Below are positions 1 through 64,000 of a DNA stretch of 64,000 nt, in pieces. Within the stretch, counting starts at the first letter, position 1; the number at the start of each line of letters is the position of its first letter. The stretch is taken from the IMG/VR virus record IMGVR_UViG_3300037067_007160, positions 1 to 64,000 of that record. The stretch is one strand, 5' to 3'. The translations under genes were made by a program, and so were the position numbers. Under the pieces are notes generated by a model that saw only the letters and a program-made list of their open reading frames with translations, was not told the DNA's origin and did not search any database. This stretch comes from a virus (lineage: Duplodnaviria > Caudoviricetes).

Positions 1-25
1 GTTCTAATCATTGAACTACACGTGG
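1..25 (-). tRNA. 5' part of a tRNA-like gene running off the left window edge (identity unknown)
   Basis: Minus strand reads CCACGUG-UA-GUUC-AAUGAUUA-GAAC, i.e. acceptor 5' strand, U8A9 and D-arm. The D-loop has GA instead of the usual GG. The rest lies outside the window. Confidence 0.5.
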
Positions 26-53
26 GATGCTCTGACCGCTGAGCTACGAGCCC
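26..53 (-). pseudogene. tRNA 5' half (truncated tRNA remnant)
   Basis: Minus strand reads GGGCUCG-UA-GCUC-AGCGGUCA-GAGC-A, a canonical acceptor 5' strand and D-arm. It runs directly into a second tRNA start, with no anticodon arm or T-arm. Confidence 0.6.
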
Positions 54-178
54 TTACGGGCCTTCTTCGCCCTACTGCTCACGAGGGCGGAGTTAGCCTG
101 AAATACCTTACTCCTCTGTTGCTTCCGGGACTTCCTGCTCGACATCGTCTTCTTGTTCGGATAACGCTCAAAATTCAT
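44..178 (-). CDS. Small basic protein (44 aa, MNFERYPNKK...RKGS)
   Basis: Read by hand: GGAGG RBS then ATG. The stop TAG coincides with U8-A9-G10 of the tRNA half. Confidence 0.5.
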   Translation of the reverse strand: MNFERYPNKKTMSSRKSRKQQRSKVFQANSALVSSRAKKARKGS

Positions 179-192
179 AGCTACCTCCAAGT

Positions 193-411
193 TTAGTCAT
201 CTTCAGATTCTTCATCCTCTTCATAGGACTCGTCTCTACCACTGACGTAGCCAGTGATGATACAGGAGAGAACAAATGAGGTTAGGAGGGCTACCTTCAT
301 CTTCATTCCATCAGGAATAATGATAGACATGGTTCCCCAGTCGAAGGACCAGCCAATCATTCCAATTAACCAGATGAGGACGAATACAAGGCACTTCAGA
401 GTCACTCTCAT
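193..411 (-). CDS. Small membrane protein with acidic tail
   Basis: Two hydrophobic segments; GGAGG RBS upstream. Confidence 0.7.
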   Translation of the reverse strand: MRVTLKCLVFVLIWLIGMIGWSFDWGTMSIIIPDGMKMKVALLTSFVLSCIITGYVSGRDESYEEDEESEDD

Positions 412-463
412 ATTGGTAGCCTCCAGATTGTAACAGTTTCAGGAAGGATAGACAATATATTTC

Positions 464-961
464 TTATGACACTACGCCTTCATGTCCAGGATACTCACCA
501 GTTAGCTTCTGGTAGCTTTTGCAGTAAGTACAGGGTGCTTTCTTCGCTATGTCAGGAAATACGCAACACTGACAGTGTCCATCAATAAAATCAGTTGGAT
601 ACCAACGAACGACGTATGGTATGCCAAGAATGGCGGCCATCTTCCTACCAGCGTCGAAGTTGGAAGTGTGAAACGTAACCTTGATGCTCCACTGCATCCC
701 GTGCATAACTTCTTTCACAGCAGATATGTAACGAGCAACCGGTTCGAAAGTTTCTGGAGATGCTGCATTCAGTTTGGTATTTCCTATTTCAAAAGTCCAA
801 CCTTCAGGAATCTTGTGTTCACACTGAATGTCATGATCGAGTGAGACTTCTTCGACTTCTCTTGTTGCAAGTATTCTTATGGCTTCAGTGACTGTCTTTG
901 CTGGTGTCCAACCTTGTGGACATGCACGAATATCGTCGACGAAGAGTTTCACTTCGGCCAC
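464..961 (-). CDS. Cyclic-phosphate-processing receiver-domain-like protein with C-terminal Cys cluster
   Basis: Motifs KLFVDDIRxxP-xGW, EVSLDHD and FHTSN match this phage-common receiver variant; Cys pairs at the C-terminus. Confidence 0.7.
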   Translation of the reverse strand: MAEVKLFVDDIRACPQGWTPAKTVTEAIRILATREVEEVSLDHDIQCEHKIPEGWTFEIGNTKLNAASPETFEPVARYISAVKEVMHGMQWSIKVTFHTSNFDAGRKMAAILGIPYVVRWYPTDFIDGHCQCCVFPDIAKKAPCTYCKSYQKLTGEYPGHEGVVS

Positions 962-1149
962 CTGATCATCATACCAAAGTTGTTCTGCTTGTATCTGTCC
1001 CTTTTCGGCGGCTCGTTCTCTTCGAGAAAGGCGTCAGTATTACTGTCACTCAGGACATCAACCGTCTCGTCCATCTTCCCGTGTGTGATCCGGTCTGATA
1101 TCTTACAACCTGATGCGCACAGTAGGAGTATGAGGACAAGTCGGTTCAC
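949..1149 (-). CDS. Putative lipoprotein
   Basis: Signal peptide MNRLVLILLLCASG-C with a lipobox-like Cys. Confidence 0.55.
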   Translation of the reverse strand: MNRLVLILLLCASGCKISDRITHGKMDETVDVLSDSNTDAFLEENEPPKRDRYKQNNFGMMIRWPK

Positions 1150-1364
1150 CTGCGTCCTCCTAAGAATTCCTTGTCAACGGCCTCCAGAGTCTGCTTCAGC
1201 TCATCTGTCCATCCTGGATGATTCTTCATACAGCCAGGAGCGTTGTGAGCATGGCATAGACGAAAGATGGCCCGAAGCTCTTTCTGCCCAGGAGAATCTT
1301 CAATACGTTCCCCATTAGCAGCAATATCCTCAATCGCAAGCAAGAGCTTCTCAGCAGGGGTCAT
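1146..1364 (-). CDS. Hypothetical protein (start reassigned to MTPAEK)
   Basis: GAAGGAG RBS before the ATG at 1364; tight packing with neighbours. Confidence 0.6.
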   Translation of the reverse strand: MTPAEKLLLAIEDIAANGERIEDSPGQKELRAIFRLCHAHNAPGCMKNHPGWTDELKQTLEAVDKEFLGGRR

Positions 1365-1881
1365 TTCCGTCTCCTTCCACCAATGATTCGGGATCCTTCC
1401 ACATGATAAGGAAGGCATCTGCAAGTTGCTTTGCATCAGTTGCACTCAACTTGACGCTGACATCAACCCACTTACTACCAGAGAGGTTCCTTCCACCTCC
1501 CCAACCTGACCACTTGGTCCCATGTCGGAAGAGGACTGCTTTCAAATGGAACTCGTCGACAACCTTCCAGCTGAAGTTGTGCCAGTAGTTGATATGTTCA
1601 TCAATGCGGGCCCGATACTTCTCCTCGTTCGCGATGCACTCAGGACATCCAGGTTTGCACTGGATGAACATAGGAAGGCCAATGATGGCCCTGGTCCTTA
1701 TCTCATTACAGTTGCCCTTTGGGCAGTTAGTAAGGAAGTTGGCAGCACCGTTTGGATACGCTAACCTTCCACCCTTGATACCAGTCCACAGACCGTACGT
1801 GGCCAGGAGGACTTCATCAGGTCCTTTGGATACCTCACGAGTGAGTGTGTCCCAGTACCTGCTGGTCTCAAGTATGAGCAT
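1351..1881 (-). CDS. Phospholipase D-family (HKD) nuclease-like protein
   Basis: FHLKAVLF...GGGRNLS resembles the HxK...GSxNLS motif (single copy, Asp position not conserved). Confidence 0.6.
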   Translation of the reverse strand: MLILETSRYWDTLTREVSKGPDEVLLATYGLWTGIKGGRLAYPNGAANFLTNCPKGNCNEIRTRAIIGLPMFIQCKPGCPECIANEEKYRARIDEHINYWHNFSWKVVDEFHLKAVLFRHGTKWSGWGGGRNLSGSKWVDVSVKLSATDAKQLADAFLIMWKDPESLVEGDGNDPC

Positions 1882-1884
1882 GAC

Positions 1885-2220
1885 CTATGCCTCGTCAATG
1901 TCTGCCTGAGGCCACTCAAACATTCTCTTACCATCAACCTCGAGGCAGAGGAATGTGACTGGCCCACTGGACCAAGGTTCATCTTGGACAACTTCGACTA
2001 CCTTACGGCCATCCTTCAGGCGGTAGACATGAAGGGTAGGACCTTCTCCGTAAAAGGAATCGTGCTTCGTGCTTGAGATGACTTCCCTGGAACACTGTAC
2101 GTATCCGTCCCTGCTACAGGTAGGACACTTACCAGCAGGTTCTCGCACTGTCCTGACGTTCTCATCAAGCCAGGCTGTTGCCTCAGGTTTGAGGCCAACG
2201 AACTGCCACGATCTGCTCAT
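1885..2220 (-). CDS. Hypothetical protein (CxxC)
   Basis: ORF with GGAG RBS in the operon. Confidence 0.65.
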   Translation of the reverse strand: MSRSWQFVGLKPEATAWLDENVRTVREPAGKCPTCSRDGYVQCSREVISSTKHDSFYGEGPTLHVYRLKDGRKVVEVVQDEPWSSGPVTFLCLEVDGKRMFEWPQADIDEA

Positions 2221-2250
2221 TTCATTCTCCTTCCATAGCGGATAAGTGTC

Positions 2251-2832
2251 TTAACCATGGGAGTCCACAAGGTTCTTCCCGCTTGGGCACCACTCAAGTG
2301 TTACTGACGGACAACGCAGCCTAAGTTGAGACAGAAGCTCTTGGGCCTTGTCCTTGAGCGGCACCAGAGATGCTTCCTTTGTGCGCCAGACCCTATTGAC
2401 CTGTTCAATGACAAGACGGCTGTCGCCCTTGATCTTGATAGAAGATGGTGTTGACCCATGTCCCAAGTGGAGGAGTAGGGCATTGATGCAACCAGTCAGC
2501 GCCTTATACTCGAGAAAGTTGTTGGTCATCCCTGGATGCCCAGCAGGATACTCTTCCAGGCCCGGTGTCATCGTGCCATTCGCCCAATGGAGTTGCCACT
2601 GGGCAAGCCCCGGCTTTCCATTGGTAGCATTTCCATTGCCATCGAAGTATGCGACAACTTCTCCAAGCGTCTGCTCGACGTTGGTCTCAGGCCCTACTTC
2701 TTTCATACTGTAGTTACTGGACAGGAAGCCCATAACAGATGAGACAGCTTCGTCAAGGCCATCTTCGGCGGTCAGACTTGTAGCCCCACAGATGGCCTCT
2801 TCCAGTCCAGCCCTTAACTTCTCTTCATCCAT
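2251..2832 (-). CDS. rnhA: Ribonuclease HI family protein
   Basis: YFDG, TNNFLEYKAL, IKGDSRLVIEQV and LEW...N..VD are the acidic catalytic motifs of RNase HI. Confidence 0.85.
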   Translation of the reverse strand: MDEEKLRAGLEEAICGATSLTAEDGLDEAVSSVMGFLSSNYSMKEVGPETNVEQTLGEVVAYFDGNGNATNGKPGLAQWQLHWANGTMTPGLEEYPAGHPGMTNNFLEYKALTGCINALLLHLGHGSTPSSIKIKGDSRLVIEQVNRVWRTKEASLVPLKDKAQELLSQLRLRCPSVTLEWCPSGKNLVDSHG

Positions 2833-3022
2833 TGCGGCCTCCTCTTGGCGGATAGACTACTCTCACATCACCTTCCAAGACGGCGATAAGTTCGGTGCCA
2901 TTCCTGGCGTGTGACATAAATGTCTTCGCTGCGGCAACTGCCTTCTCATCGGATGACATATCGGCCGGAACGAACTCTGGATACATGTCATCCTTATTGG
3001 CGAAGAGCATTATGTACTTCAT
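2825..3022 (-). CDS. Hypothetical protein
   Basis: Overlapping start/stop with both neighbours. Confidence 0.6.
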   Translation of the reverse strand: MKYIMLFANKDDMYPEFVPADMSSDEKAVAAAKTFMSHARNGTELIAVLEGDVRVVYPPRGGRNG

Positions 3023-3240
3023 CAGTTCTTCGCTGGCTCAAGGGCCTGTGTCTTCAGCTCCTCGACCTTGTCACTGATGGCAATGTCGAGCGTTCTTAGG
3101 GCAACATCAACCTCTTGGTTGGCTCCGATATTCTGGAGCATGGTCCCACCATTGACTTTCTCCTTGGCCCGCATGGCGTCAAAGACATCCACAACACCCT
3201 GCAGTAGGGCAGTATTGCGGTACTTCTCAATGACGACCAT
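3022..3240 (-). CDS. Hypothetical protein
   Basis: GGAGG RBS; operon packing. Confidence 0.65.
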   Translation of the reverse strand: MVVIEKYRNTALLQGVVDVFDAMRAKEKVNGGTMLQNIGANQEVDVALRTLDIAISDKVEELKTQALEPAKN

Positions 3241-3412
3241 ACTTCCTCCTTCGTGCAGTGGTTCGCACCTGGCATAAGTAGTAGCGCCGTCCTCCCTCAG
3301 GTAGCATCCCGAGGTTGTACTTGCATCCTACTATTGCCCTGTATCGGCAGGTAGCCTTGATACTCTGGACTACCTGTCCTTTGGTATCATCCCAAACCAC
3401 ATACTTGGGCAC
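3227..3412 (-). CDS. Hypothetical protein
   Basis: GTG start overlapping the upstream stop. Confidence 0.5.
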   Translation of the reverse strand: MPKYVVWDDTKGQVVQSIKATCRYRAIVGCKYNLGMLPEGGRRYYLCQVRTTARRRKYGRH

Positions 3413-3699
3413 TATCGGCCCCAGTTAATGGATGTGGTGCAGCGAGGGCAGACCTGGTTACGCTCAGGCAACTTCCCGGTCACTTTGGTCCAAAGCTTGT
3501 GACCGAACAGGAAACACAGGATCTTCGGGAACATGGAGTTCCTCCTTTGCTCTTTCCTTAGAGACCGACAGTGATTCTGGAAAGACCAGTTGCTCCGCCA
3601 CCGGGCTCCGTAGGCTGGGGCCCACTCTTCTTGGAGCACCCAGCAACAAGCGTCCCGAGGGCGAACAGTAACGCAAGCGCAATCTGTTTCATCACACAC
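3412..3699 (-). CDS. Cys-rich hypothetical protein; C-terminal part LCFLFGHK...CPRC is DUF1660-like (possible internal start at MFPKIL)
   Basis: ORF track; GGAGG RBS before both possible starts. Confidence 0.5.
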   Translation of the reverse strand: MCDETDCACVTVRPRDACCWVLQEEWAPAYGARWRSNWSFQNHCRSLRKEQRRNSMFPKILCFLFGHKLWTKVTGKLPERNQVCPRCTTSINWGR

Positions 3700-3991
3700 C
3701 TCCTATGTTTCTCTCGACGTTACCGTCGACAATAGGGCTCAGATACGTACCCTTGTAAAACTTCGGATTATCCTTGATCAACCATGAGACCTCATGACCA
3801 GCCTTGGCCTTGGTAGCGTACGTGCTACCAGAGTCAGGGTTCTGTTGGATGACAGTATATGGATCATGGCAGACAGCCTTCAGCTTGCCACCCAGCAGTG
3901 TCTTCTCAGTGCAGCCAACTGGTAGGGCAGCATGGCCATGTATATGGGCATGGGCAGCTTTTGCGAAGGCAGAGAGGTCAAACATGGTCAT
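3692..3991 (-). CDS. Hypothetical protein (start reassigned to MTMFDL)
   Basis: ATGA overlap with the upstream membrane gene. Confidence 0.6.
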   Translation of the reverse strand: MTMFDLSAFAKAAHAHIHGHAALPVGCTEKTLLGGKLKAVCHDPYTVIQQNPDSGSTYATKAKAGHEVSWLIKDNPKFYKGTYLSPIVDGNVERNIGGV

Positions 3992-4152
3992 TGCCCTTTC
4001 TTGTAGCTGAACCATGCATAGGTATCCAGGCCAAGGCCAAGGACGCCAAGGATACACATCGTATCCGATACCCAGTAAGGATCTTCGACGTAGACGCTCA
4101 GGACGACGAGAGTCACGTCAAATCCCAGCGATAGCAGGTACTTTCGCAGCAT
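3988..4152 (-). CDS. Small membrane protein
   Basis: Two hydrophobic segments; GGAGG RBS. Confidence 0.55.
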   Translation of the reverse strand: MLRKYLLSLGFDVTLVVLSVYVEDPYWVSDTMCILGVLGLGLDTYAWFSYKKGQ

Positions 4153-5479
4153 GGGCAGCCTCCTTAATGGATGCAAGACGTGTATTCAACCAATTCTCAA
4201 AATCCTTCGATTTCCTGGTTACCCTGTCGCCCTTGTCATAGCACTGGACGATACGAAGTCTATGGTCCACCTGCGCACAGACGCTATCCTTTCTAAAGAA
4301 TAGGTCACGACTATTGGTGTACCCACCAATACAATGTTGGCATTCAATTCCAGCCTTCACCATCGCACCCCGAGTAGAGAGGCGGAGTACTTCAAGGTCC
4401 TCCGGAAGGCTGAGAGAACAAGGCATGGGCGTGAGGTCAGCCGTCCTTTTTTCATTATCCTTGGCCCTTATAACCGCCTCCTGATGGTGGTTATAGGCCG
4501 ACCTCTCAAGGGCTACTCTGAGACCGTGCCCCTGAACCTCTTTGGTCAAATCTGGGTAATTAAGATGTAGCTCGTGTCCATCTCGAATCCAGTCCAGCAT
4601 ACCCTGCGCGGCCCGTCTGCTGGCCGGATGAGGCTTCTTCCTACCAGTAGGATGGAGCTTGTGGTAGAGCTGAAGTACTGAGTTATCAGTGTTGAATGGA
4701 TCAACTAGGTGATCCAATATGGTGTGGTACGTTGGCACCAGAGTTAGCAACCGCCGACCGATGGTAGTAGATGGAAGCTCCTTTGGAAGGGAGTGATCAT
4801 GGCCTATGTAGGCCAAGGTAAACCAGGTTGGTGCCTTCTTGATGGCCCCAGTGGCCAACTGCATATCATGTATGTAGGTGTCCCAGAGTCCAAGGCCAGT
4901 GGCCATTGGGACCACTTCCCGTTCACCAAAGTCATTCTCAACCACATTGTTTGCCATCTGGTCTGTCCTATAGGACAGTCGGCACCAGAGCCAGCAGGCA
5001 AAGCCATGAGGCAGCTTCTCCATGTCAGAGACCAGGAGGCTAAACTTCTCTGGCCCAATCTGCTCCGCCAGCTTAAGGACCGTGCCCAACCTGGGGTTGC
5101 CCAGCCTATGCAGACTGAACTGCGCCATGGGCCCTCTACCATAGAGCCTCCTGATAGTCACTCTATGAAAGGCGCCAAGGACTTTGTCCCTCTCTCTTAT
5201 AGAGCAGCAGGCACTAGGCATCCAGGACTCTGCATATAGGAAGGCCGTCTGGACTGCCTTCCTCTCAGCAATATACTGTAACTTCTTCTCCATGTGCGTA
5301 GAGGACTTCTCTGTTGAGCTTGTATGGACATCTCGGTAGAATGAACCTAGGACCAGGCCAGCAAACTCAGAAGGGGTAAGCTCCCGCCCTTGCTTCCTTC
5401 TGTCCCTTATGGCCGCCAGGACGTCACAGTATCCACCCTCAGGGATACGTTCTGTCCAGTCGTCATGTTGGAACTTCAT
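4118..5479 (-). CDS. PcfJ-like domain protein (start reassigned to MKFQHD)
   Basis: C-terminal RLSTRGAMVKAGIECQHCIGGY...IVQCYDKGD resembles PcfJ domains; ATGA coupling at 5476-5479. Confidence 0.6.
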   Translation of the reverse strand: MKFQHDDWTERIPEGGYCDVLAAIRDRRKQGRELTPSEFAGLVLGSFYRDVHTSSTEKSSTHMEKKLQYIAERKAVQTAFLYAESWMPSACCSIRERDKVLGAFHRVTIRRLYGRGPMAQFSLHRLGNPRLGTVLKLAEQIGPEKFSLLVSDMEKLPHGFACWLWCRLSYRTDQMANNVVENDFGEREVVPMATGLGLWDTYIHDMQLATGAIKKAPTWFTLAYIGHDHSLPKELPSTTIGRRLLTLVPTYHTILDHLVDPFNTDNSVLQLYHKLHPTGRKKPHPASRRAAQGMLDWIRDGHELHLNYPDLTKEVQGHGLRVALERSAYNHHQEAVIRAKDNEKRTADLTPMPCSLSLPEDLEVLRLSTRGAMVKAGIECQHCIGGYTNSRDLFFRKDSVCAQVDHRLRIVQCYDKGDRVTRKSKDFENWLNTRLASIKEAAHAAKVPAIAGI

Positions 5480-5613
5480 AGTGGTACAAGTCCAAGCTTC
5501 TGATTTAGCTTCTGAGCGAGAAGACCACCAAAGTTGAATCCTATGGCAAGAAACAGGCCCATGAGGATGAGTCCTGCCGCCTTGGTAAGCAAGATGCCCG
5601 TGAGGAGAAGCAT
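5476..5613 (-). CDS. Small membrane protein (45 aa, MLLLTGILL...)
   Basis: Read by hand; GGGAGG RBS; stop overlaps the next ATG. Confidence 0.6.
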   Translation of the reverse strand: MLLLTGILLTKAAGLILMGLFLAIGFNFGGLLAQKLNQKLGLVPL

Positions 5614-5627
5614 ATCGGTACCTCCCT

Positions 5628-5741
5628 TTACTTAATGTTGAGGAACTCATCCACTACCAGGCTGGCCCGGACCAGATGGATGACATCCGAGATAAAGAAT
5701 CCAAGGGCAAAGCACAGCAGTGAAATAACTAACGTAGTCAT
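5628..5741 (-). CDS. Small membrane protein (37 aa, MTTLVISLL...)
   Basis: Read by hand; GGGAGG RBS. Confidence 0.55.
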   Translation of the reverse strand: MTTLVISLLCFALGFFISDVIHLVRASLVVDEFLNIK

Positions 5742-5766
5742 TTGTTACCTCCCTAGAGATATGTAA

Positions 5767-6114
5767 TTAGAAGAACAAGGCCATGGTCTTGCTGACTTCA
5801 TTGTAGCTGACGCTGAAGGATGGGTAGCCAAAGATGAACCACCCACGCCACCGTAGGCTGCACTTGGCCCGACGGATGCGCTTGAACATCTCCAAGTAGA
5901 TGCCCAAGATGACGCTGCCAAGCACGTTACCAATACCTGCTACCATGCCGGCGCCAGTGAAGATGACTATGGAGGTAGACAGGGCAAAGTTGGCGACCAC
6001 ACCAACAATGGGTATGGCGGCAATGGCACACTGCCAGGACATAGGAAGGCTCCTGAACATGAAGAGTTGGACCAGGAACATGCCTACGACAGTGAATGCC
6101 ACCAATGTGAACAT
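5767..6114 (-). CDS. Multi-pass membrane protein
   Basis: About three hydrophobic helices; AAGGAGG RBS. Confidence 0.7.
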   Translation of the reverse strand: MFTLVAFTVVGMFLVQLFMFRSLPMSWQCAIAAIPIVGVVANFALSTSIVIFTGAGMVAGIGNVLGSVILGIYLEMFKRIRRAKCSLRWRGWFIFGYPSFSVSYNEVSKTMALFF

Positions 6115-6123
6115 GGATTGCCT

Positions 6124-6330
6124 CCTTGGGCGGTAACTCAGTTACCATCTTTCGAGACTCCTTCCGACCTGTAGGAAGGGCGAATGTAGCTGGAAATAGG
6201 GTGGGACCCGCACACTGGCGTACGCATCCCAGCGTACGGGTCCCTGGGAGGCACAACATGAAATCCACCTTGCCCACAATTTCGTCCCAGGACTGGCCAG
6301 AGGTAGTGACTGACCAGGACCCGCCAAAGG
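6124..6330 (-). ncRNA. Putative multi-branch structured RNA or leader
   Basis: Closing helix 6124-6133/6321-6330 (9 of 10 bp) encloses several hairpins, e.g. GGGACCCG/CGGGTCCC, CCTGGGA/TCCCAGG and GGTAAC/GTTACC. Confidence 0.5.
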
Positions 6331-6544
6331 CTGACACAGAATGATACAATAGAAACCAAAAGATCAACGATGTTAAGGTTCTACTAAATTGGATTGTAAG
6401 CTAGGAACAAATGTAAGTAAGCAAGTAACTTCCTTAGTCAGGAAAGTATTACCTTGGGCCGAATACGGGTACTAGGCCCTGAACCTATTGGTAATAGGCT
6501 GGGTCCCGATAAGAAACAGATACCCAAGCTGTAACTAGTTAACC

Positions 6545-8773
6545 TTAGTCACAGTTCTGCATTGCTTCATCGCAGACTTCGTCAACTTCAGATGCCTGGA
6601 TACGCTTGGCCTCGAGGTTGGCCTGATACTCAGCCAGATGATCAACGATCCTCTTGCCAGCCATGCGCTCCAGAGACATGGCGAACACAACATCCTTGTT
6701 CGCCCAGGCCCTACCAGCCAAGCCAATCATCAGTTCCGTGGTCCCAAGGACCGGAGTCAGGAACTGAATCCTGGACTTGACGTCGCCCTTATACTTGACG
6801 AACGACTGCCTGCGCATCCTGTCCATCTTGCACCGGTCAGTAACGCCATACTTCTCGGCGACCCACTGACCAAGGACAGACATGTTGACCCGAGACACAG
6901 GCTTCCAGCCACGGAACAGGGAAGCAATACGGTAGTAGAAGCTACCGGACAGCTCCTTGTCCTCAGGCAGAGAGGCCAATGCATCGAAGTCCATACTCCT
7001 GACCGCGCGGAAATACTCCCTGACCCGCAGGGCCAGATCCACTTCAACACCATACCGGGTCGCCATCCCTGGGATGACACGACCATTCCTGGTCTTGAAG
7101 TCCTCAAGCCTAGGTGCCCACAGGCCACCAGGCGTATACTTGATGGAATCGACGAACTGTTGAACTTCAGTGGACATCATCTTCAGATAGATGCCCATCA
7201 GAGTTCTTCTGTCCGTCTTCCCTTGAGCACGGAGCGCATCGAGGACGACCATACACATATTAGTCGTCCTACCGATGAGTCCATAGCCCTTCAGGCCATC
7301 CACCATGACCTCGTGAACATTACGAGGATCATCGCCCTTGCCCTTGGTAGGCAAGGTCAGCCACTTGGCAGCCCATTCCCTATCAGGGAATGTAGGCTTA
7401 CCATCAGCGCCAGGCTGTCCCTGCTTGGTCCAGTCCGGGAAGATCTCCGGACTGAGGTCAATACGCTTGAGCAGACGACCCAGCTCCATAACCATGAGCA
7501 GGTCGCCATCGTAATCCTTGCCCAAGCAACCGACCATCCAACTGCTATCAGTCCCAATAACATGGGAACTGATATCAGACTCAACCCAGAACGGCAACAT
7601 CCAGGGCGGGCAGAACGCCAGCCTCTTTCTGTTAGCCGATTCCAGGTTAGGCATGGCAACGCCATAGGCGCCGGCCACCTTGAAGCACAGGGCCTTGGTG
7701 ATAGCAGTACCCGCAGACCTGAACACCGCATCCCGGATGTCGCTCTGTTCCAGCGGTTGACCCCGCTTAAGGAACTGGAACTCCATCGGATGATTGGGTT
7801 CACCAGTCTTCGGATCCTTATACTCACCAAGCGCAAGCACTTCACCAAGGCTTGCGTTGCCCTCAACGACACGACGCACGAGACCGAGCCTATCCATGAT
7901 GACAGGATCCGTATCCATGAGATTACCAATCTCAGGATACAGCCACTGCATCACGTCCAGGGCCAGCTTCGGCATCCTGTCCTTGGCCTTGCTACTACGA
8001 GCTTCGGCCGTCAGGTCAGGCAGATAGCCCATCAGACCAGCCAGCAGCCCTGAGTTCTCCCAGTGCTCCTTGAGCTTGACAGCATCCTTAGGGATGACCA
8101 TGTCAATCCCAGGCGCCCACATTTCCATTTTATACATGGGCAACACACGGGCACTGGCCTTGATGGGCCACAACTTGTCACCGTCGTGAATGTTGTTGGA
8201 CGAGGCATAGACCTCGGACACATACACCACGCCACCCAGCTCGATATCAACGAGCTTGATGACAGGCGGAATCCCAAACCTAATGGGATCAGCCAACACC
8301 AACGGTGACCTGGCCACCTTATCACGGGAAGACATCTTGGAAGGATCCACGCCGAGGACGGAGTGATAGAGTGAATCCATCACATCCTCCTTGGCATAGA
8401 AGAACTTCCCGGCAGCTTTCGCTGCCCTGCCTCCACCGGTAGGCCACTTAGGCTTACCATACTGAGGAACGTAGCCCTTAGCCACGGAGCGCTTCACCAG
8501 GTCCATATACTCCCTGGGATCAAAGCGCCCGGACAACCAAGTCCGTGCCTTCGGATCCCAGAACGTACGTTGAACCATGATGGTACGCTCCATGAACTTG
8601 CGCATGCCACAAGTGGCACTGCCCAGGTCCCGTTCACTCATACACCAACGCAAGAACTTGCCATTGGCGTAATCGAACGACGTAACCAAGTTGAGCCGAG
8701 GATTACCATCCTTATCCTCAGACAGCTCAACTACCATGTCAGGTATTACTTTACCTCTGTGGATACACAACAT
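6545..8773 (-). CDS. YonO/eukaryotic-RdRP-like single-chain two-barrel polymerase
   Basis: Catalytic GKDYDGD (DYDGD at 7502-7516) plus ordered family motifs KVARSPL, IKA, DMVIPKDAVK, LIGRTTN and QQFVDSIK. Confidence 0.75.
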   Translation of the reverse strand: MLCIHRGKVIPDMVVELSEDKDGNPRLNLVTSFDYANGKFLRWCMSERDLGSATCGMRKFMERTIMVQRTFWDPKARTWLSGRFDPREYMDLVKRSVAKGYVPQYGKPKWPTGGGRAAKAAGKFFYAKEDVMDSLYHSVLGVDPSKMSSRDKVARSPLVLADPIRFGIPPVIKLVDIELGGVVYVSEVYASSNNIHDGDKLWPIKASARVLPMYKMEMWAPGIDMVIPKDAVKLKEHWENSGLLAGLMGYLPDLTAEARSSKAKDRMPKLALDVMQWLYPEIGNLMDTDPVIMDRLGLVRRVVEGNASLGEVLALGEYKDPKTGEPNHPMEFQFLKRGQPLEQSDIRDAVFRSAGTAITKALCFKVAGAYGVAMPNLESANRKRLAFCPPWMLPFWVESDISSHVIGTDSSWMVGCLGKDYDGDLLMVMELGRLLKRIDLSPEIFPDWTKQGQPGADGKPTFPDREWAAKWLTLPTKGKGDDPRNVHEVMVDGLKGYGLIGRTTNMCMVVLDALRAQGKTDRRTLMGIYLKMMSTEVQQFVDSIKYTPGGLWAPRLEDFKTRNGRVIPGMATRYGVEVDLALRVREYFRAVRSMDFDALASLPEDKELSGSFYYRIASLFRGWKPVSRVNMSVLGQWVAEKYGVTDRCKMDRMRRQSFVKYKGDVKSRIQFLTPVLGTTELMIGLAGRAWANKDVVFAMSLERMAGKRIVDHLAEYQANLEAKRIQASEVDEVCDEAMQNCD

Positions 8774-8788
8774 GTGCAGCCTCCCTTG

Positions 8789-9229
8789 TTACCGAATAAC
8801 GACGCGAGAAGTCGCGCCGCTCGCTTCACGTACCAGGATGGTAAGACCATCCTGTCCTAGATGGGCATGACAGGCACTGCAGTAAACAGCGCCATCGGAA
8901 CCAGTAGTGGTTTCGACTTCCATGCCCTCCCGCTTACAGAACACGAAGTCCAACTCAGTGGCCTCGTGTTCCGGACCAAGGTCCCCCAGGAAAGAAGTGG
9001 ATTGCCCACTTCTTTCCCCCAGTGGGGCCCCTCCTCTTAGTAGACGCATACTGCGCCTCTCCTTAAGGTCCTCCATAAACTGGGGGACCAACGAGACAGG
9101 GAAGTAATTCCCAGTCTCAAGATAGTAGACGTACAAGACGCACGTCCACTGATACGGGGTCCAAGAGAGGACAAACTCCTCCTTGGACCGTGCCCACAAC
9201 CACCCGCTTAACTTATCAAACATACTCAT
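8789..9229 (-). CDS. Hypothetical protein (possible Zn ribbon)
   Basis: GGAGG RBS; C...CxxC near the C-terminus. Confidence 0.65.
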   Translation of the reverse strand: MSMFDKLSGWLWARSKEEFVLSWTPYQWTCVLYVYYLETGNYFPVSLVPQFMEDLKERRSMRLLRGGAPLGERSGQSTSFLGDLGPEHEATELDFVFCKREGMEVETTTGSDGAVYCSACHAHLGQDGLTILVREASGATSRVVIR

Positions 9230-9549
9230 TGTATGCCTCCCTTGTCCTGGAAGTAGACTTCCACGGACTTAGCCCAATCGAGCATCTGATAAGTAGGCAC
9301 ACCAGGATTAAAATCACTGTGTGGCGTACTTACGATGGCCCGATGTTGCTCCTTGATGAGCTTCTGGGCCAAGATACGAAGTGAAGCACTGATAGCATGA
9401 TACTCATACTTATCAGCGCACTTCTCCCTAGCCCGTTCAAGTTCATCAACTGCGTTAATACAACTAGCAGCAGCCTTAAGCCAATCCTGCCCGCAAACGC
9501 GGACAGTTGGCATAATACCCTGAGTTAATAACTCAATTGCCGAGTACAT
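9226..9549 (-). CDS. Hypothetical protein
   Basis: GGGAGG RBS; overlap with the next gene. Confidence 0.7.
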   Translation of the reverse strand: MYSAIELLTQGIMPTVRVCGQDWLKAAASCINAVDELERAREKCADKYEYHAISASLRILAQKLIKEQHRAIVSTPHSDFNPGVPTYQMLDWAKSVEVYFQDKGGIQ

Positions 9550-9566
9550 GTGAGCCTCCCTTGATA

Positions 9567-9845
9567 CTAAGCTTTCTTAGCAAAGACCCCATGCGATACT
9601 CGCATCAGGTCTTTGTATTCTTGAGGTTGAAGCCTAGTACATCCAGGAAACGATCTAATGACAAATGGACAATAACGGGCTACCTCAACGGGGCGCCCAT
9701 CCGTCCATCTAGCCATAGATACGTAGACTCCTGAATTAGCACCGGCAAAGGTAGCATGACGGGCCGAGCCATCATGCGTCCTATCAACCGATACAACATA
9801 GATATCGCCTACACGGCGATATCCATTACCATTCGTTTCACTCAT
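9567..9845 (-). CDS. Hypothetical protein
   Basis: AGGAGG RBS. Confidence 0.7.
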   Translation of the reverse strand: MSETNGNGYRRVGDIYVVSVDRTHDGSARHATFAGANSGVYVSMARWTDGRPVEVARYCPFVIRSFPGCTRLQPQEYKDLMRVSHGVFAKKA

Positions 9846-9860
9846 GATCAGCCTCCTGTA

Positions 9861-9891
9861 AGAAAAGAAGTAACTTAGTTACTTCTTTTCT
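9861..9891. promoter_or_regulatory. 31-bp palindrome (15-bp arms, 1-nt centre), operator-like
   Basis: AGAAAAGAAGTAACT-T-AGTTACTTCTTTTCT immediately upstream of the RBS of 9567-9845. Confidence 0.55.
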
Positions 9892-9954
9892 AATGGTTCC
9901 AAAGGAACCAATCTATGAGGGTTCCCTCCCGCAAGCGGGCCCCTCCCTCTACTC

Positions 9955-10119
9955 TTAACGATTGAGTCTTTTTCGTTTGGCATCTTCGTACCCTTGCATG
10001 AACAGTCCGAAGAACATCTGCCCAATCAGCGTAAAGAAACTAAGCACGATGGTGATACTAGTGAACACGAATACCACCATGCCGAAGACTCCATACAACA
10101 CGTTCTTGATCGCTTTCAT
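9955..10119 (-). CDS. Small membrane protein (start MKAIKN)
   Basis: GGAGG RBS; hydrophobic core. Confidence 0.6.
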   Translation of the reverse strand: MKAIKNVLYGVFGMVVFVFTSITIVLSFFTLIGQMFFGLFMQGYEDAKRKRLNR

Positions 10120-10262
10120 GACAGCCTCCTTTGTTCTTTCTTTAGGTCTTCTTCTGTGTGGCCTAAGCACTCATACTTACCACACTCTTCCACCCAATAA
10201 CATTCCATTCTCTCATTGGGATCTATGATGTTGTGATACAGTAACTTTTCAACTTGTTCCAT
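10116..10262 (-). CDS. Hypothetical protein (48 aa, MEQVEKLLYH...)
   Basis: Read by hand; GGAGG RBS; ATGA coupling with the downstream gene. Confidence 0.55.
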   Translation of the reverse strand: MEQVEKLLYHNIIDPNERMECYWVEECGKYECLGHTEEDLKKEQRRLS

Positions 10263-10270
10263 ATATCCTC

Positions 10271-10645
10271 CTATTTGAACCACTCTTCCATGTTGATGTC
10301 AGGTTTGAACCCATGAGCTTTGAAGAACTCGCGAATGGCATACTCATCGCAAGCACGTTCTTCTTGTGGATTCAAGACCTCACCATTACGGCACTTTGTG
10401 AAGACCACACTATTGATGTCATGCAGGTAGTGAGCCTTCTCATGGTAGATGATACATTCCACAAGGTGCTCGAAGTTGCTACCTGTCTTCTTTGCCCACT
10501 CAACAATGGCCTTCATGTACAACACCGCCCTACCAGAAGCAGGGAAGTAGGCAGCATACTCCTTCTTGTTGTCGATGTTGCGTCTCACAACAACAAACTT
10601 CTTCTCCTTCTTAACCTTACTCTTCACGACTTTGAGTTCAGTCAT
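10271..10645 (-). CDS. Zincin-like metallopeptidase (HExxH)
   Basis: IIYHEKAHY...EERACDEYA: HExxH plus the downstream Glu ligand motif. Confidence 0.65.
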   Translation of the reverse strand: MTELKVVKSKVKKEKKFVVVRRNIDNKKEYAAYFPASGRAVLYMKAIVEWAKKTGSNFEHLVECIIYHEKAHYLHDINSVVFTKCRNGEVLNPQEERACDEYAIREFFKAHGFKPDINMEEWFK

Positions 10646-10863
10646 TTGTTTCCTCCTTCTTCGATGAGTGTGGACAGCATATGTTCAGCCGCCCTCTTTC
10701 TCTTATCCAGTTCCTTCTGTTGCTGTTCAATCAACGCCAACTCGGCAAGGTACATTCTGATCCCCTGTTCGAGTTCCTGAGTTCTCTTTCTGAACGGAAT
10801 GAAGTTGTACAGTGTGTACAGCAACACTCCGATCACACAGATACTTCCGATGATCGTCAACAT
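10642..10863 (-). CDS. Membrane-anchored coiled-coil protein
   Basis: N-terminal hydrophobic helix; GGAGG RBS. Confidence 0.65.
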   Translation of the reverse strand: MLTIIGSICVIGVLLYTLYNFIPFRKRTQELEQGIRMYLAELALIEQQQKELDKRKRAAEHMLSTLIEEGGNK

Positions 10864-10945
10864 GTTCTAGTTCCTCCTTTGTTAGTGGTCTTATTTGTGA
10901 CTTGTACCATCTGAATCCCGCAATTTCCATTACTTTCTCCTTTCT

Positions 10946-11170
10946 TTATTTATTAAACGCTTTCTTATTAATTTCTTTTTCTTCTTCAGTCATCTTTCCA
11001 ATAAAGACCAAATGATACGGTCTTTTGGTATTGATGTTCATGTACACACGCACATGTTTCTTGTTGAACTCATCACGTGTGAGGTGATTGTGCGCGATGA
11101 CGTACGATGTCGTAGCATACGTCATGATAAACACAACAATGCAACTGATAACAACCGTGATCTTTTTCAT
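10946..11170 (-). CDS. Hypothetical exported or membrane protein
   Basis: Signal-like N-terminus; AGGAG RBS. Confidence 0.6.
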   Translation of the reverse strand: MKKITVVISCIVVFIMTYATTSYVIAHNHLTRDEFNKKHVRVYMNINTKRPYHLVFIGKMTEEEKEINKKAFNK

Positions 11171-11241
11171 TGTATTTCTCCTTTGGTTGAGTAGTTTAGT
11201 TTCTTATGCGTGTATCATGGAATGCGCATCCCTCCATACTG

Positions 11242-11511
11242 CTATTGAGGCTGTTGCTCGGACGACTTCTTCTGTTCTTCAACTTCTTTCAGCGCGGCAG
11301 CGAGGACCTTTCCTTGGTTACGCACCTCAAGGAAGCCAGCCTTCAGACCATCCAAGAAGGACTTACCCTTCTCAATGGTTGTCTTGGCCTTTTCCCTGCT
11401 CTGCTCAGCCAGTTTGATCACCGTCTGCTCAACCACAGTGATACCGATGGCGACGTTCTGACCGATCTTCCGCGCAGTTTCATTGTTCGTGTTCATTTTT
11501 ATTTCCTCCAT
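11242..11511 (-). CDS. Hypothetical helical protein (likely start MNTNNE)
   Basis: GGAGG RBS precedes the internal ATG. Confidence 0.6.
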   Translation of the reverse strand: MEEIKMNTNNETARKIGQNVAIGITVVEQTVIKLAEQSREKAKTTIEKGKSFLDGLKAGFLEVRNQGKVLAAALKEVEEQKKSSEQQPQ

Positions 11512-11549
11512 GTTTGATTTCTGATTGATACGTGCCTAGATATAGGCAT

Positions 11550-11605
11550 GGACTCATCAGCGTGAGTTTTACCCACGGATGCCCGATAATCTGGGCATTT
11601 CGTCC
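11550..11605 (-). ncRNA. Hammerhead ribozyme, type II (HH1)
   Basis: GGAC-GAAA-UGCCC-AGAUUAUC-GGGCA-UC^-CGUGGG-UAAAA-CUCACG-CUGAUGA-GUCC. Complete catalytic core with three stems; AUC cleavage site between 11578 and 11577. Confidence 0.93.
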
Positions 11606-11610
11606 TTTAC

Positions 11611-11682
11611 TTATTCTCTACCAAGGAACAACTCTTCCACTTCTGAGTCTTCTGTTGATTTGATTCTGATTTCATTAAACAT
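11611..11682 (-). CDS. Small acidic peptide (23 aa, MFNEIRIKSTEDSEVEELFLGRE)
   Basis: Read by hand; GGGAGG RBS; lies between the two hammerheads. Confidence 0.45.
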   Translation of the reverse strand: MFNEIRIKSTEDSEVEELFLGRE

Positions 11683-11709
11683 TTTAGTATCCTCCCTTCT
11701 AGTTTAGTG

Positions 11710-11943
11710 TTACTTGCAGCAGGCCAACAGCGGAGCAATCCCATTGAAGAAGCTAACCAATGAGATACCCAGCACCAACAACGTAGCCATACCCAAAGCA
11801 GCATGGATATGAGCATCAGTCACTTCGACCCGAACTTCATGCACCAACATACCCTGCCAGAAGGCGGACAGGAAGTCGGTACGACCACTTCGGATACTGT
11901 GCCGATACGCATACCTAACTGCATTCATCATGTTCGTATTCAT
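11710..11943 (-). CDS. Small protein with C-terminal TM helix, between the hammerheads
   Basis: GGGAGG RBS; hydrophobic C-terminus. Confidence 0.65.
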   Translation of the reverse strand: MNTNMMNAVRYAYRHSIRSGRTDFLSAFWQGMLVHEVRVEVTDAHIHAALGMATLLVLGISLVSFFNGIAPLLACCK

Positions 11944-11973
11944 TGTGTTGCCTCCCTTTAACTACATGTCTGA

Positions 11974-12033
11974 AGGACTCATCAGCATAGGCATTACCTA
12001 TGTACACCCTGTTACTCTAGGGTGTTTCGTCCT
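11974..12033 (-). ncRNA. Hammerhead ribozyme, type II (HH2)
   Basis: AGGAC-GAAA-CACCCU-AGAGUAAC-AGGGUG-UA^-CAUAGGU-AAU-GCCUAUG-CUGAUGA-GUCCU. Complete core; GUA cleavage site between 12003 and 12002. Confidence 0.93.
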
Positions 12034-12036
12034 GTA

Positions 12037-12150
12037 CTATTTCAGTTTCTTTGCTTGATCAACGCAGTAACGAGCCCAACGATGATCACCTGTGTTGATT
12101 GCACTGATTGCCATATCCATCCACATGTCCATCATCTCTTGAATGTTCAT
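12037..12150 (-). CDS. Small protein (37 aa, MNIQEMMDMW...)
   Basis: Read by hand; shares the leader GGAGGCAACACAATGAA with the gene starting at 11943. Confidence 0.6.
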   Translation of the reverse strand: MNIQEMMDMWMDMAISAINTGDHRWARYCVDQAKKLK

Positions 12151-12310
12151 TGTGTTGCCTCCTTTGTACCCATTCTTGTTTTGGCCCATCAATACACGGA
12201 CCTAACCATCTGTCTTCACTTGTAGCAGCCCACACTATAGCTGCAATGTACATCAACGCAGCCATTACTAGCACTATGATGTTATTTCCATGATGTTCTA
12301 CCCTACGCAT
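12086..12310 (-). CDS. Small membrane protein (likely start MRRVEH)
   Basis: GGGAGG RBS; one hydrophobic helix; 3' end overlaps the next ORF. Confidence 0.45.
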   Translation of the reverse strand: MRRVEHHGNNIIVLVMAALMYIAAIVWAATSEDRWLGPCIDGPKQEWVQRRQHNEHSRDDGHVDGYGNQCNQHR

Positions 12311-12357
12311 ACTACCTCCCATGTACAGCATTTAGTATTAACTACTACTTCAAATCG

Positions 12358-12386
12358 TGAGCAGTTTAATGACATGCTCAGGTCAC
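12358..12386 (-). ncRNA. Compact H-type pseudoknot
   Basis: GUGAC-C-UGAGCA-U-GUCAU-UAAAC-UGCUCA: S1 5 bp, S2 6 bp, intergenic. Confidence 0.6.
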
Positions 12387-12397
12387 ACTATAAGCTA

Positions 12398-12541
12398 CTA
12401 GTTAAGTGATGCTGTGCCCTTACTGATCCACATGTTGTTCTGATACACCATCTCCCATATCAACGTATGTCTCATTTCAGCGTTGATGTTATTCATCTTA
12501 CGGAACGACATGTTGATCTCATACAACTCATTCATTGTCAT
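12398..12541 (-). CDS. First gene of the left arm (47 aa, MTMNELYEIN...)
   Basis: Read by hand; GGGAGG RBS. Confidence 0.55.
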   Translation of the reverse strand: MTMNELYEINMSFRKMNNINAEMRHTLIWEMVYQNNMWISKGTASLN

Positions 12542-12683
12542 TGTAGCCTCCCTTTATTTAAGGTGCACTTATGTTTCCATTACGACCCCGCCGGCATTGA
12601 ACTAAAGTCCAGATTTCAAAGACATATACACCTAGTGAACGGAAATTTATAGAATTTCAAATTATTAATGGTTTCATATATTA

Positions 12684-12693
12684 GTGATATAAT
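12684..12693 (+). promoter_or_regulatory. Extended -10 promoter (GTGATATAAT)
   Basis: TGnTATAAT consensus at the head of the right arm; the same decamer occurs at 33351 and 47835. Confidence 0.65.
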
Positions 12694-12719
12694 GAAACTG
12701 GAGGTGTATATGATATGAT

Positions 12720-13133
12720 ATGATATCAACGGAGAGAGTAAGAAGATGGAGACACAAAAATCCAACTAGAGCAAAAGAACATAGTAGAAAACAGTTAGTT
12801 GGTGACATTGAAAATAAGACATTTAATTATAGGAAAATTCAGCAACGAGCTAAAGAAGGAAATATTCCAATGGATATAACATTGGAAGAATATAAAAAAG
12901 TCGTAGAAGGGAAAAAGTGTCATTATTGTAGAGTTGGTGATCTTCCAAAATATGGTGGTTGTATTGATAGAAAAAATAATAGTCTAGGTTACACACTTGA
13001 TAATATAGTTCCTTGTTGCGCATCATGTAATGATATGAAAGGGCATCTTCTATCATATGATGAAATGTTGATGATATGGAAGGTAAGAATGAAAGAAGCA
13101 AAGGTAGTTGATGTTTCAGATATAATCAGTTAA
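12720..13133 (+). CDS. HNH endonuclease-like protein
   Basis: CHYC...IDRKNNSLGYTLDNIVPCCASCN; AT-rich relative to neighbours. Confidence 0.8.
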   Translation: MISTERVRRWRHKNPTRAKEHSRKQLVGDIENKTFNYRKIQQRAKEGNIPMDITLEEYKKVVEGKKCHYCRVGDLPKYGGCIDRKNNSLGYTLDNIVPCCASCNDMKGHLLSYDEMLMIWKVRMKEAKVVDVSDIIS

Positions 13134-13148
13134 TAAGGGAGGAACGAT

Positions 13149-13517
13149 ATGGACGTTGTGAGCATTAAAGGATTGCCGTTTGAAGTCACCGAGCTCTACC
13201 AGTTGGGTGATGGCCGCATGGAGATACGTTGGACCCCTACGGAACGGGCGATCGATGATGAGTTTCAGTATCTATCGGAGAAGTTGGCGATGCCAGTGGC
13301 CAAGACGGCCCGTCATGCCCAGATGAACAATGATCAGATGCACTATCTTATTGATGAAGGTGGAAAGTGGTACGGTATCCGTTGTCCAAAGGCGGCGTGG
13401 GAACTCTACCTCTTGGCCAAAGGAGCAACGGATGAGGAAGTAAAGTCCTTCATATCCACCTGGACGAAGAGTCCGACCAAGGAACTTTGCCCTCGTGAGT
13501 TGGCAACAAAGGCCTAG
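13149..13517 (+). CDS. Hypothetical protein
   Basis: GGGAGG RBS. Confidence 0.7.
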   Translation: MDVVSIKGLPFEVTELYQLGDGRMEIRWTPTERAIDDEFQYLSEKLAMPVAKTARHAQMNNDQMHYLIDEGGKWYGIRCPKAAWELYLLAKGATDEEVKSFISTWTKSPTKELCPRELATKA

Positions 13518-13522
13518 GTTCC

Positions 13523-13978
13523 GTGAAGAAGGGAAGGAAGAGCACTACTGACCTGGCCGTAAGGGTGCGTGACTATAAAGTCCCCTACCAATTCAAGAAG
13601 ATTAGTATTAGACCCATCCTCATGGCCCTTGGGGATGCTATAGTTGACCTTGGCGAAGTTGCCATCACTGGCCTTGGGCGCTTCTATGTCCATAGGAAGA
13701 GAGTTAATAAAGCAGTAGGGAGTGGGGAGAAGGTTCTTCGGTACGCCGTTGCCTTTAAGCCATACCCGAGTTTCTTAAGAAGGGTGGAAGACAGGTGGTC
13801 CAGACCGATGGAAGTAAAGATCGAAACGAGTCCGGGGACGGACATAGAGTCACCATTACAAGAAGCTTCAAACCAGGAACCTGTGTCATCTGCGGATGGC
13901 AGGGAATCATCGGGATCATCTGTCGGCGGAGAAGGTGCGCAGGCCGCTTCTTCTATGACCTTAGATACGAACTGGTAA
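13523..13978 (+). CDS. HU/IHF-like DNA-binding protein
   Basis: GEVAITGLGRFYV...VAFKP pattern of the HU fold. Confidence 0.6.
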   Translation: MKKGRKSTTDLAVRVRDYKVPYQFKKISIRPILMALGDAIVDLGEVAITGLGRFYVHRKRVNKAVGSGEKVLRYAVAFKPYPSFLRRVEDRWSRPMEVKIETSPGTDIESPLQEASNQEPVSSADGRESSGSSVGGEGAQAASSMTLDTNW

Positions 13979-14364
13979 GGACAAAGGGACGGACCATAGT
14001 ATCCCAGGCCCAGAGGGAACTGTTCATTAATGTAAGGACGTGGGCAAATTCTGATGGTAATACCAGAGAATGCTTCCAGGAAGTCATCTTCCCTTGGAGC
14101 ATAGGGCCTCGTGGGGCCGGATACAGGTATGATATATGTGTGCCGAAACTAAAACTAATAGTGGAGTATGACAGTGCAATGCACAGGAAGTATAACCCGT
14201 TCTTCCATAAGACAGTAAAGGGATATGTCGGCGCCGTCATGAGGGACCAGGCGAAGGATAGGATGGCGAAGAAGGCCGGCTGGACCCTAATGAGAGTGGT
14301 AGAAGGGGCTCCAGAGGGAGGATTGTATGTCCGAAGATTCATTGAACAGCAAAGATCTCGTTGA
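13795..14364 (+). CDS. DUF559/Vsr-like PD-(D/E)XK endonuclease (start uncertain)
   Basis: YRYDICVPKLKLIVEYDSAMH...RDQAKDRMAKKAGWTLMRV. Confidence 0.7.
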   Translation: MVQTDGSKDRNESGDGHRVTITRSFKPGTCVICGWQGIIGIICRRRRCAGRFFYDLRYELVRTKGRTIVSQAQRELFINVRTWANSDGNTRECFQEVIFPWSIGPRGAGYRYDICVPKLKLIVEYDSAMHRKYNPFFHKTVKGYVGAVMRDQAKDRMAKKAGWTLMRVVEGAPEGGLYVRRFIEQQRSR

Positions 14365-15058
14365 AGAAGTTAACTCCAGAAATGAGTTAACTTCTGATGC
14401 GGTCCCACTTAAGGACATAGTCGAGTTGGCCGACTTTAGCAAAGCCTTCACTGAAAGGGCGCGGACTGAAATTAAGTTGACCCAGGATGAGGCAAAGGCC
14501 GTCCTTATGGCCATGGACCAGAAGTTCTACTTGGGTGACCATGCTTCTCTCCCGATGGTCTGCCTTGGGCCCAAATGTATGATGAGGGAAAACTGTCCTC
14601 TTCAGGCCATAGGAAAGGCGCCAGTAGGGCAGATGTGTCCTATAGAGATGGCCCTTATGTCCACCTGGAAGGCGCAGTATGAGTCTTCCCTTGGCGCAGA
14701 CTGGAACGATAAGGTAGAGAGACAGGCAGTAATGGACCTTGTGGAGGCCGACATCCTATCGGCCAGGGCCAATAGTATCATAGCAGTAGAAGGTTTTATC
14801 ATGGAGAATGCCATCGGTGTTAGTGAAGAGACTGGAGAGGCCATCATGCGAAAGGAGAAGCATGTGGCCCTGGACGTCAAGGACATGGTCCATAAGAGGA
14901 AGGAAAGACTCCTTAAGTCTTTGGTGATGACCAGAGAGATGAAGAAGAAGTTAGGCATCGGTGGGGGTGACCCATCAAGGAAAGAGGCTGATATCTTAGA
15001 GAGGGCCCGCAAGAGTAGGGAGCGGGAAAGGGTACAGAATGCAGAAGTTATTAAGTAA
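14327..15058 (+). CDS. Hypothetical protein, possible terminase small subunit
   Basis: Helical protein with a Cys cluster, upstream of the large terminase (position-based inference). Confidence 0.4.
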   Translation: MSEDSLNSKDLVEEVNSRNELTSDAVPLKDIVELADFSKAFTERARTEIKLTQDEAKAVLMAMDQKFYLGDHASLPMVCLGPKCMMRENCPLQAIGKAPVGQMCPIEMALMSTWKAQYESSLGADWNDKVERQAVMDLVEADILSARANSIIAVEGFIMENAIGVSEETGEAIMRKEKHVALDVKDMVHKRKERLLKSLVMTREMKKKLGIGGGDPSRKEADILERARKSRERERVQNAEVIK

Positions 15059-15202
15059 TCAGTTAAAGAAGAAGGCCCTTAAGACACTTGCCTACCTAAG
15101 AAAGGTACCAAGGGTAAAGTTGGTAGCAACAGCAGGACTTGGTCTCGCCCTCTTTAGTTCCGCTACTCAGAAGAGTAAGACATATGAGAAGGAGAGTAGC
15201 TA

Positions 15203-15574
15203 ATGTCATTCACTGGCGCCGCCGTCCATGGTGTCTTCACAAGGATGAGAAGTCTGGCCTCTTCTGGGGCCAAGTCTTTCATAAAACGTGCACCAAAGTT
15301 GAAGATGGATACGAGTTCCATTACATTAGGAAGGATCCTTCAGAACCCACGAAGAAATATATTCCAGTCATCCTGGAACCTACCATCAACAGGATCAATA
15401 CGACATATGATGACGTTAGGCGGCTTTGGTAGTACACCTTCCACACCAATGAAGTATATGGTAGGTGCTCCTCTCTTTGTCTTCGCAAAGAAGCAAGGTC
15501 TTCATGAGAACAATCTGTCCGCAGATGGAATAGGTCTGGCCCTCTTCAAGGGTCGGCATAGCAACTTGTTGTAA
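15203..15574 (+). CDS. Hypothetical protein
   Basis: AAGGAG RBS. Confidence 0.6.
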   Translation: MSFTGAAVHGVFTRMRSLASSGAKSFIKRAPKLKMDTSSITLGRILQNPRRNIFQSSWNLPSTGSIRHMMTLGGFGSTPSTPMKYMVGAPLFVFAKKQGLHENNLSADGIGLALFKGRHSNLL

Positions 15575-15588
15575 GTAGAGGAGAATAG

Positions 15589-16326
15589 ATGGCGGAAGAT
15601 CGAGTATCTGTATGGGAATATATAAATCCTATCCCCGACTACACATCGGCGAGAGGGGCCTTCATCTATGGAACGTATAGTGGACTTAGCAAGGGTAGGG
15701 CCGTCATGCCAATGCTCATACCAACAGAAGGTTGGATGGGTGGACCTGGAAGGGCATTCCAGAAGTATGCAACAGGCGCATGGTCAAAACTGACAACACA
15801 GTCCTTTAGGACAGGAACTGTCAGTAGATATGTTGGTACTACAGGCAGATTCTTATTGTTTGGAGGAGGAACTGATCTTGGTCCGGAGGCAAGGGCCGTT
15901 GCGCGTGGAGGAACGACCGCATGGCGAAAATATGTTCTTAAGCAAGGCGGATATGGAATCCAGTCAGAGGCGATGATAAAGGCTACTCTGGCCAAACTTT
16001 CAGCTGGACCATCAGCCTCTACTTATGCAAAGGCTGGCCTCATAGGTATGGGACGTGTGATAAATCCTCTTATTAACCTATACATGGCCTATCAGGTAGC
16101 ATCCTTTGCAGCAGAGGCTACAATGAAAGGTATTAAGACTATGAGTGACATCATAGGAAGGGCAGGAGATAGAATTTCTAATATGGAGTTAGGTGGAGAG
16201 TTGTCCCGTGGGTATATGGGTAGTGAGGCTGCTACGGAGAGACAGAGGGCCATTCAGGCCATTCAATCTTCTCACCTATCAGGTAGAAGGTTTCTTGGCA
16301 ACGAGGCGGCCATGTACCATGAGTAG
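15589..16326 (+). CDS. Hypothetical Gly/Ala-rich protein (possibly virion)
   Basis: GAGGAG RBS; abuts the terminase gene. Confidence 0.65.
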   Translation: MAEDRVSVWEYINPIPDYTSARGAFIYGTYSGLSKGRAVMPMLIPTEGWMGGPGRAFQKYATGAWSKLTTQSFRTGTVSRYVGTTGRFLLFGGGTDLGPEARAVARGGTTAWRKYVLKQGGYGIQSEAMIKATLAKLSAGPSASTYAKAGLIGMGRVINPLINLYMAYQVASFAAEATMKGIKTMSDIIGRAGDRISNMELGGELSRGYMGSEAATERQRAIQAIQSSHLSGRRFLGNEAAMYHE

Positions 16327-18109
16327 TACCGTCATCAACAAACCTATCAGTGAAGTTCATGATGAGGTTGTCAAGGAGTCACTAACTCCTGAAGAGATAG
16401 AGATGGCTAGGATCATTGAAGATCCTGTCCTTTGGTGTGAGACACACTTAAGAAATCCAGACAATCCACAGGAATATCTTCAATTCAGATCATATCAGAG
16501 GGATATGATTCGATACCAACCCACCAAATACTGGGATGAGAAGCAGAAGAAATATGCATGGAAGAAGAGAAAGAAGATTTATAGATGTGGACGACGTATA
16601 GGAAAGTCAGTCTGCGTCCTTGGTGAGGCAATATGGTTGGCCCATACGAATAAGAACTACAAAGTTCTACTTCTCACTCCATTTGAGGAACAAATGCGTG
16701 GTGCATGGACAGTCATGAAGGCCATGATGCAGGACTCAATAGTTCCTTCACGTATAGTTGAGAAACCGTTCATAATAGAATTCTCCAATGGAAGTGTAAT
16801 ACATGGATTTGTTGGTGGAGCCAAACAGAAAGCTTCCGGTGGTCGTGGAAGTCCTATCCGTTCATTTGGCGCCGATGCGATAGGTGTTATGGAAATGGAC
16901 CATGGTATTGACCATGTCCTTCGAGCTGTTCTCATTCCTATCTTTCTTGGTAAAGCACATTGTAGGTGGATCGGTGATTCCACTCCATCTGGAAGACGTG
17001 GTCTCTTCTTTGAGTGGTGCACGACGCCAGAAGAGAAGGGTGGAGCTAAGGAGTTCCACTTTCCATCATCCATCTCACCAGAGTGGAATGATGAAGCTGA
17101 ACAGGTAGCTAGAAGGAACTGTGGATCTAATGCTGAATACGAGCATGAGTATGAAGCAAACTTTGGTGAGTTGGCCCAAGGTGTCTTCAAGGCTGACGAT
17201 ATAGATGAAGTGATGATGGACTACAAGTATGATATTGGTGATATCCATATCGACCGAGAATACTCCATGGGCGTCGACTGGAATCAGGCCTTTGGTGTGA
17301 AGATCTATGTGACGGAAAAGGACAAGAGGAAGGGTACCTATAGAACCTTCTTCAAATATGAAGTTCCAAACAGTACCTTCACACAGACAACGGCCGTTGA
17401 TAAGATAGTGGAGATATCGAAGAAGATTCCACTCACCTACATATATGTTGACAGAGGATTTGGAACAACTCAAGTTGAGTTGCTGCACAAGTATGGAAAG
17501 CAACATCCTGAGTCAAATCTACAAAGGATTGTGAAGGCTATTGACTTTAAGAGTAATGTTGAACTAAGGGATCCATGGACAAAGCAGGTTATAAAGAAAC
17601 CATTGAAACCGTTCTCAGTGGCCAATGCGGCCCGAATAGTAGAAAGTAGGGCCATCTCCATACCAGAAGATGAGAATCATAAACATGGTCTCATTGGACA
17701 GATGCGTGGTTACAATATGGTGGAGACACCATCTGGTAATGTTACTTTTACTTCAGAGAATAGAGATGATCTCTTAGTAGCCTGGATCCTATCTCTCTTG
17801 CCATTTGCGACTGAGTCTGGAGAATTTTCTGGTTTCGAGGCCATCAATACAATAGGAAAGATAAGAGATCCTCTTAAGTTAGAGGAGAAATTTAGAAGGA
17901 ATGATAGAGACGTTGTTGAAAGATCACGAAATGTTCTGTCAAAAGTTACACCAGGAATGAACTTAAAGGTAAGAAGATTTCAGAGAATTGTTCCTGGTAG
18001 TACTATCGTGCCAATAACACAAAAGGATGCACCTCCTGGAAGTGTGCAGTACCCATTAAGAAGAGCACCAGGTAGGAATAGGACAATGCCAAGGAGGACA
18101 TCTTTCTAA
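16319..18109 (+). CDS. terL: Terminase large subunit (start reassigned to MSSTVI)
   Basis: RSYQ adenine-binding motif, Walker A CGRRIGKS, STPSG motif III, EYEANF, nuclease MGVDWN and RDDLLVA. Confidence 0.92.
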   Translation: MSSTVINKPISEVHDEVVKESLTPEEIEMARIIEDPVLWCETHLRNPDNPQEYLQFRSYQRDMIRYQPTKYWDEKQKKYAWKKRKKIYRCGRRIGKSVCVLGEAIWLAHTNKNYKVLLLTPFEEQMRGAWTVMKAMMQDSIVPSRIVEKPFIIEFSNGSVIHGFVGGAKQKASGGRGSPIRSFGADAIGVMEMDHGIDHVLRAVLIPIFLGKAHCRWIGDSTPSGRRGLFFEWCTTPEEKGGAKEFHFPSSISPEWNDEAEQVARRNCGSNAEYEHEYEANFGELAQGVFKADDIDEVMMDYKYDIGDIHIDREYSMGVDWNQAFGVKIYVTEKDKRKGTYRTFFKYEVPNSTFTQTTAVDKIVEISKKIPLTYIYVDRGFGTTQVELLHKYGKQHPESNLQRIVKAIDFKSNVELRDPWTKQVIKKPLKPFSVANAARIVESRAISIPEDENHKHGLIGQMRGYNMVETPSGNVTFTSENRDDLLVAWILSLLPFATESGEFSGFEAINTIGKIRDPLKLEEKFRRNDRDVVERSRNVLSKVTPGMNLKVRRFQRIVPGSTIVPITQKDAPPGSVQYPLRRAPGRNRTMPRRTSF

Positions 18110-20127
18110 TGGCAAAAAAGAAGGTATCTAATACATCAAAAGTTAACTATGAACCGGTTATCAAACAACCTGTTCGACCTGTTACATTAGACGTTGGTCA
18201 AAGGACAAGGACAGGATCAGGTGATACACCACAGTTGCAACTTGGCGACTTCGTCTCTCCTGACCAACTAGGACAGATATCTGATGAGGACCAAACTATT
18301 ATCAATGAATTTGTAAGTCTCTATGAGGACTCCAAACAGAGACTCCAGGCTATAGATGTACAACTTGATAATATCCTATCAACAATGGCGATTCCATATG
18401 ATCCAATAAAGTTTCCAGATCTTGAGGAAGCACATAAGCACGTATGTGGCCGACCAGGAGCAACGAATGTCATAACATATCCTGATATACAAAATAGATG
18501 GGCCCTTGAGAAAGCGCAAGTGAAGAGCACACTGAGTGTACCAAAGACACTTGATGATCTTGAGCAGATGAATTCTGCTGAGCTTCAGGGACTTACTAAC
18601 CAGAAGGTCGAGAAGATGATCGCCCAGATGCTTAAGCAGGCGATGAAACAAGTACTTGTATGGTCCGTCGAATTTTTTGAGAAGATCTTCGCTCCTGTAT
18701 CAGGTATTAAGTTCGTCAAAATTATACCAAAACTCATTAGGAAGGCAAAGAATAGGATAATTGGTAGCAACGATCCTATGGTTGCTGTGCAGAACTTTGA
18801 AAATGAACAGGTAACAGAAGAAGGTGAGTTAGCAAGTGATGAACTGGCCCAAGCTGGTGGTGGCTATATATCTTCCGTAAAAGAAGTGGCACAGGCCATT
18901 GTTGATGAACTTCCACCACAATGTCTAGCGCATACAACGAACTGGAACAAAAATATAGAAGCCCTAGTACGAGATACAAAGTATGCTCCAGCCTACTATG
19001 CCAAGAAGGCCAATATGATGGCCACTGATAGGCTCGAATCATTAAATAAACTGGCTGCAATTGGTATTCCAGAAGGAAACGTCGTAACTATTGGCTCCAC
19101 GACAATGACGTACACTAATCCCCTACCAGAAGAGTATCTAAGGGCAAGAGCAGATGGTAGTACAAAGATCAGCGCCTTTGGTGATGGTTTAGTAGACTCA
19201 GTTAAGAAAGTTAATAGCACTCTCATACCAAAACTTGAACGAGTGGTAAAGAATCTTCTTGAAGATCCATCCCTCCTATGTTGTCTTATAAAGAATCTCA
19301 TCCTCATGGCCAAGATGAAAGATTTGAAGGAAATACTTCTCTCTATCCAGGCTCTTCTGCTTCTCTATAGAAACTTCCTTGTAATAGATGTGGCCGCAGA
19401 ATTGGCCAAACTTGGAAATATGATAATTGACCTTGTCAATAGTCTACTACAATCTATATTTTCCGCCTATACTACACTCTTCCTAAACTCACTGAGTAAG
19501 AAGGCAATGAAGATTATGGATCTTGAGAAGTTGAAGTCGGACCAATGTGCACCATGGAACGAACTTATTAATACGGCCATCGACTTCCTCACTGATATGC
19601 TGCAAAAGATCTGGGACTATCTTACGGGTTTCTTTGTGAACTTTAATCTTGACATACAAAGATTGAGTGAGCAGAGCGATAAGGTAGCCAATCTTGCTAG
19701 GATAGACAAATTATTAGATATAATAGGAAAGATAATAAGGTTCACAGCAGCCTGGGCAGCCTGCGTCGAGAGCAAGCAGGACCCTCGCGTCATACTTAAT
19801 CTGAAGAATAGACTTGTAAAGACAAGTTCTGGAATAAAAGTATTACCAGTTAATGCATCTTCTCGTGTTGGCACAAGAGAAGTTGGAATTGGTGTCTATA
19901 ATGAGAATGGTAAGACGATCCAGGTAACGAAGCAGGTGCAGGAGAGTAATGCAGGAGAACCTGGCAGTCCCCTTTCCACCGAAGGTCTTAGTGTACTTCT
20001 AACCAATTACCTAGGGATGAACCAGACAAAGGCGAAGACTACTATTGCTTCGCTCGATGATTGTGCCTGTGACAAATCCCTTTCTGCGGATGAACTTCGC
20101 GAGATTGAAAGCTACTTTAAGGAGTAA
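18109..20127 (+). CDS. Hypothetical alpha-helical protein between terminase and portal
   Basis: 672-aa ORF translationally coupled to terL. Confidence 0.75.
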   Translation: MAKKKVSNTSKVNYEPVIKQPVRPVTLDVGQRTRTGSGDTPQLQLGDFVSPDQLGQISDEDQTIINEFVSLYEDSKQRLQAIDVQLDNILSTMAIPYDPIKFPDLEEAHKHVCGRPGATNVITYPDIQNRWALEKAQVKSTLSVPKTLDDLEQMNSAELQGLTNQKVEKMIAQMLKQAMKQVLVWSVEFFEKIFAPVSGIKFVKIIPKLIRKAKNRIIGSNDPMVAVQNFENEQVTEEGELASDELAQAGGGYISSVKEVAQAIVDELPPQCLAHTTNWNKNIEALVRDTKYAPAYYAKKANMMATDRLESLNKLAAIGIPEGNVVTIGSTTMTYTNPLPEEYLRARADGSTKISAFGDGLVDSVKKVNSTLIPKLERVVKNLLEDPSLLCCLIKNLILMAKMKDLKEILLSIQALLLLYRNFLVIDVAAELAKLGNMIIDLVNSLLQSIFSAYTTLFLNSLSKKAMKIMDLEKLKSDQCAPWNELINTAIDFLTDMLQKIWDYLTGFFVNFNLDIQRLSEQSDKVANLARIDKLLDIIGKIIRFTAAWAACVESKQDPRVILNLKNRLVKTSSGIKVLPVNASSRVGTREVGIGVYNENGKTIQVTKQVQESNAGEPGSPLSTEGLSVLLTNYLGMNQTKAKTTIASLDDCACDKSLSADELREIESYFKE

Positions 20128-20130
20128 CAA

Positions 20131-22197
20131 ATGAAATTAACTAATTTCTTTACGAATATGTTTGGTAGAAAGGAAAAGAGTAATGACTTCGTCTTAGTGG
20201 ATGCTCCATCAAAGGGAACGACAAAGTCGAAAAATATCTTTAAGTCTATCCTACTAAAGTTCAAGGCGGATGTCAACTCTAGGAATGCAAAGCTAAAGGA
20301 TCCAGAGTACGACTTCGCTACCATTAGAAATGCTATCGATGTTGAGTCCATACTGCGACAGGCGAAGGAAAAGTATCTTCAGCTAATTTGGAAGAATGGT
20401 TATAGTTTTATTGGAAAGAATCAATCGTCCGTTGAATACGTAAAGATGCGTCTTGGGCAGATAGCGATTATGACTGGAACACCTACTTCTATCTTTCTCG
20501 ATAACGTTGCTGAAGAACTCATTACCTACCATAACGTCTTCATAGCAGTCCAAAGGGATACTGCTATGTCTGGTGGAAAACCATACATGAATGTCTTTGG
20601 AAAGCGTGTCAATCCTATAGCGGGACTCTTTGTCATACCAGCCTCCCATACAAAACCTGTCGTTGATGATAAGACTGGCCGCCTACTTGGTTGGAAAGTT
20701 GAAGGTTTTAAGGATGAAGATGATAAATTCTTCATGGCAGAAAATATCGTCCATATATATATGTCAAAGGCCACTGGCAACTTAACGGGAACACCAATGA
20801 TGATTCCCGTCCTTGATGATATTAGAGCTCTCCGCAAGATGGAAGAGAATGCTGAAGCTCTTGTCTATCAACACGCCATACCATTATTTAAGTATATTGT
20901 TGGAAATAAAGACAATCCAACGGAAGATGATAATGAGATAACAGAAGTTAAGTCGCAGGTCGAAAGTTCTGATCCACATGGTATGTTCGTCATACCATTT
21001 AATCATGATATTGTCGCTGTTGGAAATGGTGCCGCCCCTCTCGATGTTGAACGTTATCTTCGCTACTTTAGGCAGAGAATTATTTCTGGCCTTGGCCTAT
21101 CCAGTGTCGCCTATGGTGAAGGAGATAGCGCCAATAGGGGAACTGCCCTAGTACAAGATAAAGGTCTACAAGATGGCGCCAAGAAATATATTGCAACTAT
21201 TAAGACATTCATCGACGAACTCCTTATCAATGAATTATTGCAGGAAGGCAACTTCGATATCATGGATCCATTGGATCAGGTTCACCTCTTCACTCCAGAG
21301 ATTGATGTTGATGCGAAGATTGCGAAAGAGACCCACGTGATGGCCCTTTACCAAGGTAACTGCATAAGTGAGAATGAAATGCGTTCCGAACTTGGTAAGG
21401 ATCCAGTTTCTGAAGAGGAGAGGAACTTCATGTACTGGAACCTTGTGGGACTACAGAAGGCCCTCATTATGTCGTCTGATGAAATGTCAAGCCTTGGCAC
21501 AGCATCAACTACAGGTCTTGATATACCAAAAGGAACGGCAACAAAAGTTCGTCCAACAAATCAACAAGGAGTAAAGAAGAATAGTAAGCCGAAAGCTAAT
21601 GATAGAGTCTTCGTTGAGAATTCTATTCGTTCTCTTTACATGTTGTTATCAGAGAAGTACGAAAGTGTTGTAGGTGACGTCATTGAGAGACTGAAGGATA
21701 AGGATTCTATTAAGAATATTAACTTCCATCTTCTATCATCTTTTAACGATCTATATATCTGCACCAAGCATATGATAGACCATGTGTATGGTGAAGGATG
21801 GATTAGTGTTGACCAGGGTGCTCCGACGGTTACCATTCCAATATTAGCTGAAAATTACGCTAAAATGCTTAAAATTCTCGGAAAGGATGCTACTATACTA
21901 TTGGAAGGTACTAAAATCAAGGGCCATACTATTGATATGGGTGACGTCATTAATGCTTTTGACTCACTACGTCCAAGGCTTGAAACAATATCAAAAATAA
22001 TAATCGAAAAGAGTTTTTCGATGGGACTAGCATCTGCACTGTTGAAACAGAAGGGCGCCGTTGTAATATCCGATACGAAGGGGACTTGCGGCGGCAATAT
22101 GGAAATAATGGATACGATCAACATCGACCAGATTCCACCGCATGGCCAGAACTGTTCTTGTTATGTGGCCAAGAAGGAGCAAACACAAAATGGATAG
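20131..22197 (+). CDS. Portal protein with C-terminal Mu gpF-like extension
   Basis: Position after terL; IVHI...GTPMMIPVLDDIRALR and ISENEMRSELGKDP; C-terminal IPPHGQNCSC. Confidence 0.8.
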   Translation: MKLTNFFTNMFGRKEKSNDFVLVDAPSKGTTKSKNIFKSILLKFKADVNSRNAKLKDPEYDFATIRNAIDVESILRQAKEKYLQLIWKNGYSFIGKNQSSVEYVKMRLGQIAIMTGTPTSIFLDNVAEELITYHNVFIAVQRDTAMSGGKPYMNVFGKRVNPIAGLFVIPASHTKPVVDDKTGRLLGWKVEGFKDEDDKFFMAENIVHIYMSKATGNLTGTPMMIPVLDDIRALRKMEENAEALVYQHAIPLFKYIVGNKDNPTEDDNEITEVKSQVESSDPHGMFVIPFNHDIVAVGNGAAPLDVERYLRYFRQRIISGLGLSSVAYGEGDSANRGTALVQDKGLQDGAKKYIATIKTFIDELLINELLQEGNFDIMDPLDQVHLFTPEIDVDAKIAKETHVMALYQGNCISENEMRSELGKDPVSEEERNFMYWNLVGLQKALIMSSDEMSSLGTASTTGLDIPKGTATKVRPTNQQGVKKNSKPKANDRVFVENSIRSLYMLLSEKYESVVGDVIERLKDKDSIKNINFHLLSSFNDLYICTKHMIDHVYGEGWISVDQGAPTVTIPILAENYAKMLKILGKDATILLEGTKIKGHTIDMGDVINAFDSLRPRLETISKIIIEKSFSMGLASALLKQKGAVVISDTKGTCGGNMEIMDTINIDQIPPHGQNCSCYVAKKEQTQNG

Positions 22198-23812
22198 AGA
22201 CATTAGAGATTCTTATTCCCTTTCATTACCAACGGATAAGACAGTTCTTGATAGTGTCAAAGTGGACATGACAACGATCAAGGATCAACAGGGAAATCCA
22301 GCCCTTGAAGTTGTCATTGATGCTACACATGGTGGATATGTGAATAGCAATCTTGCCATGTATACCAAGGATGGACAACAAGCTGGAGCAAAATCATTCT
22401 TCGTGCCATTTCCAAAACCTGTACTAACAGAACATGATGATGAGAAACCACCCATTGGTCGTATCATAGATGCTCAATATGTGGATCTCATTGTTGATGC
22501 TCAGGAAGTTGCAAAGGCAGGAGAACGCGGAGTTCCACAGTCCAAGATTACGGTCAAGGCTATCATTACGGATGCAGAGGCTATTCAGAAACTCATGGAT
22601 GGTCGTTTCCTTACAGTATCTATTTCTGGTAGGCCAAAGACAGCTCCTCGATGCAGCATCTGTGACCAACAGATTGAAGGTGTCTTTGGATGTGAGAATG
22701 ATCACATGAGAGGCAAGACGTACGATGGAAAACTTTGTTACTACAAGATTGGCGAGATGGGTTACTCAGAGATGTCGTTCGTGAATAAACCTGCCGATCA
22801 ATCAGAGAAGCATGCTGCGATGATTACTTCTATGAAGGCTATAACGGCCCCATCATTCGCAAACATTGGTGATACAACTGATGATAAGGGTAATGTGAGT
22901 GATTCGGTAGAAGATAAGTGTCCTGAATGTGAGGATAATTTCTGGACAGATGCTGAGATTGCAGAGATTAAACCTATTGCTGATGAGTATGACACATGGC
23001 TTGAGTCTGCGGAAGCTGGTGATGCTGTCCTTACTACTCAACAGAGGAAGAACATGAAGTCTAGTACATTCTGTGGACCTGCCCGTTCTTTCCCCGTACC
23101 AGACTGCAAACATGCGGCCAATGCAAAGGCGAGACTAACACAGAGTGTTAAGTCAGGCAAACTCTCCTCATCGACTGCTGCGAAGATTAGAGGTTGTATC
23201 AATAGGAAGTCCAGCTCATTGAAGTGTGGTTTCAACAAGGATAGCGCATCTCCAACAGCAGAGGCAATCGCCCTTCTCGAAGAGGCTAGGATGTCTCTGG
23301 CAGCTGAAGTAAAGCAACTTGTCGATCAGAAGGTTGCAGCAGAGGAGCAACTCAAGATGGCCAATGCGAAGATAGACCAGACACTAGCAGATCTCGCAAA
23401 GGCGCAAGAAGATCTTAAGAAACTGAAGGAAACAGGAGAAGAGCAGCATAAGCAGGACCTTGAGCAAAACAAGGGGCTTACGGGCCAGCTTAGAGAGAAA
23501 GTAGCATCAAATGTCATCAGCATGTCTCTCCTCCTGCAAAAAGACAGTTTCCTCAATGTATTTGGAGGAAACACCGTAGAGGATAGGGTAAAGAACCACT
23601 CAACAACCCTCTCTAAGTACAAGGAAATGCCACTTGAGGATTTGATCAAGCTGGAAAAGCAATACCTTGATGAGCTTACCAAGAAAACTTTGGTAGGCCA
23701 CAACGCCGGGCCCATTACGGGACCAGAAGGCGATCCCATGATCGCAAAACAAATCAAGACCATATCCGACCGCAAACAAGAAGTTCGCGGTTGGTTTTAT
23801 GGAAAAGCCTAA
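22190..23812 (+). CDS. Prohead protease/scaffold fusion (start MDRDIR)
   Basis: PVLTEHD, PIGRI, TVSIS and EMSFVNKPAD HK97-type protease motifs; coiled-coil C-terminus. Confidence 0.8.
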   Translation: MDRDIRDSYSLSLPTDKTVLDSVKVDMTTIKDQQGNPALEVVIDATHGGYVNSNLAMYTKDGQQAGAKSFFVPFPKPVLTEHDDEKPPIGRIIDAQYVDLIVDAQEVAKAGERGVPQSKITVKAIITDAEAIQKLMDGRFLTVSISGRPKTAPRCSICDQQIEGVFGCENDHMRGKTYDGKLCYYKIGEMGYSEMSFVNKPADQSEKHAAMITSMKAITAPSFANIGDTTDDKGNVSDSVEDKCPECEDNFWTDAEIAEIKPIADEYDTWLESAEAGDAVLTTQQRKNMKSSTFCGPARSFPVPDCKHAANAKARLTQSVKSGKLSSSTAAKIRGCINRKSSSLKCGFNKDSASPTAEAIALLEEARMSLAAEVKQLVDQKVAAEEQLKMANAKIDQTLADLAKAQEDLKKLKETGEEQHKQDLEQNKGLTGQLREKVASNVISMSLLLQKDSFLNVFGGNTVEDRVKNHSTTLSKYKEMPLEDLIKLEKQYLDELTKKTLVGHNAGPITGPEGDPMIAKQIKTISDRKQEVRGWFYGKA

Positions 23813-23827
23813 GGAGGCTAGAATAAC

Positions 23828-24898
23828 ATGGCTAAACTAAACTTCAACTCTAACGTAACACCAAGGACTCCTCTCCGGGCCATCCAGGATGTTGCTTTGA
23901 ACAGGACGATTGGAGAACTCGAGGTTTCTGAGGGAACCAATCCGCACCTTCCATGCTACCCATACAAGTATCTTCCTGTAATGGTTATCGATAATGCATC
24001 TGATGAAGGTATCGTACTTGTAAAGGGAACGATCGTCTCTCTTATTACCAACCAGACGAATCTTGTGGATGGAATTCCTGCATCAGGTATTCCTGAGCCA
24101 ATTACTAGTGGTAACATTCCAATCACGGATGATGCGACGACCACGGCAGTAGACTGGATTGTTGGTAACATCGACGACAATTACTTTGGTTATGACCAGT
24201 CTGTCATCGGCCTTCTCGTACCTGCGAACGGTGGAACGGCAAGTGCCATTCCCTACAGCTCGTTCGATACGACAGTTGCTACATTCGCTGATAGTGGAAC
24301 GCAACCTCTCAACCTCGGCGCTAACATGCCAGTCGGAATCGTCTACCAGGATGTCTATCAGGACATCAGGGGCTTCAACCTTAACTACCAGATGCATGAT
24401 GTCTATGGCTATGCGTCACGCGGATTCATCAACGTTCCGTTTGTCGACACAGCCGCAGTCACGACCTTTGGTAGCTCGGCTGATACCCAGACGGCAACGC
24501 TGGATACGACCAGTTGCTACTACAAGATCTGGAGAAAGTACGCGTTCTTCTACTTCTCACATGCAAACAATGGTGGAAGCGCTGGCCAGATCCTTCGTTC
24601 CGACCTGCTTGGTAAGTTCATTCCACAGGGAACAACGGCAACGACAGCAGTAACGGCGCAGTCGGTCGGAAGGCTCCATGCTTGTGACAGCAGGTTCCCT
24701 AAGGACCTCGTTGCAACGACACAGACTTACCCAGGCAGCAAAGTGACCGGAACGGATACCTTCGGGCTTCCTTCGGTTCTGTACCATTTCGCCAAGGCCG
24801 TACTTGAGTCGGATGGAACAGCCAGGACAAACCTACAGATCCTTACGGATGTTCAGAATGGAAACTTCGGCCTTGCACGGATCGGCCTGATCCTCTAA
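23828..24898 (+). CDS. Head decoration or capsid-associated protein
   Basis: Between protease and major capsid gene; strong RBS. Confidence 0.55.
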   Translation: MAKLNFNSNVTPRTPLRAIQDVALNRTIGELEVSEGTNPHLPCYPYKYLPVMVIDNASDEGIVLVKGTIVSLITNQTNLVDGIPASGIPEPITSGNIPITDDATTTAVDWIVGNIDDNYFGYDQSVIGLLVPANGGTASAIPYSSFDTTVATFADSGTQPLNLGANMPVGIVYQDVYQDIRGFNLNYQMHDVYGYASRGFINVPFVDTAAVTTFGSSADTQTATLDTTSCYYKIWRKYAFFYFSHANNGGSAGQILRSDLLGKFIPQGTTATTAVTAQSVGRLHACDSRFPKDLVATTQTYPGSKVTGTDTFGLPSVLYHFAKAVLESDGTARTNLQILTDVQNGNFGLARIGLIL

Positions 24899-24931
24899 GC
24901 AGAGGGCCAAGACCACCTAGGAGGAAATTAG

Positions 24932-26179
24932 ATGGATAAACTAACAAAAGAACAACTGGCGCAGGCTGATAGACTCTACGGCGTCTTCACGAACCACGGT
25001 ACCATGACGGATAAGGAAGGTTCCCAGTCCAATGTTACAATCAAGGAACTGAAGGACCTTATCACGACTGAGGATATTCTTCCTCTCCTCCCGAGAGTGG
25101 TTACCAGAGTCATTGCCGAAGCCATTGAACCAAACCTTCTCATCGTTCCCAACCTCTTCACCCTGCTCAATATTCCGACCGCTCAGCATATCGAGATCGG
25201 CGCCATTGGAGCCCTCACGGCCTCAAAGATCGCCCAGGGTCAGGAATTCAAGTCAGAGACCCTTGCTTACGATGTAAGCGGGCAGTCCGTTGCGATCACC
25301 GTCTCCAAGTACGGTCTCGCGGTTAACATTGCACAGGAAGTGATCGATGACAGTCAGTTCGACATCATCACTCTCTGGCTTCGTGCCGCTGGAGCCGCCC
25401 TTGCCAGACTCAAGGAATCCATCGGAATCAAGCTTATCGACACGATGGGTATCACTGTGTTCGATAACGCAAGCCCTACGACCTCGGAAGAGGGTATCCT
25501 TACCGGCCGCAATATTGCTGGTACGGCGAACGGCACCATGACGTTGAACGACCTGTTCGACATGTATGTCTATGGAGCACAGCGCGGATACGTGCCCGAC
25601 ACCATGCTCATCCACCCTCTCTCATGGAAGGTCTTCGCGACCGACTCCTTGATGAAGGAAGTTGTGATGAATGGTGCGGTACTCGCATCCCGCAGGATGC
25701 CTCTTGGCACCTTCGCCCCAGGATGGCCGGCATGGCAGGGTGGTCTTGGCTATAAGCTCGGACCAACGGGTGCAGAGGCCACAGGCGCAAGCCAGTGGAC
25801 CAACGCCCTTAACCCACTTGGCGCGACATTTAACATTCCAGCACAGAATATCCTTCCTTCTCCTCTGAAGGTTATCGTGTCGCACCTCATTCCATTCCAG
25901 GCTCGTGGGACCCAGGATCCTCTCTGCAATGTCATCCTCGCGGATTCACAGAGAGCGGGCGTCCTCGTACAGAAAGAGGATCCAACGACATCTGAAGCCG
26001 ACATCTTCAGCCGTGAAGTTCACTCCATCCACATCTCGGAGAGATACGGTATGGCGATGTTCGATCAAGGTAAGGGTGCGTGGATAGCAAGGAACGTTGT
26101 TGCTGGTCAGAACTATGTGTTTGAGAACGCCAACGCACAGACGTTGACGGCTCTTCCAGCAGCACTTACAAGCTACTAA
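24932..26179 (+). CDS. Major capsid protein (HK97 fold)
   Basis: KYGLAVNIAQEVIDDS, PDTMLIHPLSW and ERYGMAM; size, position and strong RBS. Confidence 0.85.
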   Translation: MDKLTKEQLAQADRLYGVFTNHGTMTDKEGSQSNVTIKELKDLITTEDILPLLPRVVTRVIAEAIEPNLLIVPNLFTLLNIPTAQHIEIGAIGALTASKIAQGQEFKSETLAYDVSGQSVAITVSKYGLAVNIAQEVIDDSQFDIITLWLRAAGAALARLKESIGIKLIDTMGITVFDNASPTTSEEGILTGRNIAGTANGTMTLNDLFDMYVYGAQRGYVPDTMLIHPLSWKVFATDSLMKEVVMNGAVLASRRMPLGTFAPGWPAWQGGLGYKLGPTGAEATGASQWTNALNPLGATFNIPAQNILPSPLKVIVSHLIPFQARGTQDPLCNVILADSQRAGVLVQKEDPTTSEADIFSREVHSIHISERYGMAMFDQGKGAWIARNVVAGQNYVFENANAQTLTALPAALTSY

Positions 26180-26196
26180 GCAATAAGATTGGATAA

Positions 26197-26238
26197 GGTA
26201 GCGCCGTAGGCGACTGAAAGGTTTCTTACGGCGCTACC
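26197..26238 (+). promoter_or_regulatory. Long GAAA-tetraloop hairpin after the capsid gene
   Basis: GGTAGCGCCGTAGG-C-GACT-GAAA-GGTT-T-CTTACGGCGCTACC; no U-tract follows. Confidence 0.6.
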
Positions 26239-26258
26239 AAAAATCCGGGAGGAATATT

Positions 26259-26864
26259 ATGGCTGAGAAAGAAAAAGTAGCTGATAGAGAACTTGCAAAG
26301 CAATTAGTGGGTAAGACAATTCGTCTATCACCACGAATTGCTTTTTTCTTCGAGGATAATTCACAATATGTCCTCAATGCACATGCAGGTTATGATGATC
26401 TGAAGTCCGAGTTCAAGAATAGTAACATTGTGATAAAGGAAGGTTGGAAACTCGAACCTACCATGCGCAATGTGAAGGCCGGAATCCTTAGAGTCTTTGA
26501 TGAGAAGGGAGTGGACATAAGCCAGTCTTTCGGTGGACCAGCTCTCCCTCCAAATCGCAAAGAGAAACCAATTGTTACTGGTGCTCCTTTAATGTTCGAT
26601 AAAAGTGACCAGCGGGATGTGAAACTAAGGGCACTTCTTGACAATGTTAATGAGAAGGAAGTTCTTCAGGTTGTTGAGAGTAATAGGTTGCCACTCGATC
26701 TACTAGAGAGACTCTATGAACTTGAATTGGCCGGGGAAAATCCAGCCTATAGATCTAGGGCCGCAATAGTAGAGGGAATTAAAGAGCTCATGAAGAGGAC
26801 ACATGGTATAACAGATCCAAAAAAGCTGGAAGATGAGGAGACCATTACCACAGTTCGTAGGTAA
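26259..26864 (+). CDS. Hypothetical head-region protein
   Basis: GGGAGG RBS; directly after the capsid gene. Confidence 0.65.
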   Translation: MAEKEKVADRELAKQLVGKTIRLSPRIAFFFEDNSQYVLNAHAGYDDLKSEFKNSNIVIKEGWKLEPTMRNVKAGILRVFDEKGVDISQSFGGPALPPNRKEKPIVTGAPLMFDKSDQRDVKLRALLDNVNEKEVLQVVESNRLPLDLLERLYELELAGENPAYRSRAAIVEGIKELMKRTHGITDPKKLEDEETITTVRR

Positions 26865-26879
26865 TCCTAAGGAGGCCAC

Positions 26880-28253
26880 TTGGCCAGGATTTTAAGTACA
26901 AGTCCGGAAAGCCGGGCCACTGGGGTAATACGAAATGTCTTCTTAACTGCTCAGTTTGAGGTTGATCTAAGCAGGAATACTGTTACCGACTTGACGGTTC
27001 TCCTTGTCAAGACAAGTGATAGAAGTATCGTAGATGGTGTTGCCGACTACATAGTTGGTACTAGGACGGTAACCTTCCAGGTATCAGAACTTCTGGAAGC
27101 AAATACTGAGTATACATGGATCCTAGTTGGTAGGACCGAGGGAATTAAGACTCTAGATGGACAAACTGCCCTCGCAGCTAATGAACAGATAACGTTCAAG
27201 ACTGGAACTGAAATAAATCCCGGAGTCCCTCTGGCTCCAGCTGAAGCGGCTTCGGGCGACATACAAGCATTCTCCGGTGCAGCCGGAATCTACACTGAGG
27301 TCTTTGGAAGAACTGGAGAACCTGTCAGTCACATCGTTACCACGGCCGGACAAGTCGGACCATCTGGTCAGATCTTCCCTGCTCCTGCTGGTTCAGCTGT
27401 CTACCTAGCCCTATCAGGAACGATAGATCTTGATCCGATAACCATAAGCGGAACTGTACCTGTCGATGGAGATCACCTTCTACTCTTGGATGATATGTCC
27501 ACGATAGAGGTTGCCTTCAGTGATGCTCCGCTAAATACTGGGCTTGAAGATGGTGGCATCGAACTTTTGGCCGTAGACGTACTTGGCCAGGATGTTACCC
27601 AGCCTACATGGACGGTCACGACAAGCGATAACAAGCTTATCGTAACTCCCAGTGAGTGGCGCGGTGGAACTGACTATACAGTCACTGTATCAAAGGATAT
27701 CTGGGGTGGGAATAGCGAACCACTCGGCACAGACTACACATTCACCTTTAATGTAAGGTCAGAATACTACTTTACAACAGTGAAGATGGTTAGGGCGAAT
27801 CTCGGATCGGCCATATCGGCCATTAGTGATGAATCGATAGAGGAACTGATATACGAGAATAGTCTCTGGGCCTATGAACATGCAGCCTCAACCTTCGATG
27901 TGGATAATCCACCTCTCTACGTTAAGGATTATGTTCTTTGCAAGACGAAACTTGACGTCCTTAATACAGCTCTCATGGGAACAGACTCTGTCACCCAGGA
28001 ACGTATCGGTGAAGTTGAGTTCAAGTATGGCGATAGCCTTGGAAGTAAGTTCAAAGAGAAGATAGCGGAACTCAAGGCTTGTATAGAAGATAATAAGATT
28101 CAACTGTTATCACTTGGAAGAAGGACAGTGATGGGAACGGCCGTAAAGGCTGGCGCCTTCCCTGGAAGACCTGGAAGAGATGGAACCTGGAGAAGGATAT
28201 CAACCAACGGAGGGTTCGGGAACAGAAGGAATGCTCCTGGAAATGGTATATGA
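26880..28253 (+). CDS. Ig-like (Big_5-type) repeat protein fused to putative head-tail adaptor
   Basis: Two Ig-like patterns (STSP...VTF...LEANTEYT; TVP...VAFS...TDYTVTV); C-terminal ERIGEVEFKY is adaptor-like. Confidence 0.55.
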   Translation: MARILSTSPESRATGVIRNVFLTAQFEVDLSRNTVTDLTVLLVKTSDRSIVDGVADYIVGTRTVTFQVSELLEANTEYTWILVGRTEGIKTLDGQTALAANEQITFKTGTEINPGVPLAPAEAASGDIQAFSGAAGIYTEVFGRTGEPVSHIVTTAGQVGPSGQIFPAPAGSAVYLALSGTIDLDPITISGTVPVDGDHLLLLDDMSTIEVAFSDAPLNTGLEDGGIELLAVDVLGQDVTQPTWTVTTSDNKLIVTPSEWRGGTDYTVTVSKDIWGGNSEPLGTDYTFTFNVRSEYYFTTVKMVRANLGSAISAISDESIEELIYENSLWAYEHAASTFDVDNPPLYVKDYVLCKTKLDVLNTALMGTDSVTQERIGEVEFKYGDSLGSKFKEKIAELKACIEDNKIQLLSLGRRTVMGTAVKAGAFPGRPGRDGTWRRISTNGGFGNRRNAPGNGI

Positions 28254-28732
28254 GTTTCAAAAGCAACTTCTTAAAGATGCTTCAGCGTTCACGGGGTGGA
28301 ATAGGTCAATGGTGCGTCATACGGCACTTCTCAGAGATAAGAAGTAAATATTGGAATGAAGAGACACAAGAGTCTGTAGGAGGTCCGCCAAACGAGTATC
28401 AGGATACTGTGATCCTTGCCTCAAAGCAGTTATCGTTTGGGGCCACAAATCCACCAGGGACTGCAAGACAGGAGACTCTGCAAGCTGTAAATATATCAAG
28501 AGATTCCTTTGTTTACTACATGGATACTGATGTTGAAGTAGAAATTGATGATGAGATCTTTGACTTAGACTATGCTGGACAAGTAGCACCAACGGTAAAG
28601 TATACTAGCACCGATACTGGAGCTGCTATAACTGGTAGGTTCAAAGTTGACTTCGTCAACAACTATCGAGTTGGAAATAGGGGCGAGAAGACCTATAAGA
28701 TTGTGACTGCGAAGAGGTACCACGGTGAGTGA
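28250..28732 (+). CDS. Putative head closure protein
   Basis: Position in the neck module. Confidence 0.45.
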   Translation: MSFKSNFLKMLQRSRGGIGQWCVIRHFSEIRSKYWNEETQESVGGPPNEYQDTVILASKQLSFGATNPPGTARQETLQAVNISRDSFVYYMDTDVEVEIDDEIFDLDYAGQVAPTVKYTSTDTGAAITGRFKVDFVNNYRVGNRGEKTYKIVTAKRYHGE

Positions 28733-29438
28733 TATTAGTGACGTTGATTTTACACTAACAAGCAGTCTTCAGCCAGTTGATGATGAAAGAAACACGGTTG
28801 CTGGCACTCATGGTGGAAATAGCGCGGGAGCTGAGGGAAACCTTGATATACAGGGCTTCATGCATCTTCTCTACTTGATGCTCAAGGTTGACTATCCTTC
28901 AGCGGTTTTCGTCCCCTCCTATCCAAAGTATCTGAAGGTTGGAACGAAAGAGAACACAGAAACAATGGACAACCCGGTCCAAAAGTTTAAGCCGACGATA
29001 ACATATATGATCATGCGTCGGGAACCGGCAACAATAGGTGGAAACAAAGAACCATTTGGCACAGGACAAAAGGATTTCCGACCAAAGGAAAGGCAGAGGG
29101 TTGGAAATCAAGATGGAACACAGACTATAATTTATGGACAAAGATTTGACAACCTGGTTAGATTCGACATCTGGTGCTTGACAAACAAAGAAGTGGAAGA
29201 TCTCGTTAATTGGTTTGAACAATACCTACGAACGAGACGAGCTTTTCTCAGAAACATGGGACTCGATGAGATTCTTTTCTGGTCGCGTGGGGAAGATCAA
29301 GCGGATAGCAACTTCGACAATAGGTTGGAGAAGCGATCACTCACATTTTTCATAAGGACTGAAGAATTGTCCTCGGCGGAAGAAGATGTTCTCAAGAACC
29401 TCACAATCGAACTAGGCATCCGCAAGACTACTCAGTAG
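28725..29438 (+). CDS. Putative tail completion/terminator protein
   Basis: Immediately before the sheath; VRFDIWCLTNKEVEDLVNWFE pattern. Confidence 0.5.
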   Translation: MSDISDVDFTLTSSLQPVDDERNTVAGTHGGNSAGAEGNLDIQGFMHLLYLMLKVDYPSAVFVPSYPKYLKVGTKENTETMDNPVQKFKPTITYMIMRREPATIGGNKEPFGTGQKDFRPKERQRVGNQDGTQTIIYGQRFDNLVRFDIWCLTNKEVEDLVNWFEQYLRTRRAFLRNMGLDEILFWSRGEDQADSNFDNRLEKRSLTFFIRTEELSSAEEDVLKNLTIELGIRKTTQ

Positions 29439-29447
29439 GAGGAAGAA

Positions 29448-31934
29448 ATGGCTAATTCAAACTTGCCAAATATTGTTACTTCTCTAACGGATGGAAACCT
29501 TAATTCCAAAGAGGTTGCCGACCTTGGGGATCGTATTCTGTTACTTGGAACTTCCGCACGAGGTCCGATGAATGAGCCACGTTCAGTCTCCAGCATTCAG
29601 GACGCTGAGGACCTGTTCGGTGATATTTCAGAAGGAACACTCGTTCGTGGCTACTCGGAGGCCTTCTATGCTCCAGGTGGTCCAAAGGACATAACACTTG
29701 TTAGAATTGGTAATGGTTCAATTGCCGATGTTGACATAGAAGAAGCACTTGGATCAGGACTCGCGAATGAGACCATAGCAGTTGATACAGGTATTGCCTG
29801 GACGGCTATGACTATCGCATCTAAGGATCCTGGTGAGATTTTCAACTCTGCCAGTGTTAGAGAAGAGGTTGTTGATGGACAACTTTCCGTTATCTTCTAC
29901 AATCCAGTTACAGATCTTGAGACGGTCGTTCCCTATGATCCAGCTGGAACTGTCGATGGAAGTGTCTCCAATGTTGAAGAATTAGTTAATGCACTCAACC
30001 TCGATACAAACTTTGCAAGTCACTTCGAAGCGAATATAAATGAACTGGATACGGATCTATCCATTACTATTAGTTCGACAGATTCGTATGTGACGGCTAC
30101 TGGGAATGAAACATATCCATCTGGTACTATCACTGTCGACCTTCAGTCACTTCTGGATGTAGCAGATACTGATAAGGATAGTTTCACGGAGAATGCAAGT
30201 ATTGTAACAAGTGGAACTCCGGTAACATGTGGAAACAACCTTACAGGCATTGAAGACTGTTACTCACTAGAAGAAACACTTGAAGATGTTGACGCAGCTG
30301 GTAAGAAGATGGTCACTCTTGATAATCCTGTATATGCTACTGGTGGTGTAGCTGCTGACTTCCTTATGCAGGATAAATCAGTAGATACCGTCTATGATGG
30401 ACGTGGTATTCATATCCATACAAATGCCTTCATTGGAACTGGAGATGGTGACGATACCGTATTCCAGTTTAGCGTCTATGAGCCTATCAATGGAACAACC
30501 CTGAAGATCTATAGGACTGGAACTAATGGTATTCCTGTTGAAGTGACGGGTTTCTCTCTCGATCTGGCAGGCGGATCTGGAACTGATAATATCGCCCAGG
30601 TAACCCTACCAGTTGCTCCACCTGAGAACCATATCATCACTGGTACATGGGATTCTAATGAGTTTCCTATGACTAAAGTTACGACACTCACATCAATTAA
30701 TTCAGCGACAAGTTACAGGACATACTATGTAGCTGGTAACAAGGTCTACTTTGGTGCGGCACAGCCGGCAGATCTCCGTATCGCCTACATGGGCCGTGTC
30801 CAGTTCACTGAAGGAGAGGGTATCGCAATCAGCGATGCTAAGAATGGTGAGATCGTATTCCAGGACCTCACTAAGTTGCCTAACGTATGGGCTGCAGGTG
30901 GCGCTACTATATACATGACACTAAAGTATCTTCCTGAGTGGCCGAATATTGGAGCCAGTGCAAGGTCTCTTAGTGGTGGAACTAATGGCATTGAAATGAC
31001 CAATGAGGAGAAGTATACTGCCCTTACAACGGCCTACACTGCCATAGAGGATACACCAGCCGATATCATCGTACCAATCAATACCTATATTGATGATACG
31101 AAGACGGACTATGATAGTGAGACTGGCGTTGAGACAACCGTCAATGCTGGATTCGCTGAGCAACTCAATGCTCACTGTGAACAGCTCCTCGATGGTGTTT
31201 CTGAGACCTGGGGCGCAATTGCTGTAAAACCAATTGTTGCGGCTGATGGAAGAAGTCCTAAGGCTTCAGACATAACAACGTGGATAGAGAAACTCACAGA
31301 GTATTCCTACTCTGATGTTACGAGAGCGGCCAACGTTATGAAGAACCTTGACGCTAAGCACCTTAGTGTTGTGGCCTTCGAACCTGTCATTAGTAATGCT
31401 GCAATCAGCATTCCATATGCAACGTCTGGAGAATGCGTTTATGCCGGACTTGTGGCCAAACTACAATCAAATAGCGCATCAACAAACAAACCTCTCAGTA
31501 ATATCCTTGGGATTCGTTATCCACTAAGTTCACGCCAACTTAACACGCTCACAGGCGCCCGTTACGTGACGGCCATGAATAGACCAGACATTGGTACAGT
31601 TATTACCGATGGAATGACAGCGGCCGCAACAACTAGCGACTGGAAGCGTCTATCTACCTTTAGAATTATGGTAGAGGCCATGAGGAATGTCCGCACTGCT
31701 GGTATGCCGTTCATTGGTGAAGGATTCTCTGGCGCAAGGAAGGCAGCTCTGGATACAGCTATCCTAAGACAGCTAGAAGCGATGAAACAGGATGGAAAAC
31801 TTATCGACTTCGACTGGCTCGTAACGCAGACGAAGACTCAGGAAGTCAATGGTACAGCCAGCGTTAAGCTGATCCTGCACCCAGCCTTCGAGCTCAGAAG
31901 GCTTGAAGTGACAGTTGAACTCCGCCAGAGTTAA
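29448..31934 (+). CDS. Tail sheath protein
   Basis: LLGTSARGPMNEP N-terminus, LSGGTNG and C-terminal FIGE...LHPAFELRRLEVTV. Confidence 0.9.
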   Translation: MANSNLPNIVTSLTDGNLNSKEVADLGDRILLLGTSARGPMNEPRSVSSIQDAEDLFGDISEGTLVRGYSEAFYAPGGPKDITLVRIGNGSIADVDIEEALGSGLANETIAVDTGIAWTAMTIASKDPGEIFNSASVREEVVDGQLSVIFYNPVTDLETVVPYDPAGTVDGSVSNVEELVNALNLDTNFASHFEANINELDTDLSITISSTDSYVTATGNETYPSGTITVDLQSLLDVADTDKDSFTENASIVTSGTPVTCGNNLTGIEDCYSLEETLEDVDAAGKKMVTLDNPVYATGGVAADFLMQDKSVDTVYDGRGIHIHTNAFIGTGDGDDTVFQFSVYEPINGTTLKIYRTGTNGIPVEVTGFSLDLAGGSGTDNIAQVTLPVAPPENHIITGTWDSNEFPMTKVTTLTSINSATSYRTYYVAGNKVYFGAAQPADLRIAYMGRVQFTEGEGIAISDAKNGEIVFQDLTKLPNVWAAGGATIYMTLKYLPEWPNIGASARSLSGGTNGIEMTNEEKYTALTTAYTAIEDTPADIIVPINTYIDDTKTDYDSETGVETTVNAGFAEQLNAHCEQLLDGVSETWGAIAVKPIVAADGRSPKASDITTWIEKLTEYSYSDVTRAANVMKNLDAKHLSVVAFEPVISNAAISIPYATSGECVYAGLVAKLQSNSASTNKPLSNILGIRYPLSSRQLNTLTGARYVTAMNRPDIGTVITDGMTAAATTSDWKRLSTFRIMVEAMRNVRTAGMPFIGEGFSGARKAALDTAILRQLEAMKQDGKLIDFDWLVTQTKTQEVNGTASVKLILHPAFELRRLEVTVELRQS

Positions 31935-31948
31935 AATAGGAGGATCTA

Positions 31949-32629
31949 ATGGGAAGCTCAATCAGTAATCAGTCAACTTTCCAAAAAACGTTCACCATTC
32001 ACTCTGGAACGGATATCCACGCGGTATTCAATGATCTGCCGATATCAACTGTCCAGGGTATCAGTTACTCCATCACCCGTCAGAAGGCCCCCATCTATAC
32101 GATGGGGTCTTCTGATCTGAGGGCTATTGCCCGCTCTAAGAGAGGTATTGCCGGATCGCTCATCTTCACGACGACCGACAAGCATGCCTTAAATGAGTTC
32201 ATGTCAACCAGTACCTTCGCGGCCAAACCAGGCAGTCTAGAATCAAGTTCAGCTAATCCAGTTGCTGCAGATGATACAGTCAGTACTATTGACTCGGCCA
32301 TTGAGGCAAGTACACTTGGTGGCGGAACTGGAGCAGGTGCTAATGCGCTTAATGCGAACATCGTAAATAGGGCTGTTGGTAGCATTATTGCCCGACCTAT
32401 GTATGCAGACGAGATCCTACCGTTCGATGTTACTCTTTCATCAGCGAATGAGTATGGCAAAGGTGCAGTAATGCGTATTATTGGCCTTGAAATCCTTAAC
32501 GAGGGTTCTGGTCTTTCCGTGGATGATACATCGAACGAAATTCAGATGACGTATCTTGCCAGACTTATCCTACCATGGGTTGAGTTTGTCAATATAATGG
32601 ATCCGAACGACTTAGATCCAACCATCTAA
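31949..32629 (+). CDS. Tail tube protein
   Basis: Follows the sheath; SGTDI, QGISYSITRQKAPIYTMG, RGIAGSLIF, PFDVTL. Confidence 0.75.
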   Translation: MGSSISNQSTFQKTFTIHSGTDIHAVFNDLPISTVQGISYSITRQKAPIYTMGSSDLRAIARSKRGIAGSLIFTTTDKHALNEFMSTSTFAAKPGSLESSSANPVAADDTVSTIDSAIEASTLGGGTGAGANALNANIVNRAVGSIIARPMYADEILPFDVTLSSANEYGKGAVMRIIGLEILNEGSGLSVDDTSNEIQMTYLARLILPWVEFVNIMDPNDLDPTI

Positions 32630-32645
32630 CGGATAAGGGGAGGAT

Positions 32646-33293
32646 ATGAAGTCCAACCTTACCCCATTCGGTTCGCGCCTTTCCCGATCAGTCTTTGATC
32701 GGGAAAGGGATGCGTACTCTGCCACCGATATTGAAGCGATAATCCATGGTATAGATCGTACCACGGGTAATCCAGTTACCGCTAAACTTGGTGACATCCA
32801 GACCATTACCTACTCCATCCATAGAGAGTCAAGTCCCGTGCGCACGCTCGGGCGAACTAATCCTGCTGGTTATACTGCTGGTGGAAGAACTACAGCTGGA
32901 AGTCTTATATTCGCAACATTCAATAGAAGGGCTCTAGAAGAACTATACACAGGATCTGACTACCAGACAGCCGCTGTCAATGGTACTCTATCCGATGCAA
33001 GAATAAGACAACCAACCGATACTATTTCACCATTCGATATTATTCTCTACTTCACAAGCGAACATGGAAATGACTCTGTCATGTATATATACAGAGTCCA
33101 GATTGTTGACGAAGGTCAAACCTTCTCTATTCAAGATGTATATACTGAACATACAATGCAATATATGGCATCTGGTATATCAATGCTTGAAAAGATTGAT
33201 GATGTCTGGAAGAGAGCGTATATTGGAGAAGGTGCAATATTCAACAATCTCACAGCAATTCATAGGGCAGAAGCAGCAGGCCTCATAATATAA
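32646..33293 (+). CDS. Tail tube-like paralogue
   Basis: YSATDI, TITYSIHRESSPVRTLG, RTTAGSLIF and PFDII align with the preceding protein. Confidence 0.65.
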   Translation: MKSNLTPFGSRLSRSVFDRERDAYSATDIEAIIHGIDRTTGNPVTAKLGDIQTITYSIHRESSPVRTLGRTNPAGYTAGGRTTAGSLIFATFNRRALEELYTGSDYQTAAVNGTLSDARIRQPTDTISPFDIILYFTSEHGNDSVMYIYRVQIVDEGQTFSIQDVYTEHTMQYMASGISMLEKIDDVWKRAYIGEGAIFNNLTAIHRAEAAGLII

Positions 33294-33314
33294 GTTCCTA
33301 CCAAAGTCATTTAC

Positions 33315-33350
33315 CGGCCCGTAAGCCCTCCCCTTACGGGCCGTTTTATT
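33315..33350 (+). terminator. Intrinsic terminator
   Basis: CGGCCCGTAAG-ccctccc-CTTACGGGCCG followed by TTTTATT. Confidence 0.75.
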
Positions 33351-33360
33351 GTGATATAAT
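33351..33360 (+). promoter_or_regulatory. Extended -10 promoter (GTGATATAAT)
   Basis: Directly after the terminator and 9 nt before the ATG at 33370; no RBS. Confidence 0.65.
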
Positions 33361-33369
33361 CCTATAGAT

Positions 33370-34386
33370 ATGAAGACAAAACAGACAGACACTCTTAGTA
33401 CCGTTCTTGCTGAGGCACTAAAGTCATCAAACCTTTCTCCGTCAACTGTTGGAAAGGTTGATGATCATGGAAACACGCCAGCTTCGTGGGAAGTTCTAGA
33501 TGCTGAGGAACGAGCCAAAGCAATAAAAGAAAAGTCAGATAAGAAGAATGAGGAGAGAAGTAGAAGAGAAGAGATCAAAAAGAAAGAAGCAATGGATGCT
33601 GTCATTAAAGAGAGGCAAAAACAAAGGAACACCAAAGCCTCATATGAGTATCCAAATCCATATTATGCAGGACCTCAGGTTGGTCTCTTCATTGGTGACA
33701 CCTGGGTCTCAGATGTGGTTACAATCTCATATACAGAAACTGTCAATAAGGTTCCCCTCTATGGATATGCAAGTACGCACTTTAATGCTGTTGCAAAGGG
33801 TACAGTATTAGTTCAGGGCCAGTTTGCTATTGCATATACACAACCAAACTATCTTCAAACAATACTGGCTAGATATAGTACTTCAGAAGGACGACTGGCC
33901 ATGTTTCCTACTCAAATATCAGATCCTATAGAGAAGGCCAAGAAGTTATTCTGGAAACTTGAAGATCTCCAGAATACAGTTAATCTAACTCCATTAGAAT
34001 ATGGATATGAGTATGGCGTAACTGGCCAGGTAAGGAATGGTTTTGATATCAGAGTATTCTATGGTGCATCAGAATTCGTAACTAATTCTGTGTTGCGAAG
34101 AGCATCAATATATACTGGCGCCGATATTAAGACAAAGGGTGTCATAGAAGAGATAAAGAATGTACATCTTACGTCGAGAGGCCTATCTGTGACACCATCA
34201 GGAGAACCAATAGCTGAGATATATTCCTTCTTCGCTTCACATGTCCAGACAAGTGGGAAGTTGACACCAGGAACCCGTACCATAGGAGTTTCAGTAGATG
34301 CATCTACTGGACTCGTACCAATAGCAAATGTTAACAGCAATAATAGCGTAAACCAAAGATATATTAATAACCTAAAAGGGAGGTAG
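33370..34386 (+). CDS. Tube-like (tube initiator/baseplate) protein
   Basis: YYAGPQV...TISYTETVNKVPLYGY...LVQGQFAI tube-fold pattern. Confidence 0.55.
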   Translation: MKTKQTDTLSTVLAEALKSSNLSPSTVGKVDDHGNTPASWEVLDAEERAKAIKEKSDKKNEERSRREEIKKKEAMDAVIKERQKQRNTKASYEYPNPYYAGPQVGLFIGDTWVSDVVTISYTETVNKVPLYGYASTHFNAVAKGTVLVQGQFAIAYTQPNYLQTILARYSTSEGRLAMFPTQISDPIEKAKKLFWKLEDLQNTVNLTPLEYGYEYGVTGQVRNGFDIRVFYGASEFVTNSVLRRASIYTGADIKTKGVIEEIKNVHLTSRGLSVTPSGEPIAEIYSFFASHVQTSGKLTPGTRTIGVSVDASTGLVPIANVNSNNSVNQRYINNLKGR

Positions 34387-34388
34387 AG

Positions 34389-34730
34389 ATGGAAGGACCA
34401 ACAAAAGAGTGGATTGATGCCGCAAAGGAAAAGTATGGAAGGCTAAGTAGGATCACAATCAATGGTGTAATGTATATCTTTCGCCAGTTGAAGAGGAAGG
34501 AACATCTTGACATTCAAAAAACAGTATTCCCTACTGGTGTTCCAACTGATCAAGCACTGATTAAACCAGAAGAAAATACTCAGATAGAAGATATGATTGT
34601 TAAGTCCTGTGTCCTCTGGCCAGAGAATCTTGACTTCAATAATGAAGGGGCTGGTGTTCCTCAAAGTATCACGCCATCGATCTTGTTCTTCTCAGGTTTT
34701 GTTGGACCACAGGAACCAGAGGAGATATAA
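34389..34730 (+). CDS. Tail assembly chaperone
   Basis: KEKYG...YIFRQLKRKE...CVLWP; position before the tape-measure-like gene. Confidence 0.6.
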   Translation: MEGPTKEWIDAAKEKYGRLSRITINGVMYIFRQLKRKEHLDIQKTVFPTGVPTDQALIKPEENTQIEDMIVKSCVLWPENLDFNNEGAGVPQSITPSILFFSGFVGPQEPEEI

Positions 34731-34749
34731 GAGTCCCGCCAGATGCGAG

Positions 34750-34786
34750 AGAGGGAACATCACCCAGATGTTCCCTCTTTATTTTT
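34750..34786 (+). terminator. Intrinsic terminator or attenuator between the chaperone genes
   Basis: AGAGGGAACATC-accca-GATGTTCCCTCT followed by TTATTTTT. Confidence 0.7.
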
Positions 34787-34797
34787 AGGGAGGAATA

Positions 34798-35424
34798 GTG
34801 ATTGAAGAGAGCATGATACGCAAGTGGAAAAAGATGTATGGAAGAGTATTCCGCTGCGTCATACAAGATGATGTATGGTACTACCGTGCATTGAGACTTG
34901 GAGAAGTAAGAACCGTCTCAATGTGTGAGGATCAGGAGCAAAAAGAACTCATGATCCTAAAGTGTGGTATTATACATCCAAAGATAGAGGATCTGGAAGG
35001 AATAACAGCTGGCGCTGCCGATAGATTAGTGTTACTGATATCGGGTGTTACAGGTGCTGATGAAGAATCCATTCTAAAGAGAGTTTCCGACGAGCGAGAT
35101 AAACTTGGAATAAGTGATGACTACTTGAAGTGGAAGGTCCAGATTATCAAGACTCTTAACTACAATCCCGATGAGGTTGATAGGATGACGATGGACGATT
35201 TCGTACGTGCCATTGTTCTTACAGAAGAAGTGCAGGGAAGACCATTAGTTAGTGTTGGAAAGGATGATGGGACCACTGCACAGCCAGTTGAAGAGGAAGA
35301 AGAGGGTGAACTTGAGAATGTAGATACTAGTACCGCAGCAAATATATCAGAGAGACGACTAAGAGCTAGATACGTAGCGGAGAAGCAGAAAAAGAGAAAT
35401 AGAATTGGAAGAAATTCGAGATGA
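34798..35424 (+). CDS. Second tail assembly chaperone (paralogue with C-terminal extension)
   Basis: KKMYG...WYYRALRLGE...CGIIHP parallels 34389-34730; PDEVDRMTMDDF is gpT-like. Confidence 0.6.
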   Translation: MIEESMIRKWKKMYGRVFRCVIQDDVWYYRALRLGEVRTVSMCEDQEQKELMILKCGIIHPKIEDLEGITAGAADRLVLLISGVTGADEESILKRVSDERDKLGISDDYLKWKVQIIKTLNYNPDEVDRMTMDDFVRAIVLTEEVQGRPLVSVGKDDGTTAQPVEEEEEGELENVDTSTAANISERRLRARYVAEKQKKRNRIGRNSR

Positions 35425-38400
35425 TATAACGGAAGCCCCCTCACAGCCAGGTCCGACAGTCGCCGGACTATTCGGACGTCTGGCTGCATTCACTATTGCC
35501 GCAGGAGCCACAACAACCCTCCTTAGAAAAGGCTCCAGGATGGCGGCCAAGTACATCACATCAAAGATACCAGCAATAACAAAGTTGGGTGGTAAAGAAG
35601 CTACTGGTAGTCTAGAAGGAATGGCCTCCCAATTTATTCAAAAGACATTTCCTTCCATAGGAAATACAACTCTTTCCCGTGACATTCAGAGTGGAAATCG
35701 AGCCTATCTAAAGTGGGCTGCCTCGTGGAATAGGCAGGATAGAATCTTTAAGGAAGTTAAGTACCTTGAAGAAGGGGCTAGACATGCTGTTGATACAATG
35801 GAAGGAATGTCCAAGGCTACAGACTTCCATTTCAATCGTATGCGGATGCAAACTGCTGACTTCTTCGCTCGTCCAGGTCTTGGGCAAAGAGCAACAGGCC
35901 TCGCCTATCAGTTAACAAAGAAGTCTCTTGCTGGTAATGCTGGAGCCTATGTTGCAGATCAGGCGATGAACATCTTTAGTGAACCAGGTGAAAGAACTGG
36001 TCCAGCTTGGTACAATCCTGTCGGTCATGCCATTAACTTCGCAAAGTTCACTGCACAGAACCTACCATATGGTCTTATGTTTAGTGGCGGTCTTGGTTAT
36101 GCAGCCAAGATGGGTGCCGAAGCTGGTATTGGCAGTCTTAAGTTTCTCACTCATGATGTAATTGGAAAGGCAAATACACAGAGGGCCTTGGCACGTACTG
36201 CCGCTGGAGCTGACTGGATCTTCAAAGGTCTAGCTGGTCTCCACACTGCAGCAAGACAATCAATGATACGATCCCAGGCGGTCCTTCCACAAGATGTAAT
36301 GTCACTTCAGTTCTTCAAAAAGGCGATAAATCCAACTACCTGGGTTGATTTTGCACGAGAAGGAATGGCAGGATGGAAGAAGGGACTTGGACTTGCTAAG
36401 AAAGGGGGAAGTACAGACCTCCAGTTTGATGCTGAGATAAAAAATCTCATCACACGTTCTGCTCATATAAATGAACCACAAGGAAGAGAGACATTCCTTC
36501 GTGATTTCTACACAAGGACCCAGAAAAATAGACAAAGTGCATTCGAATACATCTTTGGTCTTGAGAAGAAGGTTAATTTTGAGTCGGAACTCTCAAGATT
36601 AGCCAACCAATCACTATCAAAGCTAAAACTACCAGGTGGAAACCAAGAAAGACAGGCAGCTTCTGATGCTTTCATGCGTGGATGGAGAGATACATCACAT
36701 CTTCTTGGTAGGATGGGTGTGCAAGTACAACCTGGTGTATATAAGGGTGTTGGAAATGGTGTAATTGATATTAGACCTATTCAACCTCGCCGCATTTTGA
36801 ATAAAGTGGCCGATGTAATGAATATGGCCAGCTTTAGGATACCCGGTATTAATTCTCGCATCAATGTATTTGAAATGTTCATGATTCCAAACCTTATTAA
36901 GAAGACAGCATATGAGGAATGGACTGATGGTGCTGTCTTTCTTGGAACAAATAGGACAACTTCACAGAGAATTGGCCGAAGTAGACTCCTTTCTAGTAAT
37001 AATCCAGATGCAGGAGCACTTATTGAGAATGGTTGGTATGCACCGCAAGGTGGTATTGGTGTATTTGCAGGTGGTGGATTCTACCACTATCAAGATGGTA
37101 GTATAAGACGACTACATACACCAAGAGTAACATATAAGACATTCGCAAAGGGTAGTTGGGGACTTATGGCTGATACAATGGCCTGGCTTGGTGGTAGATA
37201 TCCACAACCACTAAAAGAAACGGAGACTGGTAACAGACCATTTGGTAAGAGAGTTATGGAGGCCCTTGACCTTGACATGACGAACAAGGAAGGTGTCTTC
37301 CGTAGAATTGGATCACATGTAAGAAAGTATGTTTGGTCTCCAGGAAATCCACATCCTAACTTCATATATGATAATATTGCTAATTTTGAACGTAGTGGAG
37401 ACCTAGCATCTGGGCAAGGTTTTGTAAGAGGAATAAAACATCTTGTAGATGATGCAGTTGGTGTATTCTCAAGCGTTAGAACGAAGAGATTTACTGATGC
37501 GATCCTTGGTGGTTCGGCTACAAATCCTAATAACCTTGATGATTTTAGGTATGTTGCTGATCGTGCGCGGGAAGCCCTATCAGAAAGTAATCTACATCCA
37601 TATGTAAGAGATCTTGCTTCATCATGGAACATAAGGAAGATAGTAGATAGGGCAGGAATGGTAGATGATTATAATTCCATCCGTAGGATCATGCTTGAAC
37701 CTGCGGCAGGTGGTAGGAAGAACTATGATCAGATGATAGACTTCCTCTCCATAGATGCATTATCCAAGAAGGATAGTGCTGGAGAGGTAATGACGTATAC
37801 AAATGATCTAGTGAATTCTCTTCAGAGGAAGGGTGAAATAGGAGAATTAGGGGCAGCATCCCTTAGAGTTATATCCTATGGACTCTCAAAGCAACAACAG
37901 AGTACCTTCTTTAAGAATTACCTATCACAGAGAGGAGGAACAATACGTGGCGAGAATCTTCAGGAACTAACTAGATTCCTTAAGACAAACTCAGTTGAGA
38001 GAGATATCAAAACAGTAGCGGGAAAGATATACAAGAATCCTCTTAAGAACTTTATAGACTTAGATGATGCCCCATACAAGTCTGGTATGATATCAAATGA
38101 GTCAAAGATACAAAACCTTAAAGAGGCCCCATTTGTTGCCATTCCATGGACCTCTTCTGGTAGGATGTTATCGAAGGAACTCGCTGCCATAGGTCTATCT
38201 GAGGAAAATGGAGATCCAAGGCCAAAGAGAGCACAAGGTGATATTCTTACTGGGAAAAATATACTTTGGGCTACTGTTGTTCGTAGAATGAGTAACGTTC
38301 TTCAACCATTTGATCTTGGTCTAAATCCTGCTAAGTATAATGGTGGTGGAATATGGAATAAGATAGGTGGACCTGGCACACAGATGTTTATAGAGGGTCT

Positions 38401-41400
38401 TGCCCTCAAACGTGCTGGGGCTATAGCTGGCCTTGCAACAGCCTATAGCATAACTGATAGGCTTGTGGATGTTATGCCTGGACTCCAGAACACTCCATTA
38501 GGCGAGGGACTTACAGTATTTGGTGCTGACCAGTTTGTTAAGGCTAGGATGGGAGTCTCCTGGGCAGCTGATGCTCTTGGTATAACTAGTACGGCTAAAT
38601 ATCTTGAAGGTCTCTTTCCTGGAATGATAGATAGTCCTCTCATGCGGGCGGCCAGGGGCGTTATGGCGCCCCTATGGTTGGCTAATGCCATAGGTCATAG
38701 CGGTGGAGCTACCGGAAAGAGACTACAATGGGGTCTTCTTGGTGGTATGGCTATGGGCGCTGTCCAAGGTTTTGGTATGTTCGATATGACCAAGAACACA
38801 GCTGAACTGAAGGAAATTTACTCAGGTAGAGAAGAAATACCTATTAAACGTGGCCGATGGTGGGAACTTGGTAGTTCCAACTATAGCGGTTCTCGTATAC
38901 GTGGATTCTATCCAAACTGGTATGCTAGGTTAAAGTCACAATCTATGTCCACTCCAGAAGGATGGGGCAGTCCATTAGAGCAGATACTCTACAAACCATG
39001 GCCCCTATTTGACTTTAACCCTCTTGGATGGCTTATGGGAGAACCACATCACTATGCGTACCAGCACTACTATAGCCGCCCATATCCAGAGACTGGTTCT
39101 GCCTTCTATGAATTTCCCTTTATAGGACCAGCTCTCTCTTCTACTCTTGGTAGGATTATGGCGCCACCAAAACAGATGCATAAACAGGAACTATATGCAC
39201 AGTTAGATAAATATGGATACTCTACAGCTGGTGGTTTCTCACAGAGGGTTGGTTCAATTCCTGGAACAAGTGAAATGGCTAGGGCAATGCCTGTCTCCAA
39301 CTTTGGAATAAGACAGACACTTGGAAATCAGTTATACAATATTGAGCAGTTTACTGGTCTATGGGGATTTGGCCTTCAGACGGCAACACAGGAACTGATG
39401 GGTGTCGAGCAACCATATGAAGGTGACAATGTTCTAGAAAATGCTGGAGAAATCACTTCCATGCGCAGGCAGTACTATGATAAGGAACTTGGTGGTCTTG
39501 CTGGTATGAGCGAAGCTTGGCGTCGTTTCCTTCCAAAGAGACAGGCACAGGTCAATAGAATTAATCCACTTCAGAATAGGATGCCAAAGTGGTTACCCGT
39601 TCAGTTCAGAGTTGGAGATGCATACGCAAAGACGCCATGGGGAGAACTAGTTCTTCCTGGGCAAGGATATACTAGTGCTCACGATGTTGAGATGACATAT
39701 CCAGCCTCAGCCGACATGCTCGGTCTCCCACTGGAGGAGACTACCAGAAGAATGTTATCTCTTGGACGACCTGAGCCTATTGGTAGGGAAGAACTGGAGA
39801 ATGTTAATGCGAGGATCAAGGCCGCCGCCGAAGTCTATGAACCATATAACGATGTATCTGGAACATATGATGGAATTATAAGGAAGGGGCGCCGGGCCAT
39901 CCTCCAGAAGATTAAGAACTTCAATAGTCAAGAACTAACTGATGTTGTAGGCCCAACTGAAACAGATATCTCAGAAGTAAACTTCTATATGAGGATGGCT
40001 GGCGTATCTGAGGGTATTATTCAGTATAGAATCGATGGTGTTCCTGCACTTGCCTATCCTGTTCGCTATGATGAACAACGTTTTCAAAAGGATATGGATA
40101 TAGTCAATAGAGCTAGAAGAAAGGCTGCTGATCTATATGCAAAGGGTGTTGGTTTTGAAGGAATGGGATATAGTCATCTTGATAGGGCAAGTATACTCGC
40201 TAATGTAGCTCCGTATAGTAATGAATTTAAGCAAGAGTTAGCAATGGCTAAACAATCTGTTAAGATTGGAAAGGGTGATGTAAATAAATTAGAGAAGATA
40301 AAGAAACATGCCAATGCTATGAAGATGGCCCAAGAATTCTATCCAAGAAGATTTCTTGGAAAAGTTATGACACCTGATGCAGCCTTCAACAATATGTCTC
40401 TCAATGAGTATATGAAGGCTGCTGCCGAATACTCGCTACCAGAAAGGGCTCTTGGTGCACTATGGGAAGGTTTTAACTCTCTTAATCATCCATTTGATAA
40501 GTTTCACTCCTATAAGACACCATTAGATGCCTATAAGGCTGATACACTGTATGGTAGACGTATCAAGATGTGGCAAAGTCCTACTGAACACTGGCTCGAC
40601 TCTATGGAGAGAGGGTTCATGTCAAAGGATGATCCAATGAGTGGTTATCTTGCTGGCTTCATTGGTGGTTATGTGTTTGGTGGTGGATCAGCTGGATCAT
40701 TTCTAATGTCTGGTATAGGTGCTGCCTATGGTACTGTCCATGGTCTATATAGAAAAGTTACAGGATCTACATATATCCCCGGAACGGTACAGGAGACAAG
40801 GAATGTGAATAGATACTTTGACCAGATGAACTACCAGAAAGATATGTTACTTTATGAAATGACCGGAAATAATGAGTATCTAGAAGGTGCTAGAAGTACA
40901 ATGACAGGTATTAACCCCAGTGATTTGTCTCGTCAGTCATGGGCCCGTTTCTATAGGGCAACCCCTTATCAAGAGAAACCATATATTATGTCCTTCCTTA
41001 GGGAAACTGATCAGACTGAGCGAAGGAAGATACTCGAAGTTGTTCCTTCTGATGTTGGAGATGTTCTCGCTTCGAAGTGGGCAAAGATGGATGGTCTTAG
41101 TTATGATAGAGAAATGACTAAACGATCAATGGCGAAGATGCCACCTCCTGAATGGGCAGGATGGGCACCAGAGGTTAATCTTGATGACGTTGAACTCAAG
41201 ACTGTAGAACAAATGGGTTTCGAAAAACATGACTTTGGTCTAGGTTGGTATGAGCAAGAGAGGAGGATTAGAAATTCTCCTGGTATTCCTGGTCCCATTA
41301 ACATGAGGGACCCAGGAAATATGGCAACAATAAGCAATACTCCACTCTTCAATCAGTCTGAGGTAAGAAGGTCGATAGAGAGAGCACTAGAAGGTATGGG

Positions 41401-41464
41401 TGTGCAAGCATTTATATCTATAGGGCCATCTTATAGTGATAACCAACTCACTGTGATAGGATAA
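35405..41464 (+). CDS. Giant tail protein at the tape-measure position (2019 aa)
   Basis: Follows the chaperones; Gly/Ala-rich hydrophobic segments; degenerate PD-(D/E)XK-like segment. Confidence 0.55.
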   Translation: MEEIRDDITEAPSQPGPTVAGLFGRLAAFTIAAGATTTLLRKGSRMAAKYITSKIPAITKLGGKEATGSLEGMASQFIQKTFPSIGNTTLSRDIQSGNRAYLKWAASWNRQDRIFKEVKYLEEGARHAVDTMEGMSKATDFHFNRMRMQTADFFARPGLGQRATGLAYQLTKKSLAGNAGAYVADQAMNIFSEPGERTGPAWYNPVGHAINFAKFTAQNLPYGLMFSGGLGYAAKMGAEAGIGSLKFLTHDVIGKANTQRALARTAAGADWIFKGLAGLHTAARQSMIRSQAVLPQDVMSLQFFKKAINPTTWVDFAREGMAGWKKGLGLAKKGGSTDLQFDAEIKNLITRSAHINEPQGRETFLRDFYTRTQKNRQSAFEYIFGLEKKVNFESELSRLANQSLSKLKLPGGNQERQAASDAFMRGWRDTSHLLGRMGVQVQPGVYKGVGNGVIDIRPIQPRRILNKVADVMNMASFRIPGINSRINVFEMFMIPNLIKKTAYEEWTDGAVFLGTNRTTSQRIGRSRLLSSNNPDAGALIENGWYAPQGGIGVFAGGGFYHYQDGSIRRLHTPRVTYKTFAKGSWGLMADTMAWLGGRYPQPLKETETGNRPFGKRVMEALDLDMTNKEGVFRRIGSHVRKYVWSPGNPHPNFIYDNIANFERSGDLASGQGFVRGIKHLVDDAVGVFSSVRTKRFTDAILGGSATNPNNLDDFRYVADRAREALSESNLHPYVRDLASSWNIRKIVDRAGMVDDYNSIRRIMLEPAAGGRKNYDQMIDFLSIDALSKKDSAGEVMTYTNDLVNSLQRKGEIGELGAASLRVISYGLSKQQQSTFFKNYLSQRGGTIRGENLQELTRFLKTNSVERDIKTVAGKIYKNPLKNFIDLDDAPYKSGMISNESKIQNLKEAPFVAIPWTSSGRMLSKELAAIGLSEENGDPRPKRAQGDILTGKNILWATVVRRMSNVLQPFDLGLNPAKYNGGGIWNKIGGPGTQMFIEGLALKRAGAIAGLATAYSITDRLVDVMPGLQNTPLGEGLTVFGADQFVKARMGVSWAADALGITSTAKYLEGLFPGMIDSPLMRAARGVMAPLWLANAIGHSGGATGKRLQWGLLGGMAMGAVQGFGMFDMTKNTAELKEIYSGREEIPIKRGRWWELGSSNYSGSRIRGFYPNWYARLKSQSMSTPEGWGSPLEQILYKPWPLFDFNPLGWLMGEPHHYAYQHYYSRPYPETGSAFYEFPFIGPALSSTLGRIMAPPKQMHKQELYAQLDKYGYSTAGGFSQRVGSIPGTSEMARAMPVSNFGIRQTLGNQLYNIEQFTGLWGFGLQTATQELMGVEQPYEGDNVLENAGEITSMRRQYYDKELGGLAGMSEAWRRFLPKRQAQVNRINPLQNRMPKWLPVQFRVGDAYAKTPWGELVLPGQGYTSAHDVEMTYPASADMLGLPLEETTRRMLSLGRPEPIGREELENVNARIKAAAEVYEPYNDVSGTYDGIIRKGRRAILQKIKNFNSQELTDVVGPTETDISEVNFYMRMAGVSEGIIQYRIDGVPALAYPVRYDEQRFQKDMDIVNRARRKAADLYAKGVGFEGMGYSHLDRASILANVAPYSNEFKQELAMAKQSVKIGKGDVNKLEKIKKHANAMKMAQEFYPRRFLGKVMTPDAAFNNMSLNEYMKAAAEYSLPERALGALWEGFNSLNHPFDKFHSYKTPLDAYKADTLYGRRIKMWQSPTEHWLDSMERGFMSKDDPMSGYLAGFIGGYVFGGGSAGSFLMSGIGAAYGTVHGLYRKVTGSTYIPGTVQETRNVNRYFDQMNYQKDMLLYEMTGNNEYLEGARSTMTGINPSDLSRQSWARFYRATPYQEKPYIMSFLRETDQTERRKILEVVPSDVGDVLASKWAKMDGLSYDREMTKRSMAKMPPPEWAGWAPEVNLDDVELKTVEQMGFEKHDFGLGWYEQERRIRNSPGIPGPINMRDPGNMATISNTPLFNQSEVRRSIERALEGMGVQAFISIGPSYSDNQLTVIG

Positions 41465-44400
41465 TGGCTAGAGAAGAAGATAACCTTAATGGTATAGAGA
41501 TAGCGATGCGAACCGGGGCCGGACTTGGCCTTGGTTATGCTGCCATCCATGCATATCGATCAGACTATCAGGGGATGAAGAGATCATTTCTTGGTATGAA
41601 TCTATCACCTACCATAAAGAGGGCCTTTACCCGCATTTGGCAATTCTCAGGTGAGTTCTTTGAACACATAAACATGGAAAAGTCACTTAGTCTTCCAATA
41701 TATATGCAGGAGATTAAGAATGATTTTGAAATAACGCGAGTTATAGAGGAAATCAATAGAAAAAGGTCGCAAATTCAGGACATATTCCTTGGTGCATCCG
41801 ATGCTATAGAGAATATAAGGGCAACTGCCCTAGTAGAAGGTATAAATCCTGAACATCTAGTTCCAATGCTCGGAGAATTTAGCACCTTTAGAAACAACTA
41901 CTTTGGTAGAGCTCTTTGGAGAGCTGAAGTTCTCACTGAATCAACATTTAAGGGAAGGTCAGCTGCTGTTGAAACTGGAAGACTTGAATCTCTACGAGTT
42001 GATGAGTTAGAGTCTATAAATCAACAGTTAAAAATCGTTAGGGATAGGGCAAGACAACTAGAATATAATATACGTGGAGCAAAAAATGATATTCAGAGAA
42101 TAGTAAACCTCTCTACATCAAAAATGGGTGGTGTAAGTGAACAAAGGACTTCTGAAATTATTACTGACAAGATGCAGAAGATAAGAGAAAGGATAGATGC
42201 AACGACAAGGACAATAGGTGGACTTGCCGACCTAAGACCAACATCAAATCCAGTTCCACAGACACCAAACTTCAAATTCTGGACAATAGGTGGCGATATT
42301 CGTGATCTCAAATCACAAATATCAAATCAAAGGTTAATAGGTAGGGAGGGGTTGCACACAATCTCCACTGTTGTAAAACAGATGTATGATGATCCACTTC
42401 TGACAAAGAATATTATTGGTCCAGAAAAGATTGCTCAGAGAAAGACAGAGGAAAGACTCGTTCGAAGAGAATTCATGGCGAACATACGTGATTCTATTAG
42501 AGATCTACAAAGGACTGGAATCTTTTCCTCTGTAGAAGTTGGTGTTACAACAGAAGCCATGGATGAAGTTGTTATTAGAGCCACAAAGAGAGGTGGTGGA
42601 GAACTTCTCATTCCATTGGCCATAAATATACCAAAGACAGAGGCAGGAATACGATATGCACGACGCGGAGGAAAGACATTCTTCCAGCCATTCACAAAAC
42701 AGAGAAACATTTTGCTTGAGCAGTCAAGACAGGCATCATATATGTTATCGGATCCAGCCTTTCTTCCTCAAGATATCGATGAGAGGGTAAAAGACTCTCT
42801 TGATTCAATCTTTGATAGAATGATGTTACCATCTAAGACAACATTAGTAGATGCAGTGCAAAGTGCTCAGGTAAATCAACGACTTACCCATCAAGAATCT
42901 GAACTTTTTATGGGAGCTTGGGATTCTTTTAGAAAAATACAGAAAGTAAAGATGGGTAGAGGAAGTATATTACATATAGATCTTGAGGGTGACCAAATTG
43001 GTTGGTCTTTAATGGACTGGAAAGGACAACCTATTGATGGTTACCACTTCGCTATTGGTACAGGTGCTGTTGCTAAGACACCAACACATCTTCGATCAAA
43101 ATCCCTAGGCGGACATAATATCGTCCAGGAAATAGGCGAGAATGAATTGGATAAGGTTGTTGATGCTCTTCATAAGACTATTATGAAGTCCTATGGTAAA
43201 CCTATCCGGATTGCAAGTAAAGCATATGGATTATTTGATAAAGAAAAGCTAAATGCCTTACTTACAGAAGTCGATAAACGCTCAATGGGTGGCAATCCTA
43301 AGATTGCGGCTCTTAAGGCCGCCCTATCATCAGATAATGTCATTGAAATCAATAACTTACCACGTATGAATGGCGAAACACTACAGGTAAAGGGCGTACA
43401 ACTCTTCCGTATTATGTCCAGACACCTAAGGAATAAACCGAAGTTGCGTGCACAGATGGAACAACTAGTAAAGAAGGTTGGAATTCCTTCCTTTGATGAG
43501 ATCGGTCAGATGGTGGTCGAACAGGGACATCATACGGCCTTTATGGATGCCTATATGCAGGGTATCTATGTTGAATTCACAAGGATGCTTCAAAAGAAGG
43601 ATAGAAGGGCTGTAGAACGCGAGTTCAAGAAGATAAAGGAAGGTTTTCTACCAGATAGACTTACTGTAGGTCTCTATCATAGTGAACTCTCCCATCTAAG
43701 GCGTCTGAACGTCTCTCCATCAGCTAGCATTCATGGAAAGTTGGATACAAGTGGTAGCATGCTAACAAATCCATTTCCAGATCAAAGGCCAGGCCATGAA
43801 TATAGGCAAATTCCATCTATGCAACTTAGGAGTATATCAGATCCTGTTACGAGAAGAAGAATTCAAGATGAGTATAGAAGACTTATGGATGCAGGAATTG
43901 AACCTGATCTAAATCAGATACTAAAGCGTGAATTGAATGAAATACATACGAAATCCTTGGTTCTTATTGATCCTGGCGGAACTCGTTACATGGCAAAGGA
44001 TGATTTTGGATTTTCAGATCCTCTTATGAAATCTTCTACTTGGGCTGAGGCCTATGAGGAAGTTGTTGATAAGGGATCTAGTATTGAATTTGGTATAAAG
44101 GAGGGTGCTGAGGTCTCAACTGGTGGATTTGTTGGCCTACGTCGGGATGAACCAATTGCTTTTAAGTCAAGAAAACATACCCAGAAAGGTATAGTTACTT
44201 CCATTATAGATAATAAGGATGGAACGGAGACTATCGTTATTAATAGAATTAATAAGTTAGGATGGGGAATTCCTGTTGTTGTTGGTGGTTCTCAGGCGGC
44301 AACTGTTACAAGATCCATGGATGACTATCTACCACATATTGGTGGTGACTTCAGTTCATTTCGATTGGCTGCATATGCTGAGAAGAATAACCCTGGCGCC

Positions 44401-47400
44401 GTTATGTCAGACATGCTCGCTCTTATGTTTCATCACTCTGGAATGGGCCCAAATGCAATAGTAAAGAATGATATTCTGACAAAGATAATTATGAAGAAGA
44501 TGGGTGCTGATCCAAAGGATGCTAGAAGGACAAGGTTTCCAATGGTAAGAGATACTCTTAGTGGAATGATGAAACCAGATGTAAGAGGAAGAGAATACTG
44601 GTACGAGAACTTCAAAGACATGGATATTGGTAAAATTGTCGAGATTAGCGAGGAGTATAAGAGACAGGTTACCGCTCTTGGAGATTCCTTTACTGGAAGT
44701 CGGCTTATTTTCGATGAAATTCATAAGGTAATGGGTAGGAGTGAGATACGTGAGACACAGGACAAAGTCCTAAGATCCTATGGTATGCTTATGGGCCAGA
44801 AAGGATATATAGAGGCAAATGTGAAGATAGCTTCACATAATATGGGTCGTCCTATTAGTGAGAGTGCTATAAAGTCTAGAGTAAATGATGTAAGGAGAGT
44901 CCTCGAGAGTGGAGATGTCAAATCTGCCATTGCCCTCATGAGAAATGATATTAAAATAGGAGAAGTGGATGATATCTTAGAGCAGTTACCAGCCCACTTT
45001 GGTTTTGTACGTCATAGGGAAGATCTTGATGCTAGACTTACATGGTCACCAGCCACCGTAAGCTGGGATTCTGTTGTTGCCCGTGACTTTGATACTATGA
45101 GTGGTCTTGGTGAGTTGAAACAACTTAATATTAGCATGGCCACTCTTGAGCAACTCTCACCTTTACGGGATAGCAAGGGTCTCTTGGATATTCTTCGAAC
45201 AGGCATCTATAAGAGTGATCCAATTAAGACATATAGGATGTTTCCATTTTCATTTCTCTCCTCTAAGGAGACCTTATCTGGATTCAGACGAGTATCTAGA
45301 AATGATGTTACAAAACATCTCAATAAGTTCCTCGATAGGTGGATGTCTCTACCAGAGACAACAAGAATGGGTAACTTCAATGGTTGGATACCAAAGGATG
45401 CTGTTTATAACCTAAATGGAAGTTGGATGACAAGAGAAGCAGCCCAATCTCACTATGGTATGACATCAATTGAGTTTGATGAAGCCGTTCGTGATGGAAA
45501 GGCTACTTTGGTCGATCCAACTGTCCTAAAGAGTCGTCTAAGAGTTGCTTCTGATGTAGACCAGATGAGAAGAACTAGCATGCAACCATTTTCAGTAGAA
45601 TTTGGTAGGGATGCTAGACTTTCCGTTGAAGCAAGATGGAGTAAGACAAATGTTAATATAGAGCGTCTTCTTATTACACAAGCATCGAGAGAAGACTACT
45701 TTCCTGTCGATATGGTAGGCCCTGGGGGTAAAAAGCAACGTTATCTCATTGAATCTCCCATCCAGACCAAGACAAGAGAGGTCCTACGTCATATTCTATC
45801 TGGCGCCTTCGTAAATCCACGAGATGGTAACACAGGTGGCCCTGTTCTCCAGGAGTTAATGGATCTCTACCAGGACTATACTGTGAAACTCAATTTGAAG
45901 ACCTCCCTGGCAACCTCTATGGTCCCTGTTGTCCGTTTCCATGGAAGTACGTTATTTACCGACCTTCCTCAACTATCTGGTGGAGTAACGACCAAAGAAG
46001 AGGCTATGAAGGTCATGATGGGCGTCTTTGGTACAAAAGAGATGGATTCCAAGATGTTTCTTCGAAGAAGAGGTGTAATGCCAAGAAAAGAAGGATTCAT
46101 AGTTGGTGTCAATGAAAGAGATGTTGATAAATGGATAGGAAACGTCTTTTCAACCCTATCTTCTGATGATATTAAGGCAATGGCCAATCGATTCCTTGGA
46201 AACGTAAAACTTGGTAATAAGAGTGGGATAAATCCAAGTCTATATACTCTACGTCATATGGCTGAATTTGGACCGGCCGATGGAAAGAATTTTGCCTCAA
46301 ATGCTCTTGGTATGATCCAAAATATAGCTAGTTCTAAGGTTACTGGAGATGCTGCTAGAAAAGGCTGGCTTGATCTAGTACTAAAGGGAGTTACTCCTCT
46401 ATCAATGGGCGGACTGAAATTTCCTCTTGCTGACCAAGGCAAATTCGTAGGTGAGGACTTCTATAAGGCTATGGCCTATGGTCAGGATAGGAAGAATCTT
46501 GCTTCTAGAATGGCCATTGGTGGAAGTCCTGTAGGTGTCATGCCTTCTGCGGCCATGTTCCAGGGAACGATCGATACAGACGGTGACTTCCTTGCCTTCA
46601 TGCTAGGTGAAGGTGTAACAGAGAAGGTCCTTAAGATTATGGAGTCTAATACCTTCTTTTCTGAGATTAATCCTATTGCTCAGGTCGTAGGTACGGAGAA
46701 GGGTATGGTCCAACTTTATGATACAGTAAATAATGAGTTTATCAAGCGACCTATGGGTGTAACAACTCACTTTACGGGGTTAAACAAGGCAGAGTCTGTA
46801 CAGGCCGAGTTATGGACCAAGCAGGCGGCCGGTAAGATCACAATCTTCTCTGAGAACATAGGTCAATATATGTCACGAGTCCTATCTCATAGGGGAAGTG
46901 GACTTGCGACGGATCTTGGCCAGGAAACAATGTCAAAGATGAGACTGCAGTTGAGAGAGTGTATGGGTGCCCTTATTGAAGGTGGCGCCCTTAAGGGTAA
47001 GTCTTCAAGTAGTGCTGGATCTGATGCCATGATCGAATTCTTCGATAGACTCTCCCATGAATCAGGGGTAAAGGAGTTTATGGGTGAGGTGGAGACTATT
47101 GTCAGAAATGGAGATCCAAGTGATGTAAAGGTTGGAATGTTCAAGAAACTTCTATCTCCTATAGTCGGTTTACAGGATGTCTTCGAAGGAACAAAGGGAA
47201 TGGACTTTGGGGATGTTATGATCCAGGCAGCTAGAGGAGGTCGGGCACTTGGAAGTCTATCAGCCGAGGAAATACTTGTAGGTACATCACATAGGGCAAA
47301 GGATACATATAAGGGCCAGATGGTAGATGCCATGCGTAATATCCTTCCGGACATTCCTACTCACTTTACACCATGGAAGCAGGAGGGTGTCCTCACGGCC

Positions 47401-47838
47401 ATGAAGAGGAACATAACAAATGACTTAAGTGAACAACAGTGGAGAAAGGTATCAAAAGGTATGGGATGGGCGGCTGCTGCTGGAGCTGTCTTCCTTGCCT
47501 CAAATATGTTTAGGTCAGATGATAACCAGTTTCTTGGAGATAGACCTGGCTTCGGTGGAGAGGCTAGAGACTTTACCTTCACGCGTCCTGAGTATGAAAT
47601 GGGAGGACTTCTTGATACACCATATAAGAATCCATGGAGTAAGAGTAGGGCATACGTAACAATGGCCAATCCTTCAATGAACCAGAAGATGCAACAGTTA
47701 TCTAGAAAAGAGGAGCAAGATATAAGGACTTTCCATGAGGTTATGGGTCTTGAAAAGACTAGAGTTTCGTCATCCTTTAATTATGGAAAACGTGACCTAG
47801 CCGGCTATAGACAGCTTCTCGAAAGATACGGACAGTGA
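41464..47838 (+). CDS. Putative virion RNA polymerase (two-barrel) with DEDDh exonuclease domain (2124 aa)
   Basis: IDTDGDF (DTDGD at 46573-46587) preceded by KFP; exonuclease motifs HIDLEG, YGLFD and HTAFMDA. Confidence 0.6.
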   Translation: MAREEDNLNGIEIAMRTGAGLGLGYAAIHAYRSDYQGMKRSFLGMNLSPTIKRAFTRIWQFSGEFFEHINMEKSLSLPIYMQEIKNDFEITRVIEEINRKRSQIQDIFLGASDAIENIRATALVEGINPEHLVPMLGEFSTFRNNYFGRALWRAEVLTESTFKGRSAAVETGRLESLRVDELESINQQLKIVRDRARQLEYNIRGAKNDIQRIVNLSTSKMGGVSEQRTSEIITDKMQKIRERIDATTRTIGGLADLRPTSNPVPQTPNFKFWTIGGDIRDLKSQISNQRLIGREGLHTISTVVKQMYDDPLLTKNIIGPEKIAQRKTEERLVRREFMANIRDSIRDLQRTGIFSSVEVGVTTEAMDEVVIRATKRGGGELLIPLAINIPKTEAGIRYARRGGKTFFQPFTKQRNILLEQSRQASYMLSDPAFLPQDIDERVKDSLDSIFDRMMLPSKTTLVDAVQSAQVNQRLTHQESELFMGAWDSFRKIQKVKMGRGSILHIDLEGDQIGWSLMDWKGQPIDGYHFAIGTGAVAKTPTHLRSKSLGGHNIVQEIGENELDKVVDALHKTIMKSYGKPIRIASKAYGLFDKEKLNALLTEVDKRSMGGNPKIAALKAALSSDNVIEINNLPRMNGETLQVKGVQLFRIMSRHLRNKPKLRAQMEQLVKKVGIPSFDEIGQMVVEQGHHTAFMDAYMQGIYVEFTRMLQKKDRRAVEREFKKIKEGFLPDRLTVGLYHSELSHLRRLNVSPSASIHGKLDTSGSMLTNPFPDQRPGHEYRQIPSMQLRSISDPVTRRRIQDEYRRLMDAGIEPDLNQILKRELNEIHTKSLVLIDPGGTRYMAKDDFGFSDPLMKSSTWAEAYEEVVDKGSSIEFGIKEGAEVSTGGFVGLRRDEPIAFKSRKHTQKGIVTSIIDNKDGTETIVINRINKLGWGIPVVVGGSQAATVTRSMDDYLPHIGGDFSSFRLAAYAEKNNPGAVMSDMLALMFHHSGMGPNAIVKNDILTKIIMKKMGADPKDARRTRFPMVRDTLSGMMKPDVRGREYWYENFKDMDIGKIVEISEEYKRQVTALGDSFTGSRLIFDEIHKVMGRSEIRETQDKVLRSYGMLMGQKGYIEANVKIASHNMGRPISESAIKSRVNDVRRVLESGDVKSAIALMRNDIKIGEVDDILEQLPAHFGFVRHREDLDARLTWSPATVSWDSVVARDFDTMSGLGELKQLNISMATLEQLSPLRDSKGLLDILRTGIYKSDPIKTYRMFPFSFLSSKETLSGFRRVSRNDVTKHLNKFLDRWMSLPETTRMGNFNGWIPKDAVYNLNGSWMTREAAQSHYGMTSIEFDEAVRDGKATLVDPTVLKSRLRVASDVDQMRRTSMQPFSVEFGRDARLSVEARWSKTNVNIERLLITQASREDYFPVDMVGPGGKKQRYLIESPIQTKTREVLRHILSGAFVNPRDGNTGGPVLQELMDLYQDYTVKLNLKTSLATSMVPVVRFHGSTLFTDLPQLSGGVTTKEEAMKVMMGVFGTKEMDSKMFLRRRGVMPRKEGFIVGVNERDVDKWIGNVFSTLSSDDIKAMANRFLGNVKLGNKSGINPSLYTLRHMAEFGPADGKNFASNALGMIQNIASSKVTGDAARKGWLDLVLKGVTPLSMGGLKFPLADQGKFVGEDFYKAMAYGQDRKNLASRMAIGGSPVGVMPSAAMFQGTIDTDGDFLAFMLGEGVTEKVLKIMESNTFFSEINPIAQVVGTEKGMVQLYDTVNNEFIKRPMGVTTHFTGLNKAESVQAELWTKQAAGKITIFSENIGQYMSRVLSHRGSGLATDLGQETMSKMRLQLRECMGALIEGGALKGKSSSSAGSDAMIEFFDRLSHESGVKEFMGEVETIVRNGDPSDVKVGMFKKLLSPIVGLQDVFEGTKGMDFGDVMIQAARGGRALGSLSAEEILVGTSHRAKDTYKGQMVDAMRNILPDIPTHFTPWKQEGVLTAMKRNITNDLSEQQWRKVSKGMGWAAAAGAVFLASNMFRSDDNQFLGDRPGFGGEARDFTFTRPEYEMGGLLDTPYKNPWSKSRAYVTMANPSMNQKMQQLSRKEEQDIRTFHEVMGLEKTRVSSSFNYGKRDLAGYRQLLERYGQ

Positions 47839-47844
47839 TATAAT
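47835..47844 (+). promoter_or_regulatory. Extended -10 promoter (GTGATATAAT), likely leaderless transcript
   Basis: 6 nt before the ATG at 47851; no RBS. Confidence 0.65.
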
Positions 47845-47850
47845 CAAACT

Positions 47851-47997
47851 ATGGCATTCCAAGTGGTTGTTAAAGTTAGAGATTCAAAAAAGGTAAGAAA
47901 CCTAAGGGCACTCTCCCAACAAATAGCTAGTCTTTTAGAGCAATTTACTGGGAAGAGGACCGTGTTAACTATTAAAGACTTTGGTAAACCAAAATGA
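47851..47997 (+). CDS. Small protein (48 aa, MAFQVVVKVR...TIKDFGKPK)
   Basis: Read by hand; ATGA overlap with the next gene. Confidence 0.6.
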   Translation: MAFQVVVKVRDSKKVRNLRALSQQIASLLEQFTGKRTVLTIKDFGKPK

Positions 47998-48278
47998 AGA
48001 AACTCTGCAAGCATTGTATGATAGAAAAAGATTATTGTGAATTTAATAAGAATTCACATACAAAAGATGGTATAAACTATATATGTAAGTTATGTGTTAG
48101 TATATATAATAAGAAATATCATGATCATAATACTGGTAACGTTCATGGTTTACTTTGTAGTTCATGCAACACAGCCATTGGATTACTGTATGATAATCTT
48201 AGTATAGCAGAATCTGTTGTTGCCTATTTGAAAGACCATTTTATTATAACTGTCAAGGACTTCTCTAATGCTAAATGA
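47994..48278 (+). pseudogene. Internally deleted endonuclease VII-like homing endonuclease
   Basis: N-terminal CxxC...CxxC finger joined directly to HDHNTGNVHGLLCSSCNTAIG. The usual preceding CxxC and VD are missing; AT-rich. Confidence 0.6.
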
Positions 48279-51200
48279 TAGGATCAGTCTAGACTACACA
48301 AAGGAACTTGGTGAAGCCTTCGAAAAGGAGAAGGCTTCACGAGGTGCCTTTACAGGTGAAGTTGAGAGAGTTATTGATGGTGATACCTTTGTCCTAGCTG
48401 GTCGCCAGCAACATGTTCGTCTAAAGGGAGTTAATGCACCAGAAAGAAATTGGAGCAAACTAACATCATCCGAGAAGAAAACTCTTGCTGATGTTGATGG
48501 TGAGAATTCCTATAAGGAACTTCAAGATATCCTTGATGGAAAGAGAGTTAAACTCAGTAGTGTAGAGGCACAATCTGGCAAGAATCATTATGGTGAACGT
48601 ATTACTGCCCTAGTATATACATTGGATGGTACTTTTGTCAATGCTGAAATAATTAGAAGAGGATGGGCTGTACCAGAACCAGATTTCGCATCCCAGATAC
48701 CATATGATGAGATGATTATGTTGGATCAGGCTGTAAAGGAGGCAAGGACAAATAAGCGCGGCCTCTGGTCAAAGGACCCTGGTAGCAAACTTCTAGAGCA
48801 ATTCATACCTATTTCACCGACAAATCTTGATCCTATAGACAAACTGGAAGAATACAGAAACATTCCTGGTGCAACTAGGCTAGGAACCATGTGGCTATAT
48901 GTTCCTCCTGCCCAGATAACAATAACAGAACATAACTCTAATGTAGAGTGGCCTACTATGCGCACACCTGGTACGCCACGACTGCGTTCTACTCAACAGG
49001 AACAACGCATTGAAATGGTTGTCATCTTTCCTAATATGTGGAGTATTAACTACCAGTTAAGACCTTTAATTGCTCAGTTCATTAGATCACCATTTCTTCC
49101 ACTTGAAAATGATCATATTAGGAGTATGGTCATGCCAAGTTATCTGAACTCTGTTGAGAGTGTTTCTGAGCAACTTGGATCAAGGTTCGACGATAAAACA
49201 AAGATATCCAAGTTAATAGCAAAACGGCAGGAAGAGGAAGGAAAGAGGATAGCTGAAGATCTTGGAAAGATGTCACTAGGATCCGTGGCTGACAACCAGT
49301 ATCAGGTAAAGCAAAAACCATCAGCAACGAAAGTTGATGATAGACAACTATTTATTGCTCTTAGAAATATCGTAGTAGCAACAATACCAGGAACGCCAGA
49401 AGCTCTCCAAGTAACGTTTACTATGACAGTTTTTAATTACCTACCACATATGGAGAAGGTTGAGTATCTTAGAAAGATGCCAGATCTAGAGAATCAACTT
49501 AAGTATCTTCAGATCATTGCTAATATGCGATTTCCAGATACTGTTAATAAACAGGCCCTCAACATAATAAATAGTTGTGGAACAACGACGAATGCATCAG
49601 ATAGCGAACCTTTCAAACGCTACTATAAAACTCTTCTTTCTGAGACACAGATAGGACAGACTGCTACTCCTGTATCATGGGTAAAAGGCATGATGCCTCG
49701 TCTCTCTCCTCTACAGTCTTCTAGTATGTATAGATTCAAGTTTATTCTACCAACAAATACACTATCAGCTGAGGATGTTGCTAGAAATCAAGATGAGATT
49801 GGTACATTAGAGACGCTTATTCAGAATAAGATAACAGAAGCTATAAGGGCTAGAACGAGAAAATTACTTGGAAATGATCTTGTAAATGATACAGTAGGTC
49901 AATTACTTAAGTCAACTACGGCCGTAATGAGAATATATAGTGACTTTCTTGTAAGAGAACTTCCAAGATCAGTAAAGAACTTTGAAACAAAACTATCTAA
50001 TAAGGAAAGTTTCTCTGTTAGTTTTGGTGACTATCTTGATGCAAATTCGACCGACCTACTTACATCCATCAAAGGTACTATGCTTACTGATAAGTCAACT
50101 GCCTATGATATTCTAAAGGCTGCCATTGGTGACGCTATAATAGGAGCTGATGATATCATACGGGCCACAAAGAGAATATTTGAACTTGATAGTAGGAATG
50201 TTGTGGGAACAAAGGGAACAACAATGGAAGTTGTTGTTGAAAACAACGGAAGTACAACCATAACAGGAGCCAGTGCCACATTCTCTCCTACCATAGTTCC
50301 TATCTCCATAGTTGACCATATTATGCCATCCTGCCAATTCTTAGGAAGAAGTGACTGGATGATGTCGATCAATCTTATGACAAATGACTTTACGCTTGTT
50401 CGAAGGCTTGCCACAATGAGCCAAGTTGGAAGATTAAGTCAGATAGCGAATGAACGGTCTGGGATTAGGTGGTTCATGGTTAAACTAAACTCTACAATGG
50501 TCCCAATGCTTCCAAATGCCAATGGTCTATTTTCCTACCTAGGAATAAGTAGAGTCCTATTTGAGGACTGCGTCTACGAATCAGTGAAGGAAAAGCCAGG
50601 TTGGTTTAATGTATCTCTTAGATTAGTGCAATCAGATATCGATATGGCCGAGTATGAGAGTCTGATACCAACGAACAAAGTAAGAGCTGAGGTTGTTAGA
50701 AGCATAATAAATAACATTGCTAGTGGAACTGTTTCATCTAACAAGAATAAGACAGTTCAAAGAATGTTTAATACTGTCAAGGCCGTTTTTAGACAGTCTA
50801 TGAAGATCTTTAGCACTCTCAGTCTAGTCGATGCAACTGAAGAGGATATCGATGAGCTATCAGATATGCCTGAAGTAATAGGTGGAACCATACGGGCAAT
50901 GGATAATCTTGAGAAATGGTCAGAACATGTGAAGAAACTTCTCATAAGTAAGGATAATAGATACTTTCAAACTGACACACATATTTCTGGTAATGATGTT
51001 GATGGATACGCCATCATTAAAGACGAGGACACAAGTGCTCCTTGGTTCTTTGATGAAAGAGCTCGTATATCCAGACTTACCTTCCAACAGGCGATAAACT
51101 CGGCTGTCATAACTGCTATAGCAACAGATCCAGAAGGAATACTTGAGATATACGATCCAACATTAGCTAAGGCTTCCGAAAGTCAGAGAATGCATGCTAT

Positions 51201-54200
51201 AAAACTTCTAACCTTTTCCAGTGATATAAGGACGACAAGTCCACTTCATGGTTGTTATCCAGATCTTGAACTTCCCTCATATACAGTAGATCCACTTATC
51301 GTTGGTCCAGACTTCTTCTACAAAAAGGAAGAGAGGATTGCTCCAGAAGCAACAAGGATCGTATCAGATAGATTGGAAAGCCTATATAAGAATGCCCTAT
51401 CGACAATGGGTAGAGTAAAGGCCACTGGAGAAGTTGGAAAGAAGGCAGAAGAAGCAATGAATAGCCTTCCAGGAGACATAATACCTGACATCCGCCTATA
51501 TTCTCTTTATAAACAAGTGAAGGAACAACAAGGATCCGAGGAAATAGTAAATAGTAGTGGGTCTAGTGCGGACGAAGTATATAAGAATGTCAAAAGAATA
51601 ATGGAATCTGGAAAGATAACAATGCCTTCCGATGAGGAGGATAAGACTCTTATAGATGAACTAGATGCCCAAGAATACGCAAATGTATCGGCTAAGGAAC
51701 AGGTATCAATGTATCGTGTATCTCTTGCCTTTAGGATAGCAACTCTTCAGGACATGATTAAGCAAGGAGCGGAGAAGGAAGAGTCTGTTCGCTATCTAAC
51801 AAAACAGAGGGATACGTTACTTGAAGAGTACAACGCAATACCAAAGTATGCCTCAGTTGGTACGGATGCTATGCAAAATATATGGGGAGTTGCTACTCCT
51901 TCAACTATAAAGAGAAGCTATCTTTATATGCAAAAGGCAGCCGAGGCCAAAGTCCTAAGGGCTAGGTCTGAGGAAGTATCTGGATCGCTAGCTAGGGTAT
52001 ATCCTACCATGAAACTCTACTTTATTGAAGAGGATCCTCACGAGTGGCAACTCTTTGATGACTACTATGAGTACTCATCCATTCGTAGTGCCCAGGTAGT
52101 GATGTCCGATGATTCAGCTTCAAAAGTGGCAACAATTCAGATATCTAACATTACACAAAGACTAACGGACGCAAAACCTGGTCTTACTGAAGTCTCATCA
52201 GCTGATCAAACTTCACAGGAACAAACTCTTACCTCATTCCTTCTTAGAGAAGGAATGACAATTATGATTAGAATGGGTTATAGTAATGATCCTTTACTTC
52301 TAGAAAGAGTATTCTTTGGAAAGGTTGTCTCGGTCTCTCCTGGTGATACGATACAGATAGTAGCTCAGTCCTTTGGTGCGGAATTCATGTCACAAGTATT
52401 TAATGGAGAGGAAAGAAATCTTGGCTATCTTGGCACAACACGTAGTCATGGAGATGTCCTATCAGTAGCCATGAGTGATATGGATGGGCTTGACCACTTT
52501 GGTAATAGAAATTGGTTAGAAATGCTTAGATTGAAGGATCCGACATTCGCCAGCCCAACCTTTGAAGGTTTTGCCTATAGCAATCCAAAGTATAAGAAGT
52601 GGGACTACTATACATCTATCATTAATCCAATTAAGAAACTTATACAGTTTGGTGTGTATGATCCTAGATTTGAGAATATGTATATTCCATTTAGTGGTAA
52701 CACTTGGAGTGGAACAGCTCAGATAGCAATGACAGCAATGGCAGCAAGCGTTGGAGCGCCAGCAGCACTTCTTGCTTTTCCTGCATATATAACAGCCAAA
52801 ATAATGGGAAAGGAAACACCATCACTCTCAAAGGCTAAAGGAGATGAGTGTTTCGACTGGTATACGACTCCTGGAACTACACTATGGGATATGATGCAGG
52901 AAATGGCTCTCTACTATGAAGATTACATAGTAACTACCCTACCGTATAATGAGGATATTGCAGGCTGGCAGAGGGAGACAATCTATATTGGTCCACGAAG
53001 TGGATACTATAAGTATACTGAGCGATTTGATGATGAGAAGACAGCATCTGATATGTTCAAGAAGAATAAAGAGATGTACGATCTTCCACTTGAATTTTCG
53101 GATAGTAATCGTGCGAAACAAAAGCAAATGGTGTTGCAAAAGATGGCAGAAGATAGGGGAATGAACGGTGGTATCACCGATGGAAAGATCATTACATATA
53201 GTGTAAGAAATGTAAGCGATCCATTTATAACGACCAGAGATGATGCTGGTGTAGTTGTAGCAACGAACTACGGTGGTTCCTACCATCCTTCATACGGTTA
53301 CTACGTAATTATTGAGATGACAGATAATAGAAGTGTTGAGATCGTCAGAGAGGGAACAAAGAACTATACGATGGTCTATGGCCTATCTGATCCAAAGGAT
53401 CTTGTTGATATTATATTTGTAAATGAAAGTATTGGCCAGGGTCAGACACTTGGATATTGCGATACCAACGTGAAGCAGATATTTATCCAGCCAAAAACAG
53501 CTGCTATTCCAAATATAAATACAGTATGGGGCAACTATATTAATATGGTAGAGAAGAATGTTGACTATGAACTTAAACAGTTCGTATCTGTCTCCTCTGA
53601 TGCCACAGTAAAGACATCAATATTAGGATTACCAGTTAATGCTAATGTATCAGATGTAACAAGAACAAGACCTAGTGAGTCTCAAAAAGATGCTGCGAAG
53701 TATACTATTAATATAAAGAACCCTGAACATATTATAGATTCTGAAGGAAAACCAGCTAAGGGATATGCTTCAGTCGTAAATTACCACTGGGTTGATAGTC
53801 GACATGATATTATAGAAAACACAATAATGGCAACAGCAGAGAATCTCCATAATAAGGTTACCATTAGATTTCCTGATGATCCGGGTTCTGGTACAGATAA
53901 TGAGTTTACTATGGTTGCTGATGACAATATAAAACCAGGAAATCTACGCCATCTCATTGTTAAGGCACCAAATATCGATCCTGTTTCATGGGAGTTTGGC
54001 CAGAAGTTCTATCAGCTTGTTATGAAGAATCCTCTTAGGGCTGTCCCTAGTGTTGGTATTATGCCGGCAAAATATACAGTTACGGCAAATATCCTCGCTA
54101 ATGAAATGAGGAAGATGTATGGTGGATATCTGAGAATCTGGGGCCGACCATCTATCAAACCCTTTGATGTTGTATATATGAACGATATGAGCAATCAGAT

Positions 54201-55023
54201 GTTTGGACCATTCGAAGTTGGACAAGTTATCCATGACTTTAATATGGAAAGTGGATTTACCACTATGCTCATACCTAGAGCCGTCATCAATGTAAGGAAT
54301 AGGGAACGTATGTGGCATGATATAGCCCTTAATGGTCTTATTGTTCCCTACTTCAATACACGTCTCTACAAGTTTGCCCTCTTTGGTGTTGATCCTATTG
54401 GAGCTGCAGCTGGTGCATTCCTTAGCTCATCAAAGGGTATAAAGGCCGTGAAGGGAACTAGCAAACTTGGTGTAAAGGTAGCAGCTACTCTTACCAGGAA
54501 GACGCCATTTGTTGGTTCATCAGTCGAAGCTGCCCAACAACTGGGAAAGACTATAGTCGATACTGTAAAATCGTATGGGGCAAAAGCTGCAGGAGCAACT
54601 GCAAGTGCCGCTAATAAGCTGAAAGGAACGGGAAGTCTAGCTAGTTATCTAACAGAGAATAGCCTTTCTGCAACAAGACAGGCTACAGCATCAGCTGCCG
54701 TTAGAGCAAAGGCAACAGCAGCCGTTGCAAAGGGAACAAAGTTCGCTAGCAGTGTATTTGGAACTGCTGCGCAAAATGCCCTTGGTCTTACCCAAATAGC
54801 GACCTTGGCCGCTGTTGGTGTTATGTGGAGCAAATCCGTTGATAAGATTATGGGTCGTGATATAATAAACGTGACAGGACTATGGTACAACGGTGCTCCA
54901 CTAACTGCGGGCATGGAGGGTGCATATAAGGATAGTTATAGGACTCACTTCATGGATACTGTCTCCAGTTGGTTTACTATATCATCACAGCAGGATACGT
55001 TCAAGGGGTCGGCTGAACAATGA
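48268..55023 (+). CDS. Giant baseplate hub-like protein with N-terminal thermonuclease (SNase) domain (2251 aa)
   Basis: VERVIDGDT, VRLKGVNAPE, YGER, VNAEIIRRGWA and ARTNKRGLWS; hub-like IRMGY...VFFGKV and IWGRPSIKPFD...VIHDF...GFTT. Confidence 0.7.
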   Translation: MLNDRISLDYTKELGEAFEKEKASRGAFTGEVERVIDGDTFVLAGRQQHVRLKGVNAPERNWSKLTSSEKKTLADVDGENSYKELQDILDGKRVKLSSVEAQSGKNHYGERITALVYTLDGTFVNAEIIRRGWAVPEPDFASQIPYDEMIMLDQAVKEARTNKRGLWSKDPGSKLLEQFIPISPTNLDPIDKLEEYRNIPGATRLGTMWLYVPPAQITITEHNSNVEWPTMRTPGTPRLRSTQQEQRIEMVVIFPNMWSINYQLRPLIAQFIRSPFLPLENDHIRSMVMPSYLNSVESVSEQLGSRFDDKTKISKLIAKRQEEEGKRIAEDLGKMSLGSVADNQYQVKQKPSATKVDDRQLFIALRNIVVATIPGTPEALQVTFTMTVFNYLPHMEKVEYLRKMPDLENQLKYLQIIANMRFPDTVNKQALNIINSCGTTTNASDSEPFKRYYKTLLSETQIGQTATPVSWVKGMMPRLSPLQSSSMYRFKFILPTNTLSAEDVARNQDEIGTLETLIQNKITEAIRARTRKLLGNDLVNDTVGQLLKSTTAVMRIYSDFLVRELPRSVKNFETKLSNKESFSVSFGDYLDANSTDLLTSIKGTMLTDKSTAYDILKAAIGDAIIGADDIIRATKRIFELDSRNVVGTKGTTMEVVVENNGSTTITGASATFSPTIVPISIVDHIMPSCQFLGRSDWMMSINLMTNDFTLVRRLATMSQVGRLSQIANERSGIRWFMVKLNSTMVPMLPNANGLFSYLGISRVLFEDCVYESVKEKPGWFNVSLRLVQSDIDMAEYESLIPTNKVRAEVVRSIINNIASGTVSSNKNKTVQRMFNTVKAVFRQSMKIFSTLSLVDATEEDIDELSDMPEVIGGTIRAMDNLEKWSEHVKKLLISKDNRYFQTDTHISGNDVDGYAIIKDEDTSAPWFFDERARISRLTFQQAINSAVITAIATDPEGILEIYDPTLAKASESQRMHAIKLLTFSSDIRTTSPLHGCYPDLELPSYTVDPLIVGPDFFYKKEERIAPEATRIVSDRLESLYKNALSTMGRVKATGEVGKKAEEAMNSLPGDIIPDIRLYSLYKQVKEQQGSEEIVNSSGSSADEVYKNVKRIMESGKITMPSDEEDKTLIDELDAQEYANVSAKEQVSMYRVSLAFRIATLQDMIKQGAEKEESVRYLTKQRDTLLEEYNAIPKYASVGTDAMQNIWGVATPSTIKRSYLYMQKAAEAKVLRARSEEVSGSLARVYPTMKLYFIEEDPHEWQLFDDYYEYSSIRSAQVVMSDDSASKVATIQISNITQRLTDAKPGLTEVSSADQTSQEQTLTSFLLREGMTIMIRMGYSNDPLLLERVFFGKVVSVSPGDTIQIVAQSFGAEFMSQVFNGEERNLGYLGTTRSHGDVLSVAMSDMDGLDHFGNRNWLEMLRLKDPTFASPTFEGFAYSNPKYKKWDYYTSIINPIKKLIQFGVYDPRFENMYIPFSGNTWSGTAQIAMTAMAASVGAPAALLAFPAYITAKIMGKETPSLSKAKGDECFDWYTTPGTTLWDMMQEMALYYEDYIVTTLPYNEDIAGWQRETIYIGPRSGYYKYTERFDDEKTASDMFKKNKEMYDLPLEFSDSNRAKQKQMVLQKMAEDRGMNGGITDGKIITYSVRNVSDPFITTRDDAGVVVATNYGGSYHPSYGYYVIIEMTDNRSVEIVREGTKNYTMVYGLSDPKDLVDIIFVNESIGQGQTLGYCDTNVKQIFIQPKTAAIPNINTVWGNYINMVEKNVDYELKQFVSVSSDATVKTSILGLPVNANVSDVTRTRPSESQKDAAKYTINIKNPEHIIDSEGKPAKGYASVVNYHWVDSRHDIIENTIMATAENLHNKVTIRFPDDPGSGTDNEFTMVADDNIKPGNLRHLIVKAPNIDPVSWEFGQKFYQLVMKNPLRAVPSVGIMPAKYTVTANILANEMRKMYGGYLRIWGRPSIKPFDVVYMNDMSNQMFGPFEVGQVIHDFNMESGFTTMLIPRAVINVRNRERMWHDIALNGLIVPYFNTRLYKFALFGVDPIGAAAGAFLSSSKGIKAVKGTSKLGVKVAATLTRKTPFVGSSVEAAQQLGKTIVDTVKSYGAKAAGATASAANKLKGTGSLASYLTENSLSATRQATASAAVRAKATAAVAKGTKFASSVFGTAAQNALGLTQIATLAAVGVMWSKSVDKIMGRDIINVTGLWYNGAPLTAGMEGAYKDSYRTHFMDTVSSWFTISSQQDTFKGSAEQ

Positions 55024-55676
55024 AGACAATTCTTGTAAAGAACTGGGTAATTGTTGAGCAGGAAAGTCCTGGAAAGAAACATCCTTCATTCTCTGTTGTC
55101 ATTGCTGATAGTGAGATTTCATCTAAGGCAATTCAGGTACGTCTTCCCTATAGTGCAGTAGCTGATACAACTATAGATCCTGAAACACATGACCTTTTTA
55201 TTGTAACTGAGAAGTTAAAGTCGAATACAACAAAGCTAAATAAAAATTCCATCTTCTTTCGAGAGAAGACGGATACTGAAGTAGGTGGTGCCCTACACCA
55301 ATCAACATTCAACAATACTCCCATAGGTTCCGTCTTTGGGACAAAGATATCAAGTAAAAGGAAGACAATAGTCGATCCTGTAACAGGATCTAATGTGACA
55401 GTCGGGCAGGAAGGAACAGCTATAGGAAGCCCTGGCAGAGAGATTCTAGCTGGTAAGAGTGGAACGATGTTCATGTCGGGAAGTCCAATAGTCCCATCTC
55501 TACCTGAACAGGATGGAATACTTATAAAGGAGAATGGTCTATCGGCCCTTATGCCTAGATGTTTCGTTCCTCCATTCTGCATGCCCCGCTTCCTACCAAA
55601 TCTACAATTTTTGGCACAGGTTACTGGTTTTATTGGACTACTTAAGGCCATCTCTGAGATTCGGAAGGAAAAATAA
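55020..55676 (+). CDS. Hypothetical baseplate-region protein (possible spike)
   Basis: Position between the hub and the gp25-like gene. Confidence 0.45.
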   Translation: MKTILVKNWVIVEQESPGKKHPSFSVVIADSEISSKAIQVRLPYSAVADTTIDPETHDLFIVTEKLKSNTTKLNKNSIFFREKTDTEVGGALHQSTFNNTPIGSVFGTKISSKRKTIVDPVTGSNVTVGQEGTAIGSPGREILAGKSGTMFMSGSPIVPSLPEQDGILIKENGLSALMPRCFVPPFCMPRFLPNLQFLAQVTGFIGLLKAISEIRKEK

Positions 55677-56119
55677 TGATTGGGACTGATATAAAACTTA
55701 CTTATGAAGGCAGTTCTGTAATAACGAATGGAGATTTTAGTCTCGATTCTGATCTTGATAGCGCATTTACAAACCGTTTACTTAGAGCATCAAAGGGAGC
55801 ATGGCTTTATGATCCTGATATGGGAATTGGACTCCAAGACTATGCTGGTCTTCCAAACACTGCAGAAACAGGTTCTACAATAGAAGATGCTGTTGTAACT
55901 GGTTTGGCCAAGGCTGGTATAAATGCTCACTGTACTGTCTATCCAACTTCATTTGATACCGTAGCCATTGTTATAACAGTGTTTACGGCAGGTGGTACTA
56001 GAAGTGTAACTTATAGTTTTAACTATGAGGATGCCATAGTAACATATCTGGAAAGTGAGACACAGGATACAGTGTTCACGACAAGGAAATCTTCAAATAT
56101 CTATGATCAGCGGAGATAA
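55676..56119 (+). CDS. gp25/GPW-like baseplate wedge protein
   Basis: NGDFSL...RLL...GAWLYDPDMGIGL pattern. Confidence 0.7.
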   Translation: MIGTDIKLTYEGSSVITNGDFSLDSDLDSAFTNRLLRASKGAWLYDPDMGIGLQDYAGLPNTAETGSTIEDAVVTGLAKAGINAHCTVYPTSFDTVAIVITVFTAGGTRSVTYSFNYEDAIVTYLESETQDTVFTTRKSSNIYDQRR

Positions 56120-56122
56120 TAA

Positions 56123-57325
56123 ATGGGACTAACATCAGCAGAACTATATCAAGAGGCAAAGAATAGACTACTGGCTGAGACTGATATAACAAATCTCAGC
56201 CCAGGTGGTGTAGCAAGAACTCTATTACAAGTTTATTCTGATCAGATAGGAGAATTCTATAGGTATCTTGATCAGAGAATGCTTAATGCCTACGTATCTA
56301 CAGCCCAAGGTCGCTATCTTGATATGATAGGTGAGTTGGTCAATATTAGTAGGATAGATTCTACTTTCGCCAATGGCAAGATACGATTCTATGTTAATCC
56401 AGAGACTGATACAACAGTCGATGAGATAATCGTAATGCTTAATGCACGAGATGGTGGAGCTAGAACAACGATTCCAATCCTTGCTGGAACAACAGTAAAA
56501 TCAGGAGATAGATCTTATGTAACAACCACAGATGCTATATTTACATCTGGTAGCACAGAAGTTGAAGTAGAAGTAATATCTACACTTGCTGGCTCTTTTG
56601 GAAATGTAGAACAGGGAGCAATAGATACAATCCAGTGGAATGACGCTGTTCTATCAATACTACAGGGTCTAGTCCTAGTTACGAATGATGCGCCAATAGA
56701 GTCTGCTAGAGATGTAATGACAGATGATGAGTATCGTTACTTTGTAACAAACGCTATTGTTGCTAGTGCAAAGGCTAATGAAACAGCTATTCGTCTGGCC
56801 TGCCTATCAGTTCCGGGTGTATCAGATGTTATTATCGAGCCATTTACATACGGTATAGGCACATTTGGTGTCTTCGTCATGACGACTTCTCCAATAACAA
56901 CAGATGGTACTCTGGCAGCAGTTCAACAGGCCATTAATGAGACTCAGGCCATGGGAATGAGAGGAGTAGCAACATCTCCTGATCTCATAGGAATTCAAAT
57001 GAAAATCTCACTAGAATTTCTTCCAACAACAAAGGCAGCCAGTAGGGTATCCATTACAAAACAGGTCCAGCTCAATGTTATCAACTATATAAACAATCTT
57101 AGACCTGGTGAGGAGATGGTCCTTAACGAGGCAAAGCAGCAGATCATGGATGTCTCGGAAGAGATACACGACCACGTTGTCATTTCTATTATAACAGGTG
57201 ACTATAATCTTACTACTGGAATCATAGACAACGTTGACAATACAGGTGCTATATCCAATAGGAACTGTAGTGTAAGGGAGAAGTTCGTAACTAACTCTAC
57301 CCTACTGGAAGTGTGTTATACATGA
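56123..57325 (+). CDS. Baseplate J-like wedge protein
   Basis: STAQGRYLDMIG, GSFGNV, DDEYRY and LSVPGV motifs. Confidence 0.85.
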   Translation: MGLTSAELYQEAKNRLLAETDITNLSPGGVARTLLQVYSDQIGEFYRYLDQRMLNAYVSTAQGRYLDMIGELVNISRIDSTFANGKIRFYVNPETDTTVDEIIVMLNARDGGARTTIPILAGTTVKSGDRSYVTTTDAIFTSGSTEVEVEVISTLAGSFGNVEQGAIDTIQWNDAVLSILQGLVLVTNDAPIESARDVMTDDEYRYFVTNAIVASAKANETAIRLACLSVPGVSDVIIEPFTYGIGTFGVFVMTTSPITTDGTLAAVQQAINETQAMGMRGVATSPDLIGIQMKISLEFLPTTKAASRVSITKQVQLNVINYINNLRPGEEMVLNEAKQQIMDVSEEIHDHVVISIITGDYNLTTGIIDNVDNTGAISNRNCSVREKFVTNSTLLEVCYT

Positions 57326-58233
57326 TGGAGAGCAAGGCTACAAGGCGTGCCATTCGCGCCTTTCCTATAGATTTTGAACTTACTCAAGATCCTAGTGATC
57401 AACTGAGGAAGTTTCTTGACATACCAGGAAGACAAACTACTATAGCAGGAGAGTACCTTCATAATCAACTAGACAATCTATTTATTGAAACAGCGGATCC
57501 AAATGAACCATACTACGTATATAATAGTGGTAGATATATTCCAAAGGATGCTGATCTTAGTGGATATTGGGTAGAATATATAGATGATCTAACTTCTATG
57601 GAGGTCACTGGATTTTCTCTCGATGAGACAATCTATCCATCAGGACTCACATCATCTACCATACTAGGTGTATCCTTCGCAGATGATCCTATATCAAGTG
57701 GATATCTTTATCTTACATGTGAAGGAGATAGAAATATCTATAGATATATATGGAAGGAACTATATACAAGTCCAGATATTGAAAAGACTGTTGAGGAAGA
57801 ACAATCATATGATGCAAATGGAGAGGATGAGTACCTTATCCTAGATAGGAGTTCTGTACCAGGATCTGTTGTTGCAGAACTTAGACATGAGCCAGTTGGT
57901 GACGTAACTATAATAGATGCTAAGAACTTAGCTTCTCCATGGAATCCGGAAGATTCTGAAGGAATAATAGCAAGTCAAAGCGAGATTACCGTATCAGGAA
58001 AGTATGTTATTCTTACATCTCCACGTCCAAGTTACTCTCCAGCTACAAAAGACGTTCTTGGTAATACCACCTATCCAACTGACTATCAGCCAGATCAGTA
58101 CTGGCAGTCATCATTCATAGCTGAATATGATTATTACTCACAGGAAGCTCCATATGGGATATGCCAACCAACAAATAGGCATGAGCTTGGGTTGGTGGGA
58201 GCTCCTATAGTTGCAGCAAAGGATCTTGAATAA
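57313..58233 (+). CDS. Hypothetical baseplate/tail protein
   Basis: Operon continuity. Confidence 0.6.
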   Translation: MLYMMESKATRRAIRAFPIDFELTQDPSDQLRKFLDIPGRQTTIAGEYLHNQLDNLFIETADPNEPYYVYNSGRYIPKDADLSGYWVEYIDDLTSMEVTGFSLDETIYPSGLTSSTILGVSFADDPISSGYLYLTCEGDRNIYRYIWKELYTSPDIEKTVEEEQSYDANGEDEYLILDRSSVPGSVVAELRHEPVGDVTIIDAKNLASPWNPEDSEGIIASQSEITVSGKYVILTSPRPSYSPATKDVLGNTTYPTDYQPDQYWQSSFIAEYDYYSQEAPYGICQPTNRHELGLVGAPIVAAKDLE

Positions 58234-59216
58234 TGAAGTTTACGACAACACCAGATAAGACAGCGCTAGTCTTTTCTCCATGGGAAATTCGCCCAGGTAC
58301 TCCTGTTACAGTATCATACTCTTATGTTGAGAAGAGAGAATGGACATGGGATAGTGATGCTGCATTTAACGATGTAGTTGAAGGTACTCCATATACAACA
58401 TCGGTAAAGTGTGAATATCCAATAGAAGATGACAAAATAACGATAACAGGCAGTGGAATCTATATCGATCCTATAAGTAAAGGTCTTATTGATCTAACAG
58501 TCTATGACAAACGGGAGACTTCAGCAACAATAATAGCGGTAGCAGCAATATCGAGCACAGCAGCTGATTACTATAATGACTGGTTCTATAATGAAGAGGG
58601 CGTTGCCACACCAATGACCATTGTTCCTCTTACTCTTCAACAGAATGAACAAGATTATAAACCTGAGGATTTTACTATTAGCTACTCACAGCCAGAGCGA
58701 GGAATATCCGTTATTAATGATGAAACATGGACATGTGACTCGGCTGGAACTGTGAAGATGACATCGCCGGCTGATGATTTTTCCATGTCAAGAAATCTGT
58801 TCAGAGCTGGTGTGACTGAAGTCGAAGTTCCACTTGCCTGCACTATAGAACCAATCCTTAGATATACATTTCTTAATGGTGCAAGATATAAGAAAGTTGT
58901 AGATGTTGATCTTCAGGATTGGGATGGAACTACCTATGATGTTCGTGGTATATTATGGCATAGAGACTATCTATACACACTCACTAGTGGCGGTCTCTTT
59001 AGCTTCAGTAGATGGGGAAACTTTGATACTCCCGACTTCTCATATCCAGAGGTCATAGGCAATGACCTTACATATGCCCTTGACGATAAGTTCTTAATAT
59101 CATCTGGAGGGGCTATAAAGGTATACTCGGTTCTTCACGACTTTGTTCACTACCATAAGGATACAGAGGTTATTAGACATAGGGAATATAATGCTCAGTT
59201 TAGGATAGACGAATGA
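58233..59216 (+). CDS. Hypothetical baseplate/tail protein
   Basis: Coupled start/stop. Confidence 0.6.
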   Translation: MKFTTTPDKTALVFSPWEIRPGTPVTVSYSYVEKREWTWDSDAAFNDVVEGTPYTTSVKCEYPIEDDKITITGSGIYIDPISKGLIDLTVYDKRETSATIIAVAAISSTAADYYNDWFYNEEGVATPMTIVPLTLQQNEQDYKPEDFTISYSQPERGISVINDETWTCDSAGTVKMTSPADDFSMSRNLFRAGVTEVEVPLACTIEPILRYTFLNGARYKKVVDVDLQDWDGTTYDVRGILWHRDYLYTLTSGGLFSFSRWGNFDTPDFSYPEVIGNDLTYALDDKFLISSGGAIKVYSVLHDFVHYHKDTEVIRHREYNAQFRIDE

Positions 59217-59773
59217 GCAGCACATACGAGCGAGTATGGAATCAATATGATGAGATGGGACTTCTAGTAGGCATTCCTAGAATTCCCGGAGAGGGAAATG
59301 CTACCTATAGATATAGACTTCTCAATCATAGTCAATTTGACTCGACAAAGCAGGGTCTAAGTGACTATATATCAAGTTCTCTTCTTCAGAGGGAAGTAAA
59401 TGTGACTGAACGTCTTGTCTTTACTTCCCTGCGTGTTCCTCTATCATACTTTATTTATAAGACTATTGGGTCAACTGATTCCTATATAAGTCCTTCCATT
59501 ATAATAGGAGCAAATACATGGACTATAGAGGCTTCTGATGATGATCAGAAGGATGTAAGTAATATAATTAATGGTGTCTACTGGTCTCTATGGAAACAAC
59601 CTGATGGTTCATATGATCAGATATGGACAACAAATGTGGCACCAATTGGAAATATGGAACTAAAGTATCAGTGGAGAGAAAGCGACTCAACAAACCTCTA
59701 TCTTATTAGGGAACTTCCAACGTTAATGACGTGGAATAATGGTGTTATAGAGGAGGCAAATCCCGATGACTAA
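59213..59773 (+). CDS. Baseplate wedge-like protein
   Basis: DEMGLLVGIPRIPGEGNATYRYRL resembles the wedge (gpI/gp48-like) N-terminal motif. Confidence 0.5.
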   Translation: MSSTYERVWNQYDEMGLLVGIPRIPGEGNATYRYRLLNHSQFDSTKQGLSDYISSSLLQREVNVTERLVFTSLRVPLSYFIYKTIGSTDSYISPSIIIGANTWTIEASDDDQKDVSNIINGVYWSLWKQPDGSYDQIWTTNVAPIGNMELKYQWRESDSTNLYLIRELPTLMTWNNGVIEEANPDD

Positions 59774-60041
59774 GGAGATTCGTCTTTACAACCCAGAACT
59801 TTCAGTGAGTGAGATTGAAGATGGAATAGTCCGCATTATTGATGCAACACCATCGGATCTTATAGAAATTGGTGTAATGGATTCCGAAACAGTACCATCA
59901 GAGAAACTTACAAGAATTATTACCGCTATCTTTGGTCAACTTGGTATGACATGGAGTGGAGAAGCATCATATTGGGATCCAATGGAGAGAAGCATAGGAG
60001 GCACGGTTTTCGTATCCAATCCATGGATGAGGGTCGAGTGA
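59766..60041 (+). CDS. Hypothetical protein
   Basis: GGAGG RBS; overlaps neighbours. Confidence 0.6.
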   Translation: MTKEIRLYNPELSVSEIEDGIVRIIDATPSDLIEIGVMDSETVPSEKLTRIITAIFGQLGMTWSGEASYWDPMERSIGGTVFVSNPWMRVE

Positions 60042-60328
60042 TCTGTCACTGTGGTAACAAGATAAAAGATACGTATTGGGGTGGGTCATACCGCCACGTT
60101 TGTTGTCATTGTGGATGTTGTATAGAAAACAACATAAAGGAGTTAGAGACCGACATACCAATAACATCGGTCAACTGCCAAATGAAATATATGATAGCAA
60201 GATTAGAAGATGGAAAAAACAAGATTATTCATATCGACGATGCTGAAAAACTCATAAGAGAAGATAAGGCTGAGTGGGTTATGGATCTAAATAATGTGCG
60301 TTATCTAAGGATGAAACCTACTAAATGA
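60038..60328 (+). CDS. Small Cys-rich Zn-ribbon protein (GTG start)
   Basis: CHCG...CCHCG; GTGA overlap with the upstream gene. Confidence 0.5.
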   Translation: MICHCGNKIKDTYWGGSYRHVCCHCGCCIENNIKELETDIPITSVNCQMKYMIARLEDGKNKIIHIDDAEKLIREDKAEWVMDLNNVRYLRMKPTK

Positions 60329-62184
60329 GCGACTTTAAGTTTATCGACGACTTCGAAGACCTACGCCATTGGTCTGGAACGGGAGCTACCAACACTTCGC
60401 TCACGTTCTCCGGCTCTACGTCCGTAGATGCTGGAAATATTACAACGAAGAATACATTCTGGGATGCTGATAAATTATCAATTCGTCTATATGATAATAT
60501 GGGTTCATTCACTATGAATATTGGAATAGGTGGAACGAACATCTTATCCTTCTCTGCTAATGGAACGAACTATACATTTACAGAAGGAAATGTAACAACT
60601 ATAACTAGTGCAAGAAGTGTGAATTGGCACCTTCTTGAAATTGAGATAAAGGAAAACTATAGAATCTTCATAGATGGAACACTAGTTTTCACCTCAGATC
60701 TACCAGCAAGGCGAGGATTTGATATTAACCTCATTGGTGGCACGTGGGACAATCTTATTGTTGAAAAGACATACGAGGATGAATATATTGGTGGAACTGG
60801 AGGAAAGAAGGATCTTCAGATACAGACCCTTACTGTCAATAATGATGGAACTGTAAGTTATACACTAAATCCAGGCTACTTCTATGTCGATGATCTAGAG
60901 TACTACTACTTTGGAAATATGGGTGTTGCAGATATAGTTCCTAATCCATCGGGAGCATATACATTTCCATCTGGTCTTCCATATATACCAGGAGAACCAT
61001 ATTTTATTGTTGATGAATCCGATATAGCTATGGAAAGTGGTTATATACGAACTCCTCTGAACAGAGATTATGAAGTCATATGGAATCCAGCTACTAGTGG
61101 CTATCAACCAATGGTTAGTGGAGCATACGATGACAAACTTGTCTATGAAGCTGGAACAGAAAGATCTCTAAGCATGGTGGAGCCAATAACAAGCACGAAA
61201 CTTGTCATAACAGATGAGGGAGGAACAGCTGCTTCTGTAACGTCAGAAAGTGCCTATGTCGATTATGTAACGCTAGGATCAACATATGAGACATTTGCTG
61301 TTGTCCTCGATAAGTATGGTGGTCCAGTAGAAGATGTGACAGTATCATGGAAGAGGATAGATAGTAGTGATATTATTAGTGATCTTGGGTCCTCCACGAC
61401 GAACTCGAAGGGTGTGGCAACAAAGACCGTTGTTATCACTGAAGGTGAATCATTTCATATCTATGCTGAAATTAATCCTAATAGTAAGCCAAGATGGATA
61501 CGTGTACCAGCTACACCAGCTGAACTACGTGGTGTAATATTTCAGATGGATAATGATGAAATATATTTTGATAGCATGGAAGCAAGATGTGCGATGGGAC
61601 AAAATATATGGGGTGATACATGGGGAACAAATCCAGGAGAGGCTACTGGATTAGGCTTCCCATTTCCTACTACACACGCCCAATGGGAACTTGAAAATCC
61701 AGAACAGGAAAGACCTCCAATGAATGAGGTCATAGCAACTAATGAAACGACTGGAGCATGGAGTGCACAGGATTTTAATACTATTTATCCAAATGTTGTT
61801 ATAGACGGAGCTGGTACCCTACAACCTTTCATGAATAATATGAGAGTTGCTAGGAATGGTTACTGGGGTCCTTTACTCGTATCAGGCGCTGATATAAGAA
61901 CTGATGTAACTGTTGCATCAGGTCAGATCGTAAATCATGATGATGAATATGAGATAGATAGGGACTATGCTGTAACATCAGGTACATATCTTGATGTCTA
62001 TACAGCAGTTGGAGCATACGACTCTGTCTACTATGTCTTCTATCAGTCAGGTTCTGAGTATGTTGCTGGTTCCTATAATCCAGCTGGTAACTTCTACTTT
62101 AGAGGAGTTGCTCTCTATGACGCAACACTTAGTCAAACCAATAGTAGAATAACGGATCTACTATCATCTGCGGAGTTAGAATAA
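60325..62184 (+). CDS. Tail/baseplate protein with lectin-like and Ig-like segments
   Basis: NWHLLEI...YRIFIDGTLV (ConA/LamG-like); DKYGGPVEDVTVSW...TNSKGVA (Ig-like). Confidence 0.5.
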   Translation: MSDFKFIDDFEDLRHWSGTGATNTSLTFSGSTSVDAGNITTKNTFWDADKLSIRLYDNMGSFTMNIGIGGTNILSFSANGTNYTFTEGNVTTITSARSVNWHLLEIEIKENYRIFIDGTLVFTSDLPARRGFDINLIGGTWDNLIVEKTYEDEYIGGTGGKKDLQIQTLTVNNDGTVSYTLNPGYFYVDDLEYYYFGNMGVADIVPNPSGAYTFPSGLPYIPGEPYFIVDESDIAMESGYIRTPLNRDYEVIWNPATSGYQPMVSGAYDDKLVYEAGTERSLSMVEPITSTKLVITDEGGTAASVTSESAYVDYVTLGSTYETFAVVLDKYGGPVEDVTVSWKRIDSSDIISDLGSSTTNSKGVATKTVVITEGESFHIYAEINPNSKPRWIRVPATPAELRGVIFQMDNDEIYFDSMEARCAMGQNIWGDTWGTNPGEATGLGFPFPTTHAQWELENPEQERPPMNEVIATNETTGAWSAQDFNTIYPNVVIDGAGTLQPFMNNMRVARNGYWGPLLVSGADIRTDVTVASGQIVNHDDEYEIDRDYAVTSGTYLDVYTAVGAYDSVYYVFYQSGSEYVAGSYNPAGNFYFRGVALYDATLSQTNSRITDLLSSAELE

Positions 62185-63008
62185 TGCCTACACTTACATA
62201 TATAACACCAATAAGAACTTGGGAAGTTAGAGAAATCCTTAGTGCCTCCGCTCTAATGAGTGAGATTTACTCAAAGATTCAGGTTCTTAATACAAATCTT
62301 GAGACTATAAATACCCACCAAATAAATCTCCTTAAAGGAGCTGATGGTGGAGCTGAGCAGGCAAAAATACCATTCCATCATGCGACAGCACCAACTGGAT
62401 GGACAAGAGATGCCACATTTACTAATGATGTAATGCTACGTGTGACAGACGGATCAACGGTACCACCAGGAGCTGATCCAAATGTTAATGGTGGTGGACA
62501 TGGTGGAGGATGGACAATAACTGGTGTATCTTTATCTACACCATCAGATCACTCACATACAATGTCACATACGCATGATCTACAAAATCATACGCATGCT
62601 ACAGTACTACACTCACATACACATACAAGTCATTCACATAGTCTTACTGTAGATGGTGCTTATAGTCACTCTGTTCCCGCTGCTGGTGTAACAACGGGTG
62701 GACCAACAGCTCTAGATAGCATATTAATCGCAAGTTATCCAATAGCATCAAACTCACATACACACTATGATGCACATGGACACACTATTCACCACGCTAG
62801 TGGATACATGGTTCCCTTTTCTCTTGGTACAGCAAGTCCAGCAACAACATCAGAAACTACAGGAACAACAGCAACGCCATCAACAAATACAAGTGGGGAT
62901 TCCTCTGTTGGTTCCACCGATTCTAAAAACATAGGAGTTCATAGTATAACGCATGATGGTATATGGCGCCCAGCATATTCAGATATTCTAATGTGTAAGA
63001 GGGACTAA
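62184..63008 (+). CDS. His-rich tail fibre protein
   Basis: APTGW collar-like motif; many HxH motifs; WRPAY C-terminus. Confidence 0.65.
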   Translation: MPTLTYITPIRTWEVREILSASALMSEIYSKIQVLNTNLETINTHQINLLKGADGGAEQAKIPFHHATAPTGWTRDATFTNDVMLRVTDGSTVPPGADPNVNGGGHGGGWTITGVSLSTPSDHSHTMSHTHDLQNHTHATVLHSHTHTSHSHSLTVDGAYSHSVPAAGVTTGGPTALDSILIASYPIASNSHTHYDAHGHTIHHASGYMVPFSLGTASPATTSETTGTTATPSTNTSGDSSVGSTDSKNIGVHSITHDGIWRPAYSDILMCKRD

Positions 63009-64000
63009 TGCCAACACTATTATCTATAGCAAATACTGAACCATGGTTTAGAGGTGAACATCCATCAAACGAAAAGATGAATGTTCAGATAGGAGATATT
63101 AGTAGTATATGTACAGCAAATATACTATCTCTAGATTCTTACCATCGCTTATTACTACAAGGAAGTTCTGGTGGAGTACATCAAGCAACAATACCTTTTA
63201 TTAATAGTAGTGCACCAACTAGATGGACAAGAAGTATAACAGTATCTACAGATAAACTGCTTAGAGTAACAAGTGGTGCCGGAACAGCTACGGGTGGATC
63301 ATGGACAGTATCTGGTATGATAGTGGCAGCAGATGGAGCCCATAACCATAGTGTAACTTCACATACACATACCATGTCACATACTCATACTTATTCTCAT
63401 AGCCATAATACACAAGGTCATGTCCATGATGCATCACACTATCATATTACTGACACTACATATTCTATTTTCTCTGGTGGTCCTTCTTCTGCTGTTGGAA
63501 CCAGTATTGTTGTTGGTTCCTTGTATACCCTATCTTACCATGCCCATACTGGTGGTCTTCATAATCATACTACAAGTACTGCTAGTTTCTCTACTAGTGG
63601 TCCATCCACAAATCTTATTTCAACCGAAGATGTTGTAAGTGGAACAGCATCTTCTAGTAGTGGAGCTACATCTGGAACAACAGATAATGCAGCTACCCAC
63701 ACGCATACCTTTTCATATGCTCCATCCTGGAAACCGTCTTATCTAACTACTATTATTTGCACAAAAGATGATGATACTACATTAACAGCAGTAACACCTA
63801 GTCAGAGATGGACTACTAGAGAGCAACCTACTTCAACAAAAATGAATCAGGAGATTACAAATAGATTTAATCTTAATATATCTAATCATCAAATATTAAA
63901 TACTAATGTAAGTATGTTACTACAAGGAACAGCTGGTGGTACAGAACAGGCAAAGCTACTATTTGCTCTTTCTAGCGCACCAACAGGATGGACACGTATA
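63008..64000 (+). CDS. His-rich tail fibre paralogue, truncated by the window end (multi-module)
   Basis: Read by hand: MPTLLSIANTEPW...APTRW...HxH repeats...WKPSY...CTKD, then a second module ending APTGWTR. The frame stays open to 64000. Confidence 0.7.
   Translation, partial: MPTLLSIANTEPWFRGEHPSNEKMNVQIGDISSICTANILSLDSYHRLLLQGSSGGVHQATIPFINSSAPTRWTRSITVSTDKLLRVTSGAGTATGGSWTVSGMIVAADGAHNHSVTSHTHTMSHTHTYSHSHNTQGHVHDASHYHITDTTYSIFSGGPSSAVGTSIVVGSLYTLSYHAHTGGLHNHTTSTASFSTSGPSTNLISTEDVVSGTASSSSGATSGTTDNAATHTHTFSYAPSWKPSYLTTIICTKDDDTTLTAVTPSQRWTTREQPTSTKMNQEITNRFNLNISNHQILNTNVSMLLQGTAGGTEQAKLLFALSSAPTGWTRI

Follow-up and report, generated by a model that had tools for sequence, protein, structure and literature searches.

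When two self-cleaving ribozymes bracket a pair of genes in a phage operon, is the message simply cut into linear pieces, or is the RNA between the two cuts built to be closed into a circle? This question is raised by a locus of the IMG/VR virus record IMGVR_UViG_3300037067_007160, in which two hammerhead ribozymes, HH2 and HH1, lie one after the other in a leftward block of small genes. The stretch of DNA that was analysed (positions 1 to 64,000 of the record, 64,000 nt; called here the window) had been read by a first-pass annotation as encoding an RNA that is released by the two ribozymes and joins its own ends. Hammerheads occur by the thousands in phage genomes, and to our knowledge neither a biological role nor a benefit from RNA processing has been proven for them in any phage.

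Two complete type II hammerheads

The upstream ribozyme, HH2 (12033-11974), and the downstream one, HH1 (11605-11550, or from 11607 if the preceding AA is counted), both lie on the minus strand, as do all of their parts given here, and both were recognised from the sequence, by structural scanning and by a covariance model. Each has the order of a type II hammerhead (stem II 3' strand, GAAA, stem III hairpin, U-H, stem I hairpin, CUGAUGA, stem II 5' strand); loops close stems I and III, stem II has an open end, and in each the core is complete (C3 U4 G5 A6 N7 G8 A9, G12 A13 A14, A15.1-U16.1, and an H17 that is not G). In HH2, the stem II 3' strand (12033-12029) and GAAA (12028-12025) are followed by a stem III hairpin of 7 bp, with A15.1-U16.1 counted, an A as H17, a stem I hairpin of 6 bp, and the CUGAUGA core (11985-11979); the stem II 5' strand runs from 11978, and the native stem II has 5 bp. 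By hammerhead numbering, in which U16.1-H17 is followed by N1.1, the scissile bond is predicted to lie after A12003 and before C12002. In HH1, GGAC (11605-11602) and GAAA (11601-11598) precede a stem III of 6 bp by the same count, a C as H17, a stem I of 6 bp that includes one G.U pair, CUGAUGA (11560-11554), and GUCC (11553-11550). Here the native stem II has 4 bp capped by an A.A mismatch, and the same numbering predicts cleavage after C11578, before C11577. Only the core and stem II are common to the two ribozymes; stems I and III and their loops are unrelated in sequence. Rereading of the sequence placed all of these features at the minus-strand positions given to them in the first-pass annotation, whose description of two complete type II hammerheads with the same core and stem II and with different stems I and III is accurate to the base.

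In the majority of type II hammerheads, loop I forms a pseudoknot of at least 4 bp with the 3' tail (Perreault et al. 2011, PMC3088659). By inspection, at most 3 bp of this kind could form in HH2 and none in HH1; consequently, activity at the Mg2+ concentration of the cell is not assured. Directly 3' of HH1 and upstream of the next ribosome binding site (RBS) lies a further hairpin of 6 bp (11532-11547, minus strand), in which the sole substitution found in a close relative, L126, keeps the pair as U.G. This hairpin has an 8-nt string in common with the 3' half of HH2 stem I.

A structural scan of both strands, run on the window and on the entire 130-kb record, found no well-formed hammerhead besides HH1 and HH2; the other candidates in the record have stems of 3 bp. 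A covariance model (R1) built from 102 aligned type II hammerheads of other IMG/VR phages, with the window left out, gives HH2 62.2 bits (E 5e-15) and HH1 56.3 bits (E 2e-13). In the alignment of this class, changes on both sides are seen in 14 of the 16 pairs, among members that had been preselected by a pairing filter. The HH1 and HH2 motifs are far beyond chance.

The Rfam hammerhead models that had been suggested for a search gave no proper match at this locus. At the gathering threshold, no hammerhead was found in the whole window, and RF02276 had no match on the whole record or at the locus. Scans by E-value (1-kb, 86-nt) returned as their sole match a mis-folded Hammerhead_3 of 16.7 bits on HH2. 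However, the same search misses known consensus arrays elsewhere, giving zero matches in six other phage loci that each hold up to ten canonical type II motifs, and the negative result at this locus is therefore uninformative. Loci with canonical motifs in which Rfam 15, as run here, reports no hammerhead include L003, L013, L015, L090, and L097, and its negatives for hammerheads are not to be relied on.

The RNA predicted to be excised, and its genes

Cleavage at both sites would release an RNA of 425 nt (12002-11578, minus strand; a length obtained by arithmetic from the two predicted cleavage sites), to which HH2 would contribute its stem I hairpin and core at the 5' end and HH1 its stem III hairpin at the 3' end. 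The earlier claim that cutting frees a 425-nt fragment with a 77-aa and a 23-aa ORF and their RBSs agrees with the coordinates, the cleavage itself being a prediction. The sequence supports double cleavage as a step that would give a two-ORF RNA of this length with 5'-OH and 2',3'-cyclic phosphate ends.

The 77-aa ORF (11943-11710, minus strand) has its own Shine-Dalgarno RBS and encodes a protein whose C-terminal half is hydrophobic. Its homologues are P0001 and P0002 only, the protein of the diverged relative L125 being 79% identical; no Pfam family and no relative in IMG/VR was found for it. The 23-aa ORF (11682-11611, minus strand), also with its own Shine-Dalgarno RBS, has its stop codon at 11613-11611, 3 nt ahead of the AA of HH1. 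When this ORF is aligned with its counterpart in L125, there are 8 synonymous changes and 0 amino-acid changes, and the peptides are identical; it is very likely a real micro-protein gene. Upstream of the excised segment, a 37-aa ORF (12037-12150, minus strand) ends with a stop codon (12039-12037) 3 nt ahead of HH2, and its homologue in L125 has 79% nucleotide identity. Downstream of HH1 lies an 84-aa ORF (11242-11496, minus strand), and HH1 stands ahead of it in every readable contig that carries this ORF. Each ribozyme starts 3-5 nt past a stop codon and ends 17-40 nt ahead of the next RBS.

The record belongs to a large tailed phage, in which the large terminase, portal, major head protein, and tail sheath were found. 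Near 12,600-12,720 there is a divergence point, with structural genes running rightward and a block of small unknown genes running leftward, and the two ribozymes are reached after about 0.55 and 1.0 kb of this leftward block. We infer that the leftward operon is early from its position beside the divergent intergenic region. A scan of 10800-12900 for sigma-70 promoters and terminators gave a number of sites not above that in shuffled sequences. Farther along, 2.8 kb downstream of HH1, is a 742-aa ORF (6545-8773, minus strand), also conserved in L126, for which Pfam offers no family at E 0.01. Three wastewater runs that are labelled cDNA, and are probably DNA, contain contigs of about 151 nt from this stretch, and some of these span both cleavage sites. 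They show neither a joint from 11578 to 12002 nor an accumulation of ends, and as DNA-like contigs of no usable depth they bear on neither expression nor cleavage nor circles.

Conservation in a mosaic region

A blastn search of the INPHARED phages gave no match to this phage, and the contigs found with TerL in IMG/VR and metagenomes were all too short to extend to the locus. In addition, DNA patterns specific for HH1 and HH2 had no other match in IMG/VR, and ORF1 had no homologue beyond itself. Three relatives were reached via homologues of the small ORFs: L125, a contig of 1,088 nt and the only diverged one, and the close relatives L126, a 24-kb contig, and L127.

HH2 of L125 is 96% identical to that of the window, compared with about 79% identity in both flanking ORFs. 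There are 3 changes, and two of these are compensatory, turning an A-U pair of stem I into a G-C pair; the same G-C pair is present in stem I of the L126 ribozyme. This compensatory exchange is good evidence for selection on the fold. L126 and L127 keep both ribozymes, and in HH1 only the loops have changed. In L125, HH2 and both ORFs of the excised segment are kept, but HH1 is absent from the 125 nt after the 23-aa ORF (37% identity over this stretch); the 23-aa ORF is followed by the RBS of a different gene, HH1 and the 84-aa gene having been replaced. The tail of HH2 also varies. In L125 it starts with the A that is the consensus of the class, and the native stem II has 4 bp; L126 keeps the UU of the window. 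The spacing from stop codon to ribozyme is the same in L125 and L126. Taken together, the sequence, the model scores, and the compensatory change support both the identity of the ribozymes and the predicted excision product.

A 160-nt insertion (12151-12310), present in the window and in L126 and missing from L125, carries a small hydrophobic ORF (an 81-aa frame, 12086-12331, that overlaps the 37-aa ORF). The small genes form a mosaic of cassettes that can be exchanged. Contigs of run X3 end abruptly at several cassette borders. The intergenic block at 12311-12397 (minus strand; from the first 47-aa ORF to the next ORF) has 90% identity in L125, compared with 60% for the preceding ORF, and its core of about 75 nt (12314-12386, minus strand) is nearly unchanged in L125 and L126 and has no Rfam match. 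This block could act as a structured RNA or as a site of regulation.

Type II hammerheads in other phages

IMG/VR was scanned with a pattern for type II hammerheads that have the stem II found here, and at least 119 contigs matched. Among the matches listed, the scanner recognised 212 non-redundant hammerheads in 103 loci, and 45 of these 103 non-redundant loci hold arrays of 2-12 ribozymes on one strand. Neighbours within arrays (114 pairs) are 239-3380 nt apart, mostly 250-1000 nt, a range that includes the 425 nt of the window pair. Thus, the HH1/HH2 locus has the layout of the clustered phage hammerheads: both ribozymes on the coding strand, with cleavage sites 425 nt apart and two ORFs in between. 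The pair also conforms to the class in sequence. The GUCC/GGAC stem II is present in 148 of the 212 sampled phage hammerheads and, in the 109 for which the search pattern did not force it, in 41%. The native stem II has 4 bp in 91% of the sample, A is found at -5 in 146 of 150 and at +5 in 114 of 149, and A or G is found at -6 in 58 of 150.

Two other features of the sample deserve mention. Past stem II, the commonest tail of the sampled phage type II hammerheads starts AUCA (29 of 149); with the G that follows, these letters are exactly complementary to CUGAU, the first five residues of the core. With a tail of the AUCAG type, the cleaved downstream product could fold the core into a small hairpin; the tail of HH2 (11969-11977) keeps 4 of the 5 bases. 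Furthermore, in the large arrays L097, L110, and L114, which have 8-12 ribozymes, runs of a single stem II type are found in some cases, strict alternation in others, as in L110, where the incompatible types GUCC and GAUC alternate. Such alternation might reflect the avoidance of mis-pairing between neighbours.

For prophages, Perreault et al. (2011, PMC3088659) described clusters of hammerheads that flank genes, found that all sites of three clusters are cleaved in vitro, and proposed that the transcripts are processed into single-gene or operon-length mRNAs. A review in 2019 lists mRNA processing by phage hammerheads as a suggestion only (PMC6765202).

Proposed processing of the operon RNA into linear pieces

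These findings are best explained by a model in which the RNA of the early operon cuts itself as it is made. In this model, HH1 and HH2 would be active type II hammerheads in the intergenic spacers of the leftward early operon, each folding and cleaving itself during synthesis of the polycistronic RNA. This would yield three pieces: a leader with ORFs 1-3, the 425-nt RNA with the genes for the 77-aa and 23-aa proteins, and the rest of the message downstream. At each cut, the downstream product would start with a 5'-OH and a stem I hairpin, the upstream one would have a stem III hairpin and 2',3'-cyclic phosphate at its 3' end, and all products would remain linear. The likely benefit would be that the stability and translation of neighbouring cassettes become independent of each other and insulated from their context, as suggested by the chemistry of the ends and by the behavior of synthetic ribozyme insulators. 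We consider it probable that co-transcriptional self-cleavage into linear, hairpin-capped pieces, giving the cassettes independent fates, is what the pair does. The two motifs are conserved and are members of a large class in phages; we infer that they cleave in vivo, that cleavage affects the fate of the mRNA, and that the timing is early.

Cleavage might instead be conditional. The stem II 3' strands lie just 3-8 nt past the upstream stop codons, a position at which a terminating ribosome would cover the strand and delay folding, and cleavage would then be coupled to translation of the upstream ORF, to Mg2+, or to a factor. Spacing that is kept in both L125 and L126 fits such a switch, as does the absence, on inspection, of the usual stabilising pseudoknot, and regulated cleavage has been raised for phage hammerheads (Perreault et al. 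2011, PMC3088659). However, the argument is one of position, simple packing of an intergenic spacer gives equally tight spacing, and no ligand-binding or sensor element is visible. A switch is an unlikely alternative to constitutive cutting.

Would the excised RNA form a circle?

The first-pass annotation had described the 425-nt RNA as pre-organised to self-circularise. According to this idea, a cross stem II of 6 bp would bring the ends of the RNA together in a nicked hammerhead, and either this hammerhead or a host ligase of the RtcB type would then seal a circular mRNA resistant to exonucleases. The geometry is right, since the 5' end of the fragment supplies stem I, the core, and the stem II 5' strand, and the 3' end supplies the stem II 3' strand, GAAA, stem III, and H17. 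The chemistry also suits the formation of a circle: hammerheads are able to ligate, and 5'-OH and 2',3'-cyclic phosphate ends are substrates of RtcB. The arms of the cross helix are GUCCUU (11978-11973, minus strand), which is the HH2 stem II 5' strand plus UU, and AAGGAC (11607-11602, minus strand), which is AA plus the HH1 stem II 3' strand, and they form 6 bp, compared with the native 5 in HH2 and 4 in HH1. Such an excess over both native stems is uncommon in the sample, being found in 1 of 109 neighbour pairs. In addition, the UU tail is present in both lineages that have HH1 (the window and L126), and the consensus A takes its place in L125, which has none, a correlation drawn from only two independent lineages.

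A closer look at the class makes this pairing less telling. GUCC/GGAC is the class consensus, and any neighbouring type II hammerheads with consensus stem II give ends able to rebuild a nicked hammerhead. When the HH2 strand with its UU tail is matched with the sampled partners of the GGAC type, it forms at least 5 bp with 97% of them and at least 6 bp with 56 of 150 (37%). The geometry proposed for the chimeric hammerhead and the length of its stem II agree with the sequence; however, the 2 extra bp are to be expected in about one third of random pairings, and the 6-bp cross helix is not beyond chance. Nor are compatible stems II kept throughout: in other arrays, 48 of 109 neighbour pairs (44%) form 2 bp or less across, and L125 retains HH2 and both ORFs with no HH1 to pair with. 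With nearly half of the neighbours incompatible in the 103 loci among the matches listed, closure by a hybrid hammerhead cannot be the general purpose of the arrays.

Folding of the 425-nt RNA gives the cross helix a probability of 0.05 (0.11 in L126) and places it 1.4 kcal/mol above the minimum. The helix is more probable in 53 of 60 shuffles of the interior (median 0.81), in a test of low power, as RNAfold gives a probability of only about 0.01 to the native stems II as well when the precursor is folded. A search of the 130-kb record, estimated to be 52% complete, found none of the RtcB, Rnl2-type, or T4 Rnl1-type ligase families, the Rnl1 search having been run without a positive control. 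By inspection, the only ORF across the would-be junction is a frame of 9 codons without an RBS.

Matching between neighbours in other arrays was also considered as support for circularisation and was set aside. Neighbours match in stem II in 43 cases, compared with 33.8 in arrays shuffled in order (p ~0.0005), and those with unlike stems I also match above the shuffle (p ~0.0015). However, stem II compatibility decays smoothly with lag along the arrays (0.52, 0.44, 0.30, 0.20) and the stem II types come in runs, a pattern that fits blocks of shared ancestry rather than a requirement between pairs.

Both the layout and the idea of circularisation were published in 2011: Perreault et al. (PMC3088659) noted that cleavage and ligation could give spliced or circular products, and neither was detected when sought in other clusters. 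The description of the product as a circular mRNA or a viroid- or retrozyme-like RNA is not supported either, given that the ribozymes share no repeat, that stems I and III are unrelated, and that only 6 bp would join the ends. The circular-RNA reading is possible but unsupported, and the data do not require it. We regard sealing of paired ends into an exonuclease-resistant mRNA as quite improbable; for the fuller proposal, that the two-gene RNA is closed in infected cells by a hybrid hammerhead or host RtcB and that the UU tail is an adaptation for end pairing, we would give slightly longer odds still. If it is true, a natural circular mRNA made by ribozymes would be known for the first time from a DNA phage.

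Finally, a mosaic region in which a 160-nt insertion comes and goes and HH1 is replaced along with the 84-aa gene in L125 shows that the presence of hammerheads varies between relatives, but it is highly improbable, and the least probable of the alternatives, that HH1 and HH2 play no part in expression and are inactive remnants or selfish elements carried along with shuffled cassettes, as both cores are perfect and HH2 is held at 96%, with a compensatory change, while neighbouring genes fall to 79%.

Comparison with known systems

Self-cleavage of the operon RNA into linear pieces, the reading preferred here, has its closest precedent in the prophage clusters of Clostridium scindens, Azorhizobium caulinodans, and Agrobacterium tumefaciens (PMC3088659). 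In both cases, type II hammerheads of the coding strand lie in the spacers of a phage operon, on either side of a single gene or a short run of genes, the proposed role is the processing of polycistronic RNA, and circular or spliced products have already been considered. Here, in contrast, the record is that of an uncultivated, myovirus-like phage from landfill or groundwater samples, the genes are different, and there are only two ribozymes. Furthermore, the HH2 tail allows a native stem II of 5 bp and a cross stem of 6 bp where 4 bp is usual, and there is no obvious pseudoknot between loop I and the tail.

The likeness to retrozymes and to hammerhead viroids and satellites is more limited. 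These RNAs too (PMC7761336, PMC7229834) are excised by two hammerheads, have 5'-OH and 2',3'-cyclic phosphate ends, and can in principle rebuild a hammerhead from those ends; however, each of them is bounded by copies of a single repeated ribozyme (type I or III), does not code for protein, pairs extensively with itself, and is documented as a circle. At the HH1/HH2 locus, stems I and III differ altogether in sequence, no unit is repeated, and two proteins are encoded in the RNA. In place of extensive self-pairing of the monomer, there is only the 6-bp helix, with its probability of 0.05.

Two engineered systems are also instructive. In the insulator RiboJ, a ribozyme that cleaves itself between transcription units gives the message a 5'-OH and a hairpin cap and shields it from the context upstream, much as is envisaged for this pair. 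In the Tornado cassette, two flanking twister ribozymes give ends that RtcB can join, which is likewise reminiscent of HH1 and HH2. However, RiboJ and Tornado are synthetic, with long complementary stems that hold the ends together, and the natural pair offers only 6 bp. The layout itself has been known in phages since 2011, and the HH1/HH2 locus adds another example to it. It is a compact one, with two perfect cores, one of them with a compensatory change, around two very small conserved genes, and it could be used to test whether cutting by ribozymes sets the stability or translation of mRNA in the early operons of phages.

Follow-up and report, generated by a model that had tools for sequence, protein, structure and literature searches.

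The window analysed here comprises 64,000 nucleotides (positions 1 to 64,000 of the IMG/VR virus record IMGVR_UViG_3300037067_007160, assigned to Caudoviricetes) and contains a tail block with a sheath gene (29448-31934), two tube paralogues, two chaperone-like ORFs, three giant genes coding for proteins of 2019, 2124 and 2251 aa and a Baseplate_J-like gene. The middle giant gene, coding for the protein referred to here as P0001 (41464..47838, + strand), is open for 2124 codons. This ORF and all the motifs named for it in the original prediction, which took the protein for a virion RNA polymerase fused to a DEDDh exonuclease, are present at the coordinates given below. The upstream gene for giant 1 (35405..41464, + strand) and the downstream gene for giant 3 (48268..55023, + strand) encode homologues of gp145 and gp147 of Bacillus phage 0305phi8-36 (phmmer E = 1.4e-63 for giant 1; E = 4.8e-25 for giant 3), a phage in which gp145, gp146 and gp147 form the same three-giant tail module. 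Giant 1, and not P0001, comes directly after the chaperone-like ORFs, and P0001 occupies the gp146 slot. The tail-module setting is as originally described, but giant 3, taken at that time for a hub protein, has an SNase domain at its N-terminus, an endolysin-like region at its C-terminus and no recognisable hub domain. Paralogy among the three giants was looked for and none was found. The ATG of P0001 overlaps the TAA of the giant 1 gene by one base (TAATG, 41462-41466), and P0001 has a single Cys in 2124 aa, with none in giant 1, gp145 or gp146. Both the overlap and the near absence of Cys were counted in favour of an ejected protein, as a low Cys content is expected of proteins that travel unfolded. 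A Gly/Ala-rich, mildly hydrophobic and conserved N-terminal stretch (aa 14-31; 41503..41556, + strand), in which G20, G22 and G24 are invariant in close homologues, stays under the transmembrane threshold, and no transmembrane-grade hydrophobic segment was found in P0001. Searches of P0001 against Pfam, PHROGs and PDB sequences gave no match, and no tape-measure profile match was found for it (best 0.24).

The P0001 family is small, consists of proteins of about 2,070-2,300 aa and is easily overlooked by annotation, being known from metagenomes only and accounting for about 20 out of 1.8 billion cluster representatives. Its members are always the middle one of three giants between the tail chaperones and the baseplate in 0305phi8-36-like myoviruses, and the order of sheath, tube, chaperones, giant 1, P0001 homologue, a small ORF, a lysin-bearing giant 3 and baseplate is conserved in distant members. 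The family alignment holds 17 sequences with 13-66% identity. Two members are shorter, P0016 (1345 aa), which does not have the exonuclease region discussed below, and P0020 (1742 aa). Some members were matched by HMMER over the C-terminal 100-150 aa only, and P0012 over a stretch that starts ahead of the motif and extends to the C-terminal module; in all of these a DxDGD or near variant, often GGD.DGD, GAD.DGD or ADFDGD, lies about 400-490 aa from the C-terminal end. A Pfam search with all 17 members at E <= 1 gave no relevant match, tblastn of P0001, P0017 and P0023 against 50,697 phage records found nothing, a viral-contig profile search with the family alignment found no relatives, and a word-based search for homologues that used the 17-sequence profile recovered nothing beyond the close clade.

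Eleven columns are invariant in the 17-sequence alignment, and these include D1704, D1706, D1708, P1654, K1786 and E1839. The three Asp residues belong to D1704-T-D-G-D1708, a candidate Mg-binding loop (46573..46587, + strand), in which the Gly is present in 14/17 members; in P0007 and P0010 the Asp triad is kept and the Gly is absent. The loop lies within a candidate catalytic barrel of the beta-prime-like (DPBB-A) type (aa ~1640-1740; 46381..46683, + strand), a predicted fold proposed on the basis of hhalign comparisons with permutation controls. Upstream of the loop, K1652-F-P1654 (46417..46425, + strand) represents a [K/R]-x-P element with an invariant Pro and a basic first position in 17/17 members, and downstream follow TKQAAGK with the invariant K1786 (46816..46836, + strand; KQAAGKIT = 1786-1793), which starts a long helix of 32 residues in the model, and G1835...E1839-x-G1841 (46966..46986, + strand; IEGG or IEWG, with LIEGGALKGK = 1837-1846). 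In our own reading, the helix at K1786 and the G...E-x-G element with E1839 resemble beta-prime motifs, and the modelled helix might correspond to a bridge helix. The occurrence of such a motif is weak evidence, since 10/147 ORFs of the 130-kb record carry some DxDxD and two carry DxDGD. The conservation of DxDGD in the family, unlike its mere presence, exceeds chance: the original prediction had been made to depend on conservation of the motif in homologues, and the Asp triad proved invariant in 17/17 members, down to 13% identity.

Profile comparisons connect this region to known polymerases by way of a distant clade of the family. When the motif core of this clade was aligned with that of gp96 and gp64 of phage P23-45 using hhalign, a probability of 65% was obtained (P = 6e-5), and with the flanks permuted and the DxDGD columns fixed the score was 31.0 versus 18.3 +/- 1.8 (z = 7.0, 0/100), on par with the z = 6.6 of the positive control, the crAss-like versus P23-45 cores. 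Against the RpoC core, the distant clade reached z = 2.4. The clade of P0001 itself is similar to the distant clade (z = 7.6, hhalign probability 90%) and shows no similarity to the known polymerase cores beyond the motif (z = -0.1), so the polymerase link is transitive and runs via the distant clade only. With a five-sequence core profile, the best match among PDB sequences was an RNA polymerase beta-prime chain (8dkc_D, E = 0.13), and a whole-family profile gave a weak match near the motif to a phiKZ beta-prime piece (7ogp_A). Whole-length hhalign comparisons with RpoC, gp66, the crAss-like cores, gp96 and gp64 placed the top local matches mostly at DxDGD, with probabilities <=2%, and PF00623 found nothing in the whole record. 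The family counterpart of the R-x-P element of the polymerases is ambiguous, as hhalign paired it with an Arg other than that of the invariant [K/R]-x-P. Inspection of aa 1405-1600 for the second barrel (DPBB-B) revealed no clear conserved basic pair; K1475 in this region is kept in 14/17 members. AlphaFold2 models of P0001 aa 1101-2010 (pLDDT 50.6) and of aa 1580-1900 of the homologue P0017 (pLDDT 57.1) are both of low confidence, with a pLDDT of about 35-60 in the motif region, and do not demonstrate a double-psi barrel, and Foldseek searches with these models against the PDB, together with VIA-align wide, returned chance or helical-bundle matches that are uninformative on the fold. The original assignment to the two-barrel polymerases is therefore sustained in part, by the invariant Asp triad and by the z = 7.0 of the distant clade, but not by the clade to which P0001 belongs or by a recognisable second barrel.

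As an alternative, P0001 may have a structural role in the tail, as a tape measure or a plug of the tail lumen of the gp146 kind. It would not be a polymerase, and metal binding by its invariant acidic loop would serve folding, attachment at the tail tip, the formation of a channel or another phosphoryl-transfer activity. P0001 shares its slot with gp146 (2537 aa), which is annotated in the 0305phi8-36 record as 'hypothetical tape measure protein' and is listed there, like gp145, as a virion protein by mass spectrometry. The similarity of gp146 to P0001, in two colinear patches, is marginal at best (E = 0.02). DxDxD is absent from gp146, so the slot can be held by a protein that is not a polymerase. 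The length of the full-length family members is tightly kept (2074-2299 aa) at 13-16% identity, and residues 278-359 of P0001 give weak coiled-coil-type matches. The best-conserved part of the family is not the DxDGD region but a C-terminal module, in which an Ala/Gly-rich hydrophobic stretch is followed by FRPD..LG..PG.GGE..D..FT.PE (47440..47673, + strand) and which has a weak match at the equivalent relative position in gp146; further, no barrel is seen in the low-confidence models. However, the motif flanks of the distant clade resemble validated polymerase barrels as closely as those of a true positive pair do, and an invariant triad accompanied by an invariant Pro, Lys and Glu amid 1,900 freely drifting residues looks catalytic. 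A structural role is also compatible with an enzymatic one, as P23-45 gp96 has both (PMC10770324). We regard a purely structural protein as the strongest of the competing explanations and nevertheless as unlikely.

The second set of motifs defines a DnaQ-like (DEDDh) exonuclease-like region (aa ~495-700; 42946..43563, + strand), and these motifs are kept across clades. Exo I is represented by D506-L-E508 (42979..42987, + strand; HIDLEG = 504-509, from 42973), with DxE in 9/16 members, Exo II by D592 (43237..43239, + strand; YGLFD = 588-592), whose column is acidic in 14/16, and Exo III by H690-x4-D695 (43531..43548, + strand), with H-x4-D in 12/16. The motifs of P0001 are in register with D12/E14, D103 and H162/D167 of E. 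coli DnaQ. They share the Exo I/II/III order with DnaQ-like exonucleases (phrog_192; E. coli DnaQ, RNase T and Orn), but the spacing is 86 and 98 residues in P0001 versus 91 and 59 in DnaQ, and in P0001 the Exo II to Exo III interval contains a large insert. In the homologue P0023, aa 518-744 match phrog_192, named 'DNA polymerase exonuclease subunit' (E = 5e-14), although the similarity of this region to the rest of the family is not significant (z about 1). Compared with the E. coli DEDDh trio, the exonuclease region of the family gives z = 4.2 if P0023 is included and z = 2.0 if it is left out. No exonuclease profile of Pfam or PHROGs matches P0001 itself, and PF00929 found nothing in the whole record. 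All three motifs are intact in 9/16 members, and the catalytic residues are degenerate in 7/16. The predicted exonuclease thus stands as far as the motifs and the profile match of P0023 are concerned, while P0001 has no profile match of its own. Comparison of the sequences indicates that both motif sets are ancestral features of the P0001 family.

It has also been considered that P0001 is an injected polyvalent effector whose nuclease is the payload and which on entry, together with the SNase of giant 3, attacks nucleic acids of the host or nucleotide signals, in which case the DxDGD region would be a module unrelated to it. This would account for the bona fide exonuclease profile match of P0023 and for the SNase domain of the adjoining giant, and injected multidomain 'polyvalent proteins' provide a precedent, being a known theme according to work cited in PMC7824862. 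However, Exo I and Exo III are both gone in 4/16 members and the Glu of Exo I alone in 3 more, whereas the Asp triad is never lost. Selection is hence stronger on the DxDGD module, and the exonuclease residues, lost in several lineages, are not essential to the core role of the protein; we consider a nuclease effector improbable. It is in DNA polymerases that a DEDDh exonuclease and a polymerase are typically found together. P0001 might accordingly be a two-barrel DNA polymerase with PolD-like chemistry and a DnaQ-type proofreader, delivered to repair or complete the genome on entry, and the name of the matching PHROG and the presence in PolD of both barrels of the RNA polymerases (PMC10770324, PMC7281927) agree with this; yet the closest similarity of the core is with RNA polymerases of phages and the loss of the exonuclease in several lineages ill suits a proofreading replicase, which makes a DNA polymerase the least probable of these alternatives and a very improbable one. 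The absence, to our knowledge, of any two-barrel DNA polymerase from bacteria or phages also argues against it.

A second candidate polymerase is encoded elsewhere in the window. This 742-aa ORF (6545..8773, - strand) contains an invariant LGKDYDGD and is, at the motif level only, a candidate small non-virion two-barrel polymerase. By its size and its DYDGD loop it is likened to the YonO-type minimal two-barrel RNA polymerases such as SPbeta YonO, and a YonO-type RNA polymerase has been reported in 0305phi8-36 (PMC7824862). No sequence match of the ORF to YonO-type polymerases was detectable in a comparison that did not include YonO itself, and its family gave no significant full-length match to known polymerases. 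Repeated promoter-like motifs were sought in positions 1-16200 of the window, with nothing convincing found.

As the polymerase and exonuclease signatures are kept in very distant relatives, P0001 is probably an enzyme that is delivered together with the phage DNA. We propose, with a probability of about 0.5, that it is a virion-delivered two-barrel polymerase module combined with a DnaQ-like exonuclease and a variant of the P23-45 and crAss-like virion polymerases. P0001 would be a tail-lumen or ejected giant in the slot of the putative tape measure gp146, with a DnaQ-like DEDDh 3'-5' exonuclease domain (aa ~495-700) as its first module and, as its second, a C-terminal two-barrel-polymerase-like catalytic core (aa ~1640-1850), whose catalytic Mg ions would be coordinated by D1704, D1706 and D1708. 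By analogy with P23-45 gp96 and crAss-like gp66, it would enter the cell along with the DNA by way of the tail, and delivery in the virion is suggested by its position in the tail module and by the detection of gp145 and gp146 in 0305phi8-36 virions. It would then transcribe the incoming genome before synthesis of any phage protein has begun, and the message for the 742-aa DYDGD protein would possibly be among the transcripts. The exonuclease would have an accessory function in trimming or clearing nucleic acid, one that some lineages can do without. The motifs, their conservation, the gene order and the homology of the flanking giants to virion proteins are observed here; we infer the barrel fold, the packaging and injection of the protein, and RNA synthesis together with its template. 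More tentatively, and with the odds rather against it, these proteins could represent an undescribed lineage of single-chain two-barrel polymerases, which in large 0305phi8-36-like myoviruses is part of the protein of the tape-measure slot, is fused to an exonuclease of the DnaQ type, is delivered by a contractile tail and is paired with a small non-virion DYDGD polymerase.

Virion-delivered two-barrel RNA polymerases are known in three widely different settings, crAss-like podoviruses, the tape measure of the siphovirus P23-45 and the multisubunit enzymes of phiKZ-like jumbo phages. If our proposal is correct, P0001 would represent an independent lineage, the fourth, in a group of phages with contractile tails and would add a very divergent branch to the two-barrel superfamily, and embedding a polymerase in a tail-lumen protein would be a recurrent route to host-independent early transcription. 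We know of no description of a covalently attached DEDDh exonuclease in this superfamily. The exonuclease, if active, would bear on proofreading or transcript processing by two-barrel polymerases. In the more tentative reading, P0001 would be without precedent among two-barrel RNA polymerases in having a dedicated nuclease for proofreading or processing, and, should it use dNTPs, it would represent the first case of a two-barrel DNA polymerase outside archaea.

Among the known systems, the gp66 protein (PDB 6VR4) of phi14:2, a crAss-like phage, is like P0001 a single chain of similar size with several giant virion genes nearby and with an Asp triad as almost the sole recognisable feature. In contrast to P0001, gp66 has DFDID without the Gly and belongs to a podovirus-like virion; its core is weakly similar to the family (probability 2%, z about 2.7, 1/60), and tblastn with gp66 returned Crassvirales and Flavobacterium or Cellulophaga phages only. 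Crass-like gp66 is a virion RNA polymerase of 2,180 aa (bioRxiv 10.1101/2020.03.07.982082). The best motif-flank profile similarity to the family, that of the distant clade, is found in gp96 of P23-45 and in its paralogue gp64; gp96 is a virion RNA polymerase of the two-barrel type that is encoded in the tail module as a fusion to the tape measure (PMC10770324). The combination of enzymes, which the original prediction did not recognise from characterised proteins, is with such a precedent less unusual than thought, although gp96 has no exonuclease domain whereas P0001 has DEDDh motifs. P23-45 is a siphovirus and the phage of P0001 a myovirus, in gp96 the module is N-terminal in a tape measure of 5,002 aa while in P0001 it falls within the C-terminal quarter of a distinct 2.1-kaa protein, and the similarity to gp96 is undetectable beyond about 80 residues. 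Nonetheless, gp96 and P0001 are both tail-module giants with a DxDGD loop, and P23-45 and the phage of P0001 each encode a second, small DYDGD protein.

P0001, the 2124-aa product of the ORF at 41464-47838 (+), may be a tail-delivered giant with both a DnaQ-like exonuclease and a two-barrel-polymerase-like catalytic core, working like P23-45 gp96 or crAss-like gp66; this is the most likely reading, to which we assign a probability of roughly 0.5. The frame is open over 2124 codons, its ATG overlaps the TAA that ends the preceding ORF of 2019 aa (TAATG), and all motifs of the original prediction were located at the positions given: HIDLEG (from residue 504), YGLFD (last residue D592), His-x4-Asp (H690...D695), KFP (residues 1652-1654), DTDGD (residues 1704-1708; 46573-46587), KQAAGKIT (residues 1786-1793) and LIEGGALKGK (residues 1837-1846). 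A lone DxDGD is weak evidence, because 10 of the record's 147 ORFs contain a DxDxD of some kind and two a DxDGD.

Searches of Pfam, PHROGs and PDB sequences with P0001 gave no match, and no relatives were found among 50,697 phage records. Protein searches identified four close homologues (33-66% identity) plus one 99%-identical copy. When a profile was run against 1.8 billion representatives, more distant proteins were recovered, most of them some 2,070-2,300 aa long; their HMMER matches cover mainly the C-terminal 100-150 residues. Nearly all of these distant members carry a DxDGD ~400-490 residues from the C-end, in forms such as GGDQDGD, GGDSDGD, GADTDGD and ADFDGD. Synteny, too, extends to the distant members, in the order sheath, tube, chaperones, giant 1, P0001-family gene, an ORF of 49-63 aa, a giant 3 that bears a lysin, and baseplate. 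An alignment of 17 sequences, 13-66% identical to P0001, has just 11 invariant columns, namely P1654, D1704, D1706, D1708, K1786, E1839 and five in a C-terminal module; residue 1652 is Lys or Arg throughout. The C-terminal module (aa 1993-2070; 47440-47673) is conserved better than any other part of the family and is, for the most part, all that HMMER detects in distant members. In it, an Ala/Gly-rich hydrophobic stretch precedes FRPD..LG..PG.GGE..D..FT.PE, and it could serve in assembly or as a membrane element. Some short database proteins with this module (P0011, P0014 and P0021) may be contig-end fragments.

Since validated two-barrel polymerases have little in common beyond the motif (PMC10770324), motif-centred cores, made up of DxDGD with 60 residues on its N-terminal and 30 on its C-terminal side, were compared by hhalign against controls in which the flanking columns were permuted and the five motif columns held fixed. 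The distant clade matched P23-45 gp96 and gp64 with a score of 31.0 versus 18.3 +/- 1.8 for permuted cores (z = 7.0, 0/100; probability 65%). For the positive control, crAss-like cores versus P23-45, z was 6.6, and for the distant clade versus E. coli RpoC it was 2.4 (3/100 permutations). In the same test, P0001's own clade showed no similarity to P23-45 (z = -0.1) and matched the distant clade with z = 7.6 and 90% probability; the homology argument is therefore transitive, P0001's clade being tied to P23-45 only via the distant clade. In the common pattern, a hydrophobic strand and [K/R]-x-P are followed, after ~40-50 residues, by G-[GA]-D-x-D-G-D and a further hydrophobic strand, which ends in Pro in the distant clade; as for the polymerases' R-x-P, hhalign aligned another Arg, not that of [K/R]-x-P. 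The best PDB match of a five-sequence core profile was an RNA polymerase beta-prime chain, a weak hit (E = 0.13). AlphaFold2 models of P0001 aa 1101-2010 and of family member P0017 aa 1580-1900 had mean pLDDT values of 50.6 and 57.1, respectively; the motif region stayed under ~60, and fold searches with these low-confidence models gave no meaningful match. A second barrel was sought in P0001 and not found.

The predicted DEDDh set is complete in P0001. Of 16 members spanning the region, 9 have DxE, 14 have the acidic residue of Exo II and 12 have H-x4-D; the full trio is intact in 9, including P0001. Exo I and Exo III are both missing from P0004, P0005, P0009 and P0019; in P0010, P0012 and P0015 only the Glu is missing. 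In the relative P0023 (LDIET, HEAARDA), aa 518-744 match phrog_192, 'DNA polymerase exonuclease subunit' (E = 5e-14), at the same relative position as the family's exonuclease region. Profile comparison with E. coli DnaQ, RNase T and Orn was weak (z = 4.2 with P0023, 2.0 without it), with DnaQ D12/E14, D103 and H162/D167 in register with the three family motifs. The domain is probably real and ancestral, and is likely active in P0001 but dispensable in some lineages.

The record's second DxDGD protein is a 742-aa ORF (6545-8773, -) with DYDGD at aa 420, no Pfam domain and 21 homologues at 40-66% identity, one of which shares a 132-kb contig with the closest relative of P0001. LGKDYDGD is invariant in 17 aligned sequences, and its profile gave no significant match to gp64, gp96, gp66 or RpoC. 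On this motif-level evidence, it is a candidate YonO-like non-virion polymerase and may be the partner of P0001.

The window, 64 kb long, forms the start of a 130,355-bp IMG/VR record (42% G+C; about half complete by CheckV). Its genes run from terminase through portal, capsid, a sheath of 828 aa, a pair of tube paralogues and a pair of chaperone-like ORFs to the giants (2019, 2124 and 2251 aa), which are followed by a Baseplate_J-like gene. The adjacent tube paralogues directly after the sheath (31949-32629 and 32646-33293) match phrog_9206 ('major head protein'), a misleading label because their 0305phi8-36 counterparts are noted as tail tube and tube paralogue. Giant 3 (48268-55023, +) has a staphylococcal-nuclease (SNase) domain at its N-terminus and an endolysin-like region at its C-terminus (phrog_20474); in relatives, SNase or Peptidase_M23 is present in its counterparts. 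Between giants 2 and 3, a 94-aa HNH/endonuclease VII-like ORF (47994-48278, +) looks like a homing-endonuclease insertion or replacement, its place being taken in relatives by an amidase or M15 peptidase gene and the 49-63-aa ORF. Beyond the window, in whole-record coordinates, lie a fused DnaG-primase/DnaB-helicase gene (103916-106447), a TubZ-like tubulin gene (107852-109105) and, after these, sugar-modification genes (sulfatase, DegT aminotransferase, glycosyltransferases). A 1298-aa GT4 glycosyltransferase (109598-113494; L006:5598-9494) is interrupted by an intein (Intein_splicing and Hint matches), and the giant upstream of P0023 on its contig gives faint Hint/LAGLIDADG matches.

Among isolates, Moorella phage MTATph1 and Bacillus phage 0305phi8-36 have the nearest sheaths, and the latter shares the layout with three giants (ORF145-147). 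Its gp145 and gp147 are homologues of giant 1 (phmmer E = 1.4e-63) and giant 3 (E = 4.8e-25), while gp146 shows marginal similarity to P0001 (E = 0.02, two colinear patches). Cys is absent from giant 1 (35405-41464), gp145 and gp146 and occurs once in P0001; giant 3 and gp147 have 6 and 10. According to the 0305phi8-36 record, gp145 and gp146 are virion proteins by mass spectrometry and gp146 is a hypothetical tape measure; unlike P0001, gp146 has no DxDxD. That P0001 is likewise a structural protein of the tape-measure slot, its acidic loop serving another purpose, is the strongest alternative, though an unlikely one. A polyvalent effector centred on the nuclease, whose motifs are incomplete in part of the family, is more doubtful still, and a two-barrel DNA polymerase with the exonuclease as its proofreader is improbable. 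Returning to the polymerase-exonuclease reading, the combination that the original prediction did not recognise is in part familiar, as two-barrel virion polymerases in tail modules are already known (PMC10770324); no description of an exonuclease fusion to such a polymerase was found in the literature searched. If correct, P0001 would add to these known enzymes a new, very divergent two-barrel lineage, in a myovirus group and fused to an exonuclease.
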